Shown: positions 1 to 64,000 of the stretch, piece by piece
How the letters are laid out: each line of letters starts with the position of its first letter
Position numbering within the stretch: position 1 is the stretch's first letter
Origin: an uncultured Bacilli bacterium
GTDB lineage: Bacteria; Bacillota_I; Bacilli_A; RF39; UBA660
Length of the DNA: 64,000 nt
Reading direction: 5' to 3'
Assembly: GCA_934100165.1 (NCBI GenBank)
Contig: CAKOPN010000005.1
Span: 33,804-97,803 of the forward strand
Translations under genes and position numbers: made by a program
The notes under the pieces: model-generated
The model's database searches: none
Told to the model about the DNA's origin: nothing
Seen by the model: the letters and a program-made list of their open reading frames with translations, nothing else

Positions 1-135
1 TACAGATTCTGCTTCAGTATTACAAAATACTAAAGGATATCCAATTGTAGCTATTCTAGAGAAACCATTTAATGAAGCTAATGTAAGAAAAGTTGTAAAT
101 ATGTTAGTAAAGTAAAAAAAGAGCCGAAGCTCTTT

Positions 136-729
136 TTATTTTAGTAATTTTCTAATTGCATCATATAAATAAGGTTTAAATTTATCAATTGGAAGTGGTA
201 CTTTATTTATAATTGAACTAAATCCAGTTGAACTAACAAGTTCAATAATCATAAAGAGTGTAACTTCAGGGTTTTCCATCTTGATGTTATGCTCTTTTAC
301 TTTTGCAATAAACGTCTCAAATAAGCCAATTTCATCACTGTCAATAATTTTTGTTAATTTATCACTATAGTAAACTCCTAAAGATAAGTCTTTTGAAATG
401 AGTGAAGTAAGCTCAGGCTTTTTAATCAAACTATCTATTACATAATCAATTATTGCGATAATTTGATCATCAAACTTACTAATATTCTTTTCTTTTACAC
501 TTAACATTGCTTTATTAAATAAATCATGTGATAACTTTGTAATAAGTTTTTCTTGAAGATCATATTTGTCTTTAAAGTAAAGATAAAAAGTACCTTTGGC
601 AATACCAGCATTTTCTACGATATCTTGAATAGAAGTGTTATTTATTCCTTTTGTGGTAAATAGGGTATAGCTGGCCTCTAAGATTCTTTTTTCTTTATCA
701 TTTTTTTTCTCAATATTTTTTTCTAACAT
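136..729 (-). CDS. TetR/AcrR-family transcriptional regulator
   Basis: 197-aa ORF. The N-terminal HTH region (RILEASYTLFTTKGINNTSIQDIVENAGIAKGTFYLYFKDK) is typical of TetR regulators. It is divergent from the MMPL gene. Confidence 0.85.
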   Translation of the reverse strand: MLEKNIEKKNDKEKRILEASYTLFTTKGINNTSIQDIVENAGIAKGTFYLYFKDKYDLQEKLITKLSHDLFNKAMLSVKEKNISKFDDQIIAIIDYVIDSLIKKPELTSLISKDLSLGVYYSDKLTKIIDSDEIGLFETFIAKVKEHNIKMENPEVTLFMIIELVSSTGFSSIINKVPLPIDKFKPYLYDAIRKLLK

Positions 730-847
730 TTTAACACTATCATCCCTTTAACGCTTTACATAATAGCATCTTTTTTTATCACAGTCAAACTTTTAGAGGA
801 AACTTTTTCCTAAAAAATGAATAAAATATAAAGATTTAAAATAAATA

Positions 848-876
848 TTGACTATTGGTCATTTTTGTGTTAATAT
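848..876 (+). promoter_or_regulatory. sigma-A-type promoter (TTGACT-17 nt-TAATAT) upstream of the MMPL transporter gene
   Basis: Near-consensus -35 (848-853) and -10 (871-876) hexamers with a 17-nt spacer. An AAGGAGG RBS at 897-903 precedes the ATG at 908. Confidence 0.5.
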
Positions 877-895
877 ACTTAATGACCGTTGGTCA
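849..895. promoter_or_regulatory. Two related inverted-repeat operator candidates (TGACTATTGGTCA at 849-861, TGACCGTTGGTCA at 883-895), likely TetR binding sites
   Basis: Two copies of a TGAC-N5-GTCA palindrome. One overlaps the -35 hexamer and the other lies between the -10 and the RBS, in the intergenic region between the divergent tetR and MMPL genes. Confidence 0.4.
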
Positions 896-907
896 TAAGG
901 AGGAAAT

Positions 908-3900
908 ATGAAGAAATTTAGTGAGTTTGTTTGTAAAAATAAAATCATAATACTAATTGTTTCTTTGTTATTGATAATACCTTCTATATACGGTATGTAT
1001 AAGACAAGAGTTAATTATGATATTTTGATCTACTTGCCAGATGATATTGAGACTGTGAAAGGTCAAAATATTTTAACTAGCGACTTTAAGATGGGGTCTT
1101 ATTCAACTATAATTGCGGAAGGTGCTTCAAGCAAGGATATATTAAAATTTGAAGAGAAGGTTAGAAACATTGAAGGTGTTAACAAAGTAGTTAGTGCAAT
1201 CGATGTAACAGGATTATCTCTTCCACTTGAGTTCTTACCAAGTGAAATGACTAAAAAGTTGAAAAATGGTGATTCAACTCTTATTCTTGTAACATTTGAT
1301 GACACAATATCAAGTGATAGAACTCTTGATGCTGTAAGTCAAATAAGAGAAGATGCCTCTGGTATGTTTCATATCGGTGGTATGAGTTCAATTGTACTTG
1401 ATACAATGAAGGTATCAGATGAAGAAGTAGTAATGTATGTAATAATAGCAGTAGTATGTTGCTTAGCAGTACTTATGATATCTTTGGATTCTTATATCGC
1501 ACCATTTTTGTTACTTGCTAATATTGGACTTGCAATTTTGTACAATATGGGAACAAATACAATCTTTGGAGAAATTTCCTACATTACAAAAGCAATAAGT
1601 GCAGTATTACAATTAGGAGTAACAATGGACTTCTCAATATTCTTGTATCATAGATATTTATCTTTTAAGAGAAAATACAAGACAAAAGACGAAGCTATGG
1701 AAAATGCTATATGTGACACAATAGTATCAGTAGTAGGAAGTTCATTAACTACAGTAGCAGGTTTCTTAGCACTATGTACAATGATGTTAACATTAGGAAA
1801 AGATATTGGTCTAGTAATGGCAAAAGGTGTAATATTTGGTGTTATTTCAGTAGTTACAGTGTTCCCAGCAATATTACTAACTTTTGATAATCTAATAGAA
1901 AAAACTAGTCATAAAGTAATACTTCCTAAATTTGAAGGATTAAATAAATTCATAGTAAAAAATTATAAAATTATATTTGCTATTTTCTTAATACTTATAA
2001 TACCTGCTTGGTATGGTAATAAAAATACAGAAGTTTATTACAACCTAGATAAAACATTACCAAGAGATCTTGAAAGTAGCATTGCTAACAGTAAATTGAA
2101 AGAAACATTTAATATTGTGTCACCTGAAATTATACTGGTTAACAAAGATTTAAAATCAAGTGATTTTGAAAAAATGACTAATGAAATTTCAAATATCGAA
2201 GGAATTGATTTAGTACTAAGTAGCAGTATGATTGATTCACTTGGTATTCCAAAAGAAATGCTTGGTGATGAAGTAACAAGCATATTTGAAAATGATAACT
2301 ATCAGTTAGTTCTTGTAAACTCAGTTTATGCAACCGCCACAAATGAGCTTAATTCACAAATAGATGAACTTAACACTATAGTTAAAAAATATGATGAAAA
2401 TGCCATAATAGCAGGTGAAGGTCCACTTATGAAAGACATGGTAGAAATAAGTAATCAAGACTTTAACAATGTTAATTATTCATCAATTGCTCTTGTGTTT
2501 ATCATAATGATTATTGTATTAAAATCAGCATCACTACCAGTCTTACTAGTATGTGCCATTGAGTTTGCAATATTCATAAATATGGGATTATCATTCTATA
2601 CAAATGTTACGATTCCGTTTGTATCCTCAATAGTAATTGGTACTATTCAGTTAGGAGCCACTATTGACTATGCAATTCTTATGACTACAAAATATCTTGA
2701 AAAACGTAAAGAAGGAAAAGATCCAAAAGAAAGTATAAAATATTCTCTTGATAATTCAGTATCTTCAATAATTGTCAGTGGATTCTGTTTATTCGCCGCA
2801 ACATTTGGAGTAGGAATGTATTCAAGACTTGAGATGATTTCTTCAATATGTAACTTAATAGGAAGAGGAGCACTTATAAGTATGGTTGTAGTTATATTTG
2901 TAATACCAACACTTCTTCTTATCTTTGATAAAATAATTTGTAAAACTACAAGTGGTTTTGGGAAAGAGGTAAATATGAAAAATAAAGTTAAAAAGAGTTT
3001 AGCAGTATTTGCTATAGGGGTCTTAACTCTTGGCTCTACAACTGTTATGGCAAGTACCAAAAATGAAACTGTATATGCAAGACTTTCTAAAGATGGAAAG
3101 GTAAATAAAATTTTAGTAAATGAACATATATATTCAGATGAAAAAACGATTAAAGATATGTCAGATTTAAAAAACATTATGAATATAAGTGGTGATGAAG
3201 ATTTTACTATTGATGGTAATAATATAACTTGGAATGGTAATAATATCTTTTATCAAGGTGAAACAGACAAGTCTTTACCAGTAGAAGTAGAAATAACTTA
3301 CAAGTTAAATGGGGAAGAAATAAGCAAAGATGAATTAAAAGGAAAAAGTGGAAAAGTAGAAATAACTTTAAGCTTTAAAAATAATGATTCACACACTGTA
3401 AATGTAAATGGTAAAAGTACTACAATGTACACACCTTTTGTAGTAACAATGGGTACAATATTACCAGTTAAAGGTAATGATAACTTTACAATTACAAACG
3501 GAAAAGTTGTCAATAATGGTGTAAACAATATTGCTTTAGCATTAGCAACACCTAACCTTGATGCAAGCTTAGGGCTTAGTGAATTAAGTTCTATGAATAA
3601 TATAACAATTAGCTATGAAACAAGTAGCTTTAAAGAGTCAACTATTTATCTAGTTGTAACACCAAAGATAATTGATAAAGAAGATTTAAAAGTATTTGAT
3701 AATCTAGATTCTCTTTACAGTAGTATTTCTTATTTATCAAGTTCATCAACAAAACTTGTAAATGGAAGTAAAACATTATCAGATGGAATGAATGCTTACA
3801 ATCAAAAAATAGTAGAACTTGCAAATAATATTTCAACATTAAAACTTGGAACAAATTTACTAGCTCAAAAATATGGAATTATAAATTCTGGTATTGAAGA

Positions 3901-4618
3901 ACTTGGAGCTACATTTAGTGATGTAAATTCTCTTCTTGCAAAAGTTGCATCTTTGAATAGTGAAATAACATCATTGAATACAAAATTCTCTAACATTACT
4001 TCACAATCAGGAAATCTTACATCTATAGTAACAGGTACACAAGAGATGTTAACAAATCATATTAAAACACTAATGCAAATTGCAAATACCACTCAAGATG
4101 AAAATACAAAGAACAGTATTTTACAAGAAGTAGCAAGTTTACAAAAACAACTTCAAGAGTTAAATTTAGCTAGTCTTACTAGCCAGGTTACAGACTTAAA
4201 TAACTCAGTTATAGAGTTAAATAAAGAAGTTACAGCGTTAACTAAGAAGTATGAAAATGAAGTATCTAAACTACCAGCAATGTCTAGTAAAGTAGAAGAA
4301 TTAGTAGAAGGTAGCGAAGAATTTAATAGTAAAATAAATGAACTAAATCAAAAAGTAACATATCTTGACTCAGTAATATCTGGTACTTTAGTAGATAAGA
4401 CAGAAGAATTAGCAAATGGTTCTAAAGATTTATATACTAATTTATCAAAATTTGATGTTGAAGGAATTCAAAAAATGAGTTATTATATAAATGGTAAGGT
4501 AAAAGGTTTAACAACTAAGTTAGAAAAATTAGTGGAACTTGGAGATAACTACGAAACATTTACAATGAAGGATAAAGATACTAAAGGTGAAACTAAATTC
4601 ATAATAGTTATAGAATAA
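908..4618 (+). CDS. MMPL/RND-superfamily membrane transporter (approx aa 1-688) fused in-frame to a signal-peptide-bearing YhgE/Pip-like coiled-coil ectodomain (approx aa 690-1236)
   Basis: 1236-aa ORF. The first ~690 aa show two blocks of ~6 TM helices, each preceded by a ~150-aa loop, which is MMPL topology. At nt 2975 an in-frame ATG is preceded by GAAAGAGGT. It begins MKNKVKKSLAVFAIGVLTLGSTTVMAS (signal peptide or TM), followed by ~540 aa of Ser/Thr/Asn-rich coiled-coil sequence with no further TM segments. Confidence 0.75.
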   Translation: MKKFSEFVCKNKIIILIVSLLLIIPSIYGMYKTRVNYDILIYLPDDIETVKGQNILTSDFKMGSYSTIIAEGASSKDILKFEEKVRNIEGVNKVVSAIDVTGLSLPLEFLPSEMTKKLKNGDSTLILVTFDDTISSDRTLDAVSQIREDASGMFHIGGMSSIVLDTMKVSDEEVVMYVIIAVVCCLAVLMISLDSYIAPFLLLANIGLAILYNMGTNTIFGEISYITKAISAVLQLGVTMDFSIFLYHRYLSFKRKYKTKDEAMENAICDTIVSVVGSSLTTVAGFLALCTMMLTLGKDIGLVMAKGVIFGVISVVTVFPAILLTFDNLIEKTSHKVILPKFEGLNKFIVKNYKIIFAIFLILIIPAWYGNKNTEVYYNLDKTLPRDLESSIANSKLKETFNIVSPEIILVNKDLKSSDFEKMTNEISNIEGIDLVLSSSMIDSLGIPKEMLGDEVTSIFENDNYQLVLVNSVYATATNELNSQIDELNTIVKKYDENAIIAGEGPLMKDMVEISNQDFNNVNYSSIALVFIIMIIVLKSASLPVLLVCAIEFAIFINMGLSFYTNVTIPFVSSIVIGTIQLGATIDYAILMTTKYLEKRKEGKDPKESIKYSLDNSVSSIIVSGFCLFAATFGVGMYSRLEMISSICNLIGRGALISMVVVIFVIPTLLLIFDKIICKTTSGFGKEVNMKNKVKKSLAVFAIGVLTLGSTTVMASTKNETVYARLSKDGKVNKILVNEHIYSDEKTIKDMSDLKNIMNISGDEDFTIDGNNITWNGNNIFYQGETDKSLPVEVEITYKLNGEEISKDELKGKSGKVEITLSFKNNDSHTVNVNGKSTTMYTPFVVTMGTILPVKGNDNFTITNGKVVNNGVNNIALALATPNLDASLGLSELSSMNNITISYETSSFKESTIYLVVTPKIIDKEDLKVFDNLDSLYSSISYLSSSSTKLVNGSKTLSDGMNAYNQKIVELANNISTLKLGTNLLAQKYGIINSGIEELGATFSDVNSLLAKVASLNSEITSLNTKFSNITSQSGNLTSIVTGTQEMLTNHIKTLMQIANTTQDENTKNSILQEVASLQKQLQELNLASLTSQVTDLNNSVIELNKEVTALTKKYENEVSKLPAMSSKVEELVEGSEEFNSKINELNQKVTYLDSVISGTLVDKTEELANGSKDLYTNLSKFDVEGIQKMSYYINGKVKGLTTKLEKLVELGDNYETFTMKDKDTKGETKFIIVIE

Positions 4619-4648
4619 AAATAAAAGGTAATAATAAAGGATGTAAGG

Positions 4649-5224
4649 GTGAAAAAAATGAAAAAAAAGTTAAATGAAATAATATGTGCATCAATAGTTA
4701 TGTCAATATTCTTTCTAGTTATGGGTATACTTCTTGTGGTAAACCCAGAAATATCTCTCGATGTAATATCATATATGATTGCAACATTTCTAATTGTCAA
4801 TGGTATCTTCTTATTTGTACTTGATTTTAAGTTAGGTGGATTGCTTATTTTCTTTGATAATATCATCTCAGGTGTTATATCAGTAGTGCTAGGTATTTTG
4901 GTTTTGATAAATCCAAGCTTAGTATCAACATTTATCCCAGTAGTGGTAGGAATTTGGTTTATTATAGTAAGTATTTTCAAAATAAGAATATCACTTCTAT
5001 TTGATGATGATTCAAAGGTATTATCAATAATACTTGCTATTATTGGTGTAATAACTGGATGTTTCTTAATAGTAAACCCATCTGTTGGAAGTATAGCAAT
5101 TATACTTGCTACAGGCATATCTTTTATAGCATATTCAGTTGTAGATATAATTGAAATGATTATCTTCAAAAGAAATCTTAGAGTTATAGAAAAGAATATT
5201 AAAAAATATATAGATTTTGAATAA
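4649..5224 (+). CDS. HdeD/DUF308-like small multi-TM membrane protein
   Basis: 191 aa with repeated short hydrophobic helix pairs (LLVVNPEISLDV..., VLINPSLVS..., FLIVNPSVGS...), typical of the DUF308/HdeD family. The ATG at 4658 with TAAGGGTG just upstream is the more likely start than the GTG at 4649. Confidence 0.55.
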   Translation: MKKMKKKLNEIICASIVMSIFFLVMGILLVVNPEISLDVISYMIATFLIVNGIFLFVLDFKLGGLLIFFDNIISGVISVVLGILVLINPSLVSTFIPVVVGIWFIIVSIFKIRISLLFDDDSKVLSIILAIIGVITGCFLIVNPSVGSIAIILATGISFIAYSVVDIIEMIIFKRNLRVIEKNIKKYIDFE

Positions 5225-5230
5225 TATTAA

Positions 5231-5258
5231 AAAGCAACTTAGAAAAGTTGCTTTTTTA
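5231..5258 (+). terminator. Rho-independent terminator
   Basis: Hairpin AAGCAACTT-agaa-AAGTTGCTT followed by a T-run. Confidence 0.6.
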
Positions 5259-5335
5259 ATTCTTTAATTAGACTAATTTTGCTCTTTTCAATAATAATAA
5301 AGCCTATTATAATTATTATAAGGATAGGTGAGATA

Positions 5336-6550
5336 ATGAAAAATTATAAAAAAATACTTATAGTTTTACTTTTAATAGTAATATTAACTGGATGCACATC
5401 AAAGAAAAATGATACACCAAAGGATGACATTAAACCTGATACTAGAACAGAACTAGAAAAGAAGGTTGATTCTACGTTAGAGGGCATGACTCTTGATGAA
5501 AAGATAGGGCAGATGCTTATGATTTTTTATAGAAAAGATACTGTTGATTCTACACTTGAAAGTGCTCTTAAAGATGTTAAACCAGGTGGATTTATCTTAT
5601 TTAAGGAAAACATAAGCACGTATGACAAGACTTTAAATTTTATTAAAACAGTTAAAAATTCTTCTTCTATACCAATGTTTATTTCTATCGATCAAGAAGG
5701 AGGAAATGTTCAAAGACTTTTGGCACTTCAGGATATGAGTGTATCTAACATTCCTTACATGTATGATGTTGGGCTAAAAAATGATGAGAATCTTGCAAGT
5801 GATGTAGGGAAAGTTATTGCTGAAGAATTAAGAGTATTTGGTATAAATATGGATTTTGCACCAGATATTGATGTTTATTCAAACAAGGATAATAAAGTAA
5901 TTGGTAAAAGAAGTTTTGGCACAAATAGTGATATTGTTTCAAGGTTAGGCCTTTCTCTTGGTAATTCACTTTCGGCAAATGGAGTAATTCCTGTGTATAA
6001 ACATTTTCCAGGCCACGGTAATACTGCAACTGACTCTCATGTGTCTCTTCCAATTGTGGATAAAACAAAAGAAGAATTATATTCACTTGATTTAATACCA
6101 TTTCAAAAAGCAATAGAAGCAAATGCTCCAGTTATAATGGTTGGACATCTTGCAGTGCCAAGTATAACTGGTGATAATACTCCAGCATCAATTTCTAAAT
6201 CTTTAATCACAGATTTCCTAAAAGGTGAAATGGGTTATAAAGGATTAGTAGTGACAGATGCTCTTAACATGAATGCTTTAACAAATTATTATTCACAAGA
6301 TGAAATATACGTAAAAGCAGTAGAAGCAGGAGTAGATATACTTTTAATGCCATCATCTTCAAGAAATGCTTTAAACAGTGTAAAAAAAGCTGTTGAAGAT
6401 GGAAGAATTACAGAGGAAAGAATAAATGAATCAGTAAAGAAAATATTAACTTTGAAGTATGAAAAAATAGAAGAAAATTACAATGAATACTTACCATCAA
6501 GTTACTTAAATAGTAAAGAGCATCAAGAAATACTAAAAAAGGTTAAGTAA
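5336..6550 (+). CDS. Glycoside hydrolase family 3 N-terminal-domain protein (beta-N-acetylhexosaminidase, NagZ-like), lipoprotein
   Basis: Lipoprotein signal MKNYKKILIVLLLIVILTGC. GH3 motifs KHFPGHG and GLVVTDALNM. The start at 5336 has a GGTGAG RBS. The track ORF at 5279 is an N-terminal over-extension. Confidence 0.8.
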   Translation: MKNYKKILIVLLLIVILTGCTSKKNDTPKDDIKPDTRTELEKKVDSTLEGMTLDEKIGQMLMIFYRKDTVDSTLESALKDVKPGGFILFKENISTYDKTLNFIKTVKNSSSIPMFISIDQEGGNVQRLLALQDMSVSNIPYMYDVGLKNDENLASDVGKVIAEELRVFGINMDFAPDIDVYSNKDNKVIGKRSFGTNSDIVSRLGLSLGNSLSANGVIPVYKHFPGHGNTATDSHVSLPIVDKTKEELYSLDLIPFQKAIEANAPVIMVGHLAVPSITGDNTPASISKSLITDFLKGEMGYKGLVVTDALNMNALTNYYSQDEIYVKAVEAGVDILLMPSSSRNALNSVKKAVEDGRITEERINESVKKILTLKYEKIEENYNEYLPSSYLNSKEHQEILKKVK

Positions 6551-6559
6551 TTAAGACAT

Positions 6560-6595
6560 AAAAAAACCTCTAGGAAATCCTAGAGGAATTTTTTA
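6560..6595. terminator. Bidirectional Rho-independent terminator shared by the convergent GH3 and clpB genes
   Basis: Hairpin CCTCTAGG-aaat-CCTAGAGG flanked by A-run and T-run. Confidence 0.6.
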
Positions 6596-8704
6596 TCTTT
6601 CAATATATAATTCATTATCTTTAACACTTATAACTATATCATCACCATATTTGATTTCACCATTTATAATTGCTTTTGCTATTAGTGTTTCAATATTTCT
6701 TGATACAAATCTTTTAATTGGTCTAGCTCCATATTTTTCATCGTAAGAGTTTTCAATGATAAAGTCTCTAGCAGTATTTGTTAACATAATATTGATATTT
6801 TTATCTGTAAGTCTCTTGTTGATATCATTTATAATCTTATCAAGTATTTTGTAAACAGTATCCTTCTTAAGTGCTTTAAATATGATTATTTCATCAATTC
6901 TATTCAAAAATTCTGGTTTGAATGTTCTCTTTAATTCATCCATTACAAGTGTATTAGAATTATCTAAGTTATCAAGAATGTATTCACTACCAAGGTTAGA
7001 AGTCATGATTATAATAGTATTCTTAAAGTCTACAGTTCTTCCTTGTGAATCAGTTATTCTGCCATCATCAAGTATTTGAAGTAATATGTTGAAAACATCT
7101 TTATGAGCTTTCTCAATTTCATCAAATAGGACTATACTGTAAGGGTTTCTTCTAACAGCTTCAGTTAATTGTCCACCATCATCATAACCAACATATCCTG
7201 GAGGAGAACCAATTAGTCTTGCAACAGAATGGCTTTCCATGTATTCACTCATATCAATTCTAATCATATGACGTTCATCATCAAAAAGTTCATATGCAAG
7301 TGTTTTAGCAACTTCTGTTTTACCAACACCAGTAGGTCCAAGGAATATAAATGAACCAATTGGTCTGTTTGGATCTTTGATACCACTTCTAGCACGGATT
7401 ATTGCATCACTTACTAGTTTTATGGCATCATCTTGTCCCATAACACGTTTTTTCATGTTGGATTCTAGATTTAAAAGTTTCTCTCTTTCTTCGCCAACAA
7501 GTTTGCTTATAGGAATATTGGTCCATTTAGAGATAATAGCTGCAATACTTTCTTCATCGATAGTATCACTTAATATTTCGTTTTTGTTTTGAGCTTCTAG
7601 ATTACGAAGTTCTTTTTCGAGTTCTGGAATAACACCATGTTTAAGTCTAGCTGCCTCTTCTAAGTCATAAGTATCTTCAGCTCTTTCAAGCTCATGTTTC
7701 TTACGTTCAATTTCTTCTTTTTTCTTGTTAATTTTAGTGTTAATTTCTTTTTCACTTTCCCAGTCACTTTTTAACTTTCCTTGCTTTTCTTTTAATCCAA
7801 CAAGTTCACTATCAATTTCTTCAATTCTATGTTTTGAAAAATCATCTTTTTCTTTCTTTAAAGCTTCTTTTTCAACTTCTAGTTGCATAATGTTTCTTGT
7901 TAAAGTATCAAGTTCAGTAGGAACAGATTCCATTTGTACCTTTACAGTAGCACAAGCTTCATCAACTAGGTCAATAGCCTTATCTGGTAAAAATCTATTA
8001 GTAATATATCTATTAGATAGAGTAGCTGCCGCTACAAGTGCTTTATCTTTAATTGTAACTCCGTGGTAAACTTCAAATCTTTGCTTTAATCCACGTAGTA
8101 TTGTTATTGTATCAAGCACTGATGGTTCTTTTACTAACACTTGTTGAAATCTTCTTTCAAGTGCACTATCTTTTTCAATATATTTTCTATATTCATTTAA
8201 AGTAGTAGCGCCAATACAGTGTATTTCACCACGAGCAAGCATAGGTTTTAGCATATTACCAGCATCCATAGCACCTTCAGCACCACTTCCTACTATCATG
8301 TGAATTTCATCGATAAACATAATGATGTCACCATCAGAATCTTTAATTTCTTTTAGAACAGCTTTAAGACGTTCCTCAAATTCACCACGATATTTTGCAC
8401 CTGCAATAAGTGAACCCATATCTAGCTCCCAAATTGTTTTATTTTTAAGGCTGTTAGGTACATCACCTTTAACAATTCTTTGCGCAAGACCTTCAATAAT
8501 TGCAGTTTTACCAACACCAGCTTCACCAATTAAAACTGGGTTGTTTTTTGTTTTTCTAGACAAAATCCTAGTTATACTACGAATTTCATCATCACGGCCA
8601 ATTACAGGATCGATTTTTCCATCCTTAACGGCCTGTACTATATCACGACCATATTTCTCAAGAACATTTTCCAAATTTTCTTGATATGGATTTCTCTCAT
8701 TCAT
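6593..8704 (-). CDS. clpB: ClpB-type Hsp100 disaggregase lacking the N-terminal domain
   Basis: 703 aa with two AAA+ modules (Walker A GEAGVGKT and GPTGVGKT) and a long coiled-coil middle domain. It starts at the position equivalent to roughly residue 150-160 of full-length ClpB, so the N-domain is absent. This matches the short ClpB of Mollicutes. Confidence 0.85.
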
Positions 8705-8749
8705 AAATATCCCTCCTTATCAAAAGAACATACATATTATATCACTAAA

Positions 8750-8776
8750 TTAGCACTTGTCAATAGAGAGTGCCAA
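8750..8776. promoter_or_regulatory. CIRCE element (HrcA operator) TTAGCACTT-N9-GAGTGCCAA upstream of clpB
   Basis: Near-perfect match to the CIRCE consensus TTAGCACTC-N9-GAGTGCTAA, about 46 nt upstream of the clpB start codon on the - strand. Confidence 0.7.
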
Positions 8777-8846
8777 AATTCTACAAAAAATTTACAACAA
8801 TTTTATTAAATGTTATAATTAAAAGGGAAAAGTAAGGGAGAAAAAC

Positions 8847-9128
8847 ATGAAAAAAGTAACATTGTTAGAAAAAGAATATGAAATAATAAAAGATGAACAT
8901 AACTGCTTTGATTTACAAGAAGTAGAAGGTTTAATTACAGACTATTTTGAACCATATGACTATATTTTAGGGGACTATTCTTATGGAAAACTAAGATTGA
9001 AAGGTTATTATGATTCTAAAAGCAAAAAGAAAAATAAAGTAAACGATTATAGTAACATTGATACTTATATAAAAGAATATTGTTCTTTTAATTGCAAACA
9101 TTTTATTTTGAAAAAAGAAAAAGTATAA
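8847..9128 (+). CDS. YutD-like (DUF1027) small protein
   Basis: 93 aa. The YEIIKDEHNCFD...YDYILGDYSYGKLRLKGYYD pattern resembles the YutD family. Confidence 0.45.
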   Translation: MKKVTLLEKEYEIIKDEHNCFDLQEVEGLITDYFEPYDYILGDYSYGKLRLKGYYDSKSKKKNKVNDYSNIDTYIKEYCSFNCKHFILKKEKV

Positions 9129-9191
9129 ATTTAAGTTGAAAAGTTCTTTAAATGTGTTAAAATATTATGTATAAGGATAGGGAGGATTTAT

Positions 9192-9464
9192 ATGGGTGAT
9201 GATAGCAGAATGATGTCCATCGTTTTGGAAGATGGCTCAGTTGATGAAGTAGAATTTTTATTATCTTTTAAATTTACGGATAATAATAAAGAATATATGA
9301 TATACACCAAGAATGAAAGTGATGATAATGGTAATGTTACTATCTATGTAGCATCTGTAGAGAGAAATGGTGATAGTGATCCGAAACTTGGCGGAGTAGA
9401 TAGTGAAGATGAATGGACGAGAATTAAAAATGTATTAAAGGAATTGTCAAAGAACGTGGAATAA
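9192..9464 (+). CDS. DUF1292-family small acidic protein
   Basis: 90 aa. The pattern LEDGSVDEVEFLLSFKFTDNNKEYMIY...VASVERNGD...DSEDEWTRIKNVLKE matches the DUF1292 (YrzB-like) architecture. Confidence 0.5.
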   Translation: MGDDSRMMSIVLEDGSVDEVEFLLSFKFTDNNKEYMIYTKNESDDNGNVTIYVASVERNGDSDPKLGGVDSEDEWTRIKNVLKELSKNVE

Positions 9465-9486
9465 AAAGCAGATTGGAGGTTATATT

Positions 9487-11847
9487 ATGAACAGCGAAGT
9501 TACAAAAGATAATATAGTTGTGGTAAATGATGATCCCAAATTTTTTGCGCCACGTGATAGATTAGAGAAGAAAAGTGGTATATATCCAGTAAGAGCAAGA
9601 ATGACAAACTTGACTTTCTCAACTTTTGTAGGTAGCATTAAACAAGGAAGAATACCTAAACAGTCAGAAGTATTAAACGCAAGACTAAAAGAAATAAGAG
9701 AAAATATTATCGAAACTGCTACTGAAGAAGCAGAAAAGTCAATTAGAGAGTCAGCTATAGGAACGGAGTTTAAAAGTACAACAAGTGAACTTGATGCAAA
9801 AAAAATGTTGGAAGACCAAAAACTTTTTGATGCGACTTCTGTTAATACCATCTCAAGTATTTTTACAAATAATAATGCAATTTTAACAGAGTCATATTTA
9901 GATGGTCAAAAGAATAACACATTAAGAACTAGTTTGCCACGAGCTCTAAGGGTAAAAGGAAGTTTAAGTAAAGCTTGTCGTATAGTTGGTAAGAAAACCC
10001 CATCATATATAGATGAAATCAAAAAAAGAATGGAAGTTGAAGAAGCCAATAGTAGTTGGAAAAGATTGTTTGACGGTGTAACTTTAATTCACGAACCAAT
10101 TGAAGAAGATCAAAATGAAGTTAAAGTTATTAGAAACGCACCTAAAAAAACTGATACAAGCTTTAAAAGTAGAATTGTCAAAGCACAAATTGGCGATGAG
10201 TTAAACGATGTAAGAAGACTATTAAATGGGATAGGTAAAAATACACCATTTAATGCGGGTCTTCAAGAAAGAGAAAGAGAATTGTTGAGAATGCTATCTG
10301 AAACAGCTGGCATATCATTAAATATAGAAAAAACTACTGTACCTGAGGATAAGAAAACAGAAATGCAAGCTTTGATTGAAGGTCAAGTAGGGTATGTAAG
10401 ACCTTTGACTGAAGAAGAATATAAAGAGAAGGCACAAGATGTAGAAGAATATTACTCAGATCCTTTCGTACAGCAAAATATAAATGATTTGGCTATGAAG
10501 AATATTTTGTTTGATATGAATCAACCAGAATCGTATGAAAAAATTGCAAGAGCAGAAAGATTTGACAACGAAAGAAGAGCGGAGATGTCTAGTGCAATAG
10601 AGTTGCTAGAAGGAAATACAATCATTACTGAAAGTAATAAGAAAGTACCAAAGTTTACAGTAACAGAAGAAATTGCTAGGGAAGCAAGAAAAAATTCTGA
10701 AGATATTATTAGAAAAGCTCATGAGGAAGAACTTGCAGAAGCTAAAAAAATAGAAGAAGAAAAACAATTAACAATTTTGAAAAACGATGCAAAAGTACAA
10801 GCTGCTATGCTTCAAAAACAAAATGATGAAATAGAATTATTTGAAGGAGCACAAGAGCAGGCAGAACTTCTTAATAGAGTAAACTTATTACTAGATGGTG
10901 CACAAAAGCAAGCAGAGTTACTAATAAAGCAAGAAAAAGAAGAAAATTCTTTGAAAATAGGAGCTGAAGAACAAGCTAGAATGTTACTTGACTTAAATAT
11001 TCTTCTAGATGGTGCAAATGAGCAAGCACAAATGTTGTTTGAAAAAGAACAAAATGAAGCAATGTTAGAAGATGCAAGAAAAGAGGCTCTTAATATACAA
11101 AGATTAAATACTTTAATAGATGATGCTAGAAATCAAGCAAGTTTATTAATGATTCAAAATCAAAAAATCGACTTTTTAAATGATGCAGAACTTGAAGCAC
11201 GTAGAATATATGATAGAAATAATTTAGTAATAGGTGCCGAAGAACAAGCAAAACTATTATTTGAATTAGGAGAAATAATAGAAGATGCCCAAAAACAAGC
11301 TCAAATGCTAATGGAACAAGATGAAAATGCAGAGCTATTAAGTGGTGCTGAAGAACAGGCCAAAATGTTACAACAGAAAAACGAACAAATAGAATTGTTA
11401 AATGGTGCTGAAGAGCAAGCTAAATTGTTACAACAAAGAAATGAACAAATAGAATTGTTAAATGGTGCTGAAGAACAAGCTAGGATGTTACAACAAGAAG
11501 CTGAAAGAGAAAAACTCCATGAAGATTCTCTTGAAGAAGCAAAAGCAATAATGAGAAGAAATGAAGAAGAAAGAAAAAAATATATTTATAGTCCCCCATA
11601 TCAAATTACTGAAACAGAAGATAGATATGGACAAGTAGTATCCTATCCACAACCAATAAGAATTGCTGCTGATAAACTTTTAAATTTAAAAAGAAAGACA
11701 AAAAAGAAAATGGATCCTGCTAGTGCACTTATCTCTTTGAGAGAACAACTTGAACAAATGGATTTTGATGATGCACCTAACAATGACGAACAGAAAGAAA
11801 CAATAACATTTGATCTTGGCGGAAAAACAATGAGTAAAGTAATGTAA
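9487..11847 (+). CDS. Repeat-rich coiled-coil protein of unknown function
   Basis: 786 aa. The C-terminal half contains about 13 copies of a ~20-aa unit (xxGAEEQAKxLxQxNEQIELL), strongly alpha-helical and E/Q/K-rich. No TM or signal peptide. Confidence 0.7.
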   Translation: MNSEVTKDNIVVVNDDPKFFAPRDRLEKKSGIYPVRARMTNLTFSTFVGSIKQGRIPKQSEVLNARLKEIRENIIETATEEAEKSIRESAIGTEFKSTTSELDAKKMLEDQKLFDATSVNTISSIFTNNNAILTESYLDGQKNNTLRTSLPRALRVKGSLSKACRIVGKKTPSYIDEIKKRMEVEEANSSWKRLFDGVTLIHEPIEEDQNEVKVIRNAPKKTDTSFKSRIVKAQIGDELNDVRRLLNGIGKNTPFNAGLQERERELLRMLSETAGISLNIEKTTVPEDKKTEMQALIEGQVGYVRPLTEEEYKEKAQDVEEYYSDPFVQQNINDLAMKNILFDMNQPESYEKIARAERFDNERRAEMSSAIELLEGNTIITESNKKVPKFTVTEEIAREARKNSEDIIRKAHEEELAEAKKIEEEKQLTILKNDAKVQAAMLQKQNDEIELFEGAQEQAELLNRVNLLLDGAQKQAELLIKQEKEENSLKIGAEEQARMLLDLNILLDGANEQAQMLFEKEQNEAMLEDARKEALNIQRLNTLIDDARNQASLLMIQNQKIDFLNDAELEARRIYDRNNLVIGAEEQAKLLFELGEIIEDAQKQAQMLMEQDENAELLSGAEEQAKMLQQKNEQIELLNGAEEQAKLLQQRNEQIELLNGAEEQARMLQQEAEREKLHEDSLEEAKAIMRRNEEERKKYIYSPPYQITETEDRYGQVVSYPQPIRIAADKLLNLKRKTKKKMDPASALISLREQLEQMDFDDAPNNDEQKETITFDLGGKTMSKVM
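11341..11500 (+). repeat. Three tandem, nearly identical 60-bp coding repeats (units start at 11341, 11401, 11461)
   Basis: Direct comparison of the three consecutive 60-nt blocks shows only a few substitutions. They encode SGAEEQAKMLQQKNEQIELL, NGAEEQAKLLQQRNEQIELL and NGAEEQARMLQQEAE. Confidence 0.8.
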
Positions 11848-11858
11848 AATTAAAAAGT

Positions 11859-11889
11859 AAATTACCATGCACTACATGGTAATTTTTTT
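11859..11889 (+). terminator. Rho-independent terminator after the repeat-protein gene
   Basis: Hairpin AAATTACCATG-cacta-CATGGTAATTT followed by a T-run. Confidence 0.6.
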
Positions 11890-11985
11890 CTAAAAAAGTT
11901 GCCTTTTTAAATACCATGGGGTATACTTATTATAGACTAAGGTAGCATGAATAATCTATCACAGTTACTTAAAAATGGGAGATGA

Positions 11986-12873
11986 GTGAGTATGAATGGA
12001 AATTTAAATGTTTCAAAAGTGAAAAGATTCTTAAAAAATAAAAATACGGTAACAGCTTTATGTGCAATTTTAATAGTAGTAGTTTTAATCGTTGGTTACA
12101 CAATACGTGTTAATAATGCTACAAAACCAGTTAAAATACCAGTAGCAAAGGTTACAATCCAACCAAGAACAGAAATAACTGCGGATATGATAACTGAAAT
12201 AAATGTACCACAAGAAGCTTTAAAGGGTAATTATTATAGAAATGTAAGCTCTCTAGTAGGAAAATATTCAAATGTAAATACTGTAATTCCGGCTGGTAGT
12301 ATATTCTACAGTGAGGCAGTAATTAGTAAAAATGACCTACCAGATTCATCTTTATATGATGTTGCAGAAGGTGAGACTTTATATTATTTAACAGTTAATA
12401 TGCTAACAAGTTACACAAATTCAATTTTACCAGGAAATTATATTGATATATATCTTTCTACAAAAGAAAATAATAAAGCATTAGTTGGTAAAATATTAGA
12501 AAATGTTAAAATTTTAGCAGTAAAAACTTCTGATGGTAAAAATGTTTTTGAGAACTCTGATGAATCAAGAACACCATATGTAATAATTTTTGCTCTTCCA
12601 GAAGAACAACATTTATTACTTAGAAAAATAAATGCAATTAACAGCTATTCTGTATATGCAACTAATCCAGGATATTCAAAGATTGATATAATTCCAGTTC
12701 CTACCGCTGCAAGTTTTGACGGTTCGGAAAAAGATATTAAACCAAATGTAACTAGCCAATATTTAAAGGACTATATTTTAAATATGGCTGCTACAGTTCC
12801 AGAAGATGTAATTACTGAGAATAATAATAATCAAAATATAAATGAAAATGAAAACACTAACAAAACAGAATAA
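11986..12873 (+). CDS. CpaB/RcpC-like Flp-pilus assembly protein (N-terminal TM plus SAF-like domain)
   Basis: 295 aa. An N-terminal TM (VTALCAILIVVVLIVGY) is followed by a beta-rich region with LPGNYIDIY and VKILAVKT...YVIIFALPEEQHLLLRKINA motifs resembling CpaB. It ends in an Asn-rich tail. Confidence 0.6.
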   Translation: MSMNGNLNVSKVKRFLKNKNTVTALCAILIVVVLIVGYTIRVNNATKPVKIPVAKVTIQPRTEITADMITEINVPQEALKGNYYRNVSSLVGKYSNVNTVIPAGSIFYSEAVISKNDLPDSSLYDVAEGETLYYLTVNMLTSYTNSILPGNYIDIYLSTKENNKALVGKILENVKILAVKTSDGKNVFENSDESRTPYVIIFALPEEQHLLLRKINAINSYSVYATNPGYSKIDIIPVPTAASFDGSEKDIKPNVTSQYLKDYILNMAATVPEDVITENNNNQNINENENTNKTE

Positions 12874-12885
12874 TGAGGTGATTCT

Positions 12886-14373
12886 ATGAATGAGTCAATG
12901 AATTTTGGCAACATTGGTTTTAATAGTGTGGCTTCTAACAATACAGAAAATAATTTTGAAGTTAAGGCGCCAACTACTACAACAGGACAAAATATAACGG
13001 AAGAAAATAGTGGTATAGATTTTCCTAAAAGTAGTGTAGCTAAAATAGATGAGTCAAAAGAAGATAATTTTTCTAGTATTGAATTTGGACCACTACAAAA
13101 GTATCTAGATGATGATGATATCACAGATATTTCTTATAGTAATGGCGGACAACTATGGTTAAAGTCATTACAAAGAGGTGTATATAGAGCAGATCAACAA
13201 GATGTAGACAATGCTTTGGTAGAAAAAATAGCTTTCCAGTGTTCGAACGTAATGGGGAAAACATTTAACATGGCCCATCCATTCTTGGACTCTGAGAGTG
13301 CAGAGTTACGTATGAACTTTGTACACGATTCAATAGCACGTAACGGTATTGCTGCTGTTTTTCGTAAGACACCTGCTAAAATAAGACTTGAAAAAAGTAA
13401 ATTATTAAATGAAAAGTACGTTACTTTAAGTATTCATGATTTTCTAATAAACTGTGTAAAAGGGCACTGTAACATGATTGTCTGCGGTGAAACTGGTTCA
13501 GGTAAAACAGAACTTGTAAAATACTTAGCAAGTCATACAGCAGAAAATGAAAAGATAATAACTATTGAAGATACACTAGAACTTCACCTTGATAGAATAT
13601 ATCCAACTCGTGATATTGTAGCTATGAAAACAAATAACATTGCATCATATTCTGATGTTCTAGTTACATGTATGAGGCAAAACCCAAAATGGATACTACT
13701 ATCAGAAGTACGTAGTGCAGAAGCAGTTACAGCAGTTCGTAACTCTATATCATCAGGACACAACATCTTATCTACCATCCATGCTGATAAGGCAGAGAGT
13801 ATTCCACTTCGTATGTATAGCTTACTAGAGTCAAATATTGATGTAGAGCAGTTCTTAAAAACTATTTATCGTTATGTACAAGTAGGTATATTTGTAAGAG
13901 GTAGATATAGTCCAAAAGAAAAAAGATTTGTACGTGAAATTGCTGGAGTAACAGAGTTTTACGTAACGGATGATACTAATGAACCAAAAAGCAATAATAT
14001 ATATTTAAAAAATGTTGCAGGTGAAGAAACTTATAATGAGCCAACAGAATATTTAATAAATTACCTTGAAGGTCAAGGAATAGATATAAATAATTTATTT
14101 GGAGAAAATAAGTCATCACTTATTGCAACACTAAATGAAAAAGTAAATGAACCACAACCGGTAAATAATACTATACAAGCTCCTAATCAAAATATGCAGC
14201 AAAATATAAATTTAGCAGCACAAATAAATAATCAAAGTGCATTTCAAACAATACCAAATCAAAATAATGTAAACATGCAAGGCTATAATGCACCTGTTCA
14301 AGGTATGCAAAATCAAATGCCTTATCAAAGTCAAAATTTTAATCAACAAATAAATAGAATAGACACATTATAA
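12886..14373 (+). CDS. TadA/CpaF/VirB11-family secretion ATPase with N- and C-terminal low-complexity extensions
   Basis: 495 aa. Walker A CGETGSGKTE, the ITIEDTLEL aspartate box, ILLSEVRSAEA and a His box STIHA are diagnostic of the GspE/CpaF/VirB11 superfamily. An N-terminal ~100-aa N/T-rich region and a C-terminal ~90-aa Q/N-rich tail are atypical. Confidence 0.85.
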   Translation: MNESMNFGNIGFNSVASNNTENNFEVKAPTTTTGQNITEENSGIDFPKSSVAKIDESKEDNFSSIEFGPLQKYLDDDDITDISYSNGGQLWLKSLQRGVYRADQQDVDNALVEKIAFQCSNVMGKTFNMAHPFLDSESAELRMNFVHDSIARNGIAAVFRKTPAKIRLEKSKLLNEKYVTLSIHDFLINCVKGHCNMIVCGETGSGKTELVKYLASHTAENEKIITIEDTLELHLDRIYPTRDIVAMKTNNIASYSDVLVTCMRQNPKWILLSEVRSAEAVTAVRNSISSGHNILSTIHADKAESIPLRMYSLLESNIDVEQFLKTIYRYVQVGIFVRGRYSPKEKRFVREIAGVTEFYVTDDTNEPKSNNIYLKNVAGEETYNEPTEYLINYLEGQGIDINNLFGENKSSLIATLNEKVNEPQPVNNTIQAPNQNMQQNINLAAQINNQSAFQTIPNQNNVNMQGYNAPVQGMQNQMPYQSQNFNQQINRIDTL

Positions 14374-14393
14374 AATCGAAAGAAGGTGTATTT

Positions 14394-15290
14394 ATGATAG
14401 AACTAATTATCGTTATAGCAATTGCAATTTTTGCAATACTATATATGTTTAAAACTGGCGATTCTATGTACAAGTTTATCGTCGACACATCTTCTGTTGT
14501 ATACGATAAACTAGCTCCTTATTCTTTTAAAATGATAAGAGAAAAAGTAAAGGAAATGGGCCTTGAATATTCACCAAAACAGTATATGATTCAAGTTCTT
14601 ACGTTTGGTGGAGCAGCACTTGGTATATCATATTTATACTTTTACAATATTGCAGTTTCTATAGTATACATGATTCTAACGATATGCGTTATTCCATATC
14701 TAGCATACTTAAGATGTAAAAGAATATATAGTGAATTTATATTTGAGCAAATTCAGGTATATACAACAAACACTATAATGGAATTTCAAACAACTCAGAA
14801 TTTTGTAAAAGCACTAGAAGGTGTATATAACTCTGGTGTTCTTCAGTCTCCTGTATCAGATGATGTTAAAACAATGATAGATATGGCTTATAAAAATGGT
14901 GATATAACTGAATCAATAAATTTTATGAATGAACGATATGACTTTCATATGACAAGAAATATGCATCAGTTATTCTTACAAATAACAAGAGAGGGTGCAA
15001 AAGATTCAAACGAAGTATTAGAAAATATGCTTTTAGATATAGATATGCTAGTAGAAGGTGTATATAGAGATAGGATCGATAGACAAAATTTCCATAAGCA
15101 GTTCGTTCAGTATGGAATATTACTATATCTAATGGTTATGCTTGTTCAGTATTTGCTTGGAATAGACACATACTTACAGTTACTTGAGAATACATTCGTA
15201 AAAATTGCGCTTCACGTAATTGTTCTATTTAATAGTTACTTCTTACTTAGTGGTGAAAAATATTATAATGAGAATGTGGGGGCTGAGTAA
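14394..15290 (+). CDS. Polytopic membrane protein, TadB/GspF-like platform protein candidate
   Basis: 298 aa with an N-terminal TM, a central cytoplasmic helical region and further TM pairs. It sits immediately after the CpaF-like ATPase, as in tad loci. Assigned by topology and synteny only. Confidence 0.45.
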   Translation: MIELIIVIAIAIFAILYMFKTGDSMYKFIVDTSSVVYDKLAPYSFKMIREKVKEMGLEYSPKQYMIQVLTFGGAALGISYLYFYNIAVSIVYMILTICVIPYLAYLRCKRIYSEFIFEQIQVYTTNTIMEFQTTQNFVKALEGVYNSGVLQSPVSDDVKTMIDMAYKNGDITESINFMNERYDFHMTRNMHQLFLQITREGAKDSNEVLENMLLDIDMLVEGVYRDRIDRQNFHKQFVQYGILLYLMVMLVQYLLGIDTYLQLLENTFVKIALHVIVLFNSYFLLSGEKYYNENVGAE

Positions 15291-15292
15291 TT

Positions 15293-16081
15293 ATGTATAT
15301 AGAGATATTTCTTATAGCAATACTTGTACTAGTACCTTTCTTATATTCAGGAAAAATTACTACAAAGAGTTTCTTGAATGAAGAAAATGGATACTTATTA
15401 GGATTGAAAGAAAAGGATTATGACTTCTATGTCATGGCCAAATATGGTGAAACAGCTATTCCAAATAAGCTTTTCGCAGCAAGAGTAAAAAATGCTTTTT
15501 ATGGTACTTTAATAATATTTGTATTTATGATAGGTAACATAAACTTTTTAAATGTGTTAATGGTGTTAATACTAGGCGTACTTTTATTCAAAATGCCATA
15601 TATTTCTTTAAAAAGTTATTACAAAAAATATATGCATCAAATTGACTTGCTTCTTCCATATTACTTGAAAAACCTTGAAATATTATGTCAAAACTATACA
15701 GTCCCAGTGGCAATTGCGAGATCAATTGAAAGTGCTCCTGATGTATTTAAACCAGGTTTAAGAGAAATGATAGCAAAGATTGATGCTGGAGATTCTTCAA
15801 TACAACCATATATGGATTTTGCAACAACTTATCCAGTAAGAGACTCAATGAGAATGATGAGACTTTTGTATAGATTAGGTCTTGGTGCACAGGAAAATAA
15901 ATACAAACAATTACTTATATTTTCAAAGTCAGTTTCTTCACTTCAAAATAAGGCAAGAGAAGTTAAATATAAAAATAGACTTGATACTATGGAAAAGAAA
16001 ACTATGGTAATGCTTGTTGTAACCGGTGGGGGAACAATGGTTATATTACTTTTGTCAATGCTTATGTTGTTTGGAATGTAA
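15293..16081 (+). CDS. Polytopic membrane protein, TadC/GspF-like platform protein candidate
   Basis: 262 aa. N-terminal TM, a central TM pair and a C-terminal TM. It lies 2 nt after the previous gene. Assigned by synteny and topology only. Confidence 0.4.
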   Translation: MYIEIFLIAILVLVPFLYSGKITTKSFLNEENGYLLGLKEKDYDFYVMAKYGETAIPNKLFAARVKNAFYGTLIIFVFMIGNINFLNVLMVLILGVLLFKMPYISLKSYYKKYMHQIDLLLPYYLKNLEILCQNYTVPVAIARSIESAPDVFKPGLREMIAKIDAGDSSIQPYMDFATTYPVRDSMRMMRLLYRLGLGAQENKYKQLLIFSKSVSSLQNKAREVKYKNRLDTMEKKTMVMLVVTGGGTMVILLLSMLMLFGM

Positions 16082-16188
16082 AGTTAAATCGTAAATATTG
16101 ATATTAAGTAAAAATATGTTTATAATATATTATATACAATAGAAGGGAGAGATATTGGAGAATGAAAGAGGCTACAGGAGAATTAAAT

Positions 16189-16329
16189 ATGACACTTGTT
16201 ACTATTATTGCAATAGCAGCAGTATTAACTTTCGTTACTATGTTCTTACCAAAAATTTTAAATAGTGTTGGTAATACATGGGAAAATGGAACAGGACAAG
16301 AAATAAATGTTCCAAATCCAGGAAATTAA
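16189..16329 (+). CDS. Small pilin-like protein (46 aa; alternative start at 16162 gives 55 aa), absent from the supplied ORF track
   Basis: Translation MTLVTIIAIAAVLTFVTMFLPKILNSVGNTWENGTGQEINVPNPGN is a short hydrophobic helix plus a polar tail. An AGGAG RBS lies 8 nt upstream of the ATG at 16189. It sits where flp sits in tad loci. No canonical G/XXXXEY processing motif is present. Confidence 0.4.
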   Translation: MTLVTIIAIAAVLTFVTMFLPKILNSVGNTWENGTGQEINVPNPGN

Positions 16330-16352
16330 GATAGTAAAAGAGGTGATAGTTA

Positions 16353-16796
16353 ATGCGTGAGTCAATTGGTGGTACTATGCTATTTTGGATAGTATTGTTC
16401 TTTATGAGTATATTTATAACTTTTTTGGCCGCTGTTATCCAGTATGCAAAAGTTTATAAAATAAAAAACTCAATGATTAACTATCTAGAGCAAGGAGAAG
16501 GCATAGCTAGCAAGGAAGAATTTGAAAATGTACTAGCTGACTTAGGTTATCCGCAAAAAGGTAAATATGTAATATGTAGATATGGTGCAGAGAATAGAGG
16601 TGGCTATTATTATATTAAATTATATGCAACTTTCTCAGTTCTTAATGCATCTGTAGATGTTATGGTAAAAGGGGAAACAAGGCTTATTGAAAGTGGAGTC
16701 TATGTAAAAGGAAATGAATGGTTCCAGTATTTAGGTACAACCAAAAGTTGTGATGGAAGGAATGTTAGTGAAGCAGAACTTACAAGGGTGGATTAG
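16353..16796 (+). CDS. TadE-like pseudopilin candidate (N-terminal hydrophobic segment plus globular domain)
   Basis: 147 aa. MRESIGGTMLFWIVLFFMSIFITFLAAVIQYAKV is an N-terminal TM or class-III-like signal, followed by a soluble domain. AGAGGTGA RBS. It sits directly after the pilin-like ORF. Confidence 0.4.
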   Translation: MRESIGGTMLFWIVLFFMSIFITFLAAVIQYAKVYKIKNSMINYLEQGEGIASKEEFENVLADLGYPQKGKYVICRYGAENRGGYYYIKLYATFSVLNASVDVMVKGETRLIESGVYVKGNEWFQYLGTTKSCDGRNVSEAELTRVD

Positions 16797-16799
16797 CGT

Positions 16800-17747
16800 A
16801 TGAATGTATTAGTTGTTAATAAACAAGAAGATGTAATATCAGCATTAAATATAGAAGTAATTAAAACATTACGTGGTGTTTTTGATGCAGATGAGATTAT
16901 AAGCACATTTACAAATTTCTATTTTGCAAGAATGATAATTGATGTAACAGCACTCAAAGATTATGAGGATGTTGCAATATATCAGAAATTGTCAATAGGT
17001 CTTCCAATAGATAAAGTAATACTTTTAATTCCATCATCTAGTGCTGCCGCAAACAATTACTTTTTATCAAAGTTAATTTCAATGGGATATTATAATTTTA
17101 CAACAAATGGTGATGGTGTTAAGTATTTACTTACAAATCCAAATTCCTACAAGGATGTTGCCTATTTACATCAGGTTGAAGCTCCTACCAATAATGTTGT
17201 TCCAACAGAAAATGGTGGTGCTGTATTAAGTGGAATAAGAATCCTAGGAGTTAAGAATGTAACTGATGAAGCAGGTTCATCATCGCTTATATATATGATG
17301 AAAAAGGAGCTTGAAGAGAAGTATAATCTTTCAGTTTTAGCTGTCGAAGTTGATAAAAGAGATTTCACTTTCTTTAGAAGCAAGGATATGATATCTACAG
17401 ATAAAACTTCTATTGCGACTGAGCTTCTTAAAGCTAAGAATTACAACTATATATTAGTTGATTTAAATGATTATGATGAAAATATATGTGATGAAACTTT
17501 ATACTTAATTGAACCATCAATAATTAAACTTAATAAACTAATGTTGAGGGACAAGGGTGTTTTTTCAAGATTAAGGGATAAAAAGGTTATAATAAACAGA
17601 TCAGTTTTGAATGAAGCTGATATTAAGGAATTTGCTTCAGAAGCGGGTATAAAAATATTTGATGTTATACCTTGCTTAAATGATAGAGAATTATCAAAAG
17701 AAATTTCTAGTTTACTTGTTAAACTTGGAATGGTTAAGAGTGTGTAA
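16800..17747 (+). CDS. Hypothetical cytoplasmic protein associated with the Tad-like locus (possibly a degenerate CpaE/TadZ-like protein)
   Basis: 315 aa with no TM. It sits where tadZ/cpaE would be, but has no canonical deviant Walker A. Function unassigned. Confidence 0.5.
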   Translation: MNVLVVNKQEDVISALNIEVIKTLRGVFDADEIISTFTNFYFARMIIDVTALKDYEDVAIYQKLSIGLPIDKVILLIPSSSAAANNYFLSKLISMGYYNFTTNGDGVKYLLTNPNSYKDVAYLHQVEAPTNNVVPTENGGAVLSGIRILGVKNVTDEAGSSSLIYMMKKELEEKYNLSVLAVEVDKRDFTFFRSKDMISTDKTSIATELLKAKNYNYILVDLNDYDENICDETLYLIEPSIIKLNKLMLRDKGVFSRLRDKKVIINRSVLNEADIKEFASEAGIKIFDVIPCLNDRELSKEISSLLVKLGMVKSV

Positions 17748-17759
17748 CATAAATAATCG

Positions 17760-17788
17760 TTGACAAATAAAGGTTGTTATAGTATTAT
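17760..17788 (+). promoter_or_regulatory. Consensus sigma-A-type promoter TTGACA-17 nt-TATTAT upstream of the VirB2-like gene
   Basis: Perfect -35 hexamer (17760-17765), a 17-nt spacer and a TATTAT -10 (17783-17788). A GGAGGAG RBS at 17804-17810 precedes the ATG at 17817. Confidence 0.5.
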
Positions 17789-17816
17789 TTAGTTATGAAA
17801 TTTGGAGGAGTTTTGT

Positions 17817-18146
17817 ATGGAAATATTTCAAACTTTAGCTGATGCTTGCGGAGGATTACGTCCGATCGTTGCAGTATTAAAAGGTGTATTTGATATTATT
17901 AAAATAGGTGTTCCAATTTTACTTATAATAATGGGAGCAATAGACTTAGGAAAAGCTGTTATGGCTAGTGATGATAAAGAAATCAAAGCAGCAACTAGTA
18001 AGTTAATTAAACGTGCTATTGCAGCAGCTGCAGTGTTCTTTGCTGTTACTATTGTAGATGTAGTAATGGGACTAGTAGCAAGAGGAGAAGAAACTGATGG
18101 TGAAACAAACTCATCAAGTTGGTCTGCTTGCTGGAAGAGTATGTAA
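17817..18146 (+). CDS. Small two-TM protein, VirB2/TrbC-like pilin candidate
   Basis: 109 aa from the ATG at 17817. The track start at 17802 is a TTG inside the RBS. There are two hydrophobic helices (IGVPILLIIMGAIDLG and AIAAAAVFFAVTIVDVVMGLV) separated by a charged loop, the topology of VirB2/TrbC-family conjugative pilins. Confidence 0.4.
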   Translation: MEIFQTLADACGGLRPIVAVLKGVFDIIKIGVPILLIIMGAIDLGKAVMASDDKEIKAATSKLIKRAIAAAAVFFAVTIVDVVMGLVARGEETDGETNSSSWSACWKSM

Positions 18147-18257
18147 TTTTAATTATATCTGTAAAAGGAAGGATTATTTCTTCTTTTTTTTTAATTTTTA
18201 TTTATGTTTTTTGTAAAATATGTTATATTAGATGTGTGTATTTTATGCGAGGTAAGT

Positions 18258-19466
18258 ATGGATAAAAAAGTGTATAAATATATTGGAATATTAGTCGGCT
18301 TAGTAGTTTTATTAGTAGTAGTTGTATGGATATCTAATCTTGTTAGCGGTGGAACAACCTATTCCTATGAAAGTATAGAGAAAAAAATGGTAAGTGCTAC
18401 TAAAAGTTATATGAAAGATCATTCAGCAATGCTTCCTACAGAAGTTGGAGAAAGTGTAACAATATCACCAACTGTGTTAGTTAACAATAATTACTTTAAA
18501 GGTTTTGACGCATATGTAAAAGATAGCGACGTTGTATGTAACGGAAGTGTTGATGTATATATGGCTGGTGACGGTTATTATGATTACACACCAACTCTTA
18601 ATTGCGGAAATAAACACAATACAACGAAGTTATATGAAAAAGTTTTAGAAGATAATAACTATGGTGTAGTAATGGGATATGGTCTTTATCAAAGAGTGAA
18701 TGGAACGTTTGTTACAAACGAAGATAATCTAGTAATTGATAACAATTATGAAAGCCTTGAATATGTATTTCGTGGAAAAGATGTTAATAACTATGTAAAA
18801 ATCGATGATAATTACTGGAGAATAGTTGCAATAAGTGATGCCGGTGATATGACACTTTTATTCTCTGGAACACTCCAAAGAGGTGTATCTTGGGATGATA
18901 AATATAATGAAAGTGTTGGTAAAAATCAAGGTATAAATGATTATGAAAAAAATGGAATAAAAAGTACAATAAGAGAAGAAGTAGAAAAATTTTATAATGG
19001 AGAAGCAACATTGCTAAATAAAGAAGAATATAGTCCTAAAACTAAATATTTAATTTCACCTGCTTCATTGTGTATTGGCAAAAGAAAAGCAACGGATAAA
19101 GATTCAAGTGGAAAAATAGAATGTAGTCAAAGACTTGATGGACAGTATGTAGGATTGCTTCCAGCATACTACTATATGAATGCAAGTGTTGATGAAAACT
19201 GTGATACAATTACTTCAAGAAGTTGTGGAAATGATAACTATTTATCAAGCTTTAATGATTACTGGTGGCTTTTAACTGCTAATCAAGAAGCAAGTAATGA
19301 AGCATACCAAGTATTTAAAACCTATGCTCGTTCAGAATTGTGTATAGCAAAAACAAATGTTAAACCAACTGTTTTACTAGGAAATAGAGTATTATGGGAA
19401 AGTGGAGATGGAAGCAGTAACAATCCATATACCATCAAGTTTTATGCTGATGACAGTTTAAATTAA
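18258..19466 (+). CDS. Membrane-anchored Cys-rich extracellular protein of unknown function
   Basis: About 402 aa from the ATG at 18258 (GAGG RBS). An N-terminal TM anchor (YIGILVGLVVLLVVVVWI) is followed by an extracellular domain with ~10 Cys. Located inside the T4SS-like array. Confidence 0.55.
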   Translation: MDKKVYKYIGILVGLVVLLVVVVWISNLVSGGTTYSYESIEKKMVSATKSYMKDHSAMLPTEVGESVTISPTVLVNNNYFKGFDAYVKDSDVVCNGSVDVYMAGDGYYDYTPTLNCGNKHNTTKLYEKVLEDNNYGVVMGYGLYQRVNGTFVTNEDNLVIDNNYESLEYVFRGKDVNNYVKIDDNYWRIVAISDAGDMTLLFSGTLQRGVSWDDKYNESVGKNQGINDYEKNGIKSTIREEVEKFYNGEATLLNKEEYSPKTKYLISPASLCIGKRKATDKDSSGKIECSQRLDGQYVGLLPAYYYMNASVDENCDTITSRSCGNDNYLSSFNDYWWLLTANQEASNEAYQVFKTYARSELCIAKTNVKPTVLLGNRVLWESGDGSSNNPYTIKFYADDSLN

Positions 19467-19500
19467 AGATGAGTAGTTTTAATAAAAAAGGAGTGATATT

Positions 19501-21381
19501 ATGGGATTACAAGCAGAAAGTTGGATCAATAATATACTAAGGACAATTTTAGCTGGCCTTGATTATGTTATTTATGGACTAATTAAAAACGTACTTTTTC
19601 TAACTTTTGACTTAGCTAATTTAACAACAAGCTCAAAGATATTAAATGGTATATATAGTCGTATATATGTACTTTTAGGAGTATTTATGGCTTTCAAACT
19701 TTCTTTTTCATTCTTTCAATACATTGTTGATCCAGAATCAATGACAGGAAAAAGTGAAAAAGGTGTTGGAAAACTTATTTCACGTACAATAGTTATGCTT
19801 GTAGCACTGGTTGGTCTTCCAACAATATTATTTGGTGGTGGTGATGGTGAAGGCTTAATTCAGAGAGCTCAAAATGCATTTTTACCAATGCTACCTAGAG
19901 TTATCTTTGGAATAAGCGAAGATAGCGGTGTATCTGCAAGTAATGGTAATAACACTGAAGACATTACTAATGCTGCAAATACGATGGCAGCTTATACGTT
20001 AGGTGCTTTTTTCGCACCGTCGCCGGATTTGGATAGTGTATGTGAAGGTCAATATGCCAATACACCATACATAACATCACTTGACCAATTTATTTCAAAT
20101 GTTAATGTGAGTTGTAGAAACACTACTGGTAAGGGTGATAGTGCTAAATACTACAAATATAGTTATATATGCTTAATATCTACGGTAGTAGGACTATTGT
20201 TAGTAATTATTTTGTTAGGAATTGCCTTAGACGTTGGAAAGAGAGTTTTCAAAATGATAATTTTACAAGCAATAGCACCAATTCCAATAATGTCGTTAAT
20301 AGATCCAAAGTCAAGCAAAGATGGTGCTTTTTCACACTGGTTAAAGTCTTTAATTTCAACTTTCTTAGAAATATTTATTAAACTGGGTTTGGTATACCTT
20401 GTGCTTATGTTTATACAGTACATTATAAGTGGAGGATTGTTTAGTAATTTTCCAAGTTTTAGTGGACCAAACGGAGTAATTAGAAGTTCATTCTTATTTG
20501 TAACCTTGATAATAGCATTGCTCTTATTTGCCAAAGAAGCTCCAAAATTTATCAAGGATGCTATGGGAATTAAAGATTCAGGTGCTGGCTTTGGACAAGG
20601 AATGAGCGCTGCTATGGGAGCCATCGGTGGATTTATTGGTGGACGTGGTCTTGCTGGTATGGCAACAGGAGCAGTCGCAGGAGCTACAGCAGATCCTAAA
20701 GTTGGTGGTTACGCAGCAGGTCGTGACATAGCAGGTCAAATGAGAACAGGTGATAAAAACTGGAAAGGTGGTCTTACTAATGGCTTCATGAGAGGTGCAA
20801 GAAATCACCAAGGTACAAGAGAAGCAAGAAAACTTGGTGTAACTTCAGCAAGTTTGAGTGCTGCTAAAGATGCAATGAAGAAGGATGAAGAACGTGTTGA
20901 ATCACTACAACAAGCATATGGTGAAGCAGTACAAAGCGGAGATGCAACTGCTATTGCCGAAGCAAGAACAAATTTAAATGCTGCTATCAAACAGTCAAAA
21001 GCCTCAAAGAAAAGATACGAAGGTATGGACAAAATTGCCGATACATTTGGTATAAAAACACCAAAACATGTTGAAATGAAACAAAATGGAAACCCAGTGT
21101 ACAGAGGAAGAAGATCAGCAGCTAACCTTGCTGGCAAAGCTGGTAGTTGGATAGAGAATAGCAAAGTTGGTGCACCTATTAGAACAATTGATTCAGCAGT
21201 ACAACAGCATAGAATTAATCAAGTAACAAGAGGTGCAGCATTTGGAGATGATTCAGCACTTGCAGAAAGAAGAGATGAACTAGATAGTAGAGGTACATTA
21301 CAATCAAAAACTGGTCGTCACTTTGCACCAAGAGGCTCAAATAACAATAATTCTGGCGGTTCTAGTGGAAGTAGTTCATAA
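19501..21381 (+). CDS. VirB6/TrbL-like polytopic membrane protein with a long Gly-rich hydrophilic C-terminal tail
   Basis: 626 aa. About 6 TM helices in the first ~360 aa, then a Gly/Ala-rich segment (GAGFGQGMSAAMGAIGGFIGGRGLAGMATGAVAGA) and a ~250-aa charged tail ending in SGGSSGSSS. This architecture and the synteny (before VirB3-like and VirB4) are typical of VirB6-like proteins of Gram-positive T4SS. Confidence 0.5.
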   Translation: MGLQAESWINNILRTILAGLDYVIYGLIKNVLFLTFDLANLTTSSKILNGIYSRIYVLLGVFMAFKLSFSFFQYIVDPESMTGKSEKGVGKLISRTIVMLVALVGLPTILFGGGDGEGLIQRAQNAFLPMLPRVIFGISEDSGVSASNGNNTEDITNAANTMAAYTLGAFFAPSPDLDSVCEGQYANTPYITSLDQFISNVNVSCRNTTGKGDSAKYYKYSYICLISTVVGLLLVIILLGIALDVGKRVFKMIILQAIAPIPIMSLIDPKSSKDGAFSHWLKSLISTFLEIFIKLGLVYLVLMFIQYIISGGLFSNFPSFSGPNGVIRSSFLFVTLIIALLLFAKEAPKFIKDAMGIKDSGAGFGQGMSAAMGAIGGFIGGRGLAGMATGAVAGATADPKVGGYAAGRDIAGQMRTGDKNWKGGLTNGFMRGARNHQGTREARKLGVTSASLSAAKDAMKKDEERVESLQQAYGEAVQSGDATAIAEARTNLNAAIKQSKASKKRYEGMDKIADTFGIKTPKHVEMKQNGNPVYRGRRSAANLAGKAGSWIENSKVGAPIRTIDSAVQQHRINQVTRGAAFGDDSALAERRDELDSRGTLQSKTGRHFAPRGSNNNNSGGSSGSSS

Positions 21382-21399
21382 AAGGGAGTGTGATATATA

Positions 21400-21726
21400 G
21401 TGAATAATTATTTAATACCCGCAAATGCCAATAGAGGAAGACTAATTTTAGGGTACTTCAGGCCAATTGATTTAATTATCTTTCTAGTAGGAATTACAGC
21501 AACACTAATTTTATTCTTAGTATTTCAGGATTATACCGACAGTACTTTGGTAGTTATAACTCTTATGCTTCCAGTACTTACAGCATTACTCTTAGTATTA
21601 CCAATACCATATCAACATAACGTATTGGTTCTTCTTACAGCTATATATAGTTTCTTTTGTGTAAATAGACAAAAATATGTTTGGAGAGGTTGGTGTATGA
21701 AATATGACGACGAGACAAAGAAGTAG
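21400..21726 (+). CDS. VirB3/PrgI-like small two-TM membrane protein
   Basis: 108 aa with two TM helices, immediately upstream of the VirB4 gene as in Gram-positive conjugation loci. GTG start with an AAGGGAG RBS. Confidence 0.4.
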   Translation: MNNYLIPANANRGRLILGYFRPIDLIIFLVGITATLILFLVFQDYTDSTLVVITLMLPVLTALLLVLPIPYQHNVLVLLTAIYSFFCVNRQKYVWRGWCMKYDDETKK

Positions 21727-22255
21727 ATTTACAGAAGACTGGGTACCAGTTCAAAATATTACAAATGGAATGATAATCCTTAACAATCAAGAAAAAGTAA
21801 CTGGAGTTAAAGTTGCTCCTAAAAATATATTTATATTGGATTATGAATCACAGCAATCAGTTTTGGTAAACTTGCAAAATATGTATAACCAAATAGATTT
21901 TGAGTTTTGGTTAGTAGTAGCGGATAGACCAGTTGACATATCTGTGTATATGTCACAATTACAACTCCTTTATAATCAAGAGTCTTCACCAGCAATTAGA
22001 AAACTTATTGCTGAAGACATAGATAAAGGAAGTTCATTTATGAATAACAACGTTGTTGATACAGAATATTTCCTTCTATTTAAAGAAAGAGATATGGATA
22101 GAATTCAAAGAAGAATAAGAATGCTTATAAATGCATTAGCAACAGCAGGACTTTCAGCAAAACAAACATCAAATGAGGATTTAAGAGTTATACTCGATAA
22201 CTTCTTAAATGGTGGAAAAACTACAGATTTTGGAACGGTGGTGGTTAATCAATGA
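21704..22255 (+). CDS. Hypothetical protein; possible separately encoded N-terminal portion or partner of VirB4
   Basis: 183 aa with no TM. It overlaps the VirB3-like gene by 23 nt and the VirB4 ORF by ATGA (22252-22255). Together with the 597-aa ORF it sums to ~780 aa, the usual VirB4 size. Confidence 0.4.
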   Translation: MTTRQRSRFTEDWVPVQNITNGMIILNNQEKVTGVKVAPKNIFILDYESQQSVLVNLQNMYNQIDFEFWLVVADRPVDISVYMSQLQLLYNQESSPAIRKLIAEDIDKGSSFMNNNVVDTEYFLLFKERDMDRIQRRIRMLINALATAGLSAKQTSNEDLRVILDNFLNGGKTTDFGTVVVNQ

Positions 22256-24045
22256 GTATGTTAAAGTTTAAATCACAAATTGCACCAAAAGGATTACAAT
22301 TTTATCCTAGTGAATTTTTTATAAGTGATAAATATGCTACTATATTAACAGTTGTATCATTTCCAAAATTTATTTCGCCAGGATACCTTTCAAGCATAAC
22401 AAATATGTCTGGTATTAAGATTGTTATCAAACATATTCCACTACCTTTTTCAGTAGTATCAAAAATGTTAAATAAGCAAATAGCAGACTTAAAAATTAAA
22501 TATCAAGAAGAACATGATAGAACAATGCAAGAAAAATATCGTATGGACTATGAATCACTTGAGTCTTTCGTAACAATGTTAGCAGGAAGTCAAGCTAGAA
22601 TATTCGATTTCCAAATGCATATTTTAATTACTGCAGATTCAAAAGAAAGTTTGGAACTTAAGAAAACAAATATTAAAAACTACCTAGATGCCATGGGAAT
22701 GAAAGGAGTGGCATTAAGATTTGAGCAAGAAAAAGCTTTAAAATCAATGATTCCAGTATTTCCAAAGCAAGACATAGAAGAGAGAATAGGAACACCAATC
22801 CCTTCAGTAACAATTGCTGCAATGTACCCATTTATCTTTGACAGCGTAAAAGATCCTGGATATGCAACGCTTTTAGGAGTTGATTTCTCAGGTGGTGTTA
22901 TCTTGTTCAACCAATTCTTGTATAAAATAAGAAAAGAAAATAATAGAAACAATGCAAACCTTATCTTACTAGGTACATCAGGTAGTGGTAAATCAACAGC
23001 AGCTAAACTTTTACTTAGAGGCCATATAAGAAATGGTTGCCAAATAGTAGCAATAGACCCAGAAAACGAGCTTGAAGAGATGACAAAAACATTTGGAGGA
23101 GACACAATCGACCTTGGTAAAGGTGGAGAATTCGGTATGATTAACCCACTTCAAATAGTAATTGATGCTGATGAAGATGAAATGAGACAGGGACTAGGAT
23201 ATACAGTCTTAACTCGTACACTACAGTTCTTAAAAGCCTTTATGAAATATTATGATCCATCAATTGAAGAAGATGTACTTACATTGTTTAGTGAAGTTGT
23301 TCAAGATACATACAAGCGTTTTGGAATTGACTTTGATAAAGACTTCTATAGCTATGGACCACAAGATTATCCAACATTCTCAGATGTTTATGAAACTATA
23401 AAAGCAATACTTTTATCAATGACGGATAAAACACATGAACGTGATATAATGGAAAGACTTGAGTTAAAAATAAGACCACTTACCAAAGATTTAAAATACT
23501 ATTTTGATGGTCATACAACTATAACTCATGATAGCGATTTTATTACATTTAACATTAAAGAGCTTATGAATGCTGATGAAAATATTAAAAATGCACTTTT
23601 CTTCAACATTTTGAAATATGCTTGGGGATTATGTTTGGACAAAGATGTTGATACAATTCTGATGGTAGATGAAGCACACGTTCTATTAAGTGATAGCAAT
23701 ACTCTAGGTGCAGACTTCTTAGCTCAAGTTCAAAGACGTGCTAGAAAATATAACACAGGAACGATTATAATTACACAACAACCAAGTGACTTTGCAGCGC
23801 CAAGTGTTCTAGTACAAGGTAAAGCAATATTCGATAATGCTTCTTACTACTTAGTAATGGGATTAAAGAAACAAGCAACAGAGGACTTAAGTCTGTTGAT
23901 AGATTTAAATGATAATGAAAAAGAAAGTATTAAACAGTATTCACAAGGTGAAGCACTGTTCGTCTGTGGAAATAGACGTATGAGAATAAATGTTATTGTA
24001 ACACCAGAAGAGCTATCATCATTCGGTAGTGGCGGAGGACTATAA
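22252..24045 (+). CDS. VirB4/TraE/TrsE-family T4SS ATPase
   Basis: 597 aa. Walker A LILLGTSGSGKST, Walker B ILMVDEAHVL, motif RRARKYNTGTIIITQQPSDF, and the N-terminal YPSEFFISDKYATILTVVSFPKF region typical of Gram-positive VirB4 proteins. Confidence 0.85.
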   Translation: MSMLKFKSQIAPKGLQFYPSEFFISDKYATILTVVSFPKFISPGYLSSITNMSGIKIVIKHIPLPFSVVSKMLNKQIADLKIKYQEEHDRTMQEKYRMDYESLESFVTMLAGSQARIFDFQMHILITADSKESLELKKTNIKNYLDAMGMKGVALRFEQEKALKSMIPVFPKQDIEERIGTPIPSVTIAAMYPFIFDSVKDPGYATLLGVDFSGGVILFNQFLYKIRKENNRNNANLILLGTSGSGKSTAAKLLLRGHIRNGCQIVAIDPENELEEMTKTFGGDTIDLGKGGEFGMINPLQIVIDADEDEMRQGLGYTVLTRTLQFLKAFMKYYDPSIEEDVLTLFSEVVQDTYKRFGIDFDKDFYSYGPQDYPTFSDVYETIKAILLSMTDKTHERDIMERLELKIRPLTKDLKYYFDGHTTITHDSDFITFNIKELMNADENIKNALFFNILKYAWGLCLDKDVDTILMVDEAHVLLSDSNTLGADFLAQVQRRARKYNTGTIIITQQPSDFAAPSVLVQGKAIFDNASYYLVMGLKKQATEDLSLLIDLNDNEKESIKQYSQGEALFVCGNRRMRINVIVTPEELSSFGSGGGL

Positions 24046-24136
24046 TATAAAAAAACAAAGCATCTAGAAATAGATGTTTTTCTTGTAATAATACATCTTT
24101 TAGTATATAATATAATGGAAATGTGGAGGTATATTT

Positions 24137-25399
24137 ATGGCAAATAAAAAAAATGAAAACGAAGTAGTAGTAAAAATCGAAGGAGAAAGTTGGAAAAAAG
24201 CCTTAGATAAAGCATTTGCAGAGAAAGTTAAAAAAGTAAATGTTGCAGGTTTTAGAAAAGGTAAAGTTCCACGTGATATATATGAAAAGAAGTTTGGAAA
24301 AGAAAGTTTATATTTTCCAGCTAGTGATTATGTAATTTCAGAAGCATATGAGAAAGCAATTAAGGACTCAAAATTAGTTCCAGTTGTACAACCTAAGATT
24401 GAGATTAAGGATGTAAACGATGAAGCTATAGAATTTGTTTTCAAAATAATTACTAAACCTGAAGTAAAAATTAAAAAGTATAAAGGACTATCAGTAAAAC
24501 CTGAAAAAGTAAAAGTAACTAAAGAAGAAGTTGAAACTGAAGTTGAACGTATGCTTGAAAAATACAGTGAAGTTCGTACTAAAGAAAAAGGAGCTTTAAA
24601 AGGGGGAGAAATAGCTATTATTGATTTCGAAGGATTTAAAGATGGAACACCATTTGAAGGCGGAAAAGCTGAAAACTATGAACTTGAAATCGGAAGTCAT
24701 ACATTTATTCCAGGATTTGAAGAACAATTAGTAGGAATGAAAACAGAAGAAGAAAAAGAAATTAAAGTTACATTCCCTAAAGATTATCCAGTAGAGGATT
24801 TAAAAGATAAAGAAGTAACTTTTAAAGTAAAACTTCATGAAATAAAAGAAAAAGTTAAAAGAGAATTCGATAAAGAATTATTTGAAGATTTAGCAATTGA
24901 AGGTGTTGATTCAAAAGAGACACTATATAAACACATTGAAGATGAAATCAAGGCACACAAAGAAATGCATGCTGAAAATGATTATGTTGATAAATTATTA
25001 GAGACAGTAGCAAAGAATGTAGAAGTTGATATTCCAGAAGAAATGGTTGAAGAAGAAGTAGACAGAATGCTTGAAAGATATAATGAACAACTAAGAAGCC
25101 AAGGTGCATCAATCGAAATGTATTATGCATTTACTAAAACAACTGAAAAAGATTTAAGAGCAAGTATGGAAAAAGATGCTTACAACCATGTATTATATCG
25201 TTTAATGCTTGAAGAAATTGCTAATATTGAAAAGATAGAAGTTACTGAAGAAGATTCAAACAAAGAAGCAGAAGAACTTGCAAAGAAATATAACATGAAG
25301 AAAGAAGAGTTCTTAAAAATGTTTGGTGGTTTAGAAATGATTCAGTACGATCTTGAAATAAGAAAAGTAATTGAATTATTAAAAGAATTAAATAAATAG
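24137..25399 (+). CDS. tig: Trigger factor (ribosome-associated PPIase chaperone)
   Basis: 420 aa. The N-terminal ribosome-binding signature VNVAGFRKGKVPR plus FKBP-type domain and C-terminal arm. Confidence 0.95.
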   Translation: MANKKNENEVVVKIEGESWKKALDKAFAEKVKKVNVAGFRKGKVPRDIYEKKFGKESLYFPASDYVISEAYEKAIKDSKLVPVVQPKIEIKDVNDEAIEFVFKIITKPEVKIKKYKGLSVKPEKVKVTKEEVETEVERMLEKYSEVRTKEKGALKGGEIAIIDFEGFKDGTPFEGGKAENYELEIGSHTFIPGFEEQLVGMKTEEEKEIKVTFPKDYPVEDLKDKEVTFKVKLHEIKEKVKREFDKELFEDLAIEGVDSKETLYKHIEDEIKAHKEMHAENDYVDKLLETVAKNVEVDIPEEMVEEEVDRMLERYNEQLRSQGASIEMYYAFTKTTEKDLRASMEKDAYNHVLYRLMLEEIANIEKIEVTEEDSNKEAEELAKKYNMKKEEFLKMFGGLEMIQYDLEIRKVIELLKELNK

Positions 25400-25410
25400 A
25401 AAAAGTTATA

Positions 25411-25439
25411 TAGCCAGCATTGATTGCCGGCTATTTTTT
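25411..25439 (+). terminator. Rho-independent terminator after tig
   Basis: Hairpin TAGCCAGCA...TGCCGGCTA followed by TTTTTT. Confidence 0.55.
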
Positions 25440-25527
25440 ATCATATAGACCGAAAAGAAAGTTTAATAAGAACTTTTTTTTTTGCCTTTAATGTGCTATT
25501 ATATACATAGAATAGAGGGTGATTAAA

Positions 25528-26052
25528 ATGGAAGAAGAACAAATCATAAAAGAAGAATTAAAGAAAAATACAAAACAGGATATCTTGTGTTATATAGGAA
25601 TAGCAGTAATATTTATTATGATATTTATTCCCCCAATATTTAGAATAGTATTTTATGATCCGACAAGCGAAAAAAAAGAAGTAGATGTTGTATATGCTAA
25701 TTTGAAATGCTATAGAAGTTTTTATAGAGACGGAAAAACTATAGATATTAGAATTGAAAATAATTATAGAGATCTAATTGTGTTAAATTCAAAAATGACG
25801 TTTAGTTATACTGATCCGGAAGAAGAGATAAGTGAAGTTACATATCTTAATGCCATAGAGCAACCAGGGGTAAAAAAAGAAAAACTAACAAATGGTTATT
25901 CATATCAAATCGACTACGAAAATAATCCAGCTTTATACGATTTAAATGAACTAAGTGAGTACAATTTAACTGAACCAGCGCAAAGAAACTATTTTAAGAC
26001 ACAAAACTTTACTTGCGAACGTGACGTTAAGACTGTAAAGGAGGAAAAATAG
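25528..26052 (+). CDS. Hypothetical membrane-anchored protein
   Basis: About 174 aa from the ATG at 25528 (AGAGGGTG RBS). One TM (ILCYIGIAVIFIMIFIPPIF). No recognisable domain. Confidence 0.55.
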   Translation: MEEEQIIKEELKKNTKQDILCYIGIAVIFIMIFIPPIFRIVFYDPTSEKKEVDVVYANLKCYRSFYRDGKTIDIRIENNYRDLIVLNSKMTFSYTDPEEEISEVTYLNAIEQPGVKKEKLTNGYSYQIDYENNPALYDLNELSEYNLTEPAQRNYFKTQNFTCERDVKTVKEEK

Positions 26053-27426
26053 ATGCAAGTTACAAGTAATATAAATAAATATATCTTTAGAGGATATGAC
26101 ATAAGGGGAGTTTATGGACAAGATTTAAACAGCGATGTAGCCTATACAATAGGTAGAAGTTTTGCAACTTATGTTAAAAAAATGGGAAAACAAGTTGCTA
26201 TTGTTGGAAGAGATAATAGATATTCATCACTTGAACTTCAAACATCTTTGATTAAAGGTCTTGTAGATAGTGGCCTAGACGTTGTAGACTTAGGGCTTGT
26301 AACTACTCCAATGTATTATTATGCTTGTATTAAATTTGAAAATCCAACTGGAATAATGGTTACAGCTAGTCATAATCCAAAAGATGATAATGGCTTTAAA
26401 TTTGCATTTGATGAACGTGGAAATGCAAGAGGAAAAATGATTGAAGAATTTAGAGATTTTACTTATGCTGGAAATTTTGATCAAGGAAAAGGTAGAATTG
26501 CTAAATATAATATAGAGGAAGAATATATTGCACTATTTGAAGAATCATTAAGCTTTGGGCCAGGAAAGGTAAAGGCAATAATCGATTTAGGAAATGGTAC
26601 GACTAGCATAATTGCTAAAAAGTTGTATGAAAAGTTTCCAATAGAATTAGAAGTTATCTTTGGTGATAGTGATCCAACTTTCCCAAATCATCATCCTGAT
26701 CCATGTGTTCCAGAAAACTTAAAGGTTTTAAGTAAAATGGTAGCAGAAAGTGATGCTGATGTTGGACTTGCCTTTGATGGTGATGGAGATAGATTAGGTG
26801 TCGTTGATGAAAACGGTAACTATATACCAACTGATAAATATATGATAATGATAATAAGAGACATCATAAATAAAGTTGATAAAAAAGAATTTTTATATGA
26901 TGTTAAATGTTCTAAGTCATTAAGTGATGAAATAGAAAAACTAGGTGCAAAAGGCATATGCTATAGAACTGGTAATTCCTATACAAAGGCTAAAGTAAAA
27001 GATGACAATCTACCATTTGGAGGAGAATTGTCAGGACACGTATATTTTAATGATAAATGGCCTTGCTTTGATTCAGGATTATATGCAGGATTAAGACTTT
27101 TGGAAATATTATCACATACAAATAAAAATGTAAGTGAGCTTTTGGAAGGAATAAATGAGTACTATTCAACACCAGAACTAAAGTTTGCATCACCTGATGA
27201 TAAAAAATTTGCTGTGGTGGAAAAAATTAAAAAGTATGCTATAGAAAAAGGATATGAAATCATAGATATAGATGGTGTAAGAGTTAATTTTAGTGATGGT
27301 TGGGCACTAGTTAGAGCAAGTAACACTGGTCCAAATTTAACTGCAAGATTTGAAGCCAAAACAGAAGATAGATTAGAGAAAATTAAAAAGGAATTCACTG
27401 ATTTAATAGAAGAATATAACAAATAG
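26053..27426 (+). CDS. Phosphomannomutase/phosphoglucomutase-family (alpha-D-phosphohexomutase) enzyme
   Basis: 457 aa. Active-site loop TASHNPKDDNGFKF, metal-binding FDGDGDR and the sugar-binding GGELSGH motif. Confidence 0.85.
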   Translation: MQVTSNINKYIFRGYDIRGVYGQDLNSDVAYTIGRSFATYVKKMGKQVAIVGRDNRYSSLELQTSLIKGLVDSGLDVVDLGLVTTPMYYYACIKFENPTGIMVTASHNPKDDNGFKFAFDERGNARGKMIEEFRDFTYAGNFDQGKGRIAKYNIEEEYIALFEESLSFGPGKVKAIIDLGNGTTSIIAKKLYEKFPIELEVIFGDSDPTFPNHHPDPCVPENLKVLSKMVAESDADVGLAFDGDGDRLGVVDENGNYIPTDKYMIMIIRDIINKVDKKEFLYDVKCSKSLSDEIEKLGAKGICYRTGNSYTKAKVKDDNLPFGGELSGHVYFNDKWPCFDSGLYAGLRLLEILSHTNKNVSELLEGINEYYSTPELKFASPDDKKFAVVEKIKKYAIEKGYEIIDIDGVRVNFSDGWALVRASNTGPNLTARFEAKTEDRLEKIKKEFTDLIEEYNK

Positions 27427-27530
27427 TAGGTACTTAAAAAGTATCTACTTTTATTTACAAATACTTGCTTAAAGCTTCTTTTGCATATATACTATTAAGT
27501 TACAAATACAAAGGAAGGAAACGTATAAAA

Positions 27531-27923
27531 ATGACAATAATAGAAAGCTATGACAACTTAAGTCAAAGTAAAATTGCAAGTGATGAAAATATAAGGATCT
27601 ATAGGGAACATATTGAAAGTTATATGGATACTTTAGAAAAATATAGATTAAGAAAAGAAAATATCGTATCTATTTTATCTCATCCAATAATAGCAGTAAA
27701 AGGAAGAATAGAGCTTGGAAGAGTAGAGGGGTTAAGTAAGAATTTTGAATCTGTGCTATCGAGGAGTATAGTAGGTTTTATGTATGAAGAAACAGGTGAC
27801 TTAGAAGTTGATTTAGAAGAAGCTTGTAAGTATTACAAACCAAAGTATATAAGAGAGTTTATGTTAAATAATCCTGTAGAAAAGCCAAAAAGTTTAAAAG
27901 TTTCAAAAAAACGTGTTTATTAG
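27531..27923 (+). CDS. Hypothetical protein
   Basis: About 130 aa from the ATG at 27531. The track ORF start at 27465 has no RBS. No recognisable domain. Confidence 0.45.
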   Translation: MTIIESYDNLSQSKIASDENIRIYREHIESYMDTLEKYRLRKENIVSILSHPIIAVKGRIELGRVEGLSKNFESVLSRSIVGFMYEETGDLEVDLEEACKYYKPKYIREFMLNNPVEKPKSLKVSKKRVY

Positions 27924-27976
27924 TTTAATCATTTTTGTTATACTATTTAAGTAAAATATAAAAAAGAGGTGTTAAA

Positions 27977-28696
27977 ATGAGTGGACATTCAAAATGGGCT
28001 ACAATTCACAGAAAAAAAGGTGAATTAGATGCAGCAAGAGGAAAAGTATTCCAAAAGTTAGCAAAAGAAATTTATGTTGCAGCAAGGGGAACAAACGGAG
28101 ATCCGTTATCTAATCCAGGCCTTCGTGCTGTAATTGAAAAAGCAAGAGGAAGCAATATGCCTAAAGATAATATTCAAAAGGCAATTGACAAAGCCGTTGG
28201 AAATAATGATGGTGAAAGCTATGAACAAATAAGATATGAAGGATATGGTCCAAGTGGTGTCGCAATCATGATAGACTGCCTTACAGATAATAGAAATAGA
28301 ACTGCTATGCTTGTAAGAAGTACACTAACTAAACGTGGTGGAAATTTAGGTACAGATGGTTCAGTATCATACTTATTTGAAAGAAAAGGTGTAATAGTTA
28401 TCGATAAAGTATTAGATGAAGATACAGTAATGATGACAGCACTTGATAATGGTGCATTAGATGTTATAACTAATGAAGATAGTTATGAAATCTATACTTC
28501 ACCAGAAGACTTTCTAAAAGTTAAAGATGCACTAGTAGAATTAGGTGTAAACGAGTTCTTAACAAGTGAAATAACATTTGTTCCAAAGAATTCAATAGAA
28601 CTAGATGATGAAGCTAGTGAAAAGGTTATGACATTAGTAGAACAATTAGAAGATATTGATGATGTACAAAATGTTTATCATAATTTGAGTATATAA
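27977..28696 (+). CDS. yebC: YebC/PmpR-family transcriptional regulatory protein
   Basis: 239 aa. The N-terminal MSGHSKWATIHRKKGELDAARGKVFQKLAKEI is the YebC-family signature. Confidence 0.9.
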   Translation: MSGHSKWATIHRKKGELDAARGKVFQKLAKEIYVAARGTNGDPLSNPGLRAVIEKARGSNMPKDNIQKAIDKAVGNNDGESYEQIRYEGYGPSGVAIMIDCLTDNRNRTAMLVRSTLTKRGGNLGTDGSVSYLFERKGVIVIDKVLDEDTVMMTALDNGALDVITNEDSYEIYTSPEDFLKVKDALVELGVNEFLTSEITFVPKNSIELDDEASEKVMTLVEQLEDIDDVQNVYHNLSI

Positions 28697-28717
28697 AAGT
28701 AAATAACCGGAGGAAAA

Positions 28718-29695
28718 ATGAATATAGCAATACTTGGAACAGGTGCTTATGGAATAGCACTTGCGCTTATGTTTCATAAAAATAACCACAATATTAAAAT
28801 GTGGACTAAATTTAAAGATGAAAAAGATGCCATATTACAAACAAGAACAAACGAAAGGACTCTTCCAGGAATTATTATTCCAGATGATATAAAGATAAGT
28901 AATGATTTTGAAAATGTTGTACAAGATGCAGACATAATCGTTATTGCAGTACCAGCAGCTTTTGTGGATGACGTTAGCATAAAATTAAAAGATTGTATTA
29001 AACATAATCAACTTGTTTTGATTGCATCAAAAGGTATAGAAAGAGATAGCTGTCTTTTTGTAGGAGATATATTTAGAAAATATATTAAGACAAAAAAATA
29101 TGCTATTATCTCAGGACCATCTTTTGCAGTAGATATTGTTACAAATTGTCCAATAGGACTTTCAATCGCAAGCGAAAGCAAGAAAACTATGAAAACAATA
29201 AAAAAAGCTCTAGAGAATGATTCATTGAAATTAAGAGAAACTAAAGATGTTATTGGAACGGAAATATGTGGCTCTATAAAGAATGTGATTGCAATAGCAG
29301 CTGGTATGTTAGATGGAATGGGATATCCAGAATCAACTCAAGCTATGTTTATAACAGAGTCATTAAATGATATTAAAGAGTTAATAAATAAATTAGGTGG
29401 AGATAAAAAAACAATACTTAGTTTTGCGGGATTTGGTGATTTACTTTTAACAGCAACTAGTAAAAAGAGTAGAAACTTTACATATGGTTACATGATTGGA
29501 AAAAAATATGATCAACAGTTAATAGATGACTATGTGCAAAATACTACAATAGAAGGACTTTATACAATAAAATCTATATACAAGCTATTAAAAAATAAAA
29601 AAGTAAAGATGCCAATAATCAATCTAATTTATGATATTACAACGAATAAAACATCACCAGAAGCGCTTCCAATATTTTTGATAAATAAAAAATAA
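28718..29695 (+). CDS. gpsA: NAD(P)H-dependent glycerol-3-phosphate dehydrogenase
   Basis: 325 aa. N-terminal Rossmann motif NIAILGTGAYGIALA and GpsA-like conservation throughout. Confidence 0.9.
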   Translation: MNIAILGTGAYGIALALMFHKNNHNIKMWTKFKDEKDAILQTRTNERTLPGIIIPDDIKISNDFENVVQDADIIVIAVPAAFVDDVSIKLKDCIKHNQLVLIASKGIERDSCLFVGDIFRKYIKTKKYAIISGPSFAVDIVTNCPIGLSIASESKKTMKTIKKALENDSLKLRETKDVIGTEICGSIKNVIAIAAGMLDGMGYPESTQAMFITESLNDIKELINKLGGDKKTILSFAGFGDLLLTATSKKSRNFTYGYMIGKKYDQQLIDDYVQNTTIEGLYTIKSIYKLLKNKKVKMPIINLIYDITTNKTSPEALPIFLINKK

Positions 29696-29814
29696 GGGTT
29701 TAGTTACTTTATGTAATTAAACTTTTTTTGTGTAAAGTTTTAATTTAAATTCTCTAAAATACTTGATATATTGGGTGGAATAACTATATAATAAAATGGC
29801 ATAGGGGTGTTCTT

Positions 29815-30174
29815 ATGACTAAATATGAAAAAGATGAGGTAGTAATTGGCTACGTCACTGGAATAGAAAAGTATGGAATTTTTGTTAATCTTGATGAATA
29901 TTATAATGGTTTAATACATATATCTGAAATATCTCCAAATTTTGTAAGAAATGTTAATGATTATGTTAATATCGGAGAGACTATAAAGATGAGAATACTA
30001 TCAGTTGATGAAAAAAATCACAAAGTAAAGCTGAGTATTAAAAATTTGAATTATAAGATGAGAAAAAGAAAAAGAGCAAAAATTGAAGAGACACCACTAG
30101 GTTTTTCTACCTTAGAAAGTAACCTTTCTGGCTGGATAGAAGAAAAACTTTCTGAAATTGATAAAAATAAATAA
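29815..30174 (+). CDS. S1 RNA-binding-domain protein (YabR/CvfD-like)
   Basis: 119 aa. S1 fold signature GYVTGIEKYGIFVNL...GLIHISEIS...GETIKMRILSVD. Confidence 0.8.
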   Translation: MTKYEKDEVVIGYVTGIEKYGIFVNLDEYYNGLIHISEISPNFVRNVNDYVNIGETIKMRILSVDEKNHKVKLSIKNLNYKMRKRKRAKIEETPLGFSTLESNLSGWIEEKLSEIDKNK

Positions 30175-30238
30175 AAACTTGTTGACAAAAAATTATCAAA
30201 ATGATATATTAAATACTGTCAATGACGAAGTGCTATTC

Positions 30239-30315
30239 GGGCGATTAGCTCAGTTGGTTAGAGCACCTGCCTTACAAGCAGGGGGTCATAGGTTCGAGTC
30301 CTATATCGCCCACCA
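30239..30315 (+). tRNA. tRNA-Val (anticodon TAC)
   Basis: Cloverleaf GGGCGAT/ATCGCCC acceptor stem, D-arm GCTCAGTTGGTTAGAGC, anticodon loop CTTACAA, T-arm GGTTCGAGTCC, encoded CCA. Confidence 0.9.
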
Positions 30316-30325
30316 TATTTGTTGT

Positions 30326-30401
30326 GCCGAAATAGCTCAATTGGTAGAGCAACTGATTTGTAATCAGTAGGTTCCGGGTTCAAGTCCTGGTTTCGGCACC
30401 A
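30326..30401 (+). tRNA. tRNA-Thr (anticodon TGT)
   Basis: Acceptor GCCGAAA/TTTCGGC, anticodon stem ACTGA/TCAGT with loop TTTGTAA, T-arm GGTTCAAGTCC, encoded CCA. Confidence 0.9.
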
Positions 30402-30407
30402 TTTTTT

Positions 30408-30491
30408 GGAGAGGTAGCGAAGTGGCTAAACGCGGCAGACTGTAAATCTGTTCCTTCGGGTTCGATGGTTCGAATCCATCTCTCTCCACCA
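30408..30491 (+). tRNA. tRNA-Tyr (anticodon GTA), with long variable arm
   Basis: GGAGAGG acceptor, anticodon loop CTGTAAA, variable arm TCCTTCGGG, T-arm GGTTCGAATCC, encoded CCA. Confidence 0.85.
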
Positions 30492-30496
30492 CTTAT

Positions 30497-30571
30497 TGCC
30501 TCGTAGCCAAGTGGTAAGGCACGAGACTTTGACTCTCGCATGCGCTAGTTCGAATCTAGCCGAGGCAGCCA
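30497..30571 (+). tRNA. tRNA-Gln (anticodon TTG)
   Basis: TGCCTCG/CGAGGCA acceptor (U1-A72 as in Bacillus tRNA-Gln), anticodon loop CTTTGAC, T-arm AGTTCGAATCT, encoded CCA. Confidence 0.85.
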
Positions 30572-30578
30572 ATTTTGT

Positions 30579-30654
30579 GTTCCGTTAGCTCAGTTGGTAG
30601 AGCATTTGACTTTTAATCAAAGGGTCTGGAGTTCGAATCTCCAACGGGACACCA
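30579..30654 (+). tRNA. tRNA-Lys (anticodon TTT)
   Basis: GTTCCGT/ACGGGAC acceptor, anticodon loop CTTTTAA, T-arm GAGTTCGAATCTC, encoded CCA. Confidence 0.9.
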
Positions 30655-30666
30655 TGATGTAAATAA

Positions 30667-30700
30667 CTCTTATTAGTAGTAATAAGGGTTTTTATTTTTA
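30667..30700 (+). terminator. Rho-independent terminator after the tRNA cluster
   Basis: Hairpin CTCTTATTA-gtag-TAATAAGGG followed by TTTTTATTTTT. Confidence 0.65.
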
Positions 30701-30710
30701 ATACAATAAA

Positions 30711-30742
30711 ATGCAGTATGAAAAATTACTGCATTTTTTTTA
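30711..30742 (+). terminator. Second tandem Rho-independent terminator
   Basis: Hairpin ATGCAGTA-tgaaaaat-TACTGCAT followed by TTTTTTT. Confidence 0.6.
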
Positions 30743-30789
30743 GGAAAAATATAAAAGATAGAACATAATAATATTACTCCCCAAATAAA

Positions 30790-30832
30790 TGTCGAAAATA
30801 AAGGTATAAAAAAAATGATAACCTTTGTCGAA
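30790..30832 (+). promoter_or_regulatory. Two Spo0A-box-like heptamers TGTCGAA (30790-30796 and 30826-30832) upstream of spoIIAA
   Basis: Exact matches to the Spo0A 0A-box consensus TGTCGAA, 36 bp apart, 50-95 nt upstream of the spoIIAA GTG start. In B. subtilis the spoIIA operon is Spo0A-activated. Confidence 0.4.
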
Positions 30833-30884
30833 TACGTATAAAAAAAATAAATAATATTCTATATTAAATTAAAAGGAGGAACTT

Positions 30885-31223
30885 GTGTTACAAATTGAAA
30901 CAATATATAAAAAAGGAATTCTTTTTGTAAGATGTTATGGAGTAATAAATAAAGAAACAAAAAAAGAACTTGAAAAAACACTTGAAAGCGCCATAAATGA
31001 AGTTGGTATAAAATATTTGCTTTTAAACGTTGAAAATATTTACTATATAAATACAGAAATAGAATCCATAATAAAAAAATGGAGTACTATTTTAAGTAAA
31101 AAGGATGGAAAGTTCTTTATGTGTGGAAAAGAACAATTAAAAGAAACATATGATGTTGATAAAACAGAAAAAGTACTACAGATGACAGATGAATTTAGTG
31201 TATTTAAAATGATAAATATATAG
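30885..31223 (+). CDS. spoIIAA: STAS-domain anti-sigma-factor antagonist, SpoIIAA-like (divergent)
   Basis: 112 aa. It aligns along its length with SpoIIAA (IETIYKKGILFVRCYGVI..., YLLLNVENIYYIN..., FFMCGKEQLKE) and sits immediately upstream of sigF. The canonical phospho-acceptor DSSG loop reads NTEIES here. GTG start with a GGAGG RBS. Confidence 0.65.
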   Translation: MLQIETIYKKGILFVRCYGVINKETKKELEKTLESAINEVGIKYLLLNVENIYYINTEIESIIKKWSTILSKKDGKFFMCGKEQLKETYDVDKTEKVLQMTDEFSVFKMINI

Positions 31224-31224
31224 G

Positions 31225-31917
31225 GTGATAAAATTGGAAAGAGAAGAAATCGCATTATTATGTAAAAAGCTTGTATATTCTATAGCAAGAAAATATAGTA
31301 AAAGTGAATCTGATTTGGAAGACTTATATCAAGTAGGAAATGTTGGACTTTCAAAGGCAATGGCTAATTACAAAGAAGGAAAAAATGCCAAATTTTCAAG
31401 TTATGCTCATTTTTATATTGAAGGAGAAATTTTAAAATACATAAGAGAAAACAAGCCTATAAAAGTTAATAATAATTTAACAAGATTAAATAGAGACATA
31501 ACAAGAGCTAAAGAGTATTTACTGCAAACATATATGAGGGAACCAACGATAGAGCAAATTGCACTTTTCCTTGATAAAACACCACAAGAAATAGAAGACG
31601 CTATTACAAGTTCATTATCAGTAAAAAGTCTTGACTATGAACTTAATGCTGAAGAAGAAGGAAAAGATGTTAACTTATATGACTATTCTTCTTATATTGA
31701 AAAAGGTTATGATGAAGATATTTTAACAGTAAGAGAAGAAATAAGAAAACTAGATCCAAAAGAAAGACGAATTATAATTTCTAGATATTATGAAGATAAA
31801 AGTCAAAACGAAACATCTAAAGAGTTAGGTATGAGTCAAGTTCAACTTTCTAGAACAGAGACAAAAATACTAGCAAAAATAAGAAATAATATTGGACCAT
31901 ACTGTGTAAAGGTATAA
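31225..31917 (+). CDS. sigF: Sporulation sigma factor, SigF-like (sigma-70 family, SigF/SigG/SigB clade)
   Basis: 230 aa. Region 2 (DLYQVGNVGLSKAMANY...FSSYAHFYIEGEILKYIRE) and region 4 (LGMSQVQLSRTETKILAKIR) are closely similar to B. subtilis SigF. The context spoIIAA-sigF-spoVAC/D/E matches the Bacillus and Clostridium spoIIA-spoVA neighbourhood. Confidence 0.75.
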   Translation: MIKLEREEIALLCKKLVYSIARKYSKSESDLEDLYQVGNVGLSKAMANYKEGKNAKFSSYAHFYIEGEILKYIRENKPIKVNNNLTRLNRDITRAKEYLLQTYMREPTIEQIALFLDKTPQEIEDAITSSLSVKSLDYELNAEEEGKDVNLYDYSSYIEKGYDEDILTVREEIRKLDPKERRIIISRYYEDKSQNETSKELGMSQVQLSRTETKILAKIRNNIGPYCVKV

Positions 31918-31942
31918 CTGCTATAAAAAGCAGTTTTTTTGT
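31916..31942 (+). terminator. Rho-independent terminator between sigF and spoVAC
   Basis: Hairpin AACTGCT-ataaaa-AGCAGTT followed by TTTTTTT. Confidence 0.55.
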
Positions 31943-31985
31943 ATAAAAATACCATTTTTGTTAATCATATTTATAGGTGATTATA

Positions 31986-32429
31986 ATGGAGAAAAAGGAT
32001 TATAAAAAAATAGTAGATAAAAATAAAGCAAAAGAGAAAAGATTACAAAATGCCGTAATTGCATTCATAACAGGAGGAATAACTGGTGCAATAGCAGAAC
32101 TTTTAGTAAATCTTTATTCATATTATTTAAATATTTCAACTCAGGATGCATCAGTATTTATGATAGTAACACTAATATTTTTAGCAGCATTATTTACTTC
32201 TCTTGGTTTCTTTGATAAATGGGTCAACTTTGCAAGATGTGGTTTAATCATTCCCATAACAGGGTTTGCTCATTCAATGATGAGTGCTGGATTAGAATAT
32301 AAAAAAGAAGGACCAATATATGGAATTGGTAGCAATGTTTTTAAACTAGCTGGATCGGTAATATTCTATGGTGTAGTTAGTGCATGGTTGTTTGGAATGA
32401 TTAGATATTTCTTGTTTGGAGGTGCGTAA
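31986..32429 (+). CDS. spoVAC: Stage V sporulation protein AC
   Basis: About 147 aa from the ATG at 31986 (GGTGA RBS). Four TM helices and high similarity to SpoVAC (ITGGITGAIAELL..., GLIIPITGFAHSMMSAGLEYKKEG). Confidence 0.9.
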   Translation: MEKKDYKKIVDKNKAKEKRLQNAVIAFITGGITGAIAELLVNLYSYYLNISTQDASVFMIVTLIFLAALFTSLGFFDKWVNFARCGLIIPITGFAHSMMSAGLEYKKEGPIYGIGSNVFKLAGSVIFYGVVSAWLFGMIRYFLFGGA

Positions 32430-32430
32430 G

Positions 32431-33426
32431 ATGACATTTAAATTTAATGAAGCTTATTTAAATAGTACTGCAACAGTAACTGGACCTTATGAAAACGAAG
32501 GACCATTAAAAGGTAAATTCGATAAAAGTTATGAAGACTTGTACAATGGTGAAAAAAGCTGGGAAAAAGCAGAAATAAAACTCTTTGAAGAGTCAATTGA
32601 TATTCTTCTTAATAAAAGTAAAAAGAAAAAAGATGATATAGATATAGTGATTGGTGGAGATTTGCAAAATCAAATAGCAGCATCCTGTTATGGTGCATTA
32701 AAATTTAAAATACCATTCTTAGGAATTTATTCAGCATGCACAACAAGTACTGAAGGACTTATTTTAGGTTCTGTTTTAATAGATAGTAAAAGAGTTAAAA
32801 ATGCAGTAGTCACTGTTTCATCACATAATATGGCAAGTGAAAAACAGTTTAGAAATCCAACTGAATATGGAGCGCCAAAACCTAAGACTGCAACATTTAC
32901 TACAACAGGAGGAGCAAGTGCACTTATATCAAGCACAAAATCTAAAGTAAAGTTAGAGTCTGGTACAATTGGAAAAATGTGTGATATGAATCAAAGTGAT
33001 CCAAATAATATGGGAGCTGCAATGGCTGTTGCGGCAGCAGATACAATATATACACATTTAAAAGATATGAAAAGAAGTCCTGAATATTATGATTTAATAA
33101 TAACCGGAGACTTGGGAGTTTATGGGAGTAGAATACTTTTAGAATATATGAAAAGTGAATATGGCTTAGATATATCTGAAAATCATAAAGATAGTGGTAC
33201 GATGATATATGATGTTAATAATACAGAAGAAGTAATGGCAGGAGGAAGTGGACCAGCTTGTAGTCCTTTAGTAAATTATTCATATACAGTGCCGCTCCTT
33301 GAAAAGGGAAGCTTAAATAAAGTTTTGATTGTAGCAACAGGAGCATTATTTTCGCCAACAGCTATATATCAAAAGGAACCAATTATATCAATTAGTCATG
33401 CAGTAAGTTTGGAGAGTGTGAAATGA
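32431..33426 (+). CDS. spoVAD: Stage V sporulation protein AD
   Basis: About 331 aa from the ATG at 32431 (GGAGGTG RBS). Thiolase-like fold with SpoVAD motifs (GIYSACTTSTEGLILGS, ITGDLGVYG). Confidence 0.9.
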   Translation: MTFKFNEAYLNSTATVTGPYENEGPLKGKFDKSYEDLYNGEKSWEKAEIKLFEESIDILLNKSKKKKDDIDIVIGGDLQNQIAASCYGALKFKIPFLGIYSACTTSTEGLILGSVLIDSKRVKNAVVTVSSHNMASEKQFRNPTEYGAPKPKTATFTTTGGASALISSTKSKVKLESGTIGKMCDMNQSDPNNMGAAMAVAAADTIYTHLKDMKRSPEYYDLIITGDLGVYGSRILLEYMKSEYGLDISENHKDSGTMIYDVNNTEEVMAGGSGPACSPLVNYSYTVPLLEKGSLNKVLIVATGALFSPTAIYQKEPIISISHAVSLESVK

Positions 33427-33773
33427 CATATATATATTCGTTTTTATTTGTAGGGTTTGTAAGTATGATAGGCCAAATAATATTAGATAATACTCGTCTT
33501 ACAGCAGGTCACATAACAAGTTTGTTTGTCTGTATTGGTGCGATGCTTGATACATTCAGCATATATGATAAGATAATTAAATGTGTAGGATCAGGTGCTT
33601 TAGTACCGATAACTTCCTTCGGTCATTCTTTAATTCATGGAGCACTTGCAAAAGCTGCAGATTTTGGTGTAATAGGGTTAGTAATGGGAATGTTTGATTT
33701 AACGGCCTCAGGTATAACATCGGCAATAATATTTACTTTTGTCTTCTCTTTAATATTTAATCCAAAAGACTAA
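33423..33773 (+). CDS. spoVAE: Stage V sporulation protein AE
   Basis: 116 aa. Membrane protein paralogous to SpoVAC (VPITSFGHSLIHGALAKAADFGVIGLVMG). ATGA overlap with spoVAD. Confidence 0.85.
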   Translation: MTYIYSFLFVGFVSMIGQIILDNTRLTAGHITSLFVCIGAMLDTFSIYDKIIKCVGSGALVPITSFGHSLIHGALAKAADFGVIGLVMGMFDLTASGITSAIIFTFVFSLIFNPKD

Positions 33774-33816
33774 AAAATAATTTCCTAATTTTCTTTTTTA
33801 TAGTATACTTATAATA

Positions 33817-34812
33817 GTGAGTAGTATGAAAGAGATAAATAGTCAAAAAGAAATGTTTGTAAATACTTTGGTGTTAGCAATAATAATACTTGTTATTGCT
33901 GTTTTCTTTTGGCCAAATGATGTGGCTAAATCCCAAAGTAACAAATTAGATAAATCTAAAACACAAATCAAAGTTTTAGTAAAAAGAATAAATATAAGAA
34001 AAGAACCAACAATAAATTCTGAGGACATTGGAGATGTTTACAAAGATGAAATATATACAGTATTGGACAATGTTGATGCTGAAGAATATTACTGGTACAA
34101 AATAGAAACCTCTAAAAATGTAGTTGGATACATTGCATCTGATCCAAAAAGCGAATATGTTGAGGTTATAAGTGGTTACATAGATAGAACTGCTCCAGAA
34201 ATTATTTTTAGCAAAGATTTCTTGTTATTTGAAAATGGAAAAGAAAACTTTGAATCTGTAACGTGCGTTGATGAACATTCTAGTTGTACTTTAACACATG
34301 AATATTTATCACAAGATTATGTTAGATTTAAAGCTAAAGATGAAAAAAATAACGAGAGTGAAAAAGACATAAAATATTATAAAGTCTATAAGTTTAATGA
34401 AAGTGCTAAAGAAACTAGTCAAAATATAAATGCTAGTTATAATTTTACAAATGAAGATAACGAAATAGAAATAAATGCAAAATATGTTCTTAACAAGGAC
34501 ATTTCCAGTGAAAATAAAAGTATAAATTATACTCCAATAATTACTTTATATGATGATTCTTTTAATGAAGTTAAAATATATACGACATATAGCGGAATAG
34601 AGGAAGATACAATAAATAATTATGATATGTCTTTGAAAGAAGAATATATAGATAAAGATTTAACTAAAGATAATGCTATTGGAATAAAATATATTTTTAA
34701 AAATAATCAATCAAATATTAAATATGTAAGAGTAGGGTTTATCGGAGTAGAAAATTATAATAATGATGCTAACTTACTAGCATATTACTATTCTAGATAT
34801 TACGCTATTTAA
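33817..34812 (+). CDS. Membrane-anchored protein with bacterial SH3-like domain, otherwise unknown
   Basis: 331 aa. An N-terminal TM (LVLAIIILVIAVFFW) is followed by an SH3b-like segment (KVLVKRINIRKEPTINSEDIGDVYKDEIYTVLD...YWYKIETSKNVVGYIASD). The rest is Asn/Tyr-rich with no recognisable domain. Confidence 0.45.
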   Translation: MSSMKEINSQKEMFVNTLVLAIIILVIAVFFWPNDVAKSQSNKLDKSKTQIKVLVKRINIRKEPTINSEDIGDVYKDEIYTVLDNVDAEEYYWYKIETSKNVVGYIASDPKSEYVEVISGYIDRTAPEIIFSKDFLLFENGKENFESVTCVDEHSSCTLTHEYLSQDYVRFKAKDEKNNESEKDIKYYKVYKFNESAKETSQNINASYNFTNEDNEIEINAKYVLNKDISSENKSINYTPIITLYDDSFNEVKIYTTYSGIEEDTINNYDMSLKEEYIDKDLTKDNAIGIKYIFKNNQSNIKYVRVGFIGVENYNNDANLLAYYYSRYYAI

Positions 34813-34865
34813 AAACATTTGTTTTTGAAAGGTATGTATAGTATAATACTATTGGTGATAAGAAA

Positions 34866-35183
34866 ATGAATATAAGTATAGAATATGTAATTATAGGAAT
34901 AATCCTTTTAGTGGTGTTACTAGCAGTTTTAAAAGCTGGGAAGAAAGATGTTCACCTAGAACTAAATAAATTGGTAGACTATCTTGGTGGAAAAGATAAT
35001 ATTGTGTCAACAGAGACGAATTTATCTAGATTTAAAGTAACTCTTAAAGATGTTTCGAAAGCAAATAAAGATGCTATAACAAAGTTAGGAGCTAAAGGAA
35101 TTGTAGAAATTGGTAATGAACTAAAAATTATTTTGGGACCAAATTCAAAGCAGTTGAAAAAGTATATAGATAACCTAAAATAA
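34866..35183 (+). CDS. Membrane-anchored PTS EIIB(Glc)-like domain protein lacking the phosphorylatable Cys
   Basis: 105 aa. An N-terminal TM is followed by LVDYLGGKDNIVSTETNLSRFKVTLKD...GAKGIVEIG, which aligns with the EIIB_glc fold. The Cys of the CATRLR motif appears replaced (TNLSRF). Confidence 0.45.
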   Translation: MNISIEYVIIGIILLVVLLAVLKAGKKDVHLELNKLVDYLGGKDNIVSTETNLSRFKVTLKDVSKANKDAITKLGAKGIVEIGNELKIILGPNSKQLKKYIDNLK

Positions 35184-35210
35184 TTCAAAATACAACAACA
35201 AAAACCAAAA

Positions 35211-35227
35211 TTCGACAAAATTCGACA
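35211..35227 (-). promoter_or_regulatory. Two tandem Spo0A-box-like heptamers (TTCGACA on the + strand, i.e. TGTCGAA on the - strand) at 35211-35217 and 35221-35227, upstream of the orphan histidine kinase gene
   Basis: Exact 10-bp direct repeat TTCGACAAAA x2, 40-55 nt upstream of the kinase ATG at 35268. Each unit contains the reverse complement of the 0A-box consensus. Confidence 0.4.
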
Positions 35228-35267
35228 AAATGAATTCATATAATTGTTACTGAAAGAAGGTAATTAT

Positions 35268-36416
35268 ATGAATTTTTTTATTGAGTTAATTAAGTATTTA
35301 ATACTAACATTATTCCCACTTTTTCTGTACAAGTCATTTGAAGGATATGATAAGGATAAAAATGCATTGTTGAATATCCTTATCGCGTCATCTTTTTTAG
35401 TTGCAGTAATTTTTCTTAATGATATATATTTTATAATTTTTCTTTATGTACCTTATTATATTTGTTATATCAAAAAGAAAAAACTACTTGGAACACTGGT
35501 TTTAATTTCATCTATTGTGTTTTTATACAATTCTTATGGAATTTCAATATATCTTTTAATATTACAATTTATATCATTCTTAGTGTTGCTTTTTATAAAT
35601 AAAAAAGAATATCTATTTCTAACATTTTCAACATATTTTTATTCACTTGAAGTATTTATTTATGTATCAAATAATGTAAATTTTATTTACATGGTATTAC
35701 TAGCACTAATAACGTGTTTAATATATATTTTAATTGAAGATTTTATTCTAGTAAGTAAGTATCAACAACTAGAAAAAACTTACAATGCTTATTTATTTAA
35801 ATTTATTCATGAAATAAAAAATCATTTATCAATTTGTAAGGGATATTTAGAGATGTATAAGAGTAAAAATAGTAAGAATAAAAAAGACTACTTAGAGCAT
35901 GTAACAAAGTCAATAAATGAGTCTTTGGACATTATGGAAGATTATCTTTTGTATGGAAGATATAATGTTCAGTTTGATTACTTAGATGCAAATCTTCTTT
36001 TAAATGATGTATACAATGATTTTAAAAGTTTATATGATGGAAAAAATGTTGATATAGATTTTAATTACAATGAAGATGAAATTTTTATAAAAGGTGATTA
36101 CAATAAATTAAAACAGGTTTTGGTTAATATAATAAAAAATGGTATTGAAGCTAAAAAGGATAAAAAAAGGGCCCAAATAAGGCTTAGTATAGATAAAACA
36201 AATTCTAATGTAATTATAGAAATTAAAGATAATGGTATTGGAATTAAGAATTTAGATAAGTTAGGTAATGAATTTTATACTACTAAAAACTATGGTACTG
36301 GATTAGGGGTAAGTTTTTCTAAACACATAATAGATCTTCATAATGGTGATATAAAATATATATCTAATAAAGATGGTACAACTGTCAAAATATCATTACC
36401 AATTCAAAATATCTAA
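35268..36416 (+). CDS. Orphan sensor histidine kinase with polytopic N-terminal membrane domain
   Basis: About 382 aa from the ATG at 35268 (GAAGG RBS). About 6 TM helices, H-box FIHEIKNHLSICKGYLEMY, and HATPase_c N, G1 and G2 boxes (IIKNGIEA, IKDNGIGI, GTGLGVS). No response regulator gene is adjacent. Confidence 0.75.
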   Translation: MNFFIELIKYLILTLFPLFLYKSFEGYDKDKNALLNILIASSFLVAVIFLNDIYFIIFLYVPYYICYIKKKKLLGTLVLISSIVFLYNSYGISIYLLILQFISFLVLLFINKKEYLFLTFSTYFYSLEVFIYVSNNVNFIYMVLLALITCLIYILIEDFILVSKYQQLEKTYNAYLFKFIHEIKNHLSICKGYLEMYKSKNSKNKKDYLEHVTKSINESLDIMEDYLLYGRYNVQFDYLDANLLLNDVYNDFKSLYDGKNVDIDFNYNEDEIFIKGDYNKLKQVLVNIIKNGIEAKKDKKRAQIRLSIDKTNSNVIIEIKDNGIGIKNLDKLGNEFYTTKNYGTGLGVSFSKHIIDLHNGDIKYISNKDGTTVKISLPIQNI

Positions 36417-36454
36417 ATTAAATGATATAATATCCACAGGAGAGAAGTGATATT

Positions 36455-36913
36455 ATGAATAAAGAATATATAATTATGGAGTTAATACCAAGTCATTCAA
36501 ATGAGGATAAAGGAATAATTGTACAAATTCAAGCTTTAAAACTTAATGGACTTGAGCTGTTAGAAAGATTTGATTATAGAGTAAATGAATCTTTAGTGAA
36601 TAACCCTGATTTATTAAAAATAATTAGTTATGATAAAGATATGTTTAAATATACTGATACTGAAGAAGAACTTATAAGAAATTTTAAAAAATTCATTGGT
36701 AAAGATAAGCTGCTTATAATCGATAATTTTTATACAAGAGGTTATTTAAAGAATATAAAAAATAAAAAAGAGTCTATTTTTGATTACTTAAATATTGAGT
36801 ATAGTAATGATGTCTTTGACAAAATAAAGGAGAAGTATAATTTAGAAGATACTAATCATCTTGTGGATTTACTTTACGAAGCATTACTCATGGAAGATAA
36901 GGTAAATGTATAG
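36455..36913 (+). CDS. Hypothetical protein
   Basis: 152 aa, cytoplasmic, no confidently recognisable domain. Confidence 0.45.
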   Translation: MNKEYIIMELIPSHSNEDKGIIVQIQALKLNGLELLERFDYRVNESLVNNPDLLKIISYDKDMFKYTDTEEELIRNFKKFIGKDKLLIIDNFYTRGYLKNIKNKKESIFDYLNIEYSNDVFDKIKEKYNLEDTNHLVDLLYEALLMEDKVNV

Positions 36914-37019
36914 TAATAATTTGGGTTGGAAACGATAAATAATGAATAAAGTTTTATGAATTCTTCTTTGGCTATGATATAATAAATATGCAAGTAAAAT
37001 TTTGCTAAGGAGGTAAAAA

Positions 37020-37712
37020 ATGATTTATTCACAAGAAGTGGAAAATATGTGCAAAGTTACTAAAGGTGCAGATCATGGACCAGCACCAATTCCAGAAGAA
37101 GGAAAATGGGTAAAAGCAAAAGAGATTAAAGATATTTCAGGACTTACTCATGGTATTGGTTGGTGTGCACCACAACAAGGGGCATGTAAATTAACACTTA
37201 ATATTAAAAATGGAATTATAGAGGAAGCTTTAGTAGAAACTGTTGGATGTTCAGGTATGACTCACAGTGCAGCAATGGCTAGTGAAATACTTGTTGGAAA
37301 AACTATTTTAGAAGCTCTTAATACAGATTTAGTGTGTGATGCAATAAATACTGCTATGAGAGAATTATTCTTACAAATAGTATATGGAAGAAGTCAATCT
37401 GCATTCTCAGAAAATGGTCTTCCAATTGGAGCAGGATTAGAAGATTTAGGAAAAGGACATAGAAGTCAAGTTGGAACATGTTACAGTACTAAAGTCAAAG
37501 GGCCTAGATATCTAGAACTATCTGAAGGATATATAACAGATATAGCACTTGATAAAAATGATGAAATCATTGGTTACAAATTTGTTAATCTTGGAAAAAT
37601 GATGGAAAATATCAAAAAAGGTATTGAACCAAAAGAAGCAATTGAAAAAGCAAGTGGAAAATATGGAAGGTTCGATGAAGCTGTAAAAGTTATCGATCCA
37701 AGAGAGGAGTAG
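37020..37712 (+). CDS. NifU/IscU-like domain protein
   Basis: 230 aa. The N-terminal segment GIGWCAPQQGACKLTLNIKNGIIEEALVETVGCSGMTHSAAMASEILVGKTILEA has the IscU/NifU N-domain pattern, including the conserved Cys positions. AGGAGG RBS. Confidence 0.55.
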   Translation: MIYSQEVENMCKVTKGADHGPAPIPEEGKWVKAKEIKDISGLTHGIGWCAPQQGACKLTLNIKNGIIEEALVETVGCSGMTHSAAMASEILVGKTILEALNTDLVCDAINTAMRELFLQIVYGRSQSAFSENGLPIGAGLEDLGKGHRSQVGTCYSTKVKGPRYLELSEGYITDIALDKNDEIIGYKFVNLGKMMENIKKGIEPKEAIEKASGKYGRFDEAVKVIDPREE

Positions 37713-37716
37713 TAAA

Positions 37717-38715
37717 ATGGCACTTTTTGAAAGTTATGAAAGAAGAATTAAACAAATAGAAAAGAAGTTAAAAGAATATGGAATCAAATCACTTGATGAA
37801 GCTAAAGCTATTTGTGATGACAAAAATATAGATGTATTTAAAATCGTAAGAGGTATTCAACCAATTTGTTTCGATAACGCATGTTGGGCATATACAGTAG
37901 GAGCAGCTCTTGCAATTAAATCAAATGTAAAAACAGCAAAAGAGGCAGCAGAAAAAATAGGTGAAGGTCTACAATCATTCTGCATACCTGGTAGTGTTGC
38001 AGATGATAGAAAAGTTGGACTAGGACATGGGAACTTAGGAGCAATGTTATTATCAGAAGATACAGAATGTTTTGCCTTCTTAGCAGGACATGAATCTTTT
38101 GCAGCAGCAGAAGGTGCTATTGGAATTGCTAATTCAGCTAACAAAGTAAGAAAGAAACCATTAAGAGTAATATTAAATGGATTAGGAAAAGATGCTGCAC
38201 AGATTATCTCTAGAATAAATGGATTTACTTATGTAAAAACAGAGTTTGACTACTACACAGGAAAACTTAAAATAGTAAGTGAAACACCATATTCAAAGGG
38301 TGAAAGAAGCAAAGTTAAATGTTATGGAGCAGACGATGTTAGAGAAGGTGTTGCTATAATGCATCATGAAAAGGTTGATGTATCAATTACTGGTAACTCT
38401 ACTAACCCTACAAGATTTCAACATCCAGTTGCAGGTACATACAAGAAAGAATGTAACGAAATGGGTAAAAAGTACTTCTCAGTTGCATCAGGTGGTGGAA
38501 CAGGAAGAACACTTCACCCAGACAATATGGCAGCAGGACCAGCTTCTTATGGTATGACTGATACAATGGGAAGAATGCATAGTGATGCACAGTTTGCAGG
38601 AAGTTCAAGCGTACCAGCCCATGTTGAAATGATGGGACTAATTGGTATGGGAAATAACCCAATGGTTGGAGCTACTGTAGCAGTTGCTGTCGCTATTGAA
38701 GAAGCAATGAAATAA
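37717..38715 (+). CDS. GGGtGRT-family protein
   Basis: 332 aa. It contains the family-defining motif SVASGGGTGRTLHP and a Gly/Ala-rich C-terminal region. It is adjacent to the NifU-like gene with a 4-nt gap. Confidence 0.6.
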   Translation: MALFESYERRIKQIEKKLKEYGIKSLDEAKAICDDKNIDVFKIVRGIQPICFDNACWAYTVGAALAIKSNVKTAKEAAEKIGEGLQSFCIPGSVADDRKVGLGHGNLGAMLLSEDTECFAFLAGHESFAAAEGAIGIANSANKVRKKPLRVILNGLGKDAAQIISRINGFTYVKTEFDYYTGKLKIVSETPYSKGERSKVKCYGADDVREGVAIMHHEKVDVSITGNSTNPTRFQHPVAGTYKKECNEMGKKYFSVASGGGTGRTLHPDNMAAGPASYGMTDTMGRMHSDAQFAGSSSVPAHVEMMGLIGMGNNPMVGATVAVAVAIEEAMK

Positions 38716-38848
38716 TATAAAATAAATGTTATAAGAAAAGGAATCCTATCACTGGGTTCTTTTTATTTATTAAAAAAATCTAATGTATAAAATAATTTCA
38801 CAGAATTTTCATAGATAAGTTATAATATCAGTAAAGAGGTGGTGCAAG

Positions 38849-39526
38849 ATGAAAATACTCGTTGTGGATGATGAAAAACTTATAAGAGAAGTAATTTGTG
38901 AGTATGCAAGGAATGAAGGCTACAGTGTAATAGAAGCTGAAAATGGGGATGACGCAATAAATAAGGTTACAGAAAATCCTAACATTGATTTAATAATCAT
39001 GGATATAATGATGCCTAAATTAGATGGTTATAGCGCTTGTAAAGAAATATTTAAAATAAAGAAATATCCAACGATAATGCTTTCTGCAAGAAAAGAAGAG
39101 TATGACAAACTTTTAGGCTTTGATCTTGGAATTGATGATTATGTTACTAAACCTTTTAGTCCAAAAGAACTTATGGCTAGAATAAAGGCTGTATTAAACA
39201 GAAGTAAAAAAGGCTTTGATGATGAAGATATATACAAATACAAAACACTTGAAGTAAATAAAAGAGCACATACAGTAAAAGTAGAATCAAAAGAAGTTAA
39301 ACTTACTCCAAAAGAGTATGAATTACTACTTTATTTTATTTCAAATAAAGGTATTGCCTTATCTCGTGAACAGCTTTTAGCAAGTATTTGGGGATATGAT
39401 TTCTTTGGTGATGATAGAACTGTTGATACACATATTAAAATGTTGAGAAATTCACTTGGAAAATATAGAGATTTGATAGTAACAGTAAGATCAATGGGGT
39501 ATAAGTTTGAAACAGATGAAAAATAA
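38849..39526 (+). CDS. OmpR-family response regulator
   Basis: 225 aa. Receiver domain (MKILVVDDEKLIRE...DLIIMDIMMPKLDG) and winged-helix C-terminus (LTPKEYELLLYF...TVRSMGYKF). Confidence 0.9.
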   Translation: MKILVVDDEKLIREVICEYARNEGYSVIEAENGDDAINKVTENPNIDLIIMDIMMPKLDGYSACKEIFKIKKYPTIMLSARKEEYDKLLGFDLGIDDYVTKPFSPKELMARIKAVLNRSKKGFDDEDIYKYKTLEVNKRAHTVKVESKEVKLTPKEYELLLYFISNKGIALSREQLLASIWGYDFFGDDRTVDTHIKMLRNSLGKYRDLIVTVRSMGYKFETDEK

Positions 39527-40892
39527 ATTAGGGTTTAAAATATGGCTTTACTTAATAGCATTCTCAGTTGCTATTTTACTTCTTTTATGGTGCTTTCAAA
39601 TATTGTCTTTAAAGGATTATTATGAATTTTCTACAAAAAAAGAAATAAGTAAGACCGTAGAAAAAGTTAAAAAGCTTTACAATGATCCTAATTATGCTGA
39701 TTATTTTGATAAGTTATCTTATGATAATGATATGTGTATAGAGTTATATGATGGTATTGTTAGAGTGTATTCATCTTTCAGTTGTACTTCAACTGCAATA
39801 GAATTTAGTAGAGAGAAAAAAGCATTTATAAAAGCCGATATTACATCCCAAGGCTATGAAGTAAGTAATGGTTTAGATGATAAAGTGCTTTTATATGGTA
39901 TTGAATTAGATGATAATAAATATGCTTTTATTCAAGCTTCACTAATTCCAGTTGATTCAACAGTTAGTATCCTAAAAAAGCAATTACTTTTTGTCTCTTT
40001 CTTCACTTGTGTTTTATCTGTATTAGTCGCATATTTTATATCCAGAAAAATATCTAAACCAATTGAAGATATAAATGATAATGCTAAAAAGTTGTCAAAA
40101 GGAATATATGATGTAAAGTTTGATGAGAATAGTACTGTACAAGAAATAAATGAACTAAATAAAACTTTAAATTATACAAGTAGTGAACTTGCTAAAACAG
40201 AAAATCTAAGAAGAGAACTTTTGGCCAACGTTTCTCACGATTTGAAAACGCCTCTTACAATGATAAAAGCATATGCAGAAATGGTAAGAGACTTGACATA
40301 CAATAACAAAGAAAAAAGAGAGAGCAATTTGAATGTAATTATAACTGAAAGTGATAGATTAAATTTATTAGTAAATGATATTTTGGATTTGTCAAAATAT
40401 CAGTCAGGAAGTATAAAACTTGAATATGAAACTTTTGATTTGGTTTCTTTTATAAAAGATATCACAAAAAGATATGATATTTATGAAGAAAAAAATGGTT
40501 ATGATATAACTTGTAAATGTAAAGGTCATATATATGTAAATGCTGATAAAAAACGACTTGAGCAAGTAATGTATAATTTAATAAATAATGCGATAAATTA
40601 TACTGGTGATGATAAAAAGGTTTACGTGTTTGTAAGAGAAGAAAATGATAAGGTTAGAGTAGAAGTTAAAGATACTGGTAAAGGTATCAAAGAAGAAGAT
40701 TTACCACTTATCTGGGATAAATATTATAAAGCGGATAAAACATATTCAAGAATTACTGTAGGAACAGGAATTGGTCTTTCAATAGTTAAAAATATTTTAA
40801 TGTTACATAAATTGAATTATGGTGTAGAAAGCACAGTTAATGAGGGAACAACTTTCTATTTTGAACTTCAAGTAGTTAAAAAGCCTGAATAA
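39507..40892 (+). CDS. Sensor histidine kinase, cognate to the upstream OmpR-family regulator
   Basis: 461 aa. Two TM helices flank a ~130-aa extracellular loop, followed by a HAMP-like region, H-box LLANVSHDLKTPLT, and N, G1 and G2 boxes (LINNAINYT, VKDTGKGI, GTGIGLS). It overlaps the regulator gene by 20 nt. Confidence 0.85.
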   Translation: MKQMKNKLGFKIWLYLIAFSVAILLLLWCFQILSLKDYYEFSTKKEISKTVEKVKKLYNDPNYADYFDKLSYDNDMCIELYDGIVRVYSSFSCTSTAIEFSREKKAFIKADITSQGYEVSNGLDDKVLLYGIELDDNKYAFIQASLIPVDSTVSILKKQLLFVSFFTCVLSVLVAYFISRKISKPIEDINDNAKKLSKGIYDVKFDENSTVQEINELNKTLNYTSSELAKTENLRRELLANVSHDLKTPLTMIKAYAEMVRDLTYNNKEKRESNLNVIITESDRLNLLVNDILDLSKYQSGSIKLEYETFDLVSFIKDITKRYDIYEEKNGYDITCKCKGHIYVNADKKRLEQVMYNLINNAINYTGDDKKVYVFVREENDKVRVEVKDTGKGIKEEDLPLIWDKYYKADKTYSRITVGTGIGLSIVKNILMLHKLNYGVESTVNEGTTFYFELQVVKKPE

Positions 40893-40952
40893 TTATTAAA
40901 AAAAATAACATAATATAGGTAGTAATAAATAAATTTAAGTATAGAGGTATAT

Positions 40953-41183
40953 ATGATAAGAGTATTTAGATTTATACTAGAACTTGTTTTGACTGTAATA
41001 GGTCTTTCTTATATATTGATATATTTAAATTTATTAGTCATGGGCTACAGTGTAAAAGATTATATGTATTATATTTTTAGTAAAATAGAATGTATAATCT
41101 TTTTTATTGGTTACATAGCAATTTTAATTGAGCTTTATTTTAGGAGGCGAAAGCATGAACTACATATACGACGTTCTTCTTAA
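40953..41183 (+). CDS. Small hypothetical membrane protein
   Basis: 76 aa, two hydrophobic helices and a basic C-terminus. Could be spurious. Confidence 0.35.
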   Translation: MIRVFRFILELVLTVIGLSYILIYLNLLVMGYSVKDYMYYIFSKIECIIFFIGYIAILIELYFRRRKHELHIRRSS

Positions 41184-41796
41184 TTTTAATGATTCTAAAA
41201 GGTTATATAATTTTTTTGAATGGGATACTAATGATAATATATTGAATGTTAAAAAGGTCTTAGTATTTAGAGTAAGCCATGATGTTCTTTTGGATTTTAT
41301 AAGATATAAAGTAAAAGTAAGTAAAGCATTTCTTAAGAAAATAGAAAATACTGCAATTATTTATAAGCAGAATAAGAAGAAGTATACTCATATGATGATT
41401 TTATCGGATGGAATGAAATCTATTGGTATCAGCCTAAATGACAGTGGCATAACTGAATATAAAAGTAATATGCTTTTAGAGGAAGAAGAGGAAGCTTCTT
41501 TTATAGCGAGTAAAAGCGACTTTGAAAAAATTGAATATAAACGTCTTTCCAAGGAACATAATGAAAGCTTTACTACGCGAAAAGAACTTGAAGAGAAAGA
41601 ATTTATTATGAGAGAAATAAATAGTCTTTATAAAAATAATAATATAGAAAAATTAAAGTATCTATATATTGAGTACTTCGATCAAAAAGAAGAGAATATA
41701 AGCAAGGCTTACAATGATTTAATAGAAAGTTTAAATTCCATGGATGACAAGCATATTGTTTTATATGATTTATTAAAATTAACTTGTAAGAAGTAA
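41155..41796 (+). CDS. Hypothetical protein
   Basis: About 213 aa from the ATG at 41155 (AGGAGG RBS 7 nt upstream). The track start at 41128 is an upstream TTG. No recognisable domain. Confidence 0.5.
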   Translation: MNYIYDVLLNFNDSKRLYNFFEWDTNDNILNVKKVLVFRVSHDVLLDFIRYKVKVSKAFLKKIENTAIIYKQNKKKYTHMMILSDGMKSIGISLNDSGITEYKSNMLLEEEEEASFIASKSDFEKIEYKRLSKEHNESFTTRKELEEKEFIMREINSLYKNNNIEKLKYLYIEYFDQKEENISKAYNDLIESLNSMDDKHIVLYDLLKLTCKK

Positions 41797-41908
41797 AAGA
41801 TGCAAAAGTGTGATAAAAGCACTTTTTTTCAATTATATATGAATTTTTTAAAAGTTTATGTTATTATCTAAGTAAGAAAGTTTAAAACTTTTTAATCAGG
41901 GGGAATTT

Positions 41909-42367
41909 ATGGAATGTATAAAGAAAAAGGATAATAGTTATTTACTAATCGATGAAAATGGAACAAAGATGACTTTATCAAAAGGTGCTGATAAGAGTAT
42001 AACAATTAACTATTTAAAAGAAGAATCAGAACTTAGATGTTTTGTTATAGATAGAGAAAGCACTCTTTATAGCTCTTTTAGTAGTATGCTTGGAAATAGT
42101 GGCAGTCTAAAGTTATATAGTGACACATGTGTCGGAATTCTTGGAAACGGAGTAACTTTAGAAAGGGACAAAAAAGATATATTAGCAACATTTACTTTAG
42201 AGTCAGATTGTGATTATAAAATAGATGATGACAGTATAAGAGTATATCCACATAATGATTTTCATAGCAAAATTGATAAACTATATCAAAAGATAGAAGA
42301 AAAAAGTCAAATAAATAAAACAAAATCAAAAGTAAAACAACCAAAAACAAGAAGATTATCAAGATAA
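41909..42367 (+). CDS. Hypothetical protein
   Basis: 152 aa. Beta-rich N-terminal part and a lysine-rich C-terminus. No recognisable domain. Confidence 0.45.
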   Translation: MECIKKKDNSYLLIDENGTKMTLSKGADKSITINYLKEESELRCFVIDRESTLYSSFSSMLGNSGSLKLYSDTCVGILGNGVTLERDKKDILATFTLESDCDYKIDDDSIRVYPHNDFHSKIDKLYQKIEEKSQINKTKSKVKQPKTRRLSR

Positions 42368-42418
42368 CATAACAGTTGCCCATTTTTAAATTTTTCATAT
42401 ATTACACTAGGTGGTTGT

Positions 42419-43816
42419 ATGAAAAATTTATTTGATCTTTATTTTATTGATGTAAAAGTAAAAGATATTAAAACAAATTCGAAAGAAGTATCAAAAGAGG
42501 ATGTTTTCATATGTATAAAAGGTGTTAATGTAGATAGACACGAATATATAAGTGAAGCGATAAAAAATGGTGCTTCTTTTATTGTGGTATCAAAAGGTAA
42601 AAATTATAAAGTACCTTATATAAAAGTTAAAAATCCAAACAAAGAATTAAATATCTTAACAGACTACATATATGATGATGCTAAAAAAATAAATTTAATT
42701 GCAGTAACAGGAACAGATGGTAAAACCACCACTGCATCCATTATAAAAGATATGTTAAAAGATGAATGCGGTTATATAGGTACAAATGGTGTTATTGGGA
42801 AAAACTATAAAGCAACTTGTGATAATACAACGCCATCACTTGAAAAAACATATAAATATTTAGATATATTTTATAAAGAAGGTTTAACTTATGCAGCTAT
42901 AGAAGCATCTAGTGAAGGAATGATGCATAAAAGATTAGGAAAATTAGAGTTCAAAAGAGCAATTCTTACAAACTTTACAGAAGATCATTTAAATGTTCAC
43001 AAAACATTAAAAAACTATTTGAAATGCAAAAGAAAAGTATTTAAACAAATTTCAAAAGATGGAATTGCTATATTGAATAAAGATGATAAATACTATAAAA
43101 AGTTTAAAGCATCATGTAGGTGTAAAACATTATCATATGGAAAAAGCAAATATTCACGTTTAAGAATTTTGTCATTCAAAGAATACTCTAATAAAACAGA
43201 AATAAAATACCGCTATAAAGGGAAAGTCTTTGAAATAAACAGTCCACTTCTAGGAGAATTTAATGTATATAATTTAAGTGCTGCAATTCTAACTTTATTA
43301 TCTATGGGATACAAAGTTTCAACAATAAGAAAGAAAGTTTACAATATTAAAGTGCCATTTGGAAGATGTGAATTTTTAGACTACAAAACGCCATATAAAA
43401 TAGTTATTGATTATGCACATACTACAAATGGTATAAAAAATATACTTACATATTTAAATAAAATAAAAAGAGGAAAAATAATAACTGTATCAGGATCTGC
43501 CGGGGGAAGAGAAAAAGAGAAAAGAAAATGGATGGGGAAAGCCTTACAAGAATTATCAGACATTGTCATATATACCGAAGATGATCCGAGATATGAAAAA
43601 CCAGGAGAAATAATAAATGATTTAATAGACAAAAGTAAAACAAATTATATAACTATAATAAATAGAGAAAAAGCAATTTTAAAAGCATTATCACTTGCAA
43701 AGAATAATGACATTGTTGCTATCTTAGGAAAAGGTAGAGATAACTACATGGCTATAAAAGATAAAAAAGTTTTTTACAGCGATATTCATGTTCTTGATAA
43801 ATATTTTAATAAATAA
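42419..43816 (+). CDS. murE: UDP-N-acetylmuramoyl-L-alanyl-D-glutamate--diamino-acid ligase (MurE-type Mur ligase)
   Basis: 465 aa. Mur ligase Walker-like motif IAVTGTDGKTTT, the central domain and the C-terminal DYAHT motif. Confidence 0.8.
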   Translation: MKNLFDLYFIDVKVKDIKTNSKEVSKEDVFICIKGVNVDRHEYISEAIKNGASFIVVSKGKNYKVPYIKVKNPNKELNILTDYIYDDAKKINLIAVTGTDGKTTTASIIKDMLKDECGYIGTNGVIGKNYKATCDNTTPSLEKTYKYLDIFYKEGLTYAAIEASSEGMMHKRLGKLEFKRAILTNFTEDHLNVHKTLKNYLKCKRKVFKQISKDGIAILNKDDKYYKKFKASCRCKTLSYGKSKYSRLRILSFKEYSNKTEIKYRYKGKVFEINSPLLGEFNVYNLSAAILTLLSMGYKVSTIRKKVYNIKVPFGRCEFLDYKTPYKIVIDYAHTTNGIKNILTYLNKIKRGKIITVSGSAGGREKEKRKWMGKALQELSDIVIYTEDDPRYEKPGEIINDLIDKSKTNYITIINREKAILKALSLAKNNDIVAILGKGRDNYMAIKDKKVFYSDIHVLDKYFNK

Positions 43817-43854
43817 AAAGTATATAAACATATATTTTAGTAGGAGGAAAATAT

Positions 43855-44547
43855 ATGTTTTTTAAATTGTTAGAAAAACTCAAGAAATTGTTCGTATTCA
43901 CTGCAAGTTATTCTAATAATGTTTTTCTAGATCCATTAACTAAAGAAGAAGAGGAAGAGTGCATAAAAAAAGCTAATATGGGTGATAAGAATGCTAGAAA
44001 TAAACTTATAGAACATAACTTAAGGCTTGTCGCTCACATAGTTAAAAAGTTTGATTATAAAAATGTTGATCAAGATGACCTGATAAGTATAGGCACGATT
44101 GGTCTTATAAAAGGTGTTGATTCCTTTTCTAAAAGTCATGGGACAAAAATTACAACTTACTGTGCAAGATGTATAGAAAATGAAATACTAATGTACTTTA
44201 GGAGTAACAATAAAACGAGTAAAGATATATCTATAAATGAATCAATTGGTTATGATAAAGAAGGAAATGAAATAACAATTCTTGATATTTTAAAAATGCC
44301 AAGTCCTGATTTTGTGGAAACAATAAATGAAAAAGATAATGTAAAACTACTCAAAGAATATGTAAAAGTATTAACGCCAAGAGAAAAAAATATACTTTTT
44401 AAACGTTATGGAATTGGGGACAATGATGAAATGACCCAGAAAGAAATAGCAAAGGATTTAAAAATATCAAGAAGTTATGTATCAAGAATTGAGAAGAGAG
44501 CTCTTATGAAAATATTAAGGGAATTTATGAAGAACAATAAGACGTAA
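43855..44547 (+). CDS. sigK: Pro-sigma-K (sporulation mother-cell sigma factor), uninterrupted
   Basis: 230 aa. Near-identity to B. subtilis SigK over HNLRLVAHIVKKF, DLISIGTIGLIKG, TYCARCIENEILM and ISRSYVSRIEKRALMK. There is an N-terminal ~25-aa pro-sequence. The gene is intact, with no intervening element. Confidence 0.8.
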   Translation: MFFKLLEKLKKLFVFTASYSNNVFLDPLTKEEEEECIKKANMGDKNARNKLIEHNLRLVAHIVKKFDYKNVDQDDLISIGTIGLIKGVDSFSKSHGTKITTYCARCIENEILMYFRSNNKTSKDISINESIGYDKEGNEITILDILKMPSPDFVETINEKDNVKLLKEYVKVLTPREKNILFKRYGIGDNDEMTQKEIAKDLKISRSYVSRIEKRALMKILREFMKNNKT

Positions 44548-44623
44548 ATACTAAGTTAAACTCCATAAAATATTATGGACTTTTTTCTTTTCTAACAGTA
44601 TAATTTTATTATAAATAATAGAG

Positions 44624-46108
44624 GTGTTTAAATTGGAAACAGAATTTGTTGAAAAAAAAGAATCTGAGGAAAAGAAAAAAATAAAACATACAAGAAAAAT
44701 AATCCCTAAGAAAATAGTATTCATTTCCATAATTGCTTTAGTTTTACTTTTTATAATTATATATTTATTACTAGTACCAAAAATTTCATTAAATGGAAGT
44801 AAAAAGATGACCATAGAATATGGAGAGTCTTTTGAAGAACCAGGTTTTAAAGCAACGTATCTTGGAAAAAACATTACTGATAAGGCTTGGATAGAAGGAA
44901 CTGTCGATGATAAAGTACTTGGAGAATATAAATTAAAATACAAAGTAAGAAAAAATAAAATAACTATAACAAAGGAAAGAACAGTGAAAATAGTAGATAC
45001 AGTTAAACCTGTTATTACCCTAAATGGTGAGCAAGATACAAAAATTTGTCCAAATACTATATACAAAGAAGAAGGATATACAGCAGTAGATAATTATGAT
45101 GGTGATATAACTAAGAACGTTAAAGTTACGAGAAAAGAAGACCAAATGATTTACACTGTATCAGATAGTAGTAATAATAAGGAAACTGTTATAAGAACAA
45201 TAGAAAAGAAAGATGTTAATGCCCCTGTAATTACTCTTAAAGGCGGAGAAAACTATTACGTTACACAAAATGGCAAATATAAAGATCCAGGATACACTGC
45301 AGAAGATGAATGTGAAGGTGATTTAACTTCTAGAGTAACTGTAAAAGGAACTGTTAACACTAAAGAAGTTGGAACATATGAACTTGAATATTCTGTAGAA
45401 GATTCTATGAAGAATAAAGCAGTTGTTAAAAGAACCGTTTATGTGACAAAAGAAATTGCTACAGCAGATCCAATAAAAGGCACAATATATTTAACTTTTG
45501 ATGATGGACCTAGCGCAACAATAACACCAAAGGTGCTAAAAATATTAAAAGAAAAAAATGTAAAAGCAACTTTCTTTGTAATAAATCATTCAGACAACTT
45601 AAATTATTTAATAAAACAAGAATATGACGAAGGACATACAGTAGCACTTCACAGTATGACTCACAATTACAGCAAGGTTTACTCATCTGTTGATGCCTAC
45701 TTCAAAGATTTAGAGGCAATAAGAGATAAAGTGCAAAGTATAACTGGAGAAAGCCCAACAATAATAAGATTCCCAGGAGGAAGCAGCAATACTGTAAGCA
45801 GACATTATTCTAAAGGAATCATGAAAACTTTGACAAGAGAAGTAATCAATAAAGGATATCATTACTTTGATTGGAATGTATCAAGTGGAGATGCAGGGGA
45901 AGCTAAAACAAGCAGTGATGTTTATAGAAATGTAACGAAAGGTTTGAGTAAATCAAGAGCAAATGTCATTTTAATGCATGATTTTGAAAGTAATTATAAA
46001 ACTTTGAATGCTTTAAGTGATATAATAGATTATGGAAAAGCAAATGGTTATGAATTTTTAGCTATAGATATGTCTACGGCAATGGTTAGACATTCAGTTA
46101 ATAATTAG
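44624..46108 (+). CDS. Membrane-anchored polysaccharide deacetylase (NodB homology domain) with Ig-like repeats
   Basis: About 490 aa. An N-terminal TM is followed by two Ig-like repeats (GYTAVDNYDGDITKNV and GYTAEDECEGDLTSRV), then the NodB catalytic domain (TFDDGP, HSMTHNY, FPGGSSN motifs). The start could be GTG at 44624 or TTG at 44633. Confidence 0.8.
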   Translation: MFKLETEFVEKKESEEKKKIKHTRKIIPKKIVFISIIALVLLFIIIYLLLVPKISLNGSKKMTIEYGESFEEPGFKATYLGKNITDKAWIEGTVDDKVLGEYKLKYKVRKNKITITKERTVKIVDTVKPVITLNGEQDTKICPNTIYKEEGYTAVDNYDGDITKNVKVTRKEDQMIYTVSDSSNNKETVIRTIEKKDVNAPVITLKGGENYYVTQNGKYKDPGYTAEDECEGDLTSRVTVKGTVNTKEVGTYELEYSVEDSMKNKAVVKRTVYVTKEIATADPIKGTIYLTFDDGPSATITPKVLKILKEKNVKATFFVINHSDNLNYLIKQEYDEGHTVALHSMTHNYSKVYSSVDAYFKDLEAIRDKVQSITGESPTIIRFPGGSSNTVSRHYSKGIMKTLTREVINKGYHYFDWNVSSGDAGEAKTSSDVYRNVTKGLSKSRANVILMHDFESNYKTLNALSDIIDYGKANGYEFLAIDMSTAMVRHSVNN

Positions 46109-46120
46109 GAAGGAGTATTT

Positions 46121-47587
46121 ATGAAAAAAGTAAAATTATATTTATCTTTATTTATATTTGCCGTGCTGTTATCACCGTATATAGTACTAGCAGAAGACAC
46201 AACCAATTCCTTAGATGGACCAGAGTTAACTAGTCAGTCTGAGACAATATCATACGATATTAAGATAAATGCTCAAACAGCAATAGATGGTTATGAAGCA
46301 GCTTTAACGTATGAAACATCAAGCTTTGAACTAATAGGTATCGAATCAAAAAATGAATGGAAGGGAAATAACAAATTAACAACAGATAGTCCAATTAAAT
46401 TAGTGTTTAACCGTGAAAATGAATATACTGGAGAAATAGTGGTAGCAACTCTTAGATTTAAAGTAAAAGAAGATGCAAGCAAAACAGATACAATTTTCAC
46501 ACTAGAAGGACTAGTAAAATCAGGTAATGTTGCTACAAATTTAGCAAAAGTAACAAAAAATGTTGCTATCAAATCAAATGATAACTATTTGAAAGACTTA
46601 AAACTAAACGGAAAGAGTGTAACTAACTTTTCTAAAGATACTTACACATATTCTGTACAAATGCCATCAATTACTGCAACTGTCGCAATTGATGCAGTGT
46701 TAAATGATCAAACAGCAAGTTTTACCGATAAATATGGTTCTAGAAGTGAATCTTTAGCGTATGGGGAAAATATTTTTGAAATCAAAGTTTTATCAGCATC
46801 AGGTAGAGAAAGAAAGTATGTTATAAATATCACAAGGGAAGATAATAGAGGAACCAATAACGACTTAAAAAATATTATAATTAACTCAAACAAAGTAAAA
46901 ATAAATTTTGACAGTGCTACAACATTGTACACAATTAAAACATATAAATTAGATAAAATAGATGTAGCAGCAGAAGCAACTGACCCAAAAGCAACTGTAA
47001 AAATAGATAAACCAGAAAAGTTTGAAATAGGAGAAAACAAAGTAACCATAACAGTTACAAGTGAAGATGGAAAAGACAAAGTATATACCTTAATATTTAA
47101 CAACGTAGATTATGACATAGACACCTCACTAAAAAACATAGAAATATTTGGCCTTGATGAAGATTTTAACTTTGATCCAAAAGTTTTTGATTATGAAATA
47201 AGATATAAAGCAAAATATAAAGATACATTAGTAATAAAAGCAGAAAAAAATACTACTGATGAAGAAGTACAAATTGATGAACCACTACTTGAAGCAACAT
47301 CTAAAGATATAAAAAGTGGATCAGTTGTAAAAATAAGAGTGTATTCATTAGATGGTACAGAAAGCATGTACACTGTAACATTTGTAAAAGATAATAGAAT
47401 AAATTTCTTCCTATTACTAGGACTTGCAATTTTTCTAGTTTTGCTTATAATATTCATTAGACTTTTTATAAACAAAAACAAGGAAAAAAAGCAAAAAGAA
47501 ACTAAAAAGCCTACAACATCTAAAAATGAAAAGAACCAAGAAGATTTAGAGAAAACAAAAAGACTAGAAAAAGTTGTAAAACAATAA
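46121..47587 (+). CDS. Cell-surface protein with cohesin-like and cadherin-like beta-sandwich repeats and a C-terminal TM anchor
   Basis: 488 aa. Signal peptide MKKVKLYLSLFIFAVLLSPYIVLA, repeated ~90-aa beta-rich modules, a C-terminal TM (FFLLLGLAIFLVLLIIFI) and a Lys-rich cytoplasmic tail. Confidence 0.55.
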   Translation: MKKVKLYLSLFIFAVLLSPYIVLAEDTTNSLDGPELTSQSETISYDIKINAQTAIDGYEAALTYETSSFELIGIESKNEWKGNNKLTTDSPIKLVFNRENEYTGEIVVATLRFKVKEDASKTDTIFTLEGLVKSGNVATNLAKVTKNVAIKSNDNYLKDLKLNGKSVTNFSKDTYTYSVQMPSITATVAIDAVLNDQTASFTDKYGSRSESLAYGENIFEIKVLSASGRERKYVINITREDNRGTNNDLKNIIINSNKVKINFDSATTLYTIKTYKLDKIDVAAEATDPKATVKIDKPEKFEIGENKVTITVTSEDGKDKVYTLIFNNVDYDIDTSLKNIEIFGLDEDFNFDPKVFDYEIRYKAKYKDTLVIKAEKNTTDEEVQIDEPLLEATSKDIKSGSVVKIRVYSLDGTESMYTVTFVKDNRINFFLLLGLAIFLVLLIIFIRLFINKNKEKKQKETKKPTTSKNEKNQEDLEKTKRLEKVVKQ

Positions 47588-47599
47588 AAGGGGAACAAG

Positions 47600-48121
47600 A
47601 TGCGAAATTATATTCCAAAGATGTATAAAAAAAGTGTATTAGATGTAAACTATGAAAAGCTGAAGGAAAAAAATATTAAATATCTTTTATTTGACTTAGA
47701 CAATACAATTCTTGAAATAGGAAAAGACATTCCGAAAAAAGAAATATGTACTCTGATTAAAAATTTGAAAAAAGATTTTAACATTTACATAATATCTAAC
47801 AATAGCAGTAAAAAAAGGCTTGATAAAGTGTCACAGTGTTTACAAATACCATACATACATTTCGCTATGAAGCCCTTTTCTTTTGGCATTAAAAGAATAA
47901 TTAGAAAACATAATTTAAATAAAAGTGATGTTTGCTTGATTGGCGATCAAATCATGACTGATATCTTGGGTGGAAACAGATTTGGCATATACACTGTTTT
48001 AGTAGAACCAATTGGAGAAAAAGATTTAAAAGTAACATCACTAAATAGATTCCTTGAAAAAAGAAAACTTAAAAAGTTAGAAGAAATGAAACTGTTTAAA
48101 AAAGGTGAATTTTATGAATGA
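47600..48121 (+). CDS. yqeG: YqeG-family HAD-superfamily phosphatase
   Basis: 173 aa. HAD motif I LLFDLDNTI and YqeG-family conservation. It is followed by yqeH as in Bacillus. Confidence 0.85.
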   Translation: MRNYIPKMYKKSVLDVNYEKLKEKNIKYLLFDLDNTILEIGKDIPKKEICTLIKNLKKDFNIYIISNNSSKKRLDKVSQCLQIPYIHFAMKPFSFGIKRIIRKHNLNKSDVCLIGDQIMTDILGGNRFGIYTVLVEPIGEKDLKVTSLNRFLEKRKLKKLEEMKLFKKGEFYE

Positions 48122-49121
48122 AGATAAATATTGTTTGGGTTGTGGTGTAAAACTACAAGACTCTAATATGTTATTTGAAGGATATACAGCAGATCTTTCT
48201 AATGATATTTGCTCGAGATGTTTTAGACTTAAAAATTATGGAGAATATCAAGTATCTGCTAAGTCAAATGATGAATATATTGATATTTTAAAAAGTGTAA
48301 ATGATACTAAAGACTTAGTTTTATATGTAATAGATTTACTAAATATTGAAAAAGATATAACAATGATTAGAAATTATATATCTAATAGAATTATCTTAGT
48401 ATTAACTAAAAGAGATATATTACCTAAAAGTATTAAAGATGAAAATATTAAAGAATATTTTTCTCATCTAGGACTTGAATATCAAGATTTAATCGTTATA
48501 AGCCCTAAAAAGAATCACAATATTGATGAATTACTAAGAATAATAAAACTTAATAAATCAAGCAAAAATGTTTATGTAGTAGGGCATACTAACGTTGGTA
48601 AGAGTACGTTAATTAAAACGCTTATGAAGAATTATTCTAATGAAACGTGTGATCTTACAATATCACCACTTCCATCTACAACATTAAATAAAATAAGTAT
48701 AAAACTAGATGATGATTTAACTCTTATTGATACGCCAGGACTTATAGATAGAGGTAGTATTGTTCATTATGTTGACTTATCTTACTTAAAAAAGATAAAT
48801 CCTAAAAAGGAAATTAAACCAAAAACATATCAGGTTAAACCAAACCAAAGTTTAATTATTCCAGAGTTGGTAAGAATAGATTATATTGAAGGAGAAAAAA
48901 ATAGCTTTACATTTTTTGTGTCAAATGACTTAAAAGTTAAAAAATATATTAGTAAACGTCATAATGAGTTAAAAGAACTAATAAAAAGAACTTTTGAAGT
49001 AGGATACCATCAAGATTTAGTCATAAATGGCATGGGCTTTGTTAAAATAACAAATAAAGCAACTATTGATGTATATGTAGATAAAAATGTAGAAATATTT
49101 GTAAGAGACTCTTTAATATAG
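48105..49121 (+). CDS. yqeH: Ribosome biogenesis GTPase YqeH
   Basis: 338 aa. N-terminal Zn-ribbon CLGCGVKLQ...CSRC and a circularly permuted GTPase with G1 motif GHTNVGKST. Confidence 0.85.
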   Translation: MNFMNEDKYCLGCGVKLQDSNMLFEGYTADLSNDICSRCFRLKNYGEYQVSAKSNDEYIDILKSVNDTKDLVLYVIDLLNIEKDITMIRNYISNRIILVLTKRDILPKSIKDENIKEYFSHLGLEYQDLIVISPKKNHNIDELLRIIKLNKSSKNVYVVGHTNVGKSTLIKTLMKNYSNETCDLTISPLPSTTLNKISIKLDDDLTLIDTPGLIDRGSIVHYVDLSYLKKINPKKEIKPKTYQVKPNQSLIIPELVRIDYIEGEKNSFTFFVSNDLKVKKYISKRHNELKELIKRTFEVGYHQDLVINGMGFVKITNKATIDVYVDKNVEIFVRDSLI

Positions 49122-49161
49122 TCTTTTTTTGTAAAATTATTGTAAATCACATAACAAAAAA

Positions 49162-49190
49162 TTGAACATCTTTTTGTTTGTTGCTATAAT
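49162..49190 (+). promoter_or_regulatory. sigma-A-type promoter TTGAAC-17 nt-TATAAT upstream of the alpha/beta hydrolase gene
   Basis: -35 at 49162-49167, 17-nt spacer, consensus -10 at 49185-49190. The track ORF starting at 49162 begins at the -35 TTG and is an over-extension. Confidence 0.5.
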
Positions 49191-49206
49191 TATTATGGGT
49201 GTAAAT

Positions 49207-49929
49207 ATGACAATAAAAGTTAAAAACTTGGATATAAATTACATACAATATGGTAAGGGCAAAGATATAGTCTTACTTCATGGTTGGGGTCAAAATATTG
49301 AAATGATGGACCCAATAGGTAAAAGATTAGAAAAAAATCACAGAATTACAATAATAGATTTACCTGGTCATGGACAAAGCAGCACTCCAGAAAGTGCTAT
49401 CACTATATATGATTATGCAGATATTGTAAAAGAAGTATTAAAAGAACTGGAAATTGATAAACCATCTATTGTAGGTCATTCCTTCGGTGGAAGAGTAGCA
49501 ATCGTCTATGCATCACGTTATGAAACGGAAAAACTAGTGTTACTAGGAGCTCCATGTATAAGAAGACCACAAAAAGATAGTGCAAAAGTAAAAATTTTAA
49601 AAGCACTAAAAAAAGTTCCAATACTTAAAAACTTTGAATCATTTGCCAAGAAACATATTGGATCAAGAGATTACAAAAATGCAAGCCCTGTTATGAGAGA
49701 AATCTTAGTTAAAACTGTAAATGAAGACTTAAGTGAATGTGCTAAGAAAATCAAATGCCCAACACTTCTAATTTGGGGAGAAAATGATACAGAAGCACCA
49801 ATTGAAGATGCTAGAGAACTAGAAAAAATTATGAAAGATGCTGCACTTATCACTTATGAAAATGGTACACATTATACTTATTTAGAGTATTTATTACCAG
49901 TAACAAGGGTAATAGATAAATTTATTTAG
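49207..49929 (+). CDS. Alpha/beta-fold hydrolase
   Basis: About 240 aa from the ATG at 49207. HGWGQN oxyanion region, nucleophile elbow GHSFGG and C-terminal His. Confidence 0.8.
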   Translation: MTIKVKNLDINYIQYGKGKDIVLLHGWGQNIEMMDPIGKRLEKNHRITIIDLPGHGQSSTPESAITIYDYADIVKEVLKELEIDKPSIVGHSFGGRVAIVYASRYETEKLVLLGAPCIRRPQKDSAKVKILKALKKVPILKNFESFAKKHIGSRDYKNASPVMREILVKTVNEDLSECAKKIKCPTLLIWGENDTEAPIEDARELEKIMKDAALITYENGTHYTYLEYLLPVTRVIDKFI

Positions 49930-49945
49930 AAAGAAGGATAATATT

Positions 49946-51559
49946 ATGTTGTTAGTCTCTTTACTTTTCATTATAATGTTAATCTACGTTATAAGTACGT
50001 TAAAGAAATCGCTTCACATGATACAACAAAATCTATATAACGAAAACAATAGATATTTAAAATGGATAGTAAAAAATTATAAAATAAGCTTAGTTAATCT
50101 AAACCTATATGGAATATTATTTTCAGTATTTCTATTCTTTTCAGTATCTGCCTTATTAGATAATTTCTTTCTACTTATTTTAATGTCAGTATACACTGTT
50201 AGTTATTTTATTGATAAAGAGAAAAGAAAACAAGATCAAAACAAGAAGCCGCTTGTGTTTACTAAAAGGGTAAGAAGACTTAGTATTACTATAGCAATTA
50301 TATATTTAATACCAGTTGTTATATATTTCATTGATCAAAATACAAGAAATGTAATCTTACTTATATTAGCAATCTTAACAAGCTTAAATTATTTTGTAGT
50401 ATATCTTGCAAACGTAATAAATCATCCGATAGAAAAAATGATATATCACCATTTCGAAAAAATGGCTAAAGACAAACTTCATTCAATGAAAAATTTAAAA
50501 ATAATAGGAATTACAGGAAGTTATGGTAAAACAAGTAGCAAAAATATTCTTAATGATATTTTAAGTGTTAAATACAACACATTACCAACTCCAAAGAGTA
50601 TAAATACATTTAACGGACTAATGATTACAATAAATAACAAGTTATCAAAATTTGATGAAGTATTTATAGCAGAAATGGGAGCATACGTAAAAGGTGAAAT
50701 AAATGGACTATGCCATCTTGTAGAGCCAAAATATGGAATTATAACTTCTATAGGAACAGCACATTTAGATACATTTGGTAGTGAAAAAAATATTCAAGAA
50801 GGGAAAATGGAACTAATTGAATTTTTACCAAGTGATGGTGTAGGAGTTCTAAATAAAGATGACATTAAACAAAGAGAATACAAAATCAAAAAGAAAGATC
50901 ACTGCAAGATTTTATGGATAGGAATAGATAGCGATGACGTTGATGTAAAAGCTAGTGATATAAAATGTAGCTACAAAGGGACAACATTTGAAGCTTTCTT
51001 TAAAAAGGAAAATAAAAAGTATAAATTTGAAACAAAGCTTTTAGGGAAACATAATGTTTATAATATTTTAGCAGGTCTTGCTCTTGGGTATGAGTTTGGT
51101 ATTCCGATAAAAGATTTACAAATGGCTGTAAAGAAAGTAAAACCAGTTGAACATCGTCTAGAAATAAAACGTCTTGGTAATTTCTATCAAATTGATGATG
51201 CATATAATTCTAACCCAGTTGGAGCCAAAAGTGCTCTTGATGTTTTGGATTTAATGGAAGGAAATAAAGTTGTAGTAACACCTGGTATGGTAGAGTTAGG
51301 TCCGAAGGAAAAAGAATTAAATCGTGAATTTGGAAGACAAATAAGTAAGGTTGCGGACAAAGTAATCTTAATTGGAGAAAAAAGAACAAAACCAATTTTA
51401 GAAGGTTTGAAAGATAATAAATATAAAGATAGTGACATATATGTATTAAATGATGTTAGAGAAGCATATCCCTTACTAAGTAAATTAAAAGGAAAAGATG
51501 ATTTATATGCACTCTTTGAAAATGATTTACCAGATACATATACGGAAATAGGAGGATAG
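49946..51559 (+). CDS. murF: UDP-MurNAc-tripeptide--D-Ala-D-Ala ligase (MurF) with an atypical N-terminal multi-TM extension
   Basis: 537 aa. A Mur ligase core (GITGSYGKTS, EMGAY, SIGTAHLDTFGS) is preceded by ~170 aa containing ~4 hydrophobic helices, where the usual soluble N-domain would be. AGAAGGA RBS 7 nt upstream of the ATG at 49946. Confidence 0.75.
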   Translation: MLLVSLLFIIMLIYVISTLKKSLHMIQQNLYNENNRYLKWIVKNYKISLVNLNLYGILFSVFLFFSVSALLDNFFLLILMSVYTVSYFIDKEKRKQDQNKKPLVFTKRVRRLSITIAIIYLIPVVIYFIDQNTRNVILLILAILTSLNYFVVYLANVINHPIEKMIYHHFEKMAKDKLHSMKNLKIIGITGSYGKTSSKNILNDILSVKYNTLPTPKSINTFNGLMITINNKLSKFDEVFIAEMGAYVKGEINGLCHLVEPKYGIITSIGTAHLDTFGSEKNIQEGKMELIEFLPSDGVGVLNKDDIKQREYKIKKKDHCKILWIGIDSDDVDVKASDIKCSYKGTTFEAFFKKENKKYKFETKLLGKHNVYNILAGLALGYEFGIPIKDLQMAVKKVKPVEHRLEIKRLGNFYQIDDAYNSNPVGAKSALDVLDLMEGNKVVVTPGMVELGPKEKELNREFGRQISKVADKVILIGEKRTKPILEGLKDNKYKDSDIYVLNDVREAYPLLSKLKGKDDLYALFENDLPDTYTEIGG

Positions 51560-51560
51560 T

Positions 51561-52745
51561 ATGATAAAAGTTGGTGTTATTTTTGGAGGAGAATCTGTAG
51601 AACATGAGGTAAGTATAATTTCTGCAGTTCAAGCAATGAATAAGATGGATAATGATAAATATGATATCATTCCAATATATATAGCAAAAAATGGTGAGTG
51701 GTATACAGGAGCACCATTAAGAGAAATTGATACATACAAAGATATGGAACTTTTAAAAAGATATACAAAAAATGTAGTACTTTATAAAAAAGACAATAGA
51801 TTTGTATTACAAAGTAAAGGAATCTTTAAAAAGGTTGTAAATGATGTTGATATCATTTTCCCAGTTGTTCATGGAACAAGTGTAGAAGATGGTGTTTTAC
51901 AAGGATATCTTAGAACAATAGGCGTTCCTTTTGTAGGTAGTGATGTAACTGCTAGTGCCGTAGCACAAGATAAAATAATACAAAAACAAGTATTTACTTG
52001 TGAAAGCTTGCCAGTTGCTAACTACGTATGGTTTTATGACTGCGAGTATAATGATGATAGTGAAGAGGTAATCAAGAAAGTAGAAAAGAATCTTGATTAT
52101 CCAGTGATAGTAAAACCTGCAACTCTTGGTAGTAGTGTTGGTATATCATCAGCAGATAATAAACAAGAACTTATTAAAGCAATTGAAGATGCTATAAACT
52201 ATGACTCAAAAGTAGTAGTAGAAGAAAAAGTTCAAAACTTAGTGGAAGTAAACATAAGTGTACTTGGTAATTACGAGTCACAATCATTAAGTGAAATAGA
52301 AGAAGTAATAACTGAACATAGTTTATTAACTTATGAAGATAAATACATAAATGGTGGTAAGAAACTAGGCAAGAGTGGAATGGCTAGTGCTAGTAGAATA
52401 ATTCCTGCTGAAATCGATGAAAAGTTAAAAGAAGAAGTAAGAGATATTGCTATCCACGCATTTAAAGCAGTTGGATTAAGCGGAGATGTTCGAATAGATT
52501 TCTTAATAGATAATAAAAAGAAAAAAGTTTATATAAACGAAATAAATCCATGTCCTGGATCTTTAGCGTTCTACTTATGGGAACCAACAGGTAAAAGCTT
52601 TACAACACTTCTTGATGATATGATAACAATAGGAGTTAAAGATTACAAAAGACGTGTTAATAAAGTTCATAGCTTTACAACAAATATCTTAAGTGGTTAC
52701 GGTGGACTTAAGGGTGCAAAAGGATTAAAGGGAAAACTAAAATAA
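51561..52745 (+). CDS. ddl: D-alanine--D-alanine ligase
   Basis: 394 aa. N-terminal GGESVEHEVSIISA, ATP-grasp motifs and a C-terminal LG...EINPCPG motif. Confidence 0.9.
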   Translation: MIKVGVIFGGESVEHEVSIISAVQAMNKMDNDKYDIIPIYIAKNGEWYTGAPLREIDTYKDMELLKRYTKNVVLYKKDNRFVLQSKGIFKKVVNDVDIIFPVVHGTSVEDGVLQGYLRTIGVPFVGSDVTASAVAQDKIIQKQVFTCESLPVANYVWFYDCEYNDDSEEVIKKVEKNLDYPVIVKPATLGSSVGISSADNKQELIKAIEDAINYDSKVVVEEKVQNLVEVNISVLGNYESQSLSEIEEVITEHSLLTYEDKYINGGKKLGKSGMASASRIIPAEIDEKLKEEVRDIAIHAFKAVGLSGDVRIDFLIDNKKKKVYINEINPCPGSLAFYLWEPTGKSFTTLLDDMITIGVKDYKRRVNKVHSFTTNILSGYGGLKGAKGLKGKLK

Positions 52746-52769
52746 ATTAAAACGATAGAGGGTGGTTAA

Positions 52770-53909
52770 ATGTTAGATCTTTTTGAAAATAGTGAAAATA
52801 AAGTACTTAACTATTTCAATGTTCAAAATCTTTCATTTGATCATCCTTTAACATCTTCCGAAATAGAAGAGTTCAAAACAATAATCTTTTCTATAAATGA
52901 TTTAACACAAATATATTTTAAAGGAACTATTGATTTAAAAAGCATTGAAATAATTAAAAACTTACTTTTAATAAGTGGTTTTATCGATGATTCTATGATA
53001 GAAAAATGTGTAGCAGTCATTTTACCAAAAGATGATATGAACAAGCTTCTTAATAGTACTTATAAAAATCCTGAAACATGGAAGATTGCATACAATGTAG
53101 AAAATAATAATTATGTGTTAACGTCTATTCCAAAATGTAGGAAGTTCTTTACTTATATAAATAGGATAAAATATATAAGAGAAAATGAAAAACTTAGTGA
53201 CTTTGAAACTGTTTTAAGAATTTATGATATTGTAAAGCTTTATGATTTTGATAATGAAGAAAAAAATAGTAATTTGTCTGACATTGTAGAGAAGGGTAAA
53301 GCCTCATCACTTGGTTTTAATAAACTCTTTGCATACATTTTAAATGGATTAAATTTTAAGACTTTTGTTGGAAAAGAAAAATCTCAAGATGGGAAATATT
53401 CTTACATAACAGCAGTACTTATAAATGATGAAAAATATGCTGTTCATGGTATATATTTATTTGATCCATCAATGGATTCTCTTCCTAAAGATATTTATAA
53501 AAATGATGATATTAGAATGATAAATTATAATTACTTTGGTCTTCTTTTCTCAGGAATAGAAAACACGTCTTATAATGATAGATTATCTGGCGTATTTGGT
53601 ATTCTAGCATGTGATGATTTTGATTATGGTCTTGAAAGAAGAGAAGATGAAAGAAATGTTTCTATGCAAAAAGAATTCTCTTCAATAGAAAAAGCATTTG
53701 GAATGTCTTATATGAAATTATATTCTAAAGTAAAGAAAACAAAATCCTTAAGTTTTGACAAGATAGAAGAAGCTGTAAATAATGTTTACGGTGAAGAAAG
53801 AAATGTAAAAAATTATTATGATTTGATAAAAGAAAACTATTTTTCTAGAAAAAATGAATTGTTCATACCAACAACAGAGGAGACTTTAGAAGAATTATTA
53901 AGTAATTAA
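52770..53909 (+). CDS. Hypothetical protein, possibly a transglutaminase-like fold with substituted catalytic Cys
   Basis: 379 aa. The segment GFNKLFAYILNGLNFKTFVG...YAVHGIYLFDPSMD resembles the Cys-His-Asp core of transglutaminase-like cysteine proteases (GxCxxFA...HAWxEVY...D), but the Cys position appears to be Asn. Alignment is by eye. Confidence 0.3.
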   Translation: MLDLFENSENKVLNYFNVQNLSFDHPLTSSEIEEFKTIIFSINDLTQIYFKGTIDLKSIEIIKNLLLISGFIDDSMIEKCVAVILPKDDMNKLLNSTYKNPETWKIAYNVENNNYVLTSIPKCRKFFTYINRIKYIRENEKLSDFETVLRIYDIVKLYDFDNEEKNSNLSDIVEKGKASSLGFNKLFAYILNGLNFKTFVGKEKSQDGKYSYITAVLINDEKYAVHGIYLFDPSMDSLPKDIYKNDDIRMINYNYFGLLFSGIENTSYNDRLSGVFGILACDDFDYGLERREDERNVSMQKEFSSIEKAFGMSYMKLYSKVKKTKSLSFDKIEEAVNNVYGEERNVKNYYDLIKENYFSRKNELFIPTTEETLEELLSN

Positions 53910-54107
53910 AAGATAGTTATGTTTTAAATCACAAATACCAAGAACATGGTACTTGTGATTTTTTGTATAAAATTTCATTTTTATGTAGGAATATTACAAA
54001 TAAATAGCAATAATATAAAGTGTAGACATTTACATCTACACATTAAAATAAGCATTGACAAAGAAAATAAAAATTAGTATATATATTTGTAGGAAAGAAG
54101 TGGGAAT

Positions 54108-56129
54108 ATGCCAAAAAACTTAGTAATTGTGGAATCACCAAGTAAAAGTAAGACTATTGAAAAATACCTTGGAAAGGACTTTCATGTCGTATCATCAAAA
54201 GGACACATAAGAGATCTTGCTACAACTGGAAAATATGGACTTGGAGTAGATGTAGACAACGACTTTAAACCAACATACGTACCAATAGAAGGTAAACAAA
54301 AAATGATTGCAGCACTAAAGAAAGATGTCAAAGAAGCGTCAAAAGTCTACCTTGCAACCGACCCAGATAGAGAAGGGGAAGCTATATCATGGCACTTAAA
54401 AGATGCACTTGGTATTAAAGATAGCGACTATGACCGTGTGTTATTCCATGAAATTACTAAAGACAAAGTGATAGAAGCATTTAAAGAACCTAGGAAAATA
54501 GATTATAACCTTGTAAAAAGTCAAGAGACAAGAAGAATTTTAGACAGAATAATAGGATTTAGACTAAGTAAACTAATGCAATCAAAAACAGGTGGAAAAA
54601 GTGCAGGACGTGTACAAAGTGTTGCATTAAAACTAATCGTTGATAGAGAAAGAGAAATAAATGCCTTCAAGAAAGAAGAATACTGGACAATTGATGCCAT
54701 ATTTAAAGATTTTGAAGCAAGCCTCTTTGCATACAAAAATAAAGATATAAAAGTTAAAAATGAAGAAGAAGCTGATAAAATATTATCATCGTTAACAGAT
54801 AAGTTTACAGTATCTTCAATAACAAAAAAAGAAAAAGCAAAAAAAGCTAAACCGCCTTATATAACAAGTACATTACAACAGGAAGCATCAACAAAGTTAA
54901 ACTTTCCTGCTAAAAAAACTATGAGCATTGCTCAAAAATTATATGAAGGTATAGATATAGGCACAGAGACAACTGGTTTAATAACTTATATGAGAACAGA
55001 CTCAATACGTCTTAGTGATACTTATATAAAAGATGCTTATAAATATATAAATGATAACTTTGGAAAAGAATACATTGGTTATGTTAAAAAGACAAAAAAA
55101 ACAGAAAATGTACAAGACGCACACGAAGCAATTAGACCAACTAGTGTATTTAGAACACCAAATGATATGAAACAATACTTAACAAATGATGAATTTAAAC
55201 TATATGAGTTAATATACTATAGAACACTAGCATCCCTAATGGCAGATGCAAAAGTAAATGCAACTGTTATGATACTCGACAATAACGATTATAACTTTAA
55301 AGCAACAGGGCAAACACTGATTTATGATGGTTACTTAAAAGTTTATAAAAAGTTTGAAAAAAGCGAAGATAAAATATTACCAGTATTAAATGAAAACGAT
55401 ACAGTTACAACTGACAAAATTGAAAAAGAACAACATTTCACAGAACCACCTGCAAGATATACTGAAGCTAAACTAATAAAAGAAATGGAAGAATTAGGAA
55501 TAGGTAGACCATCTACGTATGCTACAGTAATTGATACAATAAAAACTCGTGGATATGTTACTCTTGACGATAAAAAGTTTGTTCCAACAGAAATTGGAAT
55601 AGAAACTACAGACAAACTTCAAGAGTTCTTTAGTGACATAATAAATGTTGAGTATACTGCTAACATGGAAACAGATCTTGATAAAATTGCTGATGCCAAA
55701 GAAGATAACATAAAAGTGTTACATGCTTTCTATGATTCCTTTGAGCCACTCGTAAAAAAAGCTTTTGGTGAAATGGAAAAGAAGTCTCCTGAAGCAACTG
55801 GTGAATCCTGCCCACTATGTGGAAGCCCACTTGTACTTAGAAAAGGAAAATACGGAACATTTACAGCCTGCAGTAATTATCCTGAGTGTAAATACATAAA
55901 AAAAGAACAAAAAGAAGTTAAAGAAATAGTAAAATGTCCAAAGTGTGGCGGAATGATAGTAGAAAGAAAAAGCAAAAAAGGGAAAGTGTTCTATGGCTGT
56001 AATAACTTCCCTAAATGTAAAACCGCAACATGGGATATTCCAACTGGAGAACTTTGCCCAAATTGTGGTGACTTACTAGTAGAAAAAGATGGACATATAA
56101 AATGTAATAGTTGTGAGTATGTAAAATAA
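54108..56129 (+). CDS. topA: DNA topoisomerase I
   Basis: 673 aa. TOPRIM N-terminus MPKNLVIVESPSKSKTIEKYLG, the active-site region, and three C-terminal C4 zinc ribbons (CPLCGSP...C, CPKCGG...C, CPNCGD...C). Confidence 0.9.
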   Translation: MPKNLVIVESPSKSKTIEKYLGKDFHVVSSKGHIRDLATTGKYGLGVDVDNDFKPTYVPIEGKQKMIAALKKDVKEASKVYLATDPDREGEAISWHLKDALGIKDSDYDRVLFHEITKDKVIEAFKEPRKIDYNLVKSQETRRILDRIIGFRLSKLMQSKTGGKSAGRVQSVALKLIVDREREINAFKKEEYWTIDAIFKDFEASLFAYKNKDIKVKNEEEADKILSSLTDKFTVSSITKKEKAKKAKPPYITSTLQQEASTKLNFPAKKTMSIAQKLYEGIDIGTETTGLITYMRTDSIRLSDTYIKDAYKYINDNFGKEYIGYVKKTKKTENVQDAHEAIRPTSVFRTPNDMKQYLTNDEFKLYELIYYRTLASLMADAKVNATVMILDNNDYNFKATGQTLIYDGYLKVYKKFEKSEDKILPVLNENDTVTTDKIEKEQHFTEPPARYTEAKLIKEMEELGIGRPSTYATVIDTIKTRGYVTLDDKKFVPTEIGIETTDKLQEFFSDIINVEYTANMETDLDKIADAKEDNIKVLHAFYDSFEPLVKKAFGEMEKKSPEATGESCPLCGSPLVLRKGKYGTFTACSNYPECKYIKKEQKEVKEIVKCPKCGGMIVERKSKKGKVFYGCNNFPKCKTATWDIPTGELCPNCGDLLVEKDGHIKCNSCEYVK

Positions 56130-56267
56130 CTCATAACTTTTTTATTGTGTAAAATATGCATACTTTATACATAAATATTTTGCCCCTGTCAGTTGAATAA
56201 CTTCATCTAGTGTGCTATACTTTTTATAAGTTATCGAATTGTAATAGAAGCTGTTGGAGGTCTTATT

Positions 56268-57212
56268 ATGAATGTAGAACTTGAGAAGAGTATGGAAAGT
56301 GCAAGAGAAAGTATCGAAAGAAGAACAGGGACATATTTTACTAGTCATAAAGCATTTGATAGTGCCATGGATTTTGCTTATAGATTTCTATACGATACAT
56401 TCGGTGATATTGATTTTACACCAATATTTTCATCTCAAGAAAAAGTTATAGTATTTCATAAAAATGGTAAAAAGCGTTTCAAAAGCCATGAAAAAACAAA
56501 CAACAGTGCAAGTGTTAGAATAAGCATAGAAATAATAAATGATACAGCATTAAATGTAGATGTTGAATCAGGAGCTGTCTATGATGTAGATAGTTTGGCA
56601 GAACAATTTACAAATGAAGAAGATAAAGAGAACTTCTTAAAAAATGCAAATGGTACCAAAAGTATTCTATGTACTTATTACAATCATAAAGTATATGACA
56701 ACTTTGGAATAGAAATGCATGACAGTTTTTACGATGACATGTTTTTCTTAAGAGAACCAATGTCAAGAGTTTTAATAAGTGGACAAGTAGTAACACCACT
56801 TAGAAACCCATCACTTTCTGAAAAAGGATACAGATTGCCCGAGAAACACAACAGTCCAGAATACAAAAGTGTAAGTAGAAATTATGATAATTTATCTCTT
56901 GCATACGTAACTTTTGTAGATTCAAATAGTAAAAAAAGTAGTAAAGAAATCTTTTTAGTAGATAGTACTAAACATCCAGAGAGACTAAGATTAACTGAGA
57001 CCCCTGTGGCACGTTGGAATGATAAAAAAATGGAATATGAAATAACTAATGAGGCATCTGGGAAATATAAAGATCTAGCTGAGCTAAATGCTAAAAGCAA
57101 AGAAGTTTTAGGTGCAAACTTAGAAGAATGCAAAACACGTGAAGAAAGCCCTGAAATATACAAACTATTAAAAAGTATAAACGGAATAGAGTATCCAAAA
57201 TACTCAAAATAA
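56268..57212 (+). CDS. Hypothetical cytoplasmic protein (immediately upstream of the VirB1-like hydrolase)
   Basis: 314 aa, no TM, no recognisable domain. Confidence 0.5.
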   Translation: MNVELEKSMESARESIERRTGTYFTSHKAFDSAMDFAYRFLYDTFGDIDFTPIFSSQEKVIVFHKNGKKRFKSHEKTNNSASVRISIEIINDTALNVDVESGAVYDVDSLAEQFTNEEDKENFLKNANGTKSILCTYYNHKVYDNFGIEMHDSFYDDMFFLREPMSRVLISGQVVTPLRNPSLSEKGYRLPEKHNSPEYKSVSRNYDNLSLAYVTFVDSNSKKSSKEIFLVDSTKHPERLRLTETPVARWNDKKMEYEITNEASGKYKDLAELNAKSKEVLGANLEECKTREESPEIYKLLKSINGIEYPKYSK

Positions 57213-57233
57213 GCTTTGTTAGGTGGTGAAATA

Positions 57234-60200
57234 ATGAATAACTCTACAAACAACACAAACCCAAATACAAACAATAGTGCACAAAACAACAATACAACCA
57301 AAAGACAAAAGATTAACTTAAATATGAACGACTATCTAAAAAAGCAAGCAATGCGAAAATTAGATGATAATAGATTCTCATCAAAATTAAGAGAAGCAGT
57401 GGAAAAAAATAAAAATAAAAATGCCAAAAAAGCCCTAAAAAACAATATTGGTAATTTTGCTTCTCCATTAGAAAGTGCTGTTGTTAAATCAAAATTAGCA
57501 GCAGGCGGTGGAGAAGAATATATAGATACTGTAAAGAATGCAAGCAATGAAATGGAAGGCGTTGCTAAAGTTGCAGCAAAGATCAAACTCAAAGGTAAAC
57601 TAATTAAAGTTGGTTTAATAATTGGTGGAATTGCTCTTGCAGTACTTTTTGTAATCGCTTTAATTACATCAATTTTCAAAAATGCTGATTCACAAATATA
57701 TAGTAATGTTAATGATGGAAAAATAGATCCTGAACAGTACCCAGACAATGACTTAATAAATCCAAATGTCTTTGTAAAATACCCAGGAATATACGAAAAA
57801 GTAGAAGCGGCAGCTAGAAAAGTTGGAAGCCAGTATAAAGTAGACATAGATAGATATTTAATTTTAGCTACTTTAATCGCTCCACTTGAAAATGAAAATA
57901 TAGTACCTGTTTCTGATGAAAGCTGCGGAGAAACGGACTGTTACTATCTTAAAGGGGAAAGCTACACATGGACTGAATTTTTGGAAAGATGGGGAGATCA
58001 AGCTGAATATTTAGCAAAAGCTCAGATACTAACTTATGTAAATAAAAGTTCAGATATAAAAGTAACTTGTGGAAAAGATCAGACAATGGAACAATATGCC
58101 CAAAATGACTTAGAAGTAAATGATTTTAATTTTTGGAAACTTTTCAACCCAGCTAACTGGTTTAAAGGTTTTAGAGATGCGACAGGAGCAGAACTTAATG
58201 CTAAATGCATATATGATGTTGAAGCAGGTGAGTCAAGAATCCCTACAATATATGTTCTGTCAAAAGATCAAGGAATATACTATAACGATATAAATGCCGA
58301 TGGAGAACGTACTTTTGTAAAAGATCCAAACAGTGGGGGAGTATACTTCTGGAATCTTGTTAATAATGGCGGATTTATTCATGTATATTTTGGAGACTAT
58401 CTGAACATTAATGAGAATGCTACAGATGATCAAAATTATGAACAAAACCTTTCTACTATCCTTGACATAGCAAACTATATTTATTCTTATTATGAATCAA
58501 TTAGAAAAGATTGTGAAGGATATTTGCTTATTGAGAGTACAATTGAAACAATAAATATGAGTCAACCAGGTGGTGGGGTATATACTCTTCCTCTTGACCA
58601 ATATATTGGTGGTGTAGTATTAGCAGAAATAGGATACAATGACAATATAGAAACAATTAAAGCATTTGCAACTCTTGCAAGAAGTTATGCTATAAGTGTT
58701 GTAGGATTAGATGGAAGTGGTACTATTGAAAATAGTAGTAATAACCAAAATTATAGCTGGAATTACACACCAGAAAAATATCCAAGAATAGCCCAGGCTG
58801 TTGAAGAAACGAAAGGTTTCGTATTAACACACTATGGGCAAGCTTCAGTAATTAGAAGTAGTTATGATGCATTTTGTCCTACGACTAGTGAGCCTATAAA
58901 TGACTTTTATTATTTACCAGATGGACAAAATAATATTCCAATTAGTCTTGAAAGTTATAGAAAAAAAACAGGACATGAATTCACTGTAAAAGAAAAATAC
59001 TTAAAATGCCCATGTTTCCAAAACGAAAGTAGTAGACCTAATAATGTAAGTTTTGGTGGTAAAAAAGTAAGATTTGCAACGTCTCCAAATAATCCACCAA
59101 CGGAAGCAGCTGGATCACCTAGACAAACAACGGATGCAGAATGCTGGACATACACAGGAAGTTCAAGAATAAATTCTTTAACACAAGCAACTGAATATGC
59201 TTGGACTTATAAAGCAACAGGTGGACATGGTAGAGGAGCAAGCCAAGTTGGACTTTCATATTATGGAATGTTTGGTTATGAATGGGAAGCTTTAATAAGA
59301 ATGTTCTATACTGATTCAACAATAAAGAGATTATCATCTTCTCTTGAAGAAGGAGAATGTCAAAATGCATCATACTATAAAGGAGAAACTGGTTCTACTG
59401 GTTCAACTACAATTGAAGCTTGTGGAGCAACATTTGAAAGCAATGGCGGAAATTATACAAAACGTATAAGTGGAAATCCTCTAAATTCTCCATTAACAGA
59501 TGCCCTTGATAGTAAAGGATATAGTATTGAATGTTTAAATAGTTGCATAGAGCAAAGAGTAAGCGCTGCTGGAATTGGTACTAGATATGGTACATCAGAA
59601 GCTGCTGTAGCACTTCTTGAGTGTACAATGGAAATGACAGGTGGCTTTACTTATCCTTATGACCATCGTGGCGGATACACTCCAAGAAACCCTGATATAG
59701 CTGGACAAACAGGTGTTAACTCAAGATGGGGAGAATATGAATCATGGGCTACTGGATGCGGTTCAAGTAAATGTCGTTTGGGCCTTAACTGTGCTAACTT
59801 TGTTAGATGGTCAATGTGTAATGGAGGAAGAAGTGATTTCTGTAATAGTAGAAGACAAGACACGTTTGCAACTGGAATAACAGGCGTAAACTCTGATACA
59901 GAATACTTCCCTGGAGCAGTTAGATTATATTTATCAGGTAGAAGTCACTTCTCAGTATCACCAAATGTTACTATTGGTGATTTAAGTAGTAGTTACCAGC
60001 AAAAATTTAGTAGCTTATATTCAACAAGTACTGCTCTTACTTCTGTAGATATAGACAAAGTATTATCACTAATTCAACCAGGAGACGTACTATATTCAGA
60101 CGTTAATGGTGGATCAAACCATGCTATGATGATAATTGGCGTTGAAGATTCTGCAATTTGGATAGCAGAAAATGGAAGAAAAACGCGTATGATTACTTAT

Positions 60201-60266
60201 GATGATTTAAAGTCAGGTAGTAAAAACTATGTCGTACTTTTACTAGATGGATATTACGAATCATAA
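57234..60266 (+). CDS. Membrane-anchored multi-domain cell-wall hydrolase: SpoIID/LytB-like domain plus C-terminal NlpC/P60- or CHAP-type papain-fold peptidase (VirB1 functional class)
   Basis: About 1010 aa from the ATG at 57234 (AGGTGGTGA RBS). Asn-rich N-terminus and a single TM (LIKVGLIIGGIALAVLFVIALITSIF). The SpoIID/LytB signature is LDQYIGGVVLAEIGYNDNIETIKAFATLARSYAI. The C-terminal Cys/His pair (GLNCANFVRWSMCNGG and GGSNHAMMIIG) is typical of NlpC/P60 or CHAP peptidases. Confidence 0.6.
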   Translation: MNNSTNNTNPNTNNSAQNNNTTKRQKINLNMNDYLKKQAMRKLDDNRFSSKLREAVEKNKNKNAKKALKNNIGNFASPLESAVVKSKLAAGGGEEYIDTVKNASNEMEGVAKVAAKIKLKGKLIKVGLIIGGIALAVLFVIALITSIFKNADSQIYSNVNDGKIDPEQYPDNDLINPNVFVKYPGIYEKVEAAARKVGSQYKVDIDRYLILATLIAPLENENIVPVSDESCGETDCYYLKGESYTWTEFLERWGDQAEYLAKAQILTYVNKSSDIKVTCGKDQTMEQYAQNDLEVNDFNFWKLFNPANWFKGFRDATGAELNAKCIYDVEAGESRIPTIYVLSKDQGIYYNDINADGERTFVKDPNSGGVYFWNLVNNGGFIHVYFGDYLNINENATDDQNYEQNLSTILDIANYIYSYYESIRKDCEGYLLIESTIETINMSQPGGGVYTLPLDQYIGGVVLAEIGYNDNIETIKAFATLARSYAISVVGLDGSGTIENSSNNQNYSWNYTPEKYPRIAQAVEETKGFVLTHYGQASVIRSSYDAFCPTTSEPINDFYYLPDGQNNIPISLESYRKKTGHEFTVKEKYLKCPCFQNESSRPNNVSFGGKKVRFATSPNNPPTEAAGSPRQTTDAECWTYTGSSRINSLTQATEYAWTYKATGGHGRGASQVGLSYYGMFGYEWEALIRMFYTDSTIKRLSSSLEEGECQNASYYKGETGSTGSTTIEACGATFESNGGNYTKRISGNPLNSPLTDALDSKGYSIECLNSCIEQRVSAAGIGTRYGTSEAAVALLECTMEMTGGFTYPYDHRGGYTPRNPDIAGQTGVNSRWGEYESWATGCGSSKCRLGLNCANFVRWSMCNGGRSDFCNSRRQDTFATGITGVNSDTEYFPGAVRLYLSGRSHFSVSPNVTIGDLSSSYQQKFSSLYSTSTALTSVDIDKVLSLIQPGDVLYSDVNGGSNHAMMIIGVEDSAIWIAENGRKTRMITYDDLKSGSKNYVVLLLDGYYES

Positions 60267-60359
60267 TCTCGAGAGAAATATAAAAAGGGTTGATATTATT
60301 GATTAGTAAAAAAATACAATTCTCTCTTGTATACTAAAAAATAGTATCATTTTGTGTCT

Positions 60360-61106
60360 ATGAGAAAAAAAGCATGTTTACTTCTTTTATTACTATTTCT
60401 GTTTACTGGCTGTACAGCAAATTATACTATCGAAGTTAAAGATGGCAAAATAACGGAAGAGTTTTATGTCGTTGAAACAGACAAAGAACTTGCCACAACC
60501 TACAAAGATGATATGGATAGTACATTCGATGATTATGCAAAAATGTATGGTATAGAAGACAATTATTATGCAAGTTACTATAACATGTATAACGATGAAG
60601 AGTCTATTTGCCATGAAACAGAAAAACACAGATGTGACTACTATAATAAAAAATATATAAATAATGATGATGGAATTGGTTTTAAACTAAGCTCAACCTT
60701 TACTTATGATGATTATGCAGATGCCACTATACCTAATGATTTGATGCCAGGCTTTACATCAAAGTTCGATGGTAAATATTTAGTAATAAATGGTGGAACA
60801 AACTGGGACTTTTTAAAAGGATATAAAAACCTTGAAAAAGTAAATATTAGAATAAAAAGTGACTATTATGTTACATCGACAAATATGAAATACAAAGGTA
60901 ATGGGTTGTACGAGGTTTCTGTCGACAAAAATAACAATAATGATTTCCCAGAAATTTATATAACATTTGACACAACTAAAACCAAAAGATTAGGTAATGA
61001 AAATGCTCAAATTGTAGGTATTATAATGGTTAGTGTAATTGGAGTAGTAATTTTATTTACAATAATAAGGTTATTCCAAAAAAATAAAAAGAACAATAAA
61101 GTTTAG
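60360..61106 (+). CDS. Lipoprotein with C-terminal TM anchor, unknown function
   Basis: About 248 aa from the ATG at 60360. Lipobox LLLLLLFLFTGC. A Tyr/Asp/Asn-rich ectodomain is followed by a C-terminal TM (IVGIIMVSVIGVVILFTII) and a KNKKNNKV tail. No obvious RBS. Confidence 0.55.
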   Translation: MRKKACLLLLLLFLFTGCTANYTIEVKDGKITEEFYVVETDKELATTYKDDMDSTFDDYAKMYGIEDNYYASYYNMYNDEESICHETEKHRCDYYNKKYINNDDGIGFKLSSTFTYDDYADATIPNDLMPGFTSKFDGKYLVINGGTNWDFLKGYKNLEKVNIRIKSDYYVTSTNMKYKGNGLYEVSVDKNNNNDFPEIYITFDTTKTKRLGNENAQIVGIIMVSVIGVVILFTIIRLFQKNKKNNKV

Positions 61107-61171
61107 TTTTATTGCAAAAAACTAGATTTTTATGTTATGATTTAATGTGTAAATAAGGAAGTGAATGTTTA

Positions 61172-63772
61172 ATGAAATTACGTATTGTAGCTAGTTCAAG
61201 AGATTTGATAATATTTGCTATATTTGCAGTATTTTTATTATATGTAGTGGCACTTGGAGTATTAAATTTGCCACAGTTAGCAGGGGAGGGAACTTTCTAT
61301 GGATTAAATCCAATAGAAGCGTTTTCAAGTGATTATATACTCTTTACAGTTGTATTTTATCTTTTAGCCTTAGGTGGTCTTATTATGAGTGTAAGCTCAT
61401 ATTTCTTTGAATGGGAATCTGGCTTTGGTTTTGGAGTTTCATCTGGTAGCAAAGGTGGATATTCAGACTGGGCAAAAGCAAAAGATATAAAAGAAGATAC
61501 AAACATTAAGAAAGTTAATGCAAGTGATCATACTTCTAAGTATGCAGGTGTTCCTCTTATTTGTAATGGTAAAGAGTTATGGGTAGATGATGGAGCATAT
61601 CATACACTTGTTATAGGTGCTACTGGTAGTGGTAAAACTCAGAGTACCATCTTACCTACAATGAAAATCCTTGCTAAAAAGGGTGAATCAATTATTTGTA
61701 CAGACCCAAAAGGTGAGTTATATGAAAAAACTGGTGGATTATTAAAAGAAAAAGGATATAACGTAATATTATTAAACTTCCGTAATCCTCAAAATGGTAA
61801 TGCTTGGAACCCACTTGCACTTCCATATAGACTTTATAAAAGCGGTAATCAAGATAAAGCTATTGAGTTACTAGATGACTTAGCTTTGAATATACTTTAT
61901 GATGAAAGTTCATCAAATGCCGACCCATTTTGGGAAAAAACAGCAGCAGATTATTTTGCAGGTATTGCTCTTGCTATGTTTGAAGATACTACTGAAGATA
62001 AAATCAATATAAATAGTATTAACATGACAGCAACTGTTGGTGAAGACAGGTTTGGTGGTTCAACTTATATTAAAGAGTATTTTAACTATAAAGATCCTAG
62101 CAGTGCAGCATATGTTAATGCAAGTGGTACTGTTATGGCACCAAGTGATACAAAGGGTGGTATAATTTCTGTATTTAAACAGAAAGTAAAACTTTTTGCA
62201 TCACGTGAAAACTTATCAGAAATGTTAAGTTATAGTGATTTTGATCTAGATTCAATTGGTAAAAGACCAACAGCAGTATTTATAATTATTCAAGATGAAA
62301 AGAAGACATACCATTCACTTGCTACAATCTTTATTAAACAAGCTTATGAAACTTTAATCGATGTAGCACAGTCAAATGGCGGAAAACTTCCATATAGAAC
62401 TAACTTCTTACTAGATGAGTTTGCTAACATGCCACCACTTAAAGACGTTACAACAATGATAACAGCAGCTCGTTCTAGACAAATAAGATTTACAATGATA
62501 ATCCAGAACTTTGCACAGTTAAACAAAATATATGGAAAAGATGATGCTGAAACAATAAAAGGTAACTGTGGTAACATAGTTTATTTGATTTCAACAGAAC
62601 TTGCTGCACTAGAAGAAATAAGCAAACTTTGTGGTGAGAAAAAATCAAAGAAAGATGATAAAACAGCATCAACACCTCTAGTTACTGTAAGCGACTTACA
62701 AAGAATGAAACAGTTCGACCAAATAATCTTACGTATGAGAAAAAATCCATTTAAAACATCATTTGTACCAGACTTTAAAATTGACTGGGGAAGCGAAACA
62801 TCTCCAAAAGTTGATTATCCACTAAGAGAGAAGAAAAAAGTAAATATATTCGATATTAGAGATTTTGTTAAAGAAAAGAAAAATCAAAAAATAAATGAAA
62901 TGATGGCAAGCATGTCTGATGGAGATAAAGGTGGATCTACAGCAAAGAAAGATCCATTCCAACAAATGCCTAGAGATCCTTTCCGAAGACCAATGTATAA
63001 TTCACCAGAAGGAAGAATGCCAAAAGAAAACAGTGATTTAGATACAAAACCGAAACCAAATATATCTGTTAGCGATCTAGTTAAGAAAATAGACCAAAAA
63101 TTAGCGGAAATTGAAAAAGAAGAATCAGAAAATAAAGCTAACAAGAAAGAACCAGTACCTGTAAAGAAGGAAGAAAAGAAATATTCTATTGATGACTTCT
63201 TAATGCAACAGGAAGAGAAAAAAGAAATCCAAAAAAATAAGAGTGTACAATATACTCCTTCAAAATCTTTTGATGAAAAGACAAAAGATAGTAAATCTTT
63301 TAATAAAGATATAGAACTTTTATCTGAATATGAAAAAGAAAAAAATGACAAAAAGGAACCTAAAAAAGAGAAGGAATATGTCTACATTGATAGTGATTCT
63401 GACTTATTTGCGCCAATTCTTGATAAAACAGATGAAGATAGAATAGAAAAAGAAATGAAAAAAGATGCTCCTTCAATAGATTTAACTGATGATATGATAA
63501 TGGATGTTGATAATCAGTTAAAAAATACTAAATTTGAAGAAGACAATATTGATATGGGTTTATTTGATTTAGATGATGATATAACTCCAAAAACTGAGGA
63601 TATTGTAATAGAAGAAAGAAAAGAACCTGAAGAAATCAAACAAGAGCAAGAGAAGAAAGAAGCTCCTGTTGAAAGAAAGGAACCAGAAGAAATCTTTAAG
63701 CCAACTCCAACAATTAAACTTGATGATGTTAAAGATGATGATAACTTCTTTGATGATTTCTTCGATGATTAA
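61172..63772 (+). CDS. VirD4/TraG-family type IV coupling protein ATPase with ~250-aa acidic C-terminal tail
   Basis: 866 aa. Two N-terminal TM helices, Walker A LVIGATGSGKTQS, the FLLDEFANMPPL motif, the RSRQIRFTMIIQNFAQL motif, and a highly acidic, Lys/Glu/Asp-rich tail ending DDDNFFDDFFDD. Confidence 0.8.
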   Translation: MKLRIVASSRDLIIFAIFAVFLLYVVALGVLNLPQLAGEGTFYGLNPIEAFSSDYILFTVVFYLLALGGLIMSVSSYFFEWESGFGFGVSSGSKGGYSDWAKAKDIKEDTNIKKVNASDHTSKYAGVPLICNGKELWVDDGAYHTLVIGATGSGKTQSTILPTMKILAKKGESIICTDPKGELYEKTGGLLKEKGYNVILLNFRNPQNGNAWNPLALPYRLYKSGNQDKAIELLDDLALNILYDESSSNADPFWEKTAADYFAGIALAMFEDTTEDKININSINMTATVGEDRFGGSTYIKEYFNYKDPSSAAYVNASGTVMAPSDTKGGIISVFKQKVKLFASRENLSEMLSYSDFDLDSIGKRPTAVFIIIQDEKKTYHSLATIFIKQAYETLIDVAQSNGGKLPYRTNFLLDEFANMPPLKDVTTMITAARSRQIRFTMIIQNFAQLNKIYGKDDAETIKGNCGNIVYLISTELAALEEISKLCGEKKSKKDDKTASTPLVTVSDLQRMKQFDQIILRMRKNPFKTSFVPDFKIDWGSETSPKVDYPLREKKKVNIFDIRDFVKEKKNQKINEMMASMSDGDKGGSTAKKDPFQQMPRDPFRRPMYNSPEGRMPKENSDLDTKPKPNISVSDLVKKIDQKLAEIEKEESENKANKKEPVPVKKEEKKYSIDDFLMQQEEKKEIQKNKSVQYTPSKSFDEKTKDSKSFNKDIELLSEYEKEKNDKKEPKKEKEYVYIDSDSDLFAPILDKTDEDRIEKEMKKDAPSIDLTDDMIMDVDNQLKNTKFEEDNIDMGLFDLDDDITPKTEDIVIEERKEPEEIKQEQEKKEAPVERKEPEEIFKPTPTIKLDDVKDDDNFFDDFFDD

Positions 63773-63788
63773 GGAAGGTGGTAGTAGA

Positions 63789-64000: not shown

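What the first reader, a model, noticed from the sequence alone, without database searches (positions are those of the whole stretch)
11986..24045. Contiguous ~12 kb array joining a Tad/type-IVc-pilus-like module to a conjugation-type T4SS-like core on a chromosome backbone
Fourteen co-directional, tightly spaced genes run from 11986 to 24045. The first seven form a Tad-like module: CpaB/RcpC-like, a TadA/CpaF/VirB11-family ATPase, two GspF-like polytopic proteins, a pilin-like mini-ORF, a TadE-like protein and an unassigned cytoplasmic protein. After a consensus promoter at 17760-17788 come a VirB2-like two-TM protein, a Cys-rich anchored ectoprotein, a VirB6/TrbL-like protein, a VirB3-like protein and a VirB4 ATPase in two ORFs. 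Classical Gram-positive T4SSs lack a VirB11 and never carry GspF-like platform proteins. Tad loci never carry VirB4 or VirB6. The juxtaposition suggests either two machines under a shared locus logic or a hybrid apparatus with a CpaF-like ATPase acting as the VirB11 equivalent. The cluster is flanked by ordinary core genes (DUF1292/YutD-like upstream, tig downstream). I see no integrase, relaxase or repeat boundary nearby.
Basis: partly seen in the sequence, partly recalled or inferred. Interest (0 to 1): 0.85.

Follow-up and report, generated by a model that had tools for sequence, protein, structure and literature searches.

The report
Chromosome-fixed pilus plus conjugation machinery
An uncultured, small-genome gut Bacilli lineage keeps in its chromosome, without any sign of a mobile element, a pilus-building gene set joined to a DNA-transfer (conjugation-type) secretion system that is otherwise found on Bacillus conjugative plasmids, so a plasmid mating machine seems to have become a permanent cell organ.

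Summary
The gene array at 11986-24045 is real: 13 (not 14) co-directional ORFs. It holds a divergent Tad-like pilus module: a CpaB-like protein, a CpaF/VirB11/FlaI-clade ATPase, two platform-like membrane proteins (one shown to have the GspF/PilC fold), a mini-pilin, a pilin-like protein and a TadZ-like protein. A monoderm T4SS core follows: VirB2-like pilin, DUF6273 ectoprotein, VirB6, VirB3/PrgI-like protein and a split VirB4.

- The window also encodes the peptidoglycan hydrolase, an anchored protein and a VirD4 coupling protein (57216-63772). In most relatives these directly follow VirB4.
- The composite is not unprecedented. Bacillus cereus-group plasmids (pBMB68, pCh25_53) carry homologues of the modules they share with it. 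By published gene order, pAW63/pXO2 looks similar.
- Relatives of the module's ATPase occur at 561 places in a one-genome-per-species collection, and the array is syntenic in most of the 160 loci examined. It lies between housekeeping genes, and I detected no relaxase or integrase in the window's Pfam listings and no flanking repeats. VirB4 co-diverges with neighbouring TrpRS and is more conserved than it.

Best reading: a domesticated, vertically inherited, pilus-assisted T4SS. Its substrate is unknown. It is a new variant of a known kind and of moderate interest.

The parts
11992..12873 (+). CpaB/RcpC-like protein (293 aa; the ORF can be read from GTG at 11986)
   Evidence: PF16976 scores 30.6 bits (cutoff 28.8), with a weak SAF hit; TIGR03177 gives 4.8e-13. 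It has 29% identity to the SAF-domain protein of pBMB68 and to its counterpart on pCh25_53. Homologues lie on 368 plasmids, mostly Bacillus, often annotated cpaB.
12886..14373 (+). Secretion/pilus ATPase of the CpaF/VirB11/FlaI clade, with a Q/N-rich C-terminal tail
   Evidence: PF00437 gives 4.7e-26. PDB matches are CpaF 9e-18, VirB11 1.6e-16 and FlaI 7.8e-16. Walker A is GETGSGKT. 561 stretches in a one-genome-per-species collection encode a relative.
14394..15290 (+). TadB/TadC-like platform protein (298 aa, polytopic)
15293..16081 (+). Second platform-like polytopic protein (262 aa)
   Evidence: Assigned by position and topology. 5 of 36 orthologues touch PF00482 T2SSF at E>=0.048. It has 29-35% identity over short stretches to the second TM protein of pCh25_53 and pBMB68. 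hhalign shows no clear paralogy with the first platform protein.
16162..16329 (+). Mini-pilin-like protein (55 aa), with a promoter-like site at 16098-16126
   Evidence: The leader MKEAxG-E...T followed by a hydrophobic helix is invariant in 55 orthologues; there is no Flp G/xxxxEY motif. The promoter-like site matches 11 of 12 positions.
16353..16796 (+). Pilin-like (minor pilin candidate) protein p147
   Evidence: The leader M-[RK]-E-[SA]-x-G plus a TM helix occurs in 76 of 102 family members, and the gene is often duplicated in relatives. TadE and DUF4320 HMMs give only trace hits.
16800..17747 (+). TadZ/CpaE-like protein (alpha/beta N-domain plus a ParA/MinD-fold domain with a degenerate P-loop)
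   Evidence: The AF2 model has pLDDT 79.7. Foldseek against PDB finds ParA, MinD, FlhG, BcsQ and HypB at E 5e-5 to 1e-3. It has no Walker A and no sequence hit in Pfam or PDB.
17817..18146 (+). VirB2-like T4SS pilin (109 aa), with a promoter-like site at 17760-17788
   Evidence: PF18895 gives 1e-4. 20 of 41 family members hit it, best 4.8e-7. Relatives carry 1-4 divergent paralogues. Promoter-like site; RBS and ATG.
18258..19466 (+). Membrane-anchored Cys-rich ectoprotein (402 aa) of a family whose other members match DUF6273
   Evidence: 22 of 28 family members hit PF19789, best 5.4e-9, but the window protein has no Pfam hit; cysteines are invariant. In most relatives the gene lies after the T4CP.
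19501..21381 (+). VirB6/TrbL-like polytopic protein with a Gly/Ala/Lys-rich C-terminal extension
   Evidence: PF19597 TrbL_4 scores 28.3 (cutoff 27). NF045890 (pLS20_p028) gives 1.8e-7 and NF045848 (MMCAP2_0566) gives 1.4e-5.
21400..21726 (+). VirB3/PrgI-like small membrane protein
   Evidence: It lies immediately upstream of VirB4, is 108 aa against 111 aa for PrgI, and has two hydrophobic segments. The invariant motif YLIPAN aligns to NPYLIPKN of the pBMB68 PrgI-family protein (hhalign E 2.4e-4). No HMM hit.
21704..22255 (+). VirB4 N-terminal domain as a separate ORF
   Evidence: NF045975 positions 100-276 match at 1.1e-15, with a weak PF26593 hit. The split is conserved in all relatives seen and on pBMB68.
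22252..24045 (+). VirB4 ATPase, C-terminal part
   Evidence: NF045975 (mycoplasma ICE VirB4) gives 1.5e-105, and the CD1110 family gives 3.5e-51. Walker A and B are intact. It has 29% identity to the pBMB68 DUF87 protein. Relatives are 77-100% identical.
57216..60266 (+). Large membrane-anchored SpoIID-domain protein; candidate T4SS peptidoglycan hydrolase, displaced from the array in this species
   Evidence: PF08486 gives 4.4e-12. In most relatives a SpoIID-domain protein of about 780 aa directly follows VirB4.
60354..61106 (+). Anchored 250-aa protein that always precedes the T4CP (VirB8-like role possible, untested)
   Evidence: Families g13 and g7 hold this position in relatives. No family hit.
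61172..63772 (+). VirD4-type coupling protein (T4CP, 866 aa)
   Evidence: PF02534 gives 6e-64, PF12696 3.5e-25 and PF10412 1.9e-23. NF045973 (CD1115 family) scores 302.6 bits (cutoff 250). In 46 of the longer related loci it lies about 3 kb downstream of VirB4.

Best explanation
The region is the central piece of a larger, lineage-wide conserved chromosomal gene array. The array descends from the transfer region of a Firmicute conjugative element of the kind now seen on Bacillus cereus-group plasmids (pBMB68, pCh25_53 and, by published gene order, pAW63/pXO2).

That transfer region natively contains two cooperating envelope machines.
1. A divergent Tad-type type IV filament system. Its parts are a CpaB-like protein, a CpaF/VirB11-clade ATPase, two TadB/C-like platform proteins, a TadZ-like protein, and a 55-aa pilin plus pilin-like proteins that share the leader M-K/R-E-A/S-x-G.
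2. A monoderm T4SS. Its parts are VirB2-like pilins, VirB6, VirB3/PrgI-like protein, a split VirB4, a SpoIID-type wall hydrolase, an anchored protein and a VirD4 coupling protein.

In this uncultured gut Bacilli lineage (closed or near-closed genomes of 1.26-1.32 Mb) I detected no relaxase or integrase with the array. It is inherited vertically under strong purifying selection. In the window's species it has been split, so that the hydrolase, the anchored protein and the T4CP now lie 33 kb downstream.

Inferred mechanism: the Tad-like filament, with variable Cys-rich surface proteins in relatives, makes or tightens cell-cell contact. This is what type IV pili do for IncI/R64 and PAPI-1 transfer. 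The VirB4/VirB6/VirB3 channel, fed by the T4CP through a hole cut by the hydrolase, then moves a macromolecule between cells. The substrate is most likely DNA, because a VirD4-type receptor is retained and the closest VirB4 family model is that of mycoplasma ICEs, which mediate chromosomal transfer.

Shown here: gene identities, synteny, conservation, and homology to the plasmid systems. Inferred: cooperation of the two modules, and the substrate.
For: - Family and fold assignments.
- Conserved order cpaB...VirB4 in most of 80 species-level loci. 39 of 62 loci with enough downstream DNA show VirB6/B3/B4 after the Tad-like genes.
- VirB4, hydrolase, anchored protein and T4CP are contiguous in 46 of the longer T4CP-anchored loci.
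- Identities of Tad-module and T4SS-module proteins co-vary across loci (Spearman 0.82 for TM298 against VirB4C, n=27).
- VirB4C pairwise identity tracks that of adjacent TrpRS (Spearman 0.80 over 55 pairs) and is higher (84% against 78%).
- Flanks are housekeeping genes and differ between clades: scpAB, an ABC transporter, PPDK, LeuRS, tig, TrpRS, RmuC.
- In the window, the precomputed Pfam listings show no integrase or relaxase family, and there are no flanking repeats.
- tblastn with the pBMB68 MobP3 relaxase and the pCh25_53 replication-relaxation protein finds nothing in the window or the fetched loci.
- Homologous composite on plasmids: pBMB68 and pCh25_53 gene tables and protein matches. 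CpaB-like genes lie on 368 plasmids, of which 142 are typed conjugative. The pAW63 gene table is in PMC1196294.
- Precedents for T4P-assisted T4SS transfer and for relaxase-less chromosomal T4SSs: PMC12857230 and PMC12102498.
Against: - No prepilin peptidase was found in the window or in the arrays. The pilin lacks the Flp motif. Filament formation is therefore unproven.
- The ATPase cannot be placed in the CpaF clade rather than the VirB11 clade from the scores obtained.
- The second platform protein and p147 have only trace HMM support.
- About a third of species-level loci show the Tad-like genes without adjacent VirB6/B3/B4. In this very window the T4CP block is 33 kb away. Physical linkage is therefore not obligatory.
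- A relaxase could exist elsewhere in the genome or be of an unrecognised family. In the related loci I screened only by tblastn with two plasmid relaxases, and I did not screen those loci for integrases.
- The correlations use non-independent pairs and are not formal reconciliation tests.
- There are no expression or functional data.
Confidence: 0.65

Rival explanations
1. It is an integrative conjugative element or integrated plasmid, active or recently decayed, and not a host organ. The Tad-like and T4SS genes would serve the element's own transfer.
For: All recognisable parts have their closest characterised homologues on mobile elements: mycoplasma ICE VirB4, VirB6 and pilin models; the CD1110 and CD1115 families; pLS20_p028; and the Bacillus plasmids. 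The chromosomal position differs between clades.
Against: I detected no integrase, relaxase, replication or attachment-repeat signature in the window, and tblastn with two plasmid relaxases found nothing in the fetched loci. 561 stretches in a one-genome-per-species collection encode a relative of the ATPase. VirB4 is more conserved than TrpRS and co-diverges with it. The array is broken into two distant pieces in this species, yet all the pieces are kept intact.
Confidence: 0.1
2. These are two independent machines that are merely neighbours. A Tad-like adhesion pilus attaches the cell to host or mucus. A separate T4SS remnant is carried along because both derive from one ancestral plasmid segment.
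For: Some species keep the Tad-like genes, or the Tad-like genes plus VirB2-like genes, followed directly by housekeeping genes (L023-L030, L036, L037, L042, L044, L060). Promoter-like sites lie before the pilin gene and before the VirB2-like gene. Tad-like clusters occur alone in another reduced-genome gut clade, TANB77 (PMC11680825).
Against: Contiguity is kept in most species and on independent plasmids. Divergence of the two modules is correlated. VirB2-like genes always sit at the junction, right after the TadZ-like gene. The T4SS genes are under stronger constraint than a remnant would be.
Confidence: 0.15
3. It is a true single hybrid apparatus. The ATPase is the VirB11 equivalent of the T4SS, the two polytopic proteins are channel or platform parts of the same complex, and the exported filament is built from VirB2-like subunits.
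For: The ATPase scores as well against VirB11 and TrbB models as against CpaF. The pAW63 homologue was annotated as VirB11 (PMC1196294). No prepilin peptidase was found. VirB2-like genes abut the TadZ-like gene and stay with the Tad-like genes when VirB6/B3/B4 are absent.
Against: The presence of CpaB-like, TadZ-like and GspF/PilC-fold proteins, and of three protein families with a shared short pilin-type leader, is the signature of a type IV filament machine. No known T4SS uses such parts.
Confidence: 0.1
4. It is a sporulation-linked channel analogous to SpoIIIA-SpoIIQ. It would be used between mother cell and forespore in this spore-forming lineage.
Confidence: 0.03

Closest known systems
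Transfer regions of Bacillus cereus-group plasmids: pBMB68 (NZ_CP010581.1), pCh25_53 (NZ_CP024102.1) and, by published gene table, pAW63/pXO2/pBT9727
   Same: They carry the same composite: a large surface protein, DUF5411, a SAF/CpaB-like protein, a T2SS/T4P/T4SS-family ATPase and two polytopic proteins. These sit next to a TrbL/VirB6, a PrgI/VirB3-like protein, a VirB4 split into about 225 aa plus about 630 aa, a wall hydrolase and a CD1115-family VirD4. Direct protein matches are 22-35% identical.
   Different: - The plasmids carry a relaxase (MobP3, or a replication-relaxation protein) and replication genes.
- Their ParA-like protein lies between CpaB and the ATPase and lacks the N-domain.
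- Their hydrolase is of the NlpC/P60 type, not SpoIID.
- No PF18895 VirB2-like gene was recognised there.
- The window's system is chromosomal, shows no detectable relaxase, is vertically inherited and is split into two loci.
Chromosomal MPF_FATA-derived T4SS of Patescibacteria (Saccharibacteria), PMC12102498 and PMC12857230
   Same: It is a monoderm-type T4SS (VirB3, VirB4, VirB6, VirD4, hydrolase) encoded on the chromosome of reduced-genome bacteria. Most clusters lack a relaxase. It comes with arrays of divergent PF18895 VirB2-like pilins and is conserved across the lineage. Those cells also depend on type IV pili.
   Different: It belongs to a different phylum. In the texts read, the T4P genes are not reported as part of the T4SS array. 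Essentiality is shown there by Tn-seq, whereas nothing functional is known here. The VirB4 here is closest to the mycoplasma-ICE model, not to the Patescibacteria clade; I did not test this by phylogeny.
Type IV pilus-assisted conjugation in Gram-negatives: IncI1 R64 thin pilus and the PAPI-1 island (as reviewed in PMC12857230)
   Same: A type IV filament system is encoded with a T4SS (VirB4 and T4CP). It is needed for, or boosts, transfer by promoting cell contact.
   Different: Those are T4b pili in diderm hosts on mobile elements with relaxases. Here the filament system is Tad-like, the host is a monoderm and the system is not mobile.
Mycoplasma ICE conjugation module (Mbov_0395/0397 and MMCAP2_0565/0566 families)
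   Same: These are the best-scoring NCBIfam models for VirB4 (1.5e-105). VirB6 also matches (1.4e-5) and the pilin-like protein matches weakly (0.049). It is a minimal monoderm T4SS in reduced genomes, and it mediates chromosomal transfer (PMC12857230).
   Different: All scores are below the family cutoffs. The ICEs are mobile, using a DDE transposase (background knowledge, not checked here). They lack a wall hydrolase, and no Tad-like genes were mentioned in the review text read.
Tad (type IVc) pili, including the divergent Tad-like cluster of the gut clade TANB77 (PMC11680825)
   Same: The parts include a CpaB-like protein, a TadZ/CpaE-like protein, a TadA/CpaF-family ATPase, TadB/C-like platform proteins and several small pilin-like proteins recognisable mainly by structure.
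   Different: There is no Flp motif, no TadV peptidase in the locus and no T2SSF HMM match. Here the module is physically joined to a T4SS.

Membership tests
Tad / type IVc pilus system | TadA/CpaF-clade assembly ATPase | tested here: inconclusive
   PF00437 gives 4.7e-26. The scores do not separate CpaF (9e-18), VirB11 (1.6e-16) and FlaI (7.8e-16). All NCBIfam equivalogs are below cutoff.
Tad / type IVc pilus system | Two single-domain T2SSF platform proteins (TadB, TadC) | tested here: inconclusive
Tad / type IVc pilus system | CpaB/RcpC protein | tested here: met
   PF16976 scores 30.6 bits, above its cutoff of 28.8. TIGR03177 gives 4.8e-13 but is below its cutoff.
Tad / type IVc pilus system | TadZ/CpaE (receiver-like domain plus atypical ParA/MinD ATPase domain) | tested here: inconclusive
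   The AF2 model shows an alpha/beta N-domain plus a ParA/MinD/FlhG-fold C-domain without a Walker A. There is no sequence match, and TadZ itself is not among the top structural hits.
Tad / type IVc pilus system | Flp-type prepilin with the G/xxxxEY processing motif | tested here: not met
   The conserved N-terminus is MKEAxG-E(L/A)(N/S)(M/L)T, with no EY.
Tad / type IVc pilus system | Dedicated prepilin peptidase (TadV) | tested here: not met
   There is no Peptidase_A24 family among the precomputed Pfam listings across the window and no GxGD-type motif. It could be encoded outside the 64 kb.
Monoderm conjugation-type T4SS (MPF_FA / MPF_FATA kind) | VirB4 ATPase | tested here: met
   NF045975 gives 1.5e-105, the CD1110 family 3.5e-51 and TIGR00929 6.2e-23. 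Walker A and B are intact. It is split into N and C ORFs, as on pBMB68.
Monoderm conjugation-type T4SS (MPF_FA / MPF_FATA kind) | VirB6/TrbL-like polytopic channel protein | tested here: met
   PF19597 scores 28.3, above its cutoff of 27. NF045890 gives 1.8e-7.
Monoderm conjugation-type T4SS (MPF_FA / MPF_FATA kind) | VirB3/PrgI-like small membrane protein | tested here: inconclusive
   No HMM hit. It shares position, size and an N-terminal motif with the pBMB68 PrgI-family protein (hhalign E 2.4e-4, probability 43%).
Monoderm conjugation-type T4SS (MPF_FA / MPF_FATA kind) | VirD4-type coupling protein | tested here: met
   It lies at 61172-63772. PF02534 gives 6e-64. NF045973 scores 302.6, above its cutoff of 250. 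It is adjacent to VirB4 in most relatives.
Monoderm conjugation-type T4SS (MPF_FA / MPF_FATA kind) | Cell-wall hydrolase (VirB1 role) | tested here: met
   A SpoIID-domain protein lies at 57216-60266 (PF08486 4.4e-12). The orthologous family follows VirB4 in relatives. Its hydrolase role in secretion is inferred.
Monoderm conjugation-type T4SS (MPF_FA / MPF_FATA kind) | VirB8-like wall-spanning subunit | not tested
   The candidates are the anchored 250-aa protein (60354-61106) and the DUF6273 ectoprotein.
Self-transmissible conjugative element (ICE or plasmid) | Relaxase and oriT | tested here: not met
   No relaxase family appears in the Pfam listings across the window. tblastn with MobP3 and the replication-relaxation protein finds nothing in the window or the fetched loci. 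A novel relaxase, or one elsewhere in the genome, is not excluded.
Self-transmissible conjugative element (ICE or plasmid) | Integrase/excisionase and flanking attachment repeats; patchy distribution | tested here: not met
   No recombinase family appears in the window's Pfam listings. There are no flanking direct repeats beyond AT-rich chance matches. Flanks are housekeeping genes. 561 stretches in a one-genome-per-species collection encode a relative of the ATPase, and VirB4 co-diverges with TrpRS. The related loci were not screened for integrases.
pBMB68 / pCh25_53 (pAW63-like) composite transfer region | Homologous CpaB-like, ATPase and two TM proteins linked to a split VirB4 and a CD1115-type T4CP | tested here: met
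   tblastn matches of cpaB, ATPase, TM298, TM262, B4N, B4C and T4CP fall on the corresponding plasmid genes. DUF5411 is present in relatives but absent from this window.

The most novel reading that the evidence does not exclude
The array may encode a lineage-defining, possibly essential contact organ of an uncultured, genome-reduced gut Bacilli clade. A Tad-like pilus would be physically and functionally coupled to a relaxase-independent T4SS that has VirB2-like conduit proteins. The cell would use it to exchange chromosomal DNA with other cells, or to extract or deliver macromolecules. That would be a Firmicute counterpart of the T4P/T4SS dependence of epibiotic Saccharibacteria, and a case where a plasmid mating apparatus was exapted whole.
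Probability: 0.2. Interest if true: 0.85.

Novelty: new variant of a known kind. Interest (0 to 1): 0.55.

Why it matters
Three points follow if the reading holds.

- It would show that the 'VirB11 region' long noted on pXO2/pAW63-type plasmids is really a Tad-like filament module. Pilus-assisted conjugation, established for IncI and PAPI-1 elements in Gram-negatives, would then also exist in Firmicutes.
- It would give a second, independent example, after Patescibacteria, of a reduced-genome monoderm lineage that has fixed a relaxase-less conjugation-type T4SS with VirB2-like pilins in its chromosome and keeps it under very strong constraint. That points to a general link between genome reduction, dependence on neighbouring cells and exapted T4SSs.
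- These bacteria are common in human and ruminant guts and are uncultured. A conserved surface organ is a handle for enrichment, for imaging and for understanding how they live.

Tried and rejected
- Profile searches of the platform, TadZ-like, VirB3-like and ectoprotein families against PDB sequences found nothing usable.
- hhalign of the two platform families against each other showed no paralogy signal beyond the N-terminal helix.
- hhalign of the VirB2-like family against the 126-aa pBMB68 protein was negative.
- hhalign of the TadZ-like family against the pBMB68 AAA protein gave only a weak P-loop-region match (E 0.0033, probability 10%).
- Pfam scans of orthologue sets gave only trace T2SSF, TadE and DUF4320 hits.
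- One context look-up failed on a start-codon mismatch.
- I searched for the upstream accessory families of relatives (f13, f7, f15/f26, f6/DUF5411) and for the downstream families g9, g11 and g12 in the window. None was found.
- I searched for plasmid relaxases in all loci. None was found.
- I considered and rejected a spoIIIA-operon identity, an ICE, and a pseudogenised VirB4. The VirB4 split is conserved everywhere, including on plasmids.
- Literature searches for a description of this composite in RF39, RFN20 or gut Bacilli found none. The library is incomplete, so this is not proof of absence.

Full report
**Observation**

The window is a gene-dense, roughly 30% GC, mostly co-directional chromosome segment. 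Between 11986 and 24045 there are 13 + strand ORFs, not 14. Gaps are 2-111 nt and there are two overlaps; the two VirB4 ORFs overlap by ATGA. Gene calls on identical metagenome contigs agree with these ORFs. They shorten three starts: cpaB to 11992, the VirB2-like gene to 17817 and the ectoprotein gene to 18258.

A hairpin terminator-like site at 11859-11885 separates the array from the upstream 786-aa coiled-coil gene. Promoter-like sites lie at 16098-16126, before the mini-pilin gene, and at 17760-17788, before the VirB2-like gene. Such sites are not enriched over shuffles in this AT-rich region.

**The first module**

- The CpaB/RcpC assignment passes Pfam's threshold (30.6 bits against 28.8).
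- The ATPase is a clear PF00437 member with an intact Walker A. It is equidistant from CpaF, VirB11 and FlaI.
- The two polytopic proteins have no T2SSF hit. The family is narrow, with 225 representatives among 1.84 billion, and only trace T2SSF hits appear in distant members.
- The 55-aa ORF has an invariant N-terminus, MKEAxG-E...T, followed by a hydrophobic helix.
- p147 shares a similar short leader, and so does the DUF5411 protein found upstream of cpaB in relatives. This is a pilin-type signature, but it is not the Flp motif.
- The 315-aa 'cytoplasmic protein' folds as an alpha/beta domain plus a ParA/MinD-like domain without a Walker A. That is the TadZ/CpaE architecture.
- I found no prepilin peptidase.

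**The second module**

- The VirB2-like family is supported: 20 of 41 members hit PF18895.
- VirB6 passes the TrbL_4 threshold.
- The 108-aa protein shares position, size and the YLIPAN motif with a PrgI-family (VirB3-like) plasmid protein.
- VirB4 is split into an N-domain ORF and a 597-aa ATPase ORF. The best match is the mycoplasma-ICE VirB4 model, at 1.5e-105.
- The Cys-rich ectoprotein belongs to a family in which 22 of 28 members match DUF6273. The window protein itself has no Pfam hit.

Precomputed annotation of the rest of the window shows more T4SS parts at 57216-63772. They are a 1016-aa SpoIID-domain protein, a 250-aa anchored protein and an 866-aa VirD4-type coupling protein. The coupling protein matches PF02534 at 6e-64 and passes the NF045973 cutoff.

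In 46 of the longer T4CP-anchored metagenome loci, the order is VirB6, VirB3, VirB4N, VirB4C, SpoIID-domain hydrolase, anchored protein, T4CP, DUF6273-family ectoprotein. Housekeeping genes follow (rhodanese, DedA, RmuC, TrpRS, tig). Only the window's own subclade (L092, L094, L095) has the hydrolase-to-T4CP block elsewhere. Here it lies 33 kb downstream, between topA and holA.

Upstream, most relatives carry four more conserved genes before cpaB:
- a polytopic protein of about 530 aa;
- a secreted protein of about 220 aa;
- a highly variable Cys-rich secreted protein of 800-1400 aa;
- DUF5411.

The window lacks all four.

**Distribution and inheritance**

The records are gut and rumen MAGs titled Bacilli, Tenericutes or Mollicutes, and they include a closed 1.26 Mb chromosome.

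- Gene order from cpaB to VirB4 is conserved in most of the 80 loci kept. 39 of 62 loci with enough downstream DNA show VirB6/B3/B4.
- Some loci end after the VirB2-like genes or after the platform genes and continue with housekeeping genes. Relocation or loss cannot be told apart from 21-kb loci.
- Flanks differ among clades but are housekeeping genes.
- In the window I found no recombinase or relaxase family and no flanking repeats.
- tblastn with two plasmid relaxases found nothing in the window or the fetched loci.
- Identities of Tad-module and T4SS-module proteins co-vary across loci (Spearman 0.82).
- VirB4C pairwise identity tracks that of adjacent TrpRS (Spearman 0.80) and is higher (84% against 78%).

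These numbers come from non-independent pairs. They are indications, not tests, and they point to vertical descent under strong constraint.

**Precedent**

tblastn against plasmids shows that the composite is not new.

- pBMB68 of B. thuringiensis is typed as conjugative. It carries a MobP3 relaxase, a CD1115 VirD4, TrbL, PrgI, a 227-aa ORF, a DUF87 VirB4 and an NlpC/P60 protein.
- A few genes further on, pBMB68 carries a large surface protein, DUF5411, a SAF/CpaB protein, an AAA protein, a T2SS/T4P/T4SS ATPase, two polytopic proteins and DUF4320.
- pCh25_53 of B. cytotoxicus is typed as mobilizable and has the same Tad-like set next to TcpD/TcpE-type T4SS genes.
- Seven window proteins match their counterparts on these plasmids at 22-35% identity.
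- CpaB-like genes lie on 368 plasmids, mostly Bacillus, and are often annotated cpaB. Of these plasmids, 142 are typed conjugative.
- The pAW63/pXO2/pBT9727 transfer region was described in 2005 as encoding VirB11, VirB4 and VirD4 homologues. Its gene table shows a similar order (PMC1196294).

The statement that Gram-positive T4SSs never carry such partners is therefore wrong. In the texts I read, the module is treated as a 'VirB11 homologue' plus hypothetical proteins, not as a Tad-like machine.

**Mechanism**

What is shown is composition, synteny, conservation and homology. What is inferred is that the Tad-like filament promotes cell contact and the T4SS moves a substrate chosen by the T4CP.

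The inference rests on two analogies. Type IV pili assist transfer of IncI/R64 and PAPI-1 elements. Patescibacteria keep a chromosomal, relaxase-less T4SS with VirB2-like pilins (PMC12857230, PMC12102498). DNA is the most likely substrate, because a VirD4-type receptor is retained and the VirB4 is closest to the model of mycoplasma ICEs that drive chromosomal transfer. Protein or other cargo is not excluded.

I rank the rivals lower, for the reasons given with each: an ICE, two unrelated neighbouring machines, a single hybrid complex with the ATPase acting as VirB11, and a sporulation channel.

**Verdict**

This is a chromosomally fixed variant, with no detectable relaxase, of a plasmid-type 'Tad-like plus T4SS' transfer apparatus, and it is conserved across a large uncultured gut Bacilli lineage. 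I rate it a new variant of a known kind, with interest about 0.55.

Noticed in passing
window 9487-11847: A 786-aa coiled-coil protein with imperfect 60-nt (20-aa) tandem repeats (GAEEQAK.L motif). It has no family hit. It ends in a bidirectional hairpin at 11859-11885. It occupies the place where relatives have four conserved accessory genes of the array.
   Followed up: partly
window 54108-64000: topA, a 314-aa unknown protein, the SpoIID-domain protein, the anchored protein and the VirD4 T4CP are followed by a secreted SNase-type nuclease, a PedC-like protein and holA. The nuclease neighbours the T4CP only in the window's subclade.
   Followed up: partly
window 12886-14373 and related loci: The ATPase has a Q/N-rich low-complexity C-terminal tail. 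Orthologue lengths range from 326 to 866 aa because of variable tails.
   Followed up: no
window 19501-21381: The VirB6-like protein carries a Gly/Ala/Lys-rich C-terminal extension of about 250 aa. This coincides with the only local GC rise, to 0.35-0.36.
   Followed up: no
window 30885-33773: Sporulation genes are present (a STAS/SpoIIAA-like protein, a sigma factor, SpoVAC, SpoVAD, SpoVAEB) in a lineage whose closed or near-closed genomes are only 1.26-1.32 Mb.
   Followed up: no
window 30239-30654: A tight cluster of five tRNA genes (Val, Thr, Tyr, Gln, Lys) lies 6 kb downstream of VirB4. There is no sign that it is an integration site.
   Followed up: partly
L007-L086, upstream of cpaB; L173 22717-25272: Very large (800-1400 aa), highly divergent Cys-rich secreted proteins precede DUF5411 and cpaB in relatives. 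In one relative (L018) the C-terminal region weakly matches the 851-aa protein at the same position on pBMB68.
   Followed up: partly
window 908-4618: An MMPL/RND-type transporter is fused to a long SMC-like coiled-coil tail (1236 aa).
   Followed up: no
record titles of L014, L033, L039, L056 and others: Several MAGs that carry this Bacilli-type array are titled Muribaculaceae or Ignavibacteriales in the public records. This is probably mis-binning or mis-labelling.
   Followed up: no

Follow-up and report, generated by a model that had tools for sequence, protein, structure and literature searches.

Within the window, by which we mean the whole 64,000-nucleotide (64-kb) stretch of DNA from an uncultured Bacilli bacterium that was analysed, lies a secretion-machine operon that includes a gene of only 55 codons, hereafter the mini-ORF (Table 1). 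The conserved gene order comprises a CpaB-like protein, a CpaF/VirB11-type ATPase, two polytopic membrane proteins (TM298 and TM262), the mini-ORF and one or two TadE-like proteins, followed by VirB2-, VirB6-, VirB3- and VirB4-like proteins. The CpaB-like protein, the ATPase, TM298 and TM262 are found in 76 of the 77 loci with enough upstream DNA, and a conserved soluble protein (p315) in all 61 loci with enough downstream DNA. The Tad-like and type IV secretion system (T4SS) modules occur together in 56 of 61 loci, and the VirB4-like ATPase is 75-92% identical across 61 loci. The position of the mini-ORF within the operon is strictly conserved, and the locus, which lies on the chromosome between housekeeping genes, is vertically conserved.

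Table 1. Features of the mini-ORF locus (positions within the window).
Feature	Coordinates	Strand	Evidence or remark
CpaB/RcpC-like protein	11986..12873	+	Pfam RcpC 3.4e-7, 30.6 bits (cut-off 28.8)
CpaF/VirB11/TrbB-type secretion ATPase	12886..14373	+	Pfam T2SSE 4.7e-26, 91.7 bits (cut-off 24.9)
TM298, 298-aa polytopic membrane protein, candidate TadB-like platform	14394..15290	+	hhalign link to pCER270 TadB-position protein
TM262, 262-aa polytopic membrane protein, candidate TadC-like platform	15293..16081	+	topology; no family match
Sigma-A/sigma-70-type promoter, TTGATA-17 nt-TATAAT	16098..16126	+	in the 80-bp gap before the mini-ORF
Ribosome-binding site (RBS) GAAGGGAG	16142..16149	+	12 nt before ATG 16162
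Mini-ORF, putative Flp-like prepilin	16162..16329	+	55 codons and stop: MKEATGELNMTLVTIIAIAAVLTFVTMFLPKILNSVGNTWENGTGQEINVPNPGN
Putative leader MKEATG	16162..16179	+	cleavage after Gly6 predicted from sequence
Putative mature 49-aa subunit	16180..16326	+	Glu at +1, Thr at +5, hydrophobic helix to about Pro30, variable tail
147-aa TadE-like protein, candidate minor pilin	16353..16796	+	N-terminus MRESIGG-TMLFWIVLFF; leader signature, predicted fold
p315, 315-aa conserved soluble protein, possibly degenerate TadZ/ParA-like	16800..17747	+	weak hhalign
114-aa VirB2-like/T4SS_pilin-like protein	17802..18146	+	Pfam T4SS_pilin 1.1e-4, under cut-off
VirB6/TrbL-like channel protein	19501..21381	+	Pfam TrbL_4 1.4e-6, over cut-off
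Two overlapping genes (108 aa and 183 aa), VirB3-like and TraC-like positions	21400..22255	+	order as in the pBS72 T4SS operon
VirB4-like ATPase	22252..24045	+	Pfam AAA_10 2.9e-12, P-loop_TraG 3.8e-10

The sequence-only reading, made from the letters before any database search, had set the mini-ORF between 'TadC-like' and 'TadE-like' genes, exactly in the flp position. The gene does lie between TM262 and a 147-aa protein whose N-terminal part is a hydrophobic helix, but neither label has a significant family match; the evidence for them is topology, weak fold matches and one transitive profile link. The flp comparison does not hold for canonical tad loci, which have flp at their 5' end adjoining tadV. 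It is in Firmicute pXO1-type loci that a small gene follows the TadC-like gene.

In the left half of the locus, the CpaB-like protein is assigned to CpaB/RcpC by Pfam, and its match to NCBIfam pilus_cpaB (TIGR03177; 4.8e-13) falls under the equivalog cut-off. The neighbouring gene encodes an assembly ATPase of the T2SSE (PilB/TadA-family) type whose subfamily is ambiguous among VirB11 (3.6e-30), TrbB (1.1e-28) and TadA (1.6e-27), all three NCBIfam matches lying under their cut-offs. Its nearest plasmid relatives are 'CpaF/VirB11 family' proteins of pXO1-type and pBS72-type plasmids, with 27-31% identity. In the right half, the 114-aa VirB2-like protein matched the NCBIfam Mbov_0395 pilin-like conjugal transfer protein at 0.049, the VirB6/TrbL-like protein matched the pLS20_p028 family (NCBIfam, 1.8e-7), and homologues of the 183-aa protein belong to the TraC-like family PF26593. 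The window and the annotated contexts contain neither a VirD4 coupling protein nor a relaxase.

With its slightly higher scores for VirB11 and TrbB than for TadA, the ATPase could belong to the T4SS module and not to the pilus module. This bears on an alternative that we consider improbable, namely that the mini-ORF encodes a small accessory of a conjugation-type T4SS (VirB2/VirB7-like or of the exclusion type) and that the 'Tad-like' genes are divergent T4SS parts, that is, a VirB11 and membrane proteins of unknown kind. Operons of the pBS72/pLS20 type likewise have a CpaF/VirB11 ATPase beside VirB6, VirB3 and VirB4 in identical order, and the frequent co-location of the two modules points the same way. 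However, the VirB2/T4SS_pilin role is already taken by the separate 114-aa gene, and CpaB/RcpC, which exceeds its Pfam cut-off, is a component of Tad systems and not of T4SS. Likewise, TM298 is related to the TadB-position protein of a cpaB-tadZ-cpaF locus. The mini-ORF itself did not match the T4SS pilin model (VirB2/TraA; Pfam T4SS_pilin) and has one hydrophobic segment, whereas VirB2/TraA pilins have a long signal peptide and a two-helix hairpin.

The mini-ORF is a genuine 55-codon gene and not a chance ORF. Inspection of the sequence and its ORFs confirmed the frame at 16162..16329 on the forward strand, with 55 aa counted from the upstream ATG. The sequence-only reading had preferred a 46-aa product that starts at an internal ATG behind an AGGAG RBS, and this was dropped on comparative evidence for the upstream start. 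Residues 1-11 (MKEATGELNMT) are nearly invariant among 265 relatives, residues 1-9 being conserved as much as the helix, while codons 2-11 vary synonymously. The upstream start is GTG in four loci, three of which are near-identical contexts of one protein, and the internal Met is absent from one locus (L084). We therefore take the 55-aa form from ATG 16162 to be the product. In addition, all of the 150 HMM matches listed align from query residue 1, and in all but one (P0175) the alignment begins at the match's own residue 1. The supposed AGGAG RBS consists of the codons Thr-Gly-Glu and reads ACTGGTGAA in other genomes.

Upstream of the 55-aa form, GAAAGGAG, GAAGGGAG or AAGGAGG stands 7-12 nt 5' of the start codon in every locus displayed, and most of the 86 loci combine a GAAAGGAG-type RBS with a near-consensus promoter. 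The promoter of the window agrees with the consensus at 11 of 12 positions. A single such match in AT-rich DNA is not significant, and the evidence lies in the conserved position across loci: a -35/-10 pair scoring at least 10/12 is present 22-38 nt 5' of the start codon in 67 of 86 loci, while the intergenic sequence has diverged. In general, the start codon and RBS of such small genes should be judged by comparative data and not from one sequence.

Exhaustive HMM searching yielded 663 clusters at 50% identity from at least 381 species-level genomes, and 428 homologues were word-indexed. The hosts belong to uncultured Bacilli of the gut that are frequent in samples from humans, ruminants, rabbits and chickens. 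The gene had been described as unannotated, yet in many public assemblies the ORF is called by gene callers. That the mini-ORF is a chance ORF or a non-coding feature has a negligible probability in our view. Short ORFs are indeed frequent at 29% G+C, but the number of clusters and genomes and the synonymous codons over an invariant peptide refute this notion, the RBS and promoter are conserved, and no Rfam family was matched, an Rfam scan of the region giving only a spurious miRNA match.

Searches of Pfam and NCBIfam with the mini-ORF alone and with 34 members of its alignment found no family match, only weak similarity to LapA_dom of a kind typical for any transmembrane segment. Neither Flp_Fap (PF04964) nor Flp1_like nor any other pilin model was matched at E <= 10 by the 34 members, and the N_methyl motif G/[FM]TL[IL]E is missing from the mini-ORF. 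Searches of the literature on RF39/RFN20 Tad and T4SS, DUF4320, DUF5411 and the pXO1 Tad cluster turned up no account of the gene family or of the hybrid locus.

Within the family, which spans 46-100 aa in length, M1, K2, E7 and T11 show no variation among 265 sequences, of which 262 have A4 and 263 have G6. Gly6 is followed by E-L-N-M-T-[LVI], so that counted from the putative cleavage site position +5 is an invariant Thr and position +6 is Leu, Val or Ile. The hydrophobic stretch extends over residues 10-29 and ends near a conserved Pro at about position 30; from about position 31 on, column entropy exceeds 2.5 bits. From residue 41 on, 176 sequences lack Cys, 68 have two, 15 have four, three have six and three have an odd number. 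The number of tail Cys is thus even in 262 of 265 sequences, which fits disulfides in an exported, exposed domain.

The pattern of a small prepilin, a short Gly-terminated leader directly before a hydrophobic helix some 20 residues long, is therefore present in the mini-ORF, and its putative mature form, at 49 aa, is comparable to Flp in size. The earlier statement that Glu at +5 is missing from both the mini-ORF and the TadE-like protein was correct, and Tyr at +6 is missing as well. The further claim that no processing motif exists holds for this canonical Glu+5/Tyr+6 pair, but not for the leader: read from the true start, the product begins with the Gly-terminated MKEATG, which was overlooked because the wrong start codon had been chosen. 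Several observations weigh against a pilin. The leader has no net positive charge (K2, E3), and it varies no more than the helix does, although a peptide destined only for removal would usually not be so constant. Moreover, no pilin family model is matched, and the Glu+5/Tyr+6 hallmark of Flp pilins is missing.

The mini-ORF and the adjacent TadE-like genes of these loci have in common a leader signature, M[KR][ED][AGS]x[GS], with a hydrophobic stretch behind it. The TadE-like proteins share the form M[KR][ED][AS]xG with the mini-ORF, and some genomes encode one or two further TadE-like paralogues that also begin with this leader. The only other matches to the signature in these loci are ORFs of about 40 aa (MKEAQSKL...), which were rejected as further pilins since they sit inside the T4SS-pilin-like genes. 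An 84-aa gene after the mini-ORF of one locus (L004) was likewise rejected as a second pilin, being a C-terminal fragment of a TadE-like paralogue.

The leader also invites comparison with the precursor of a secreted peptide of the bacteriocin or pheromone type, a reading that we regard as very unlikely. In its favour are the small product, the many variable tails rich in Cys and the Gly at the end of the leader (Gly-Gly in the TadE-like proteins). Yet this leader has only six residues, the conserved part of the protein is the membrane helix and not the variable tail, the locus contains no C39-peptidase ABC exporter and no immunity or modification gene, and a strictly conserved place in a secretion-machine operon does not suit such a peptide.

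No gene for an A24-type prepilin peptidase is present in the array, as the sequence-only reading had noted, and the multi-TM ORFs of the window all belong to other families. A hydrophobicity screen with Pfam searches of the membrane ORFs revealed no A24 peptidase in the 64 kb, and a regular-expression search for GxGDxK, which covered the window and, in 85 related loci, the DNA up to 10 kb from the gene, was negative. With two canonical TadV proteins as phmmer queries against 3003 ORF segments, nothing scored under E = 0.1. Prepilin peptidases are often encoded apart from, and are common to, several systems (PMC6668835), so that their absence from a locus is not in itself unusual. In a close relative (L008), a canonical N_methyl prepilin, a 968-aa protein, is encoded directly upstream of the equivalent locus, and the lineage therefore probably has an A24-type prepilin peptidase elsewhere in the genome.

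The missing peptidase gene, the absence of Glu+5 and the lack of a pilin family match are also what would be expected if the mini-ORF encoded an unprocessed single-pass membrane subunit of a Tad/T4SS hybrid machine (a small stator, adaptor or assembly factor) and not a filament subunit, in which case MKEATGELNMT would dock to the ATPase or platform in the cytoplasm. A leader conserved like the helix, with M1, K2, E7 and T11 invariant, is atypical of cleaved prepilin leaders and favours such a role. We hold it to be a possible but rather unlikely explanation. A dedicated near-consensus promoter fits a subunit made in excess better than a stoichiometric adaptor, and hypervariable tails that differ in length and often contain paired Cys are typical of surface-exposed filament subunits. 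Moreover, the leader signature is common to proteins of pilin-like predicted architecture, and strict conservation of a cleavage site has a precedent in archaeal EppA, which needs positions -2 to +2, including Gln+1 (PMC4390842).

TM298 and TM262 are encoded side by side and have the right size and topology for a TadB/TadC pair. For TM298, which has no Pfam match and no PDB sequence match, the only informative profile-profile comparison was that by hhalign with the TadB-position protein of plasmid pCER270 (probability 84.7%, E = 6.7e-6, 269 columns), a protein that itself matches T2SSF weakly (E = 0.011). Neither TM298 nor TM262 aligned significantly with canonical TadB/C in hhalign, and profile-profile comparisons of TM298 with TM262, and of TM262 with the TadC-position protein of pCER270, were not significant. 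TM262 had no family match and no PDB sequence match. Its AlphaFold2 model is of moderate confidence (mean pLDDT 67.5), and Foldseek returned nothing at E <= 0.001; the top two matches by probability were the cytoplasmic domain of GspF/EpsF (2vma; 0.51, E = 1.4) and SpoIIIAB (6bs9; 0.41), both with E > 1 and neither significant. The absence of significant T2SSF similarity in the platform proteins weighs against a Tad-like machine.

The AlphaFold2 model of the TadE-like protein (mean pLDDT 84.9) shows helices at residues 4-48 and 54-63 and four beta strands, and Foldseek found no significant match to it in the PDB, solved pilins included. Its similarity to Pfam Tad, TadE and DUF4320 is marginal (E = 0.08-0.19, in one or two of 25 members), and a profile-profile comparison with the DUF4320 protein of pCER270 was not significant. 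For p315, which matched neither Pfam nor the PDB, hhalign gave a weak local alignment to the AAA/TadZ-like protein of pCER270 at the Walker-A region that is not significant (probability 8%). PDB sequence-profile searches with the alignments of TM298, TM262, the TadE-like protein and p315 found nothing relevant.

Among known systems, the Flp/Fap (type IVc, Tad) pilins, such as Aggregatibacter Flp1, Caulobacter PilA and Ralstonia Flp (L088), are likewise tiny prepilins with a short leader ending in Gly, a helix of about 20 residues and a short exposed tail, and their loci likewise encode a CpaB-like protein, a CpaF-type ATPase and larger TadE-type proteins with a common leader signature. The mini-ORF differs from them in lacking the G/XXXXEY motif, having Thr at +5, Leu, Val or Ile at +6 and an invariant Glu at +1, and in its invariant six-residue leader without net positive charge. 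It also has no Flp_Fap or NCBIfam match and no linked tadV, follows the TadC-like gene instead of standing at the 5' end by tadV, and belongs to a locus that is fused to VirB4-/VirB6-type genes. In Gram-positive bacteria, Flp-like pilins with degenerate motifs and tad-like loci without a recognizable prepilin have been described (PMC3244431).

The pXO1-family plasmids of the Bacillus cereus group (pCER270, L086) share the succession of cpaB, (TadZ-like), CpaF/VirB11, TadB-position, TadC-position and small single-helix proteins, and a DUF5411 gene lies upstream in pCER270/L086 as in L001 and L004. These plasmids carry the closest plasmid relatives of the ATPase, and it is with their TadB-position protein that TM298 aligns. 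In pCER270, three tandem 67-aa genes follow the TadC-like gene, and their products (N-terminus ...ENG|MLIALAV) likewise lack Glu+5. In contrast to the mini-ORF, these small proteins have a 21-residue leader (...SSENG|MLIAL), exist in three tandem copies and have no detectable sequence similarity to it, an hhalign comparison being not significant. Their cluster, moreover, is plasmid-borne, and no VirB4 or VirB6 genes adjoin the part of it that was examined.

The right half of the locus resembles conjugative T4SS of the pLS20/pBS72 type, with a VirB6-like protein of the pLS20_p028 family, a VirB3-position gene, a small gene and VirB4, and these systems also have a CpaF/VirB11 ATPase in the operon. 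The mini-ORF locus, in contrast, has no VirD4 or relaxase in the window and annotated contexts, is chromosomal, and has in addition the CpaB, platform and mini-pilin module. A further parallel is the Tad-like cluster of TANB77, likewise an uncultured gut Firmicute with a reduced genome, where the Tad-type machine is recognizable mainly by structure and pilin-like proteins without sequence homology have their own promoters (PMC11680825). TANB77, however, belongs to the class Clostridia, its pilin-like proteins measure 143-237 aa, its TadB is fused to its TadC, and the description mentions no T4SS module (PMC11680825). Finally, archaeal EppA-dependent (Epd) pilins likewise have class III signal peptides that do not follow the bacterial Glu+5 rule. 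The sequence about their cleavage site is strictly recognized, and a polar residue at +1, here Gln, is essential (PMC4390842); the mini-ORF has an invariant Glu at that position. Tad systems are believed to descend from this archaeal branch (PMC6668835). The host of the mini-ORF, in contrast, is bacterial, the likeness to Epd pilins is one without evident sequence similarity, and no EppA-like/A24 gene was found nearby.

Taking these data together, we consider it probable, with some reserve, that the mini-ORF encodes a Flp-like pilin, the major subunit of a thin Flp-type filament, that its class III signal is of a variant kind and is cut by a peptidase encoded at another site, and that it belongs to a very divergent Tad-like (type IV filament) module fused to a Gram-positive-type T4SS module. 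The pilin-like character suggested by the sequence-only reading thus holds up, through the gene's own promoter, the invariant N-terminus, the hypervariable tail with even Cys numbers, the leader common to its neighbours and the conserved context of CpaB-like protein and ATPase. Judging from the conservation of the promoter sequence, the mini-ORF would be transcribed from a strong promoter of its own, so that the subunit is made in excess. Its product, as its sequence and the even-numbered tail Cys suggest, would insert N-in/C-out by the single hydrophobic helix, whereupon an A24-type prepilin peptidase encoded elsewhere would remove the six-residue leader MKEATG after Gly6. By analogy with known systems, the mature protein of 49 residues, beginning with the invariant Glu, would then be pulled from the membrane and polymerized by the CpaF/VirB11-type ATPase acting with TM298, TM262 and the CpaB-like protein, and the TadE-like proteins with the same leader signature may prime or cap the filament. 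As both the mini-pilin and the TadE-like proteins lack Glu+5, subunit registration must differ from that in canonical Flp/type IV pilins. The part of Glu+5 may be played by the invariant Glu+1 and Thr+5, or these two may be determinants of strict recognition by the peptidase.

A bolder proposal, which we put forward as speculative, is that the mini-ORF supplies the filament subunit for a hybrid nanomachine not described before, a Tad-type pilus module in permanent union with a VirB4/VirB6 channel that has neither relaxase nor coupling protein, and that M-K-E-A-T-G|E, without Glu+5, represents a new class of prepilin signal. Such a machine would have a lineage-specific peptidase with strict recognition from -5 to +5, or its signal would remain uncleaved. 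It would be a core chromosomal, vertically conserved trait of hundreds of uncultured gut Bacilli with small genomes, and its role would be DNA uptake/exchange or contact-dependent cell interaction rather than adhesion alone.

If the pilin reading is true, a large family of filament subunits is invisible to Pfam, to NCBIfam and to motif-based pilin finders. The family would also break the Glu+5 rule by which type IV and Flp pilins are recognized and their assembly is explained, and would therefore be a natural test case for the need of Glu+5. The exposed tails, being hypervariable and often, as predicted, disulfide-bonded, are candidate surface antigens and strain markers. The conserved pilus module together with a VirB4/VirB6 module devoid of a relaxase suggests a domesticated apparatus, with which these uncultured organisms of reduced genome could take up or exchange DNA or make contact with other cells.

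The mini-ORF, a small gene encoding a putative Flp-like prepilin, lies between the gene for a 262-aa polytopic membrane protein (TM262), 80 bp upstream, and one for a 147-aa protein whose N-terminus forms a hydrophobic helix, 23 bp downstream. Because a short ORF means little by itself in DNA of ~29% G+C, conservation was used as the test. A word-indexed protein search returned 428 relatives of 49-81 aa, nearly all unnamed and a few called 'hypothetical protein' of 'Bacilli bacterium' MAGs, and an HMM run exhaustively against 1.84 billion cluster representatives matched 663 clusters at E <= 0.001. Among the 150 HMM matches listed, the alignment begins at query residue 1 in all and at the match's own residue 1 in all except P0175. 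In a scan of one genome per species, the gene was found in at least 381 species-level genomes; all 80 kept loci come from uncultured isolates or MAGs labelled Bacilli, Erysipelotrichaceae, Tenericutes/Mollicutes, Ca. Onthousia or Ca. Scybalousia.

Across 265 distinct sequences M1, K2, E7 and T11 are invariant and A4, G6 (263/265) and L8 nearly so; in the species-genome loci, which were retrieved via the peptide patterns MKEATGEL and NMTLVTII, this invariance is partly by construction, a bias from which the word-indexed and exhaustive HMM searches are free. Residues K2, E3, A4, T5, G6, E7, N9 and T11 each use 2-4 synonymous codons in 82 distinct DNA sequences while the peptide is unchanged, showing that selection acts on the protein, beginning at the first ATG. 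On these sequence grounds the mini-ORF is a real gene, and its product is the long form. A GAAAGGAG-type RBS lies 7-12 nt upstream of the first start in every locus printed. The sequence-only reading had preferred a 46-aa product from an internal ATG with an AGGAG RBS. We reject this form given the conserved N-terminal peptide, the GTG start in four loci (three being near-identical contexts of one protein) and locus L084, where Asn replaces the internal Met; the supposed 'AGGAG' is made up of Thr-Gly-Glu codons and is not conserved as DNA.

The 80-bp gap contains the sequence TTGATA-17 nt-TATAAT. As 7 promoter-like sites were found in the region against 7.4 expected, a single match in such AT-rich DNA is not significant. 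A pair scoring >=10/12 is present 22-38 nt 5' of the start codon in most loci (67/86, manual count), and its position is kept even though the surrounding intergenic sequences differ. A strong promoter of its own inside an operon would be expected for a subunit required in large excess. No terminator was predicted, and no Rfam family matched in the scanned region around the mini-ORF. Inside the TM262 gene, a weak match to mir-202, an animal miRNA family whose gathering score is 51, reaches 25 bits and is almost certainly spurious.

Features of the mini-ORF, its locus and related loci (window positions unless a locus is named)
Feature	Position	Strand	Description
Mini-ORF	16162..16329	+	55 codons, MKEATGELNMTLVTIIAIAAVLTFVTMFLPKILNSVGNTWENGTGQEINVPNPGN
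Mini-ORF, leader	residues 1-6		short, polar, Gly at end
Mini-ORF, motif	residues 7-11		ELNMT, almost invariant
Mini-ORF, core	residues 12-29		hydrophobic; Pro at position 30 in most members
Mini-ORF, tail	from ~position 31		sequence and length free to vary; overall 46-100 aa
Promoter-like pair	16098-16126
mir-202 match	15593-15637	-
Tad-like + T4SS locus	11986-24045		Tad-like: CpaB-like, CpaF/VirB11 ATPase, two polytopic proteins, putative mini-pilin, TadE-like
T4SS module	within 11986-24045		Gram-positive-type; VirB2-, VirB6-, VirB3-, VirB4-like
786-aa protein gene	9487-11847		just upstream of the locus
60-bp tandem repeats	11338-11496		clean; within the 786-aa gene
Sporulation-related stretch	30885-33426		STAS-domain protein, sigma-70-family sigma factor, SpoVAC/SpoVAEB, SpoVAD
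968-aa protein gene	L008 (OZ006981.1):1568-4474
pCER270 small genes	L086:16946-17698		three, tandem
Tandem TadE-like paralogues	L013, L033, L076, L081, L082 (~10.2-11.2 kb)		two, same leader signature
TadE-like fragment	L004:10392-10646		84 aa, C-terminal
Duplicated ~40-aa ORFs	L044:13656 + 14897; L062:13616 + 14569		start MKEAQSKLV(I)RLV...

Judged by primary structure, the product is arranged like a class III (prepilin) signal, and its mature form, inferred to have 49 aa, is of the size of a Flp pilin. From residue 41 on, Cys residues number 0, 2, 4 or 6 in 262 of the 265 sequences and are odd in 3; as even counts are a hallmark of disulfide pairing, export and folding of the tail are probable. 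Two tests that define the Flp family came out negative. Counted from the putative cleavage after Gly6, +5 is occupied by Thr and +6 by Leu, Val or Ile, in contrast to the canonical G/XXXXEY (Ralstonia G/ATAIEYG, Rhizobium G/VALTEY), and no Pfam or NCBIfam pilin model matched any member. We therefore do not file the mini-ORF in the Flp family and would liken it to a Flp pilin in its way of working.

The lack of Glu+5, pointed out in the sequence-only reading for the mini-ORF and the 147-aa 'TadE-like' protein, holds for both subunit classes. The TadE-like protein and its homologues start M-[RK]-[ED]-[AGS]-x-[GS], and a hydrophobic stretch comes next. When every start codon in six frames of 86 loci was scanned for this leader signature and hydrophobicity, the mini-ORF, the TadE-like gene and extra TadE-like paralogues were recovered; the remaining matches were ~40-aa ORFs inside T4SS-pilin-like genes. 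In an AlphaFold2 model of the 147-aa protein (pLDDT 84.9), an N-terminal helix of 45 residues is joined by a short helix and a sheet of four strands; this predicted fold has the general pilin 'lollipop' architecture. Since Foldseek returned no significant PDB neighbour for this model and the family matches Pfam TadE, Tad and DUF4320 marginally, 'TadE-like' describes architecture and position, not family membership. Two tandem paralogues occur in some genomes, and the fragment in L004 is probably a pseudogene. The duplicated ~40-aa ORFs of L044 and L062 seem to represent the second helix of T4SS-pilin-like genes present in duplicate; some genomes thus have more than one copy of the VirB2-like gene.

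The mini-ORF leader is as invariant as the helix, which needs explaining, as does the missing Glu+5. The archaeal peptidase EppA requires positions -2 to +2, including Gln+1 (PMC4390842); by analogy, and speculatively, the invariant leader would be explained by a strict recognition window, and, equally speculatively, the charge of Glu+5 may be supplied by the invariant Glu+1. The main alternative, which we regard as unlikely, is that the product stays uncleaved, embedded in the membrane as a component that docks to cytoplasmic machinery by its N-terminus. Bearing on cleavage, the earlier observation that the locus lacks a prepilin peptidase was borne out, as no A24-type gene was found anywhere in the 64 kb of the window nor, in 85 genomes, at distances of up to 10 kb from the mini-ORF. 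Prepilin peptidases are often unlinked and shared between systems, and all MSH loci are without one (PMC6668835), so its absence here is not exceptional. A close relative, the complete MAG OZ006981.1, whose 298-aa polytopic membrane protein (TM298) is 85% identical to that of the window, encodes directly 5' of its CpaB gene a Cys-rich surface protein of 968 aa that has an N-terminus of the canonical prepilin kind (...RRKKG/FTLIEV), matches Pfam N_methyl over cut-off and carries Listeria-Bacteroides repeats. Such a canonical prepilin implies that this genome very probably has a PilD/ComC-type (A24) peptidase. The 968-aa protein may be a pilus-borne adhesin; other genomes carry Sec-signal proteins of 900-1350 aa at the same position.

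Gene order around the mini-ORF is conserved: a large secreted/coiled-coil protein, (DUF5411), CpaB-like, ATPase, TM298, TM262, mini-ORF and 1-2 TadE-like genes, followed by a 315-aa soluble protein, VirB2/T4SS_pilin-like, a variable gene, VirB6/TrbL-like, a VirB3-position gene, TraC-like and VirB4-like. Housekeeping genes border the locus, ClpB-like upstream and trigger factor downstream. CpaB-like, ATPase, TM298 and TM262 occur together in 76 of the 77 loci with enough DNA. Family assignments are firm for the T2SSE ATPase, RcpC/CpaB (just over the Pfam cut-off), TrbL_4 (VirB6-like) and the VirB4-type ATPase; for the T2SSE ATPase, VirB11, TrbB and TadA-type models give about equal scores. TM298 and TM262 are TadB/TadC-like in size and topology, with no family match by any sequence method tried. 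A TM262 model of moderate quality gave the GspF/EpsF cytoplasmic domain and SpoIIIAB, which has a GspF-like fold, as its two highest-probability Foldseek matches (both E > 1). Over 269 columns, TM298 matches the TadB-position protein of plasmid pCER270 with a probability of 84.7%; that plasmid protein is itself a weak T2SSF match (E = 0.011). The 315-aa protein may, from a match of 8% probability, be a degenerate TadZ/ParA-like protein. The neighbouring 786-aa protein has no family match and contains many degenerate 20-aa coiled-coil repeats (GAEEQAKLL...ELLN). The stretch at 30885-33426 shows that the organism has sporulation genes, even though some related MAGs bear the title Tenericutes or Mollicutes.

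The VirB4 and VirB6 set is co-located with the Tad-like module in 56 of 61 loci, VirB4 being 75-92% identical between species, and neither a VirD4 coupling protein nor a relaxase was found in the window or the annotated contexts of related loci. That the mini-ORF product is an accessory of this T4SS module seems to us improbable, less likely than an uncleaved membrane component. Among plasmids, the ATPase best matches 'CpaF/VirB11 family' proteins, those of pBS72 and of pXO1-type Bacillus cereus-group plasmids. The pXO1-type Tad-like cluster of the Bacillus cereus plasmid pCER270 (DUF5411-like, DUF4320, cpaB, AAA/TadZ-like, CpaF/VirB11, two membrane proteins, three small genes) has the same layout as the window locus; its near-identical small genes, 3' of the TadC-position gene, encode 67-68 aa with the N-terminus ...SSENG/MLIALAVIIVLVIGPF..., are annotated merely as hypothetical and likewise lack Glu+5. 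The order on pBS72 (VirD4, x, CpaF/VirB11, x, VirB6-like (pLS20_p028), DUF5592, x, VirB4, x, hydrolase ... relaxase) corresponds to the right half of the window locus. The locus thus resembles the pCER270-type and pBS72-type sets combined on a chromosome and inherited vertically.

We favour, with some reserve, the view that a thin Flp-like filament has the mini-ORF product as its major subunit. Transcription would start at the gene's own promoter; the protein would insert N-in/C-out, lose its leader after Gly6 to an A24 peptidase encoded at an unlinked site, and be assembled into the polymer by the ATPase, platform and CpaB module, with the TadE-like proteins as putative minor subunits. Degenerate Flp-like pilins and tad-like loci without a recognisable prepilin are known in Gram-positives (PMC3244431), and a Tad cluster of comparable divergence is on record for TANB77, an uncultured gut clade (PMC11680825). 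Our literature search found no description of the mini-ORF family, the MKEATG/ELNMT signature or the conserved Tad-like plus T4SS locus. It is conceivable, if rather doubtful, that a large uncultured gut lineage possesses a so far undescribed machine, a hybrid of pilus and T4SS, that uses a new class of prepilin signal.

Follow-up and report, generated by a model that had tools for sequence, protein, structure and literature searches.

A spoIIA-type operon without spoIIAB and with an altered SpoIIAA phospho-acceptor loop in uncultured gut Bacilli

Introduction

The switch formed by SpoIIAA, SpoIIAB and SpoIIE is the textbook account of how sigma-F comes to be active in the forespore only. In Bacillus subtilis and Geobacillus, this forespore partner-switching module consists of the spoIIA operon (spoIIAA-spoIIAB-sigF) and SpoIIE (PDB 1TH8, 1TID, 1L0O). 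The locus analyzed here raises the question of how sigma-F might be controlled when the middle gene of this operon is missing. It belongs to an uncultured gut member of the Bacilli with low GC content (~30%), and lies within a 64-kb stretch of DNA, which we call the window.

Layout of the locus

The control region of the operon is limited on its 5' side by a terminator-like hairpin with an 11-bp stem and a T-run (30708..30737, no strand assigned), which closes an upstream tRNA cluster (30239-30654). The operon's first gene (30885..31223, + strand, as are all features below for which a strand is given) encodes a 112-aa SpoIIAA-derived STAS protein, and has a GTG start codon, a GGAGG sequence 6 nt upstream and a TAG stop codon. 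It is adjoined by a gene for a short, 230-aa sigma-F-like sporulation sigma factor (31225..31917, +). This second gene starts with the GTG at 31225 or, alternatively, with the TTG at 31234, and thus the gap between the genes is 1-10 nt, depending on the start codon chosen. Since spoIIAB needs ~440 nt, there is no space for it here, and the ORFs are as described in the first-pass annotation, in which the STAS gene ends at 31223 and sigF starts at 31225 with no spoIIAB between them. Because the two genes abut or, in some relatives, overlap, they are probably translationally coupled. An intrinsic-terminator-like hairpin (31916..31935, +) marks the end of the two-gene unit.

Profile matches identify the next genes as spoVAC (31977..32429, +; TIGR02838, 156.7 bits), spoVAD (32416..33426, +; PF07451, 404.7 bits; PRK08304, 414.7 bits, above cutoff) and spoVAEB (33423..33773, +; TIGR02839, 126.3 bits), as expected from the conserved neighborhood that had been proposed. 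They are followed by a gene for a membrane-anchored SH3_3 protein (33817..34812, +), which most of the closer relatives also have 3' of spoVAEB. The corresponding Bacillus gene order is dacF, spoIIA, spoVA, and a dacF-like Peptidase_S11 gene is indeed located upstream in four of the related loci. With the synteny of dacF-like gene, STAS gene, sigF and spoVA retained, the assignment of the locus as an orthologue of the spoIIA operon holds.

The two-gene arrangement in relatives

A STAS gene followed by sigF, without spoIIAB, is present at 21 of the loci compared. The same order was found in all nine family members whose context was examined and at seven genome loci, one of them on a long-read contig of 1,015,965 bp. 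It persists at STAS identities down to 27% and sigF identities down to 35%, with the two genes overlapping at four loci, and the pair is present even where spoVA no longer adjoins, as in one 'Mollicutes bacterium' MAG. The arrangement is therefore shared by all STAS-bearing lineages sampled; the absence of spoIIAB from the operon is the same in relatives and, given that independent contigs agree, it is neither a matter of chance nor an effect that a corrected assembly would remove. Contigs of 1.0-1.3 Mb carry a relative that falls into the sigma-F cluster of the window, and their length suggests a small genome.

Fold and ancestry of the STAS protein

The STAS protein scores above the gathering cutoff of Pfam PF01740 (25.9 bits, cutoff 22.6, E 8.9e-6) and below that of the SpoIIAA equivalog TIGR02886 (23.1 bits versus 114.75). 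Among solved structures, the profile of its family best matches SpoIIAA (1TH8_B, E 9.5e-10, 41.7 bits) and scores far more weakly against the RsbV-like TM1442 (20 bits), so that SpoIIAA is the closest of the two families with which a comparison had been proposed. An AF2 model (pLDDT 84.5, pTM 0.79) has a SpoIIAA-like fold, with a four-strand beta-sheet and alpha-helices, and the top Foldseek matches of this model are SpoIIAA structures, e.g., 1THN_B, which is SpoIIAA from the SpoIIAA-SpoIIAB complex (E 1e-8, TM 0.85). The 112-aa protein is thus predicted to fold as a STAS domain, as the first-pass annotation supposed, and it has a SpoIIAA-type fold and SpoIIAA ancestry.

The family comprises 147 clusters at 50% identity (E<=1e-10). 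In the members examined, the STAS ORF is intact and about 105-116 aa long, even at 27-40% identity. Within the close subfamily, the face of helix alpha2 is conserved, with I59 and W66 nearly invariant.

The acceptor loop

In the alignment to the PDB sequences, residues F-M-D57-S58-S59-G60 of SpoIIAA correspond to Y-I-N56-T57-E58-I59 of the window protein (N56 to I59 at 31050-31061). The D-S-[ST]-G phosphorylatable loop of SpoIIAA is therefore absent, being replaced by N-T-E-I, and the alignment agrees with the earlier reading that NTEIES stands in place of the DSSG phospho-acceptor loop. The 1TID structure is an ATP-trapped complex with a Ser-to-Ala change (S58A) at the first serine; because this change marks the first serine as the acceptor, Thr57 occupies the equivalent position. 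We also considered Glu58 as a possible phosphomimetic residue at the acceptor position, and rejected this idea because the PDB alignment and S58A assign that position to Thr57.

Among the 20 closest homologues, the acceptor column contains Ser 11 times, Cys 4 times, Val twice, and Thr and Asn once each; 12 of these 20, as well as the window protein itself, thus have a hydroxyl residue there. In 148 representatives of the wider family, Ser or Thr occurs 22 times (15%), and the remaining 85% have Lys, Glu, Asn, Leu, Ile or other residues. Retention in the same representatives is 99% for G20, 98% for N49, 89% for C81, 81% for D57 and 76% for G60. Constraint on the acceptor residue has thus been lost across the STAS family. 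Given that D57 and G60 are mostly retained in the wider family, the geometry of the SpoIIAB-docking loop may persist. The full DSSG motif is kept in a few family members (P0220, P0267), and members with DSSG or DSNG are likewise without an adjacent spoIIAB. It had been suggested that Thr57 could serve as the acceptor for a kinase encoded in trans; the variability of the column, in both the 20 homologues and the 148 representatives, makes this unlikely as a conserved mechanism.

The sigma factor

The sigma factor has regions r2, r3 and r4 (Pfam), and its best NCBIfam matches are SigB/F/G (174.6 bits) and spore_sigF (167.6 bits). The latter score exceeds those for SigG (128.3 and 114.7) and SigB (108.4), and is below the TIGR02885 sigma-F equivalog cutoff of 321.45. 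The best PDB match is also a sigma-F (1L0O_C, 113.5 bits), and the gene has the surroundings expected of sigF in a dacF-spoIIA-spoVA region, with spoVAC-D-EB directly 3' and, in relatives, the dacF-like gene upstream. By comparison, SigK from the same window reaches 285.9 bits versus a cutoff of 298.65, and is above the PRK05803 cutoff. Because sigma-F attains only about half of its cutoff while SigK nearly reaches its own, these profile scores suggest that constraints are altered specifically on sigma-F.

The promoter region

A distal perfect Spo0A box, TGTCGAA (30790..30796, +), is located 95 nt 5' of the STAS start codon, and five of the loci have a distal box at -94 to -97. A proximal perfect box (30826..30832, +) lies inside the region TTTGTCGAA, which is invariant in 9/9 aligned loci, including loci without the STAS gene. 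It is followed by invariant GTATA and CTAT-ATT elements that form a putative promoter core. It is important to note that the number of boxes is not a statistical signal, as the 64 kb contain five perfect Spo0A boxes where base composition predicts, by a rough estimate, roughly six. The evidence therefore consists in the box position that is shared across loci, and not in the count. Dependence of the spoIIA promoter on Spo0A is known, and the boxes would, by their motif, be candidates for Spo0A binding. The gene for Spo0A was not found within the 64-kb window.

Selection and secondary loss of the STAS gene

For the least saturated pair, dN/dS is 0.16 for the STAS gene and 0.054 for sigF, i.e., the STAS gene evolves about three times faster; within the subfamily, its dN/dS ranges from 0.07 to 0.36. 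Purifying selection on the STAS gene is thus clear, from which it follows that the protein has a partner of some kind. Five loci are without the STAS gene, and a neighbor-joining tree of sigF places them as one group nested within the STAS-bearing lineages. The gene has thus been lost secondarily in one sub-clade with the promoter kept: at three of the five loci, the same promoter is directly upstream of sigF.

Search for SpoIIAB, SpoIIE and other sporulation genes

We found no SpoIIAB-like ORF in 401 kb, consisting of the 64-kb window and 337 kb of operon surroundings from relatives. The ORFs scanned in the window gave no matches to the Pfam families for HATPase_c_2 or PP2C/SpoIIE, and no RsbW-like kinase or RsbU/P-type phosphatase is encoded near the STAS-sigma locus. 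A relocated spoIIAB or another anti-sigma factor may be encoded elsewhere in the genome.

As for other sporulation genes, sigF, sigK and spoVACDE are all intact within the 64-kb window. A SpoIID-domain protein (57216-60266) is not counted as a sign of a sporulation program: its gene is flanked by genes for a topoisomerase and a VirD4 coupling protein, which makes a cell-wall hydrolase belonging to a conjugative element the more likely identity.

Comparison with known systems

The locus resembles spoIIA of B. subtilis and Geobacillus in its dacF-like gene on the 5' side and spoVA on the 3' side, in the SpoIIAA-type fold (TM 0.85), in the best match of its sigma factor to sigma-F, and in a putative Spo0A-box promoter, which is in keeping with the known Spo0A dependence. 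However, it lacks spoIIAB between the genes, has NTEI instead of DSSG with an acceptor that is unconstrained family-wide, and encodes a sigma factor that is without ~25 N-terminal residues and has half the equivalog cutoff score. In a further difference, no SpoIIE-like PP2C is present among the ORFs scanned in the 64-kb window.

A single-domain STAS gene beside a group-3 sigma factor gene of the SigB/F/G family is also reminiscent of RsbV-RsbW-SigB and other modules of STAS proteins and GHKL kinases (PDB 6M36), but the STAS profile matches SpoIIAA much better, and neither the kinase nor the phosphatase of such modules is nearby. In Mycobacterium tuberculosis, SigF is controlled by the anti-sigma factor UsfX with RsfA and RsfB (PDB 8IH8). 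RsfA is redox-regulated, and is thus a precedent for a STAS-type antagonist that is not regulated by the kinase activity of its cognate anti-sigma factor. However, UsfX is a dedicated anti-sigma factor, and no SpoIIAB-like one was seen in the 401 kb here.

Field, Bowerman and Hugenholtz 2024 (PMC10868615) surveyed the gene content of RF39, RFN20 and ML615J-28, three orders of uncultured Bacilli. These orders resemble the present lineage as low-GC, reduced-genome gut Bacilli with a partial set of sporulation genes, and their sporulation genes are described as being lost stepwise. The survey gives spoIIAB and spoIIE as reduced in presence or absent in RF39, and spoIIE as reduced in presence or absent in ML615J-28 and in the RFN20 family CAG-449; spoIIAB is listed there as missing only for RF39, and not for ML615J-28 or RFN20. 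This published loss in RF39 is suggestive only as support for our reading of the window. The survey is a table of presence and absence derived from KEGG annotation, and does not treat a retained SpoIIAA-like gene, loss of the phospho-site, operon structure, Spo0A boxes or secondary loss of the STAS gene.

Possible explanations

Because the operon is without spoIIAB and the phosphorylation site of its SpoIIAA-like protein is not conserved, control of sigma-F in this lineage probably differs from the partner-switching of the textbooks. The explanation that we favor, with somewhat better than even confidence, is that the spoIIA operon has been reduced and phospho-partner-switching given up, so that the STAS protein is a dispensable, non-covalent modulator and the main determinant of sigma-F activity is Spo0A~P-dependent synthesis. 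In this explanation, spoIIAB would have been deleted from between spoIIAA and sigF in the ancestor of a large lineage, with the Spo0A-box promoter, the SpoIIAA-derived STAS protein and the short sigma-F as the remainder. The STAS protein would no longer be a phospho-switch: given that the acceptor residue is free to vary, neither a SpoIIAB-type kinase cycle nor dephosphorylation by SpoIIE would be required, the former being absent, and both SpoIIAB and SpoIIE would be absent from the whole genome. The activity of sigma-F would then mainly reflect Spo0A~P-dependent synthesis of the operon, and the STAS protein could act stoichiometrically on sigma-F itself or on another partner. Of the original interpretation, the parts that stand are thus the orthology to spoIIA, the missing spoIIAB, the altered loop and the similarity of relatives, and the part that is weakened is Thr57 as a conserved acceptor for a trans-encoded kinase.

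The least improbable alternative, which we nonetheless consider unlikely, is that partner-switching is split, with spoIIAB and spoIIE elsewhere in the genome and the STAS protein still serving as substrate and antagonist of a trans kinase, with Thr57 as acceptor. Such a role would fit the purifying selection on the STAS gene, the hydroxyl residue in the window protein and 12/20 close homologues, the ~80% retention of D57 and G60 and the few DSSG-bearing members of the wider family, as well as the fact that PMC10868615 lists spoIIAB as missing only for RF39, and not for ML615J-28 or RFN20. However, the acceptor is otherwise unconstrained (85% of the 148 representatives have neither Ser nor Thr, and 6/20 homologues have Cys or Val), even members with DSSG or DSNG have no adjacent spoIIAB, the 401 kb yielded no SpoIIAB-like ORF, and a whole sub-clade without the STAS gene still has sigF and the promoter.

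It is also doubtful, if conceivable, that the STAS protein has taken on a new role in which sigma-F is its direct target, be it as a minimal anti-sigma factor or as a holder or chaperone, so that a two-component module replaces the three-component switch. The strict adjacency and frequent overlap of the genes in very divergent lineages, including the 'Mollicutes bacterium' MAG, would be in line with this possibility, as would purifying selection without a conserved phospho-site and the conserved helix-alpha2 face (I59, W66), which points to a protein partner. On the other hand, the single-domain STAS regulators known to us bind anti-sigma kinases or other enzymes, and not sigma factors, and in one sub-clade the STAS gene was lost with no obvious change in sigma-F.

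A much poorer candidate is that the STAS gene has no function left and is in the course of being lost, and that the whole sporulation pathway is in decay because the lineage is host-adapted and does not sporulate. One sub-clade dispenses with the gene, which evolves ~3x faster than sigF and is far under the SpoIIAA equivalog cutoff (23 versus 115 bits), and PMC10868615 describes how these orders lose sporulation genes step by step. Against decay, the ORF remains intact at about 105-116 aa in the members examined, even at 27-40% identity, dN/dS in the subfamily is 0.07-0.36, structural core residues are 89-99% conserved, and sigF, sigK and spoVACDE are intact in the window. Finally, metagenome assemblies can be chimeric, but this is a prior consideration only, and the chance that the missing spoIIAB is an artefact of assembly or gene calling is negligible given that the identical junction occurs in >25 contigs that are independent of one another, with many samples and assemblers represented, including long-read contigs >1 Mb, and in lineages at 27-99% STAS identity.

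Implications

The lineage described here is natural and broad, and it has kept sigF, sigK and spoVA, with the kinase/anti-sigma factor removed from the operon and the phospho-site of the antagonist freed. It represents either a natural experiment in simplified or replaced compartment-specific control of sigma-F, or, in host-adapted, Mollicutes-like Bacilli, a well-resolved intermediate on the way to losing sporulation step by step. The arrangement also has a bearing on annotation: sporulation-prediction tools take spoIIAB to be universal, and these orders are scored by them as non-sporulating (PMC12536801). In a bolder reading, which is speculative and which we think unlikely to be correct, a large lineage of uncultured gut Bacilli runs its first forespore sigma factor without a SpoIIAB-type anti-sigma factor, and the descendant of SpoIIAA is a direct, phosphorylation-independent partner of sigma-F in a minimal two-protein switch. 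With such a STAS-sigma switch, if it is real, both the action of STAS proteins and the control of sigma-F would take a form that has not been described.

A two-gene sigF operon

The operon lies in a long series of plus-strand genes with a GC content of about 30%. Upstream are five clustered tRNAs (30239-30654) and a terminator-like hairpin (30708-30737), followed by a 150-nt AT-rich spacer. The STAS ORF (plus strand, 30885-31223, 112 aa) has a GTG start, a GGAGG ribosome-binding site and a TAG stop. The 230-aa sigF ORF begins one base later on the same strand, at GTG 31225 (alternatively TTG 31234), and ends at 31917; another terminator-like hairpin (31916-31935) marks the end of the unit. Pfam and NCBIfam identify the next plus-strand genes as spoVAC (31977-32429), spoVAD (32416-33426) and spoVAEB (33423-33773). 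The first-pass annotation had located and described the STAS and sigF genes correctly; the gap of 1-10 nt leaves no room for spoIIAB, which needs about 440 nt.

Beyond spoVAEB, a plus-strand gene (33817-34812) encodes an SH3_3-domain protein, about 330 aa long and anchored in the membrane at its N terminus. Because the gene directly follows spoVAEB in most closer relatives (loci L001, L003, L005-L007, L011 and L017-L021), the spoVA unit may include it as a lineage-specific component.

The STAS protein and its acceptor loop

The STAS protein only just exceeds the Pfam STAS threshold (25.9 versus 22.6 bits) and is far under the SpoIIAA equivalog cutoff (23.1 versus 114.75 bits). Of all solved structures, SpoIIAA was the one that a profile of 20 homologues matched best (1TH8_B, E 9.5e-10; 1AUZ, 5e-9), and the RsbV-like TM1442 scored far lower (E 0.005). 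An AlphaFold2 model (pLDDT 84.5) and the SpoIIAA chain of the SpoIIAA-SpoIIAB complex superpose with a TM score of 0.85. Given this search and superposition, the protein is a genuine though diverged descendant of SpoIIAA.

HMMER alignments to PDB pair F-M-D-S-S-G of SpoIIAA with Y-I-N-S-D-I in the family. The ATP-trapped complex 1TID reads F-M-D-A-S-G, so the acceptor is the first Ser, S58. The window protein has N56-T57-E58-I59, with Thr at the acceptor position, Asp replaced by Asn and Gly by Ile, so the altered loop reported earlier (N-T-E-I versus D-S-S-G) is real. Among the 20 closest homologues this column holds S (11), C (4), V (2), T (1), N (1) and one gap. We also aligned 148 family representatives to B. 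subtilis SpoIIAA, using a sequence that agrees over its N-terminal 86 residues with the 1AUZ alignment. G20 is kept in 99% of these, N49 in 98%, C81 in 89%, D57 in 81% and G60 in 76%; S58 is Ser or Thr in 15%. The acceptor column (K25, E20, S19, N15, L14, I11, others) does not vary in the way that an obligatorily phosphorylated residue would, and the phospho-site is free of constraint across the whole family. Where DSSG or DSNG is kept, spoIIAB is likewise missing next to the gene. The first-pass annotation was right about the missing spoIIAB and the altered loop; its suggestion that Thr serves as acceptor for a trans-encoded kinase is unlikely to hold as a conserved mechanism.

Promoter region

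Relative to the STAS start codon, two perfect Spo0A boxes (TGTCGAA) occur at -95 (30790) and -59 (30826), a spacing shared by L001-L003, L007 and L015. In L005, L017 and L011, which have no STAS gene, sigF is directly preceded by the proximal box and the GTATA...CTAT-ATT core that follows it. The sequence TTTGTCGAA is unchanged in all nine aligned promoters. The window holds five perfect boxes, about as base composition predicts; the evidence is positional conservation rather than number. A sigma-70 scan gave nothing over background. From these sequence patterns, Spo0A would be expected to bind the predicted boxes.

Elsewhere in the window, two tandem ATTCGACAAA repeats (35211-35227; minus-strand motifs) form inverted perfect boxes at 35211 and 35221, a short distance 5' of a TATAAT and a 390-aa multi-pass membrane histidine kinase gene (35244-36416; HisKA and HATPase_c, weak KinD and SpoOB-type matches), which may encode a Spo0A-regulated orphan sporulation kinase.

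Alternative explanations

We lean, by a modest margin, towards a reduced spoIIA operon. Spo0A would govern synthesis of the STAS/sigma-F pair, the SpoIIAB kinase cycle and with it phospho-partner-switching would be gone, and the STAS protein would be kept as a non-covalent, non-essential modulator.

An unlikely alternative, though the strongest, is that SpoIIAB is encoded in trans. Pfam and NCBIfam gave no HATPase_c_2 or PP2C match among the window ORFs of at least 100 aa, nearly all of which were scanned once those lying antisense inside longer genes had been set aside; the GHKL proteins among them are two classical histidine kinases only. An HMM from B. subtilis SpoIIAB (sequence checked against 1TIL_A, 231.8 bits) and Geobacillus SpoIIAB found only these two kinases (15-17 bits) among ORFs of at least 50 aa in the window and 30 relatives' loci, 401 kb that represent a small part of any one genome.

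Slightly less probable again is a new minimal switch in which the STAS protein binds sigma-F directly.

The sigma factor carries regions 2, 3 and 4, and its best scores are to SigB/F/G (174.6 bits) and spore_sigF (167.6), then SigG (128.3 and 114.7) and SigB (108.4); the top scores are only about half of the sigma-F cutoff (321). The alignment to its closest solved relative, Geobacillus sigma-F (1L0O_C, 113.5 bits), begins at chain residue 30, so about 25 N-terminal residues are absent. SigK, encoded in this window at 43855-44547, comes close to its own cutoff (285.9 versus 298.65) and exceeds that of PRK05803 (300.9 versus 252). Hence the divergence concerns sigma-F specifically and is no general trait of the genome.

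The sigK gene itself is intact and uninterrupted, and its product much better conserved than sigma-F. The genes after it encode an Ig-like-domain polysaccharide deacetylase (44624-46108; PdaA and PdaB matched weakly) and a cadherin-like protein (46121-47587).

That the STAS gene is a decaying remnant is quite improbable. The family members examined all have an unbroken ORF of about 105-116 aa. The pair with the least saturation, L002/L003 (dS 0.47), gives a dN/dS of 0.16 for STAS versus 0.054 for sigF; other subfamily pairs range from 0.07 to 0.36. By this codon-level comparison the gene still has a function, although it can be dispensed with. In a tree built by neighbour joining from sigma-F only, the five loci without it (L005, L006, L011, L017, L018) tentatively form one group inside STAS-bearing lineages. 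This nesting suggests, again tentatively, that spoIIAB was lost early, STAS was long retained, and STAS was then lost in one sub-clade.

In two of these five, a small-protein gene lies directly upstream of sigF (L006, 691-918) or overlaps it (L018, 5838-6008). The L018 protein is Spore_Cse60 by Pfam, and that of L006 is similar by eye; neither locus has a TGTCGAA box within 160 nt of the sigF start.

Distribution of the arrangement

A genome-collection scan found STAS-sigF-spoVAC-D-EB-SH3, with sigF 65-77% identical, in five MAGs of gut origin (rabbit, deer and others), and sigF-spoVA with the STAS gene absent in two 'Erysipelotrichaceae' rumen MAGs. A word-indexed search gave 488 sigma-F relatives (E<=1e-20); among the best 120 of them, identity is 56% or more and almost every length falls within 211-236 aa. 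When 1.84 billion representatives were searched exhaustively with the STAS profile, 529 STAS relatives had E<=1e-3, of which 147 reached E<=1e-10; against that profile the top 150 all outscore canonical Geobacillus/Bacillus SpoIIAA (at least 57 versus about 40 bits). In all nine members whose context we checked across this range (P0020, P0021, P0143, P0168, P0169, P0174, P0209, P0220, P0267), the STAS gene abuts or overlaps a sigma gene of 216-230 aa. None of the nine loci has spoIIAB, and spoVA genes lie downstream in eight. The two-gene arrangement is thus shared by relatives, and an artefact is hardly conceivable, since long-read contigs >1 Mb carry it, which excludes misassembly. In several loci a dacF-like Peptidase_S11 gene lies upstream, the same synteny as in Bacillus dacF-spoIIA-spoVA.

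In L029 and L030 (GCA_012837765.1, a 'Mollicutes bacterium' MAG) the STAS and sigma genes overlap and are followed by yceG, not spoVA, so the two-gene module outlasts the sporulation neighbourhood.

Other loci in the window

The region 54108-63772, with a topoisomerase (54108-56129), a 1016-aa SpoIID-domain protein (57216-60266) and a VirD4/CD1115-family coupling protein (61172-63772), resembles a segment of a conjugative element. Its SpoIID-domain protein is probably not sporulation SpoIID but a cell-wall hydrolase associated with transfer. The 11986-24045 cluster, with RcpC/CpaB-like, T2SSE ATPase, T4SS-pilin-like, TrbL-like and TraG/VirB4-like (AAA_10) proteins and several ORFs without Pfam match, is a Tad-pilus-like or type IV secretion locus. 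Upstream, a 786-aa ORF (9487-11847) has zero Pfam matches. The interval 37020-38715 holds a GGGtGRT-family protein gene (660.6 bits), preceded by one for a weakly NifU-like protein. A stand-alone 105-aa protein (34866-35183) combines an N-terminal hydrophobic segment with a PTS EIIB domain; we saw no adjoining EIIC or EIIA gene.

Relation to previous surveys

Turicibacter has the canonical triplet. Field et al. 2024 (PMC10868615) reported spoIIAB and spoIIE as reduced or absent in RF39, and spoIIE likewise in ML615J-28 and RFN20 CAG-449, so gene-level absence is already tabulated for at least one related order. A machine-learning study (PMC12536801) found spoIIAB in all 63 MAGs predicted to be spore formers and rated RF39, RFN20 and ML615J-28 non-sporulating. 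In the literature we found no account of a de-phosphorylatable SpoIIAA homologue that has been retained, of the two-gene operon with its Spo0A boxes, or of later STAS loss. The finding is limited in that the bare gene loss is in a published survey and the organisms are uncultured. The arrangement is a variant of the known sigma-F system, seen across a large uncultured lineage, and conflicts with the textbook view of one sporulation-control component as 'universal'.
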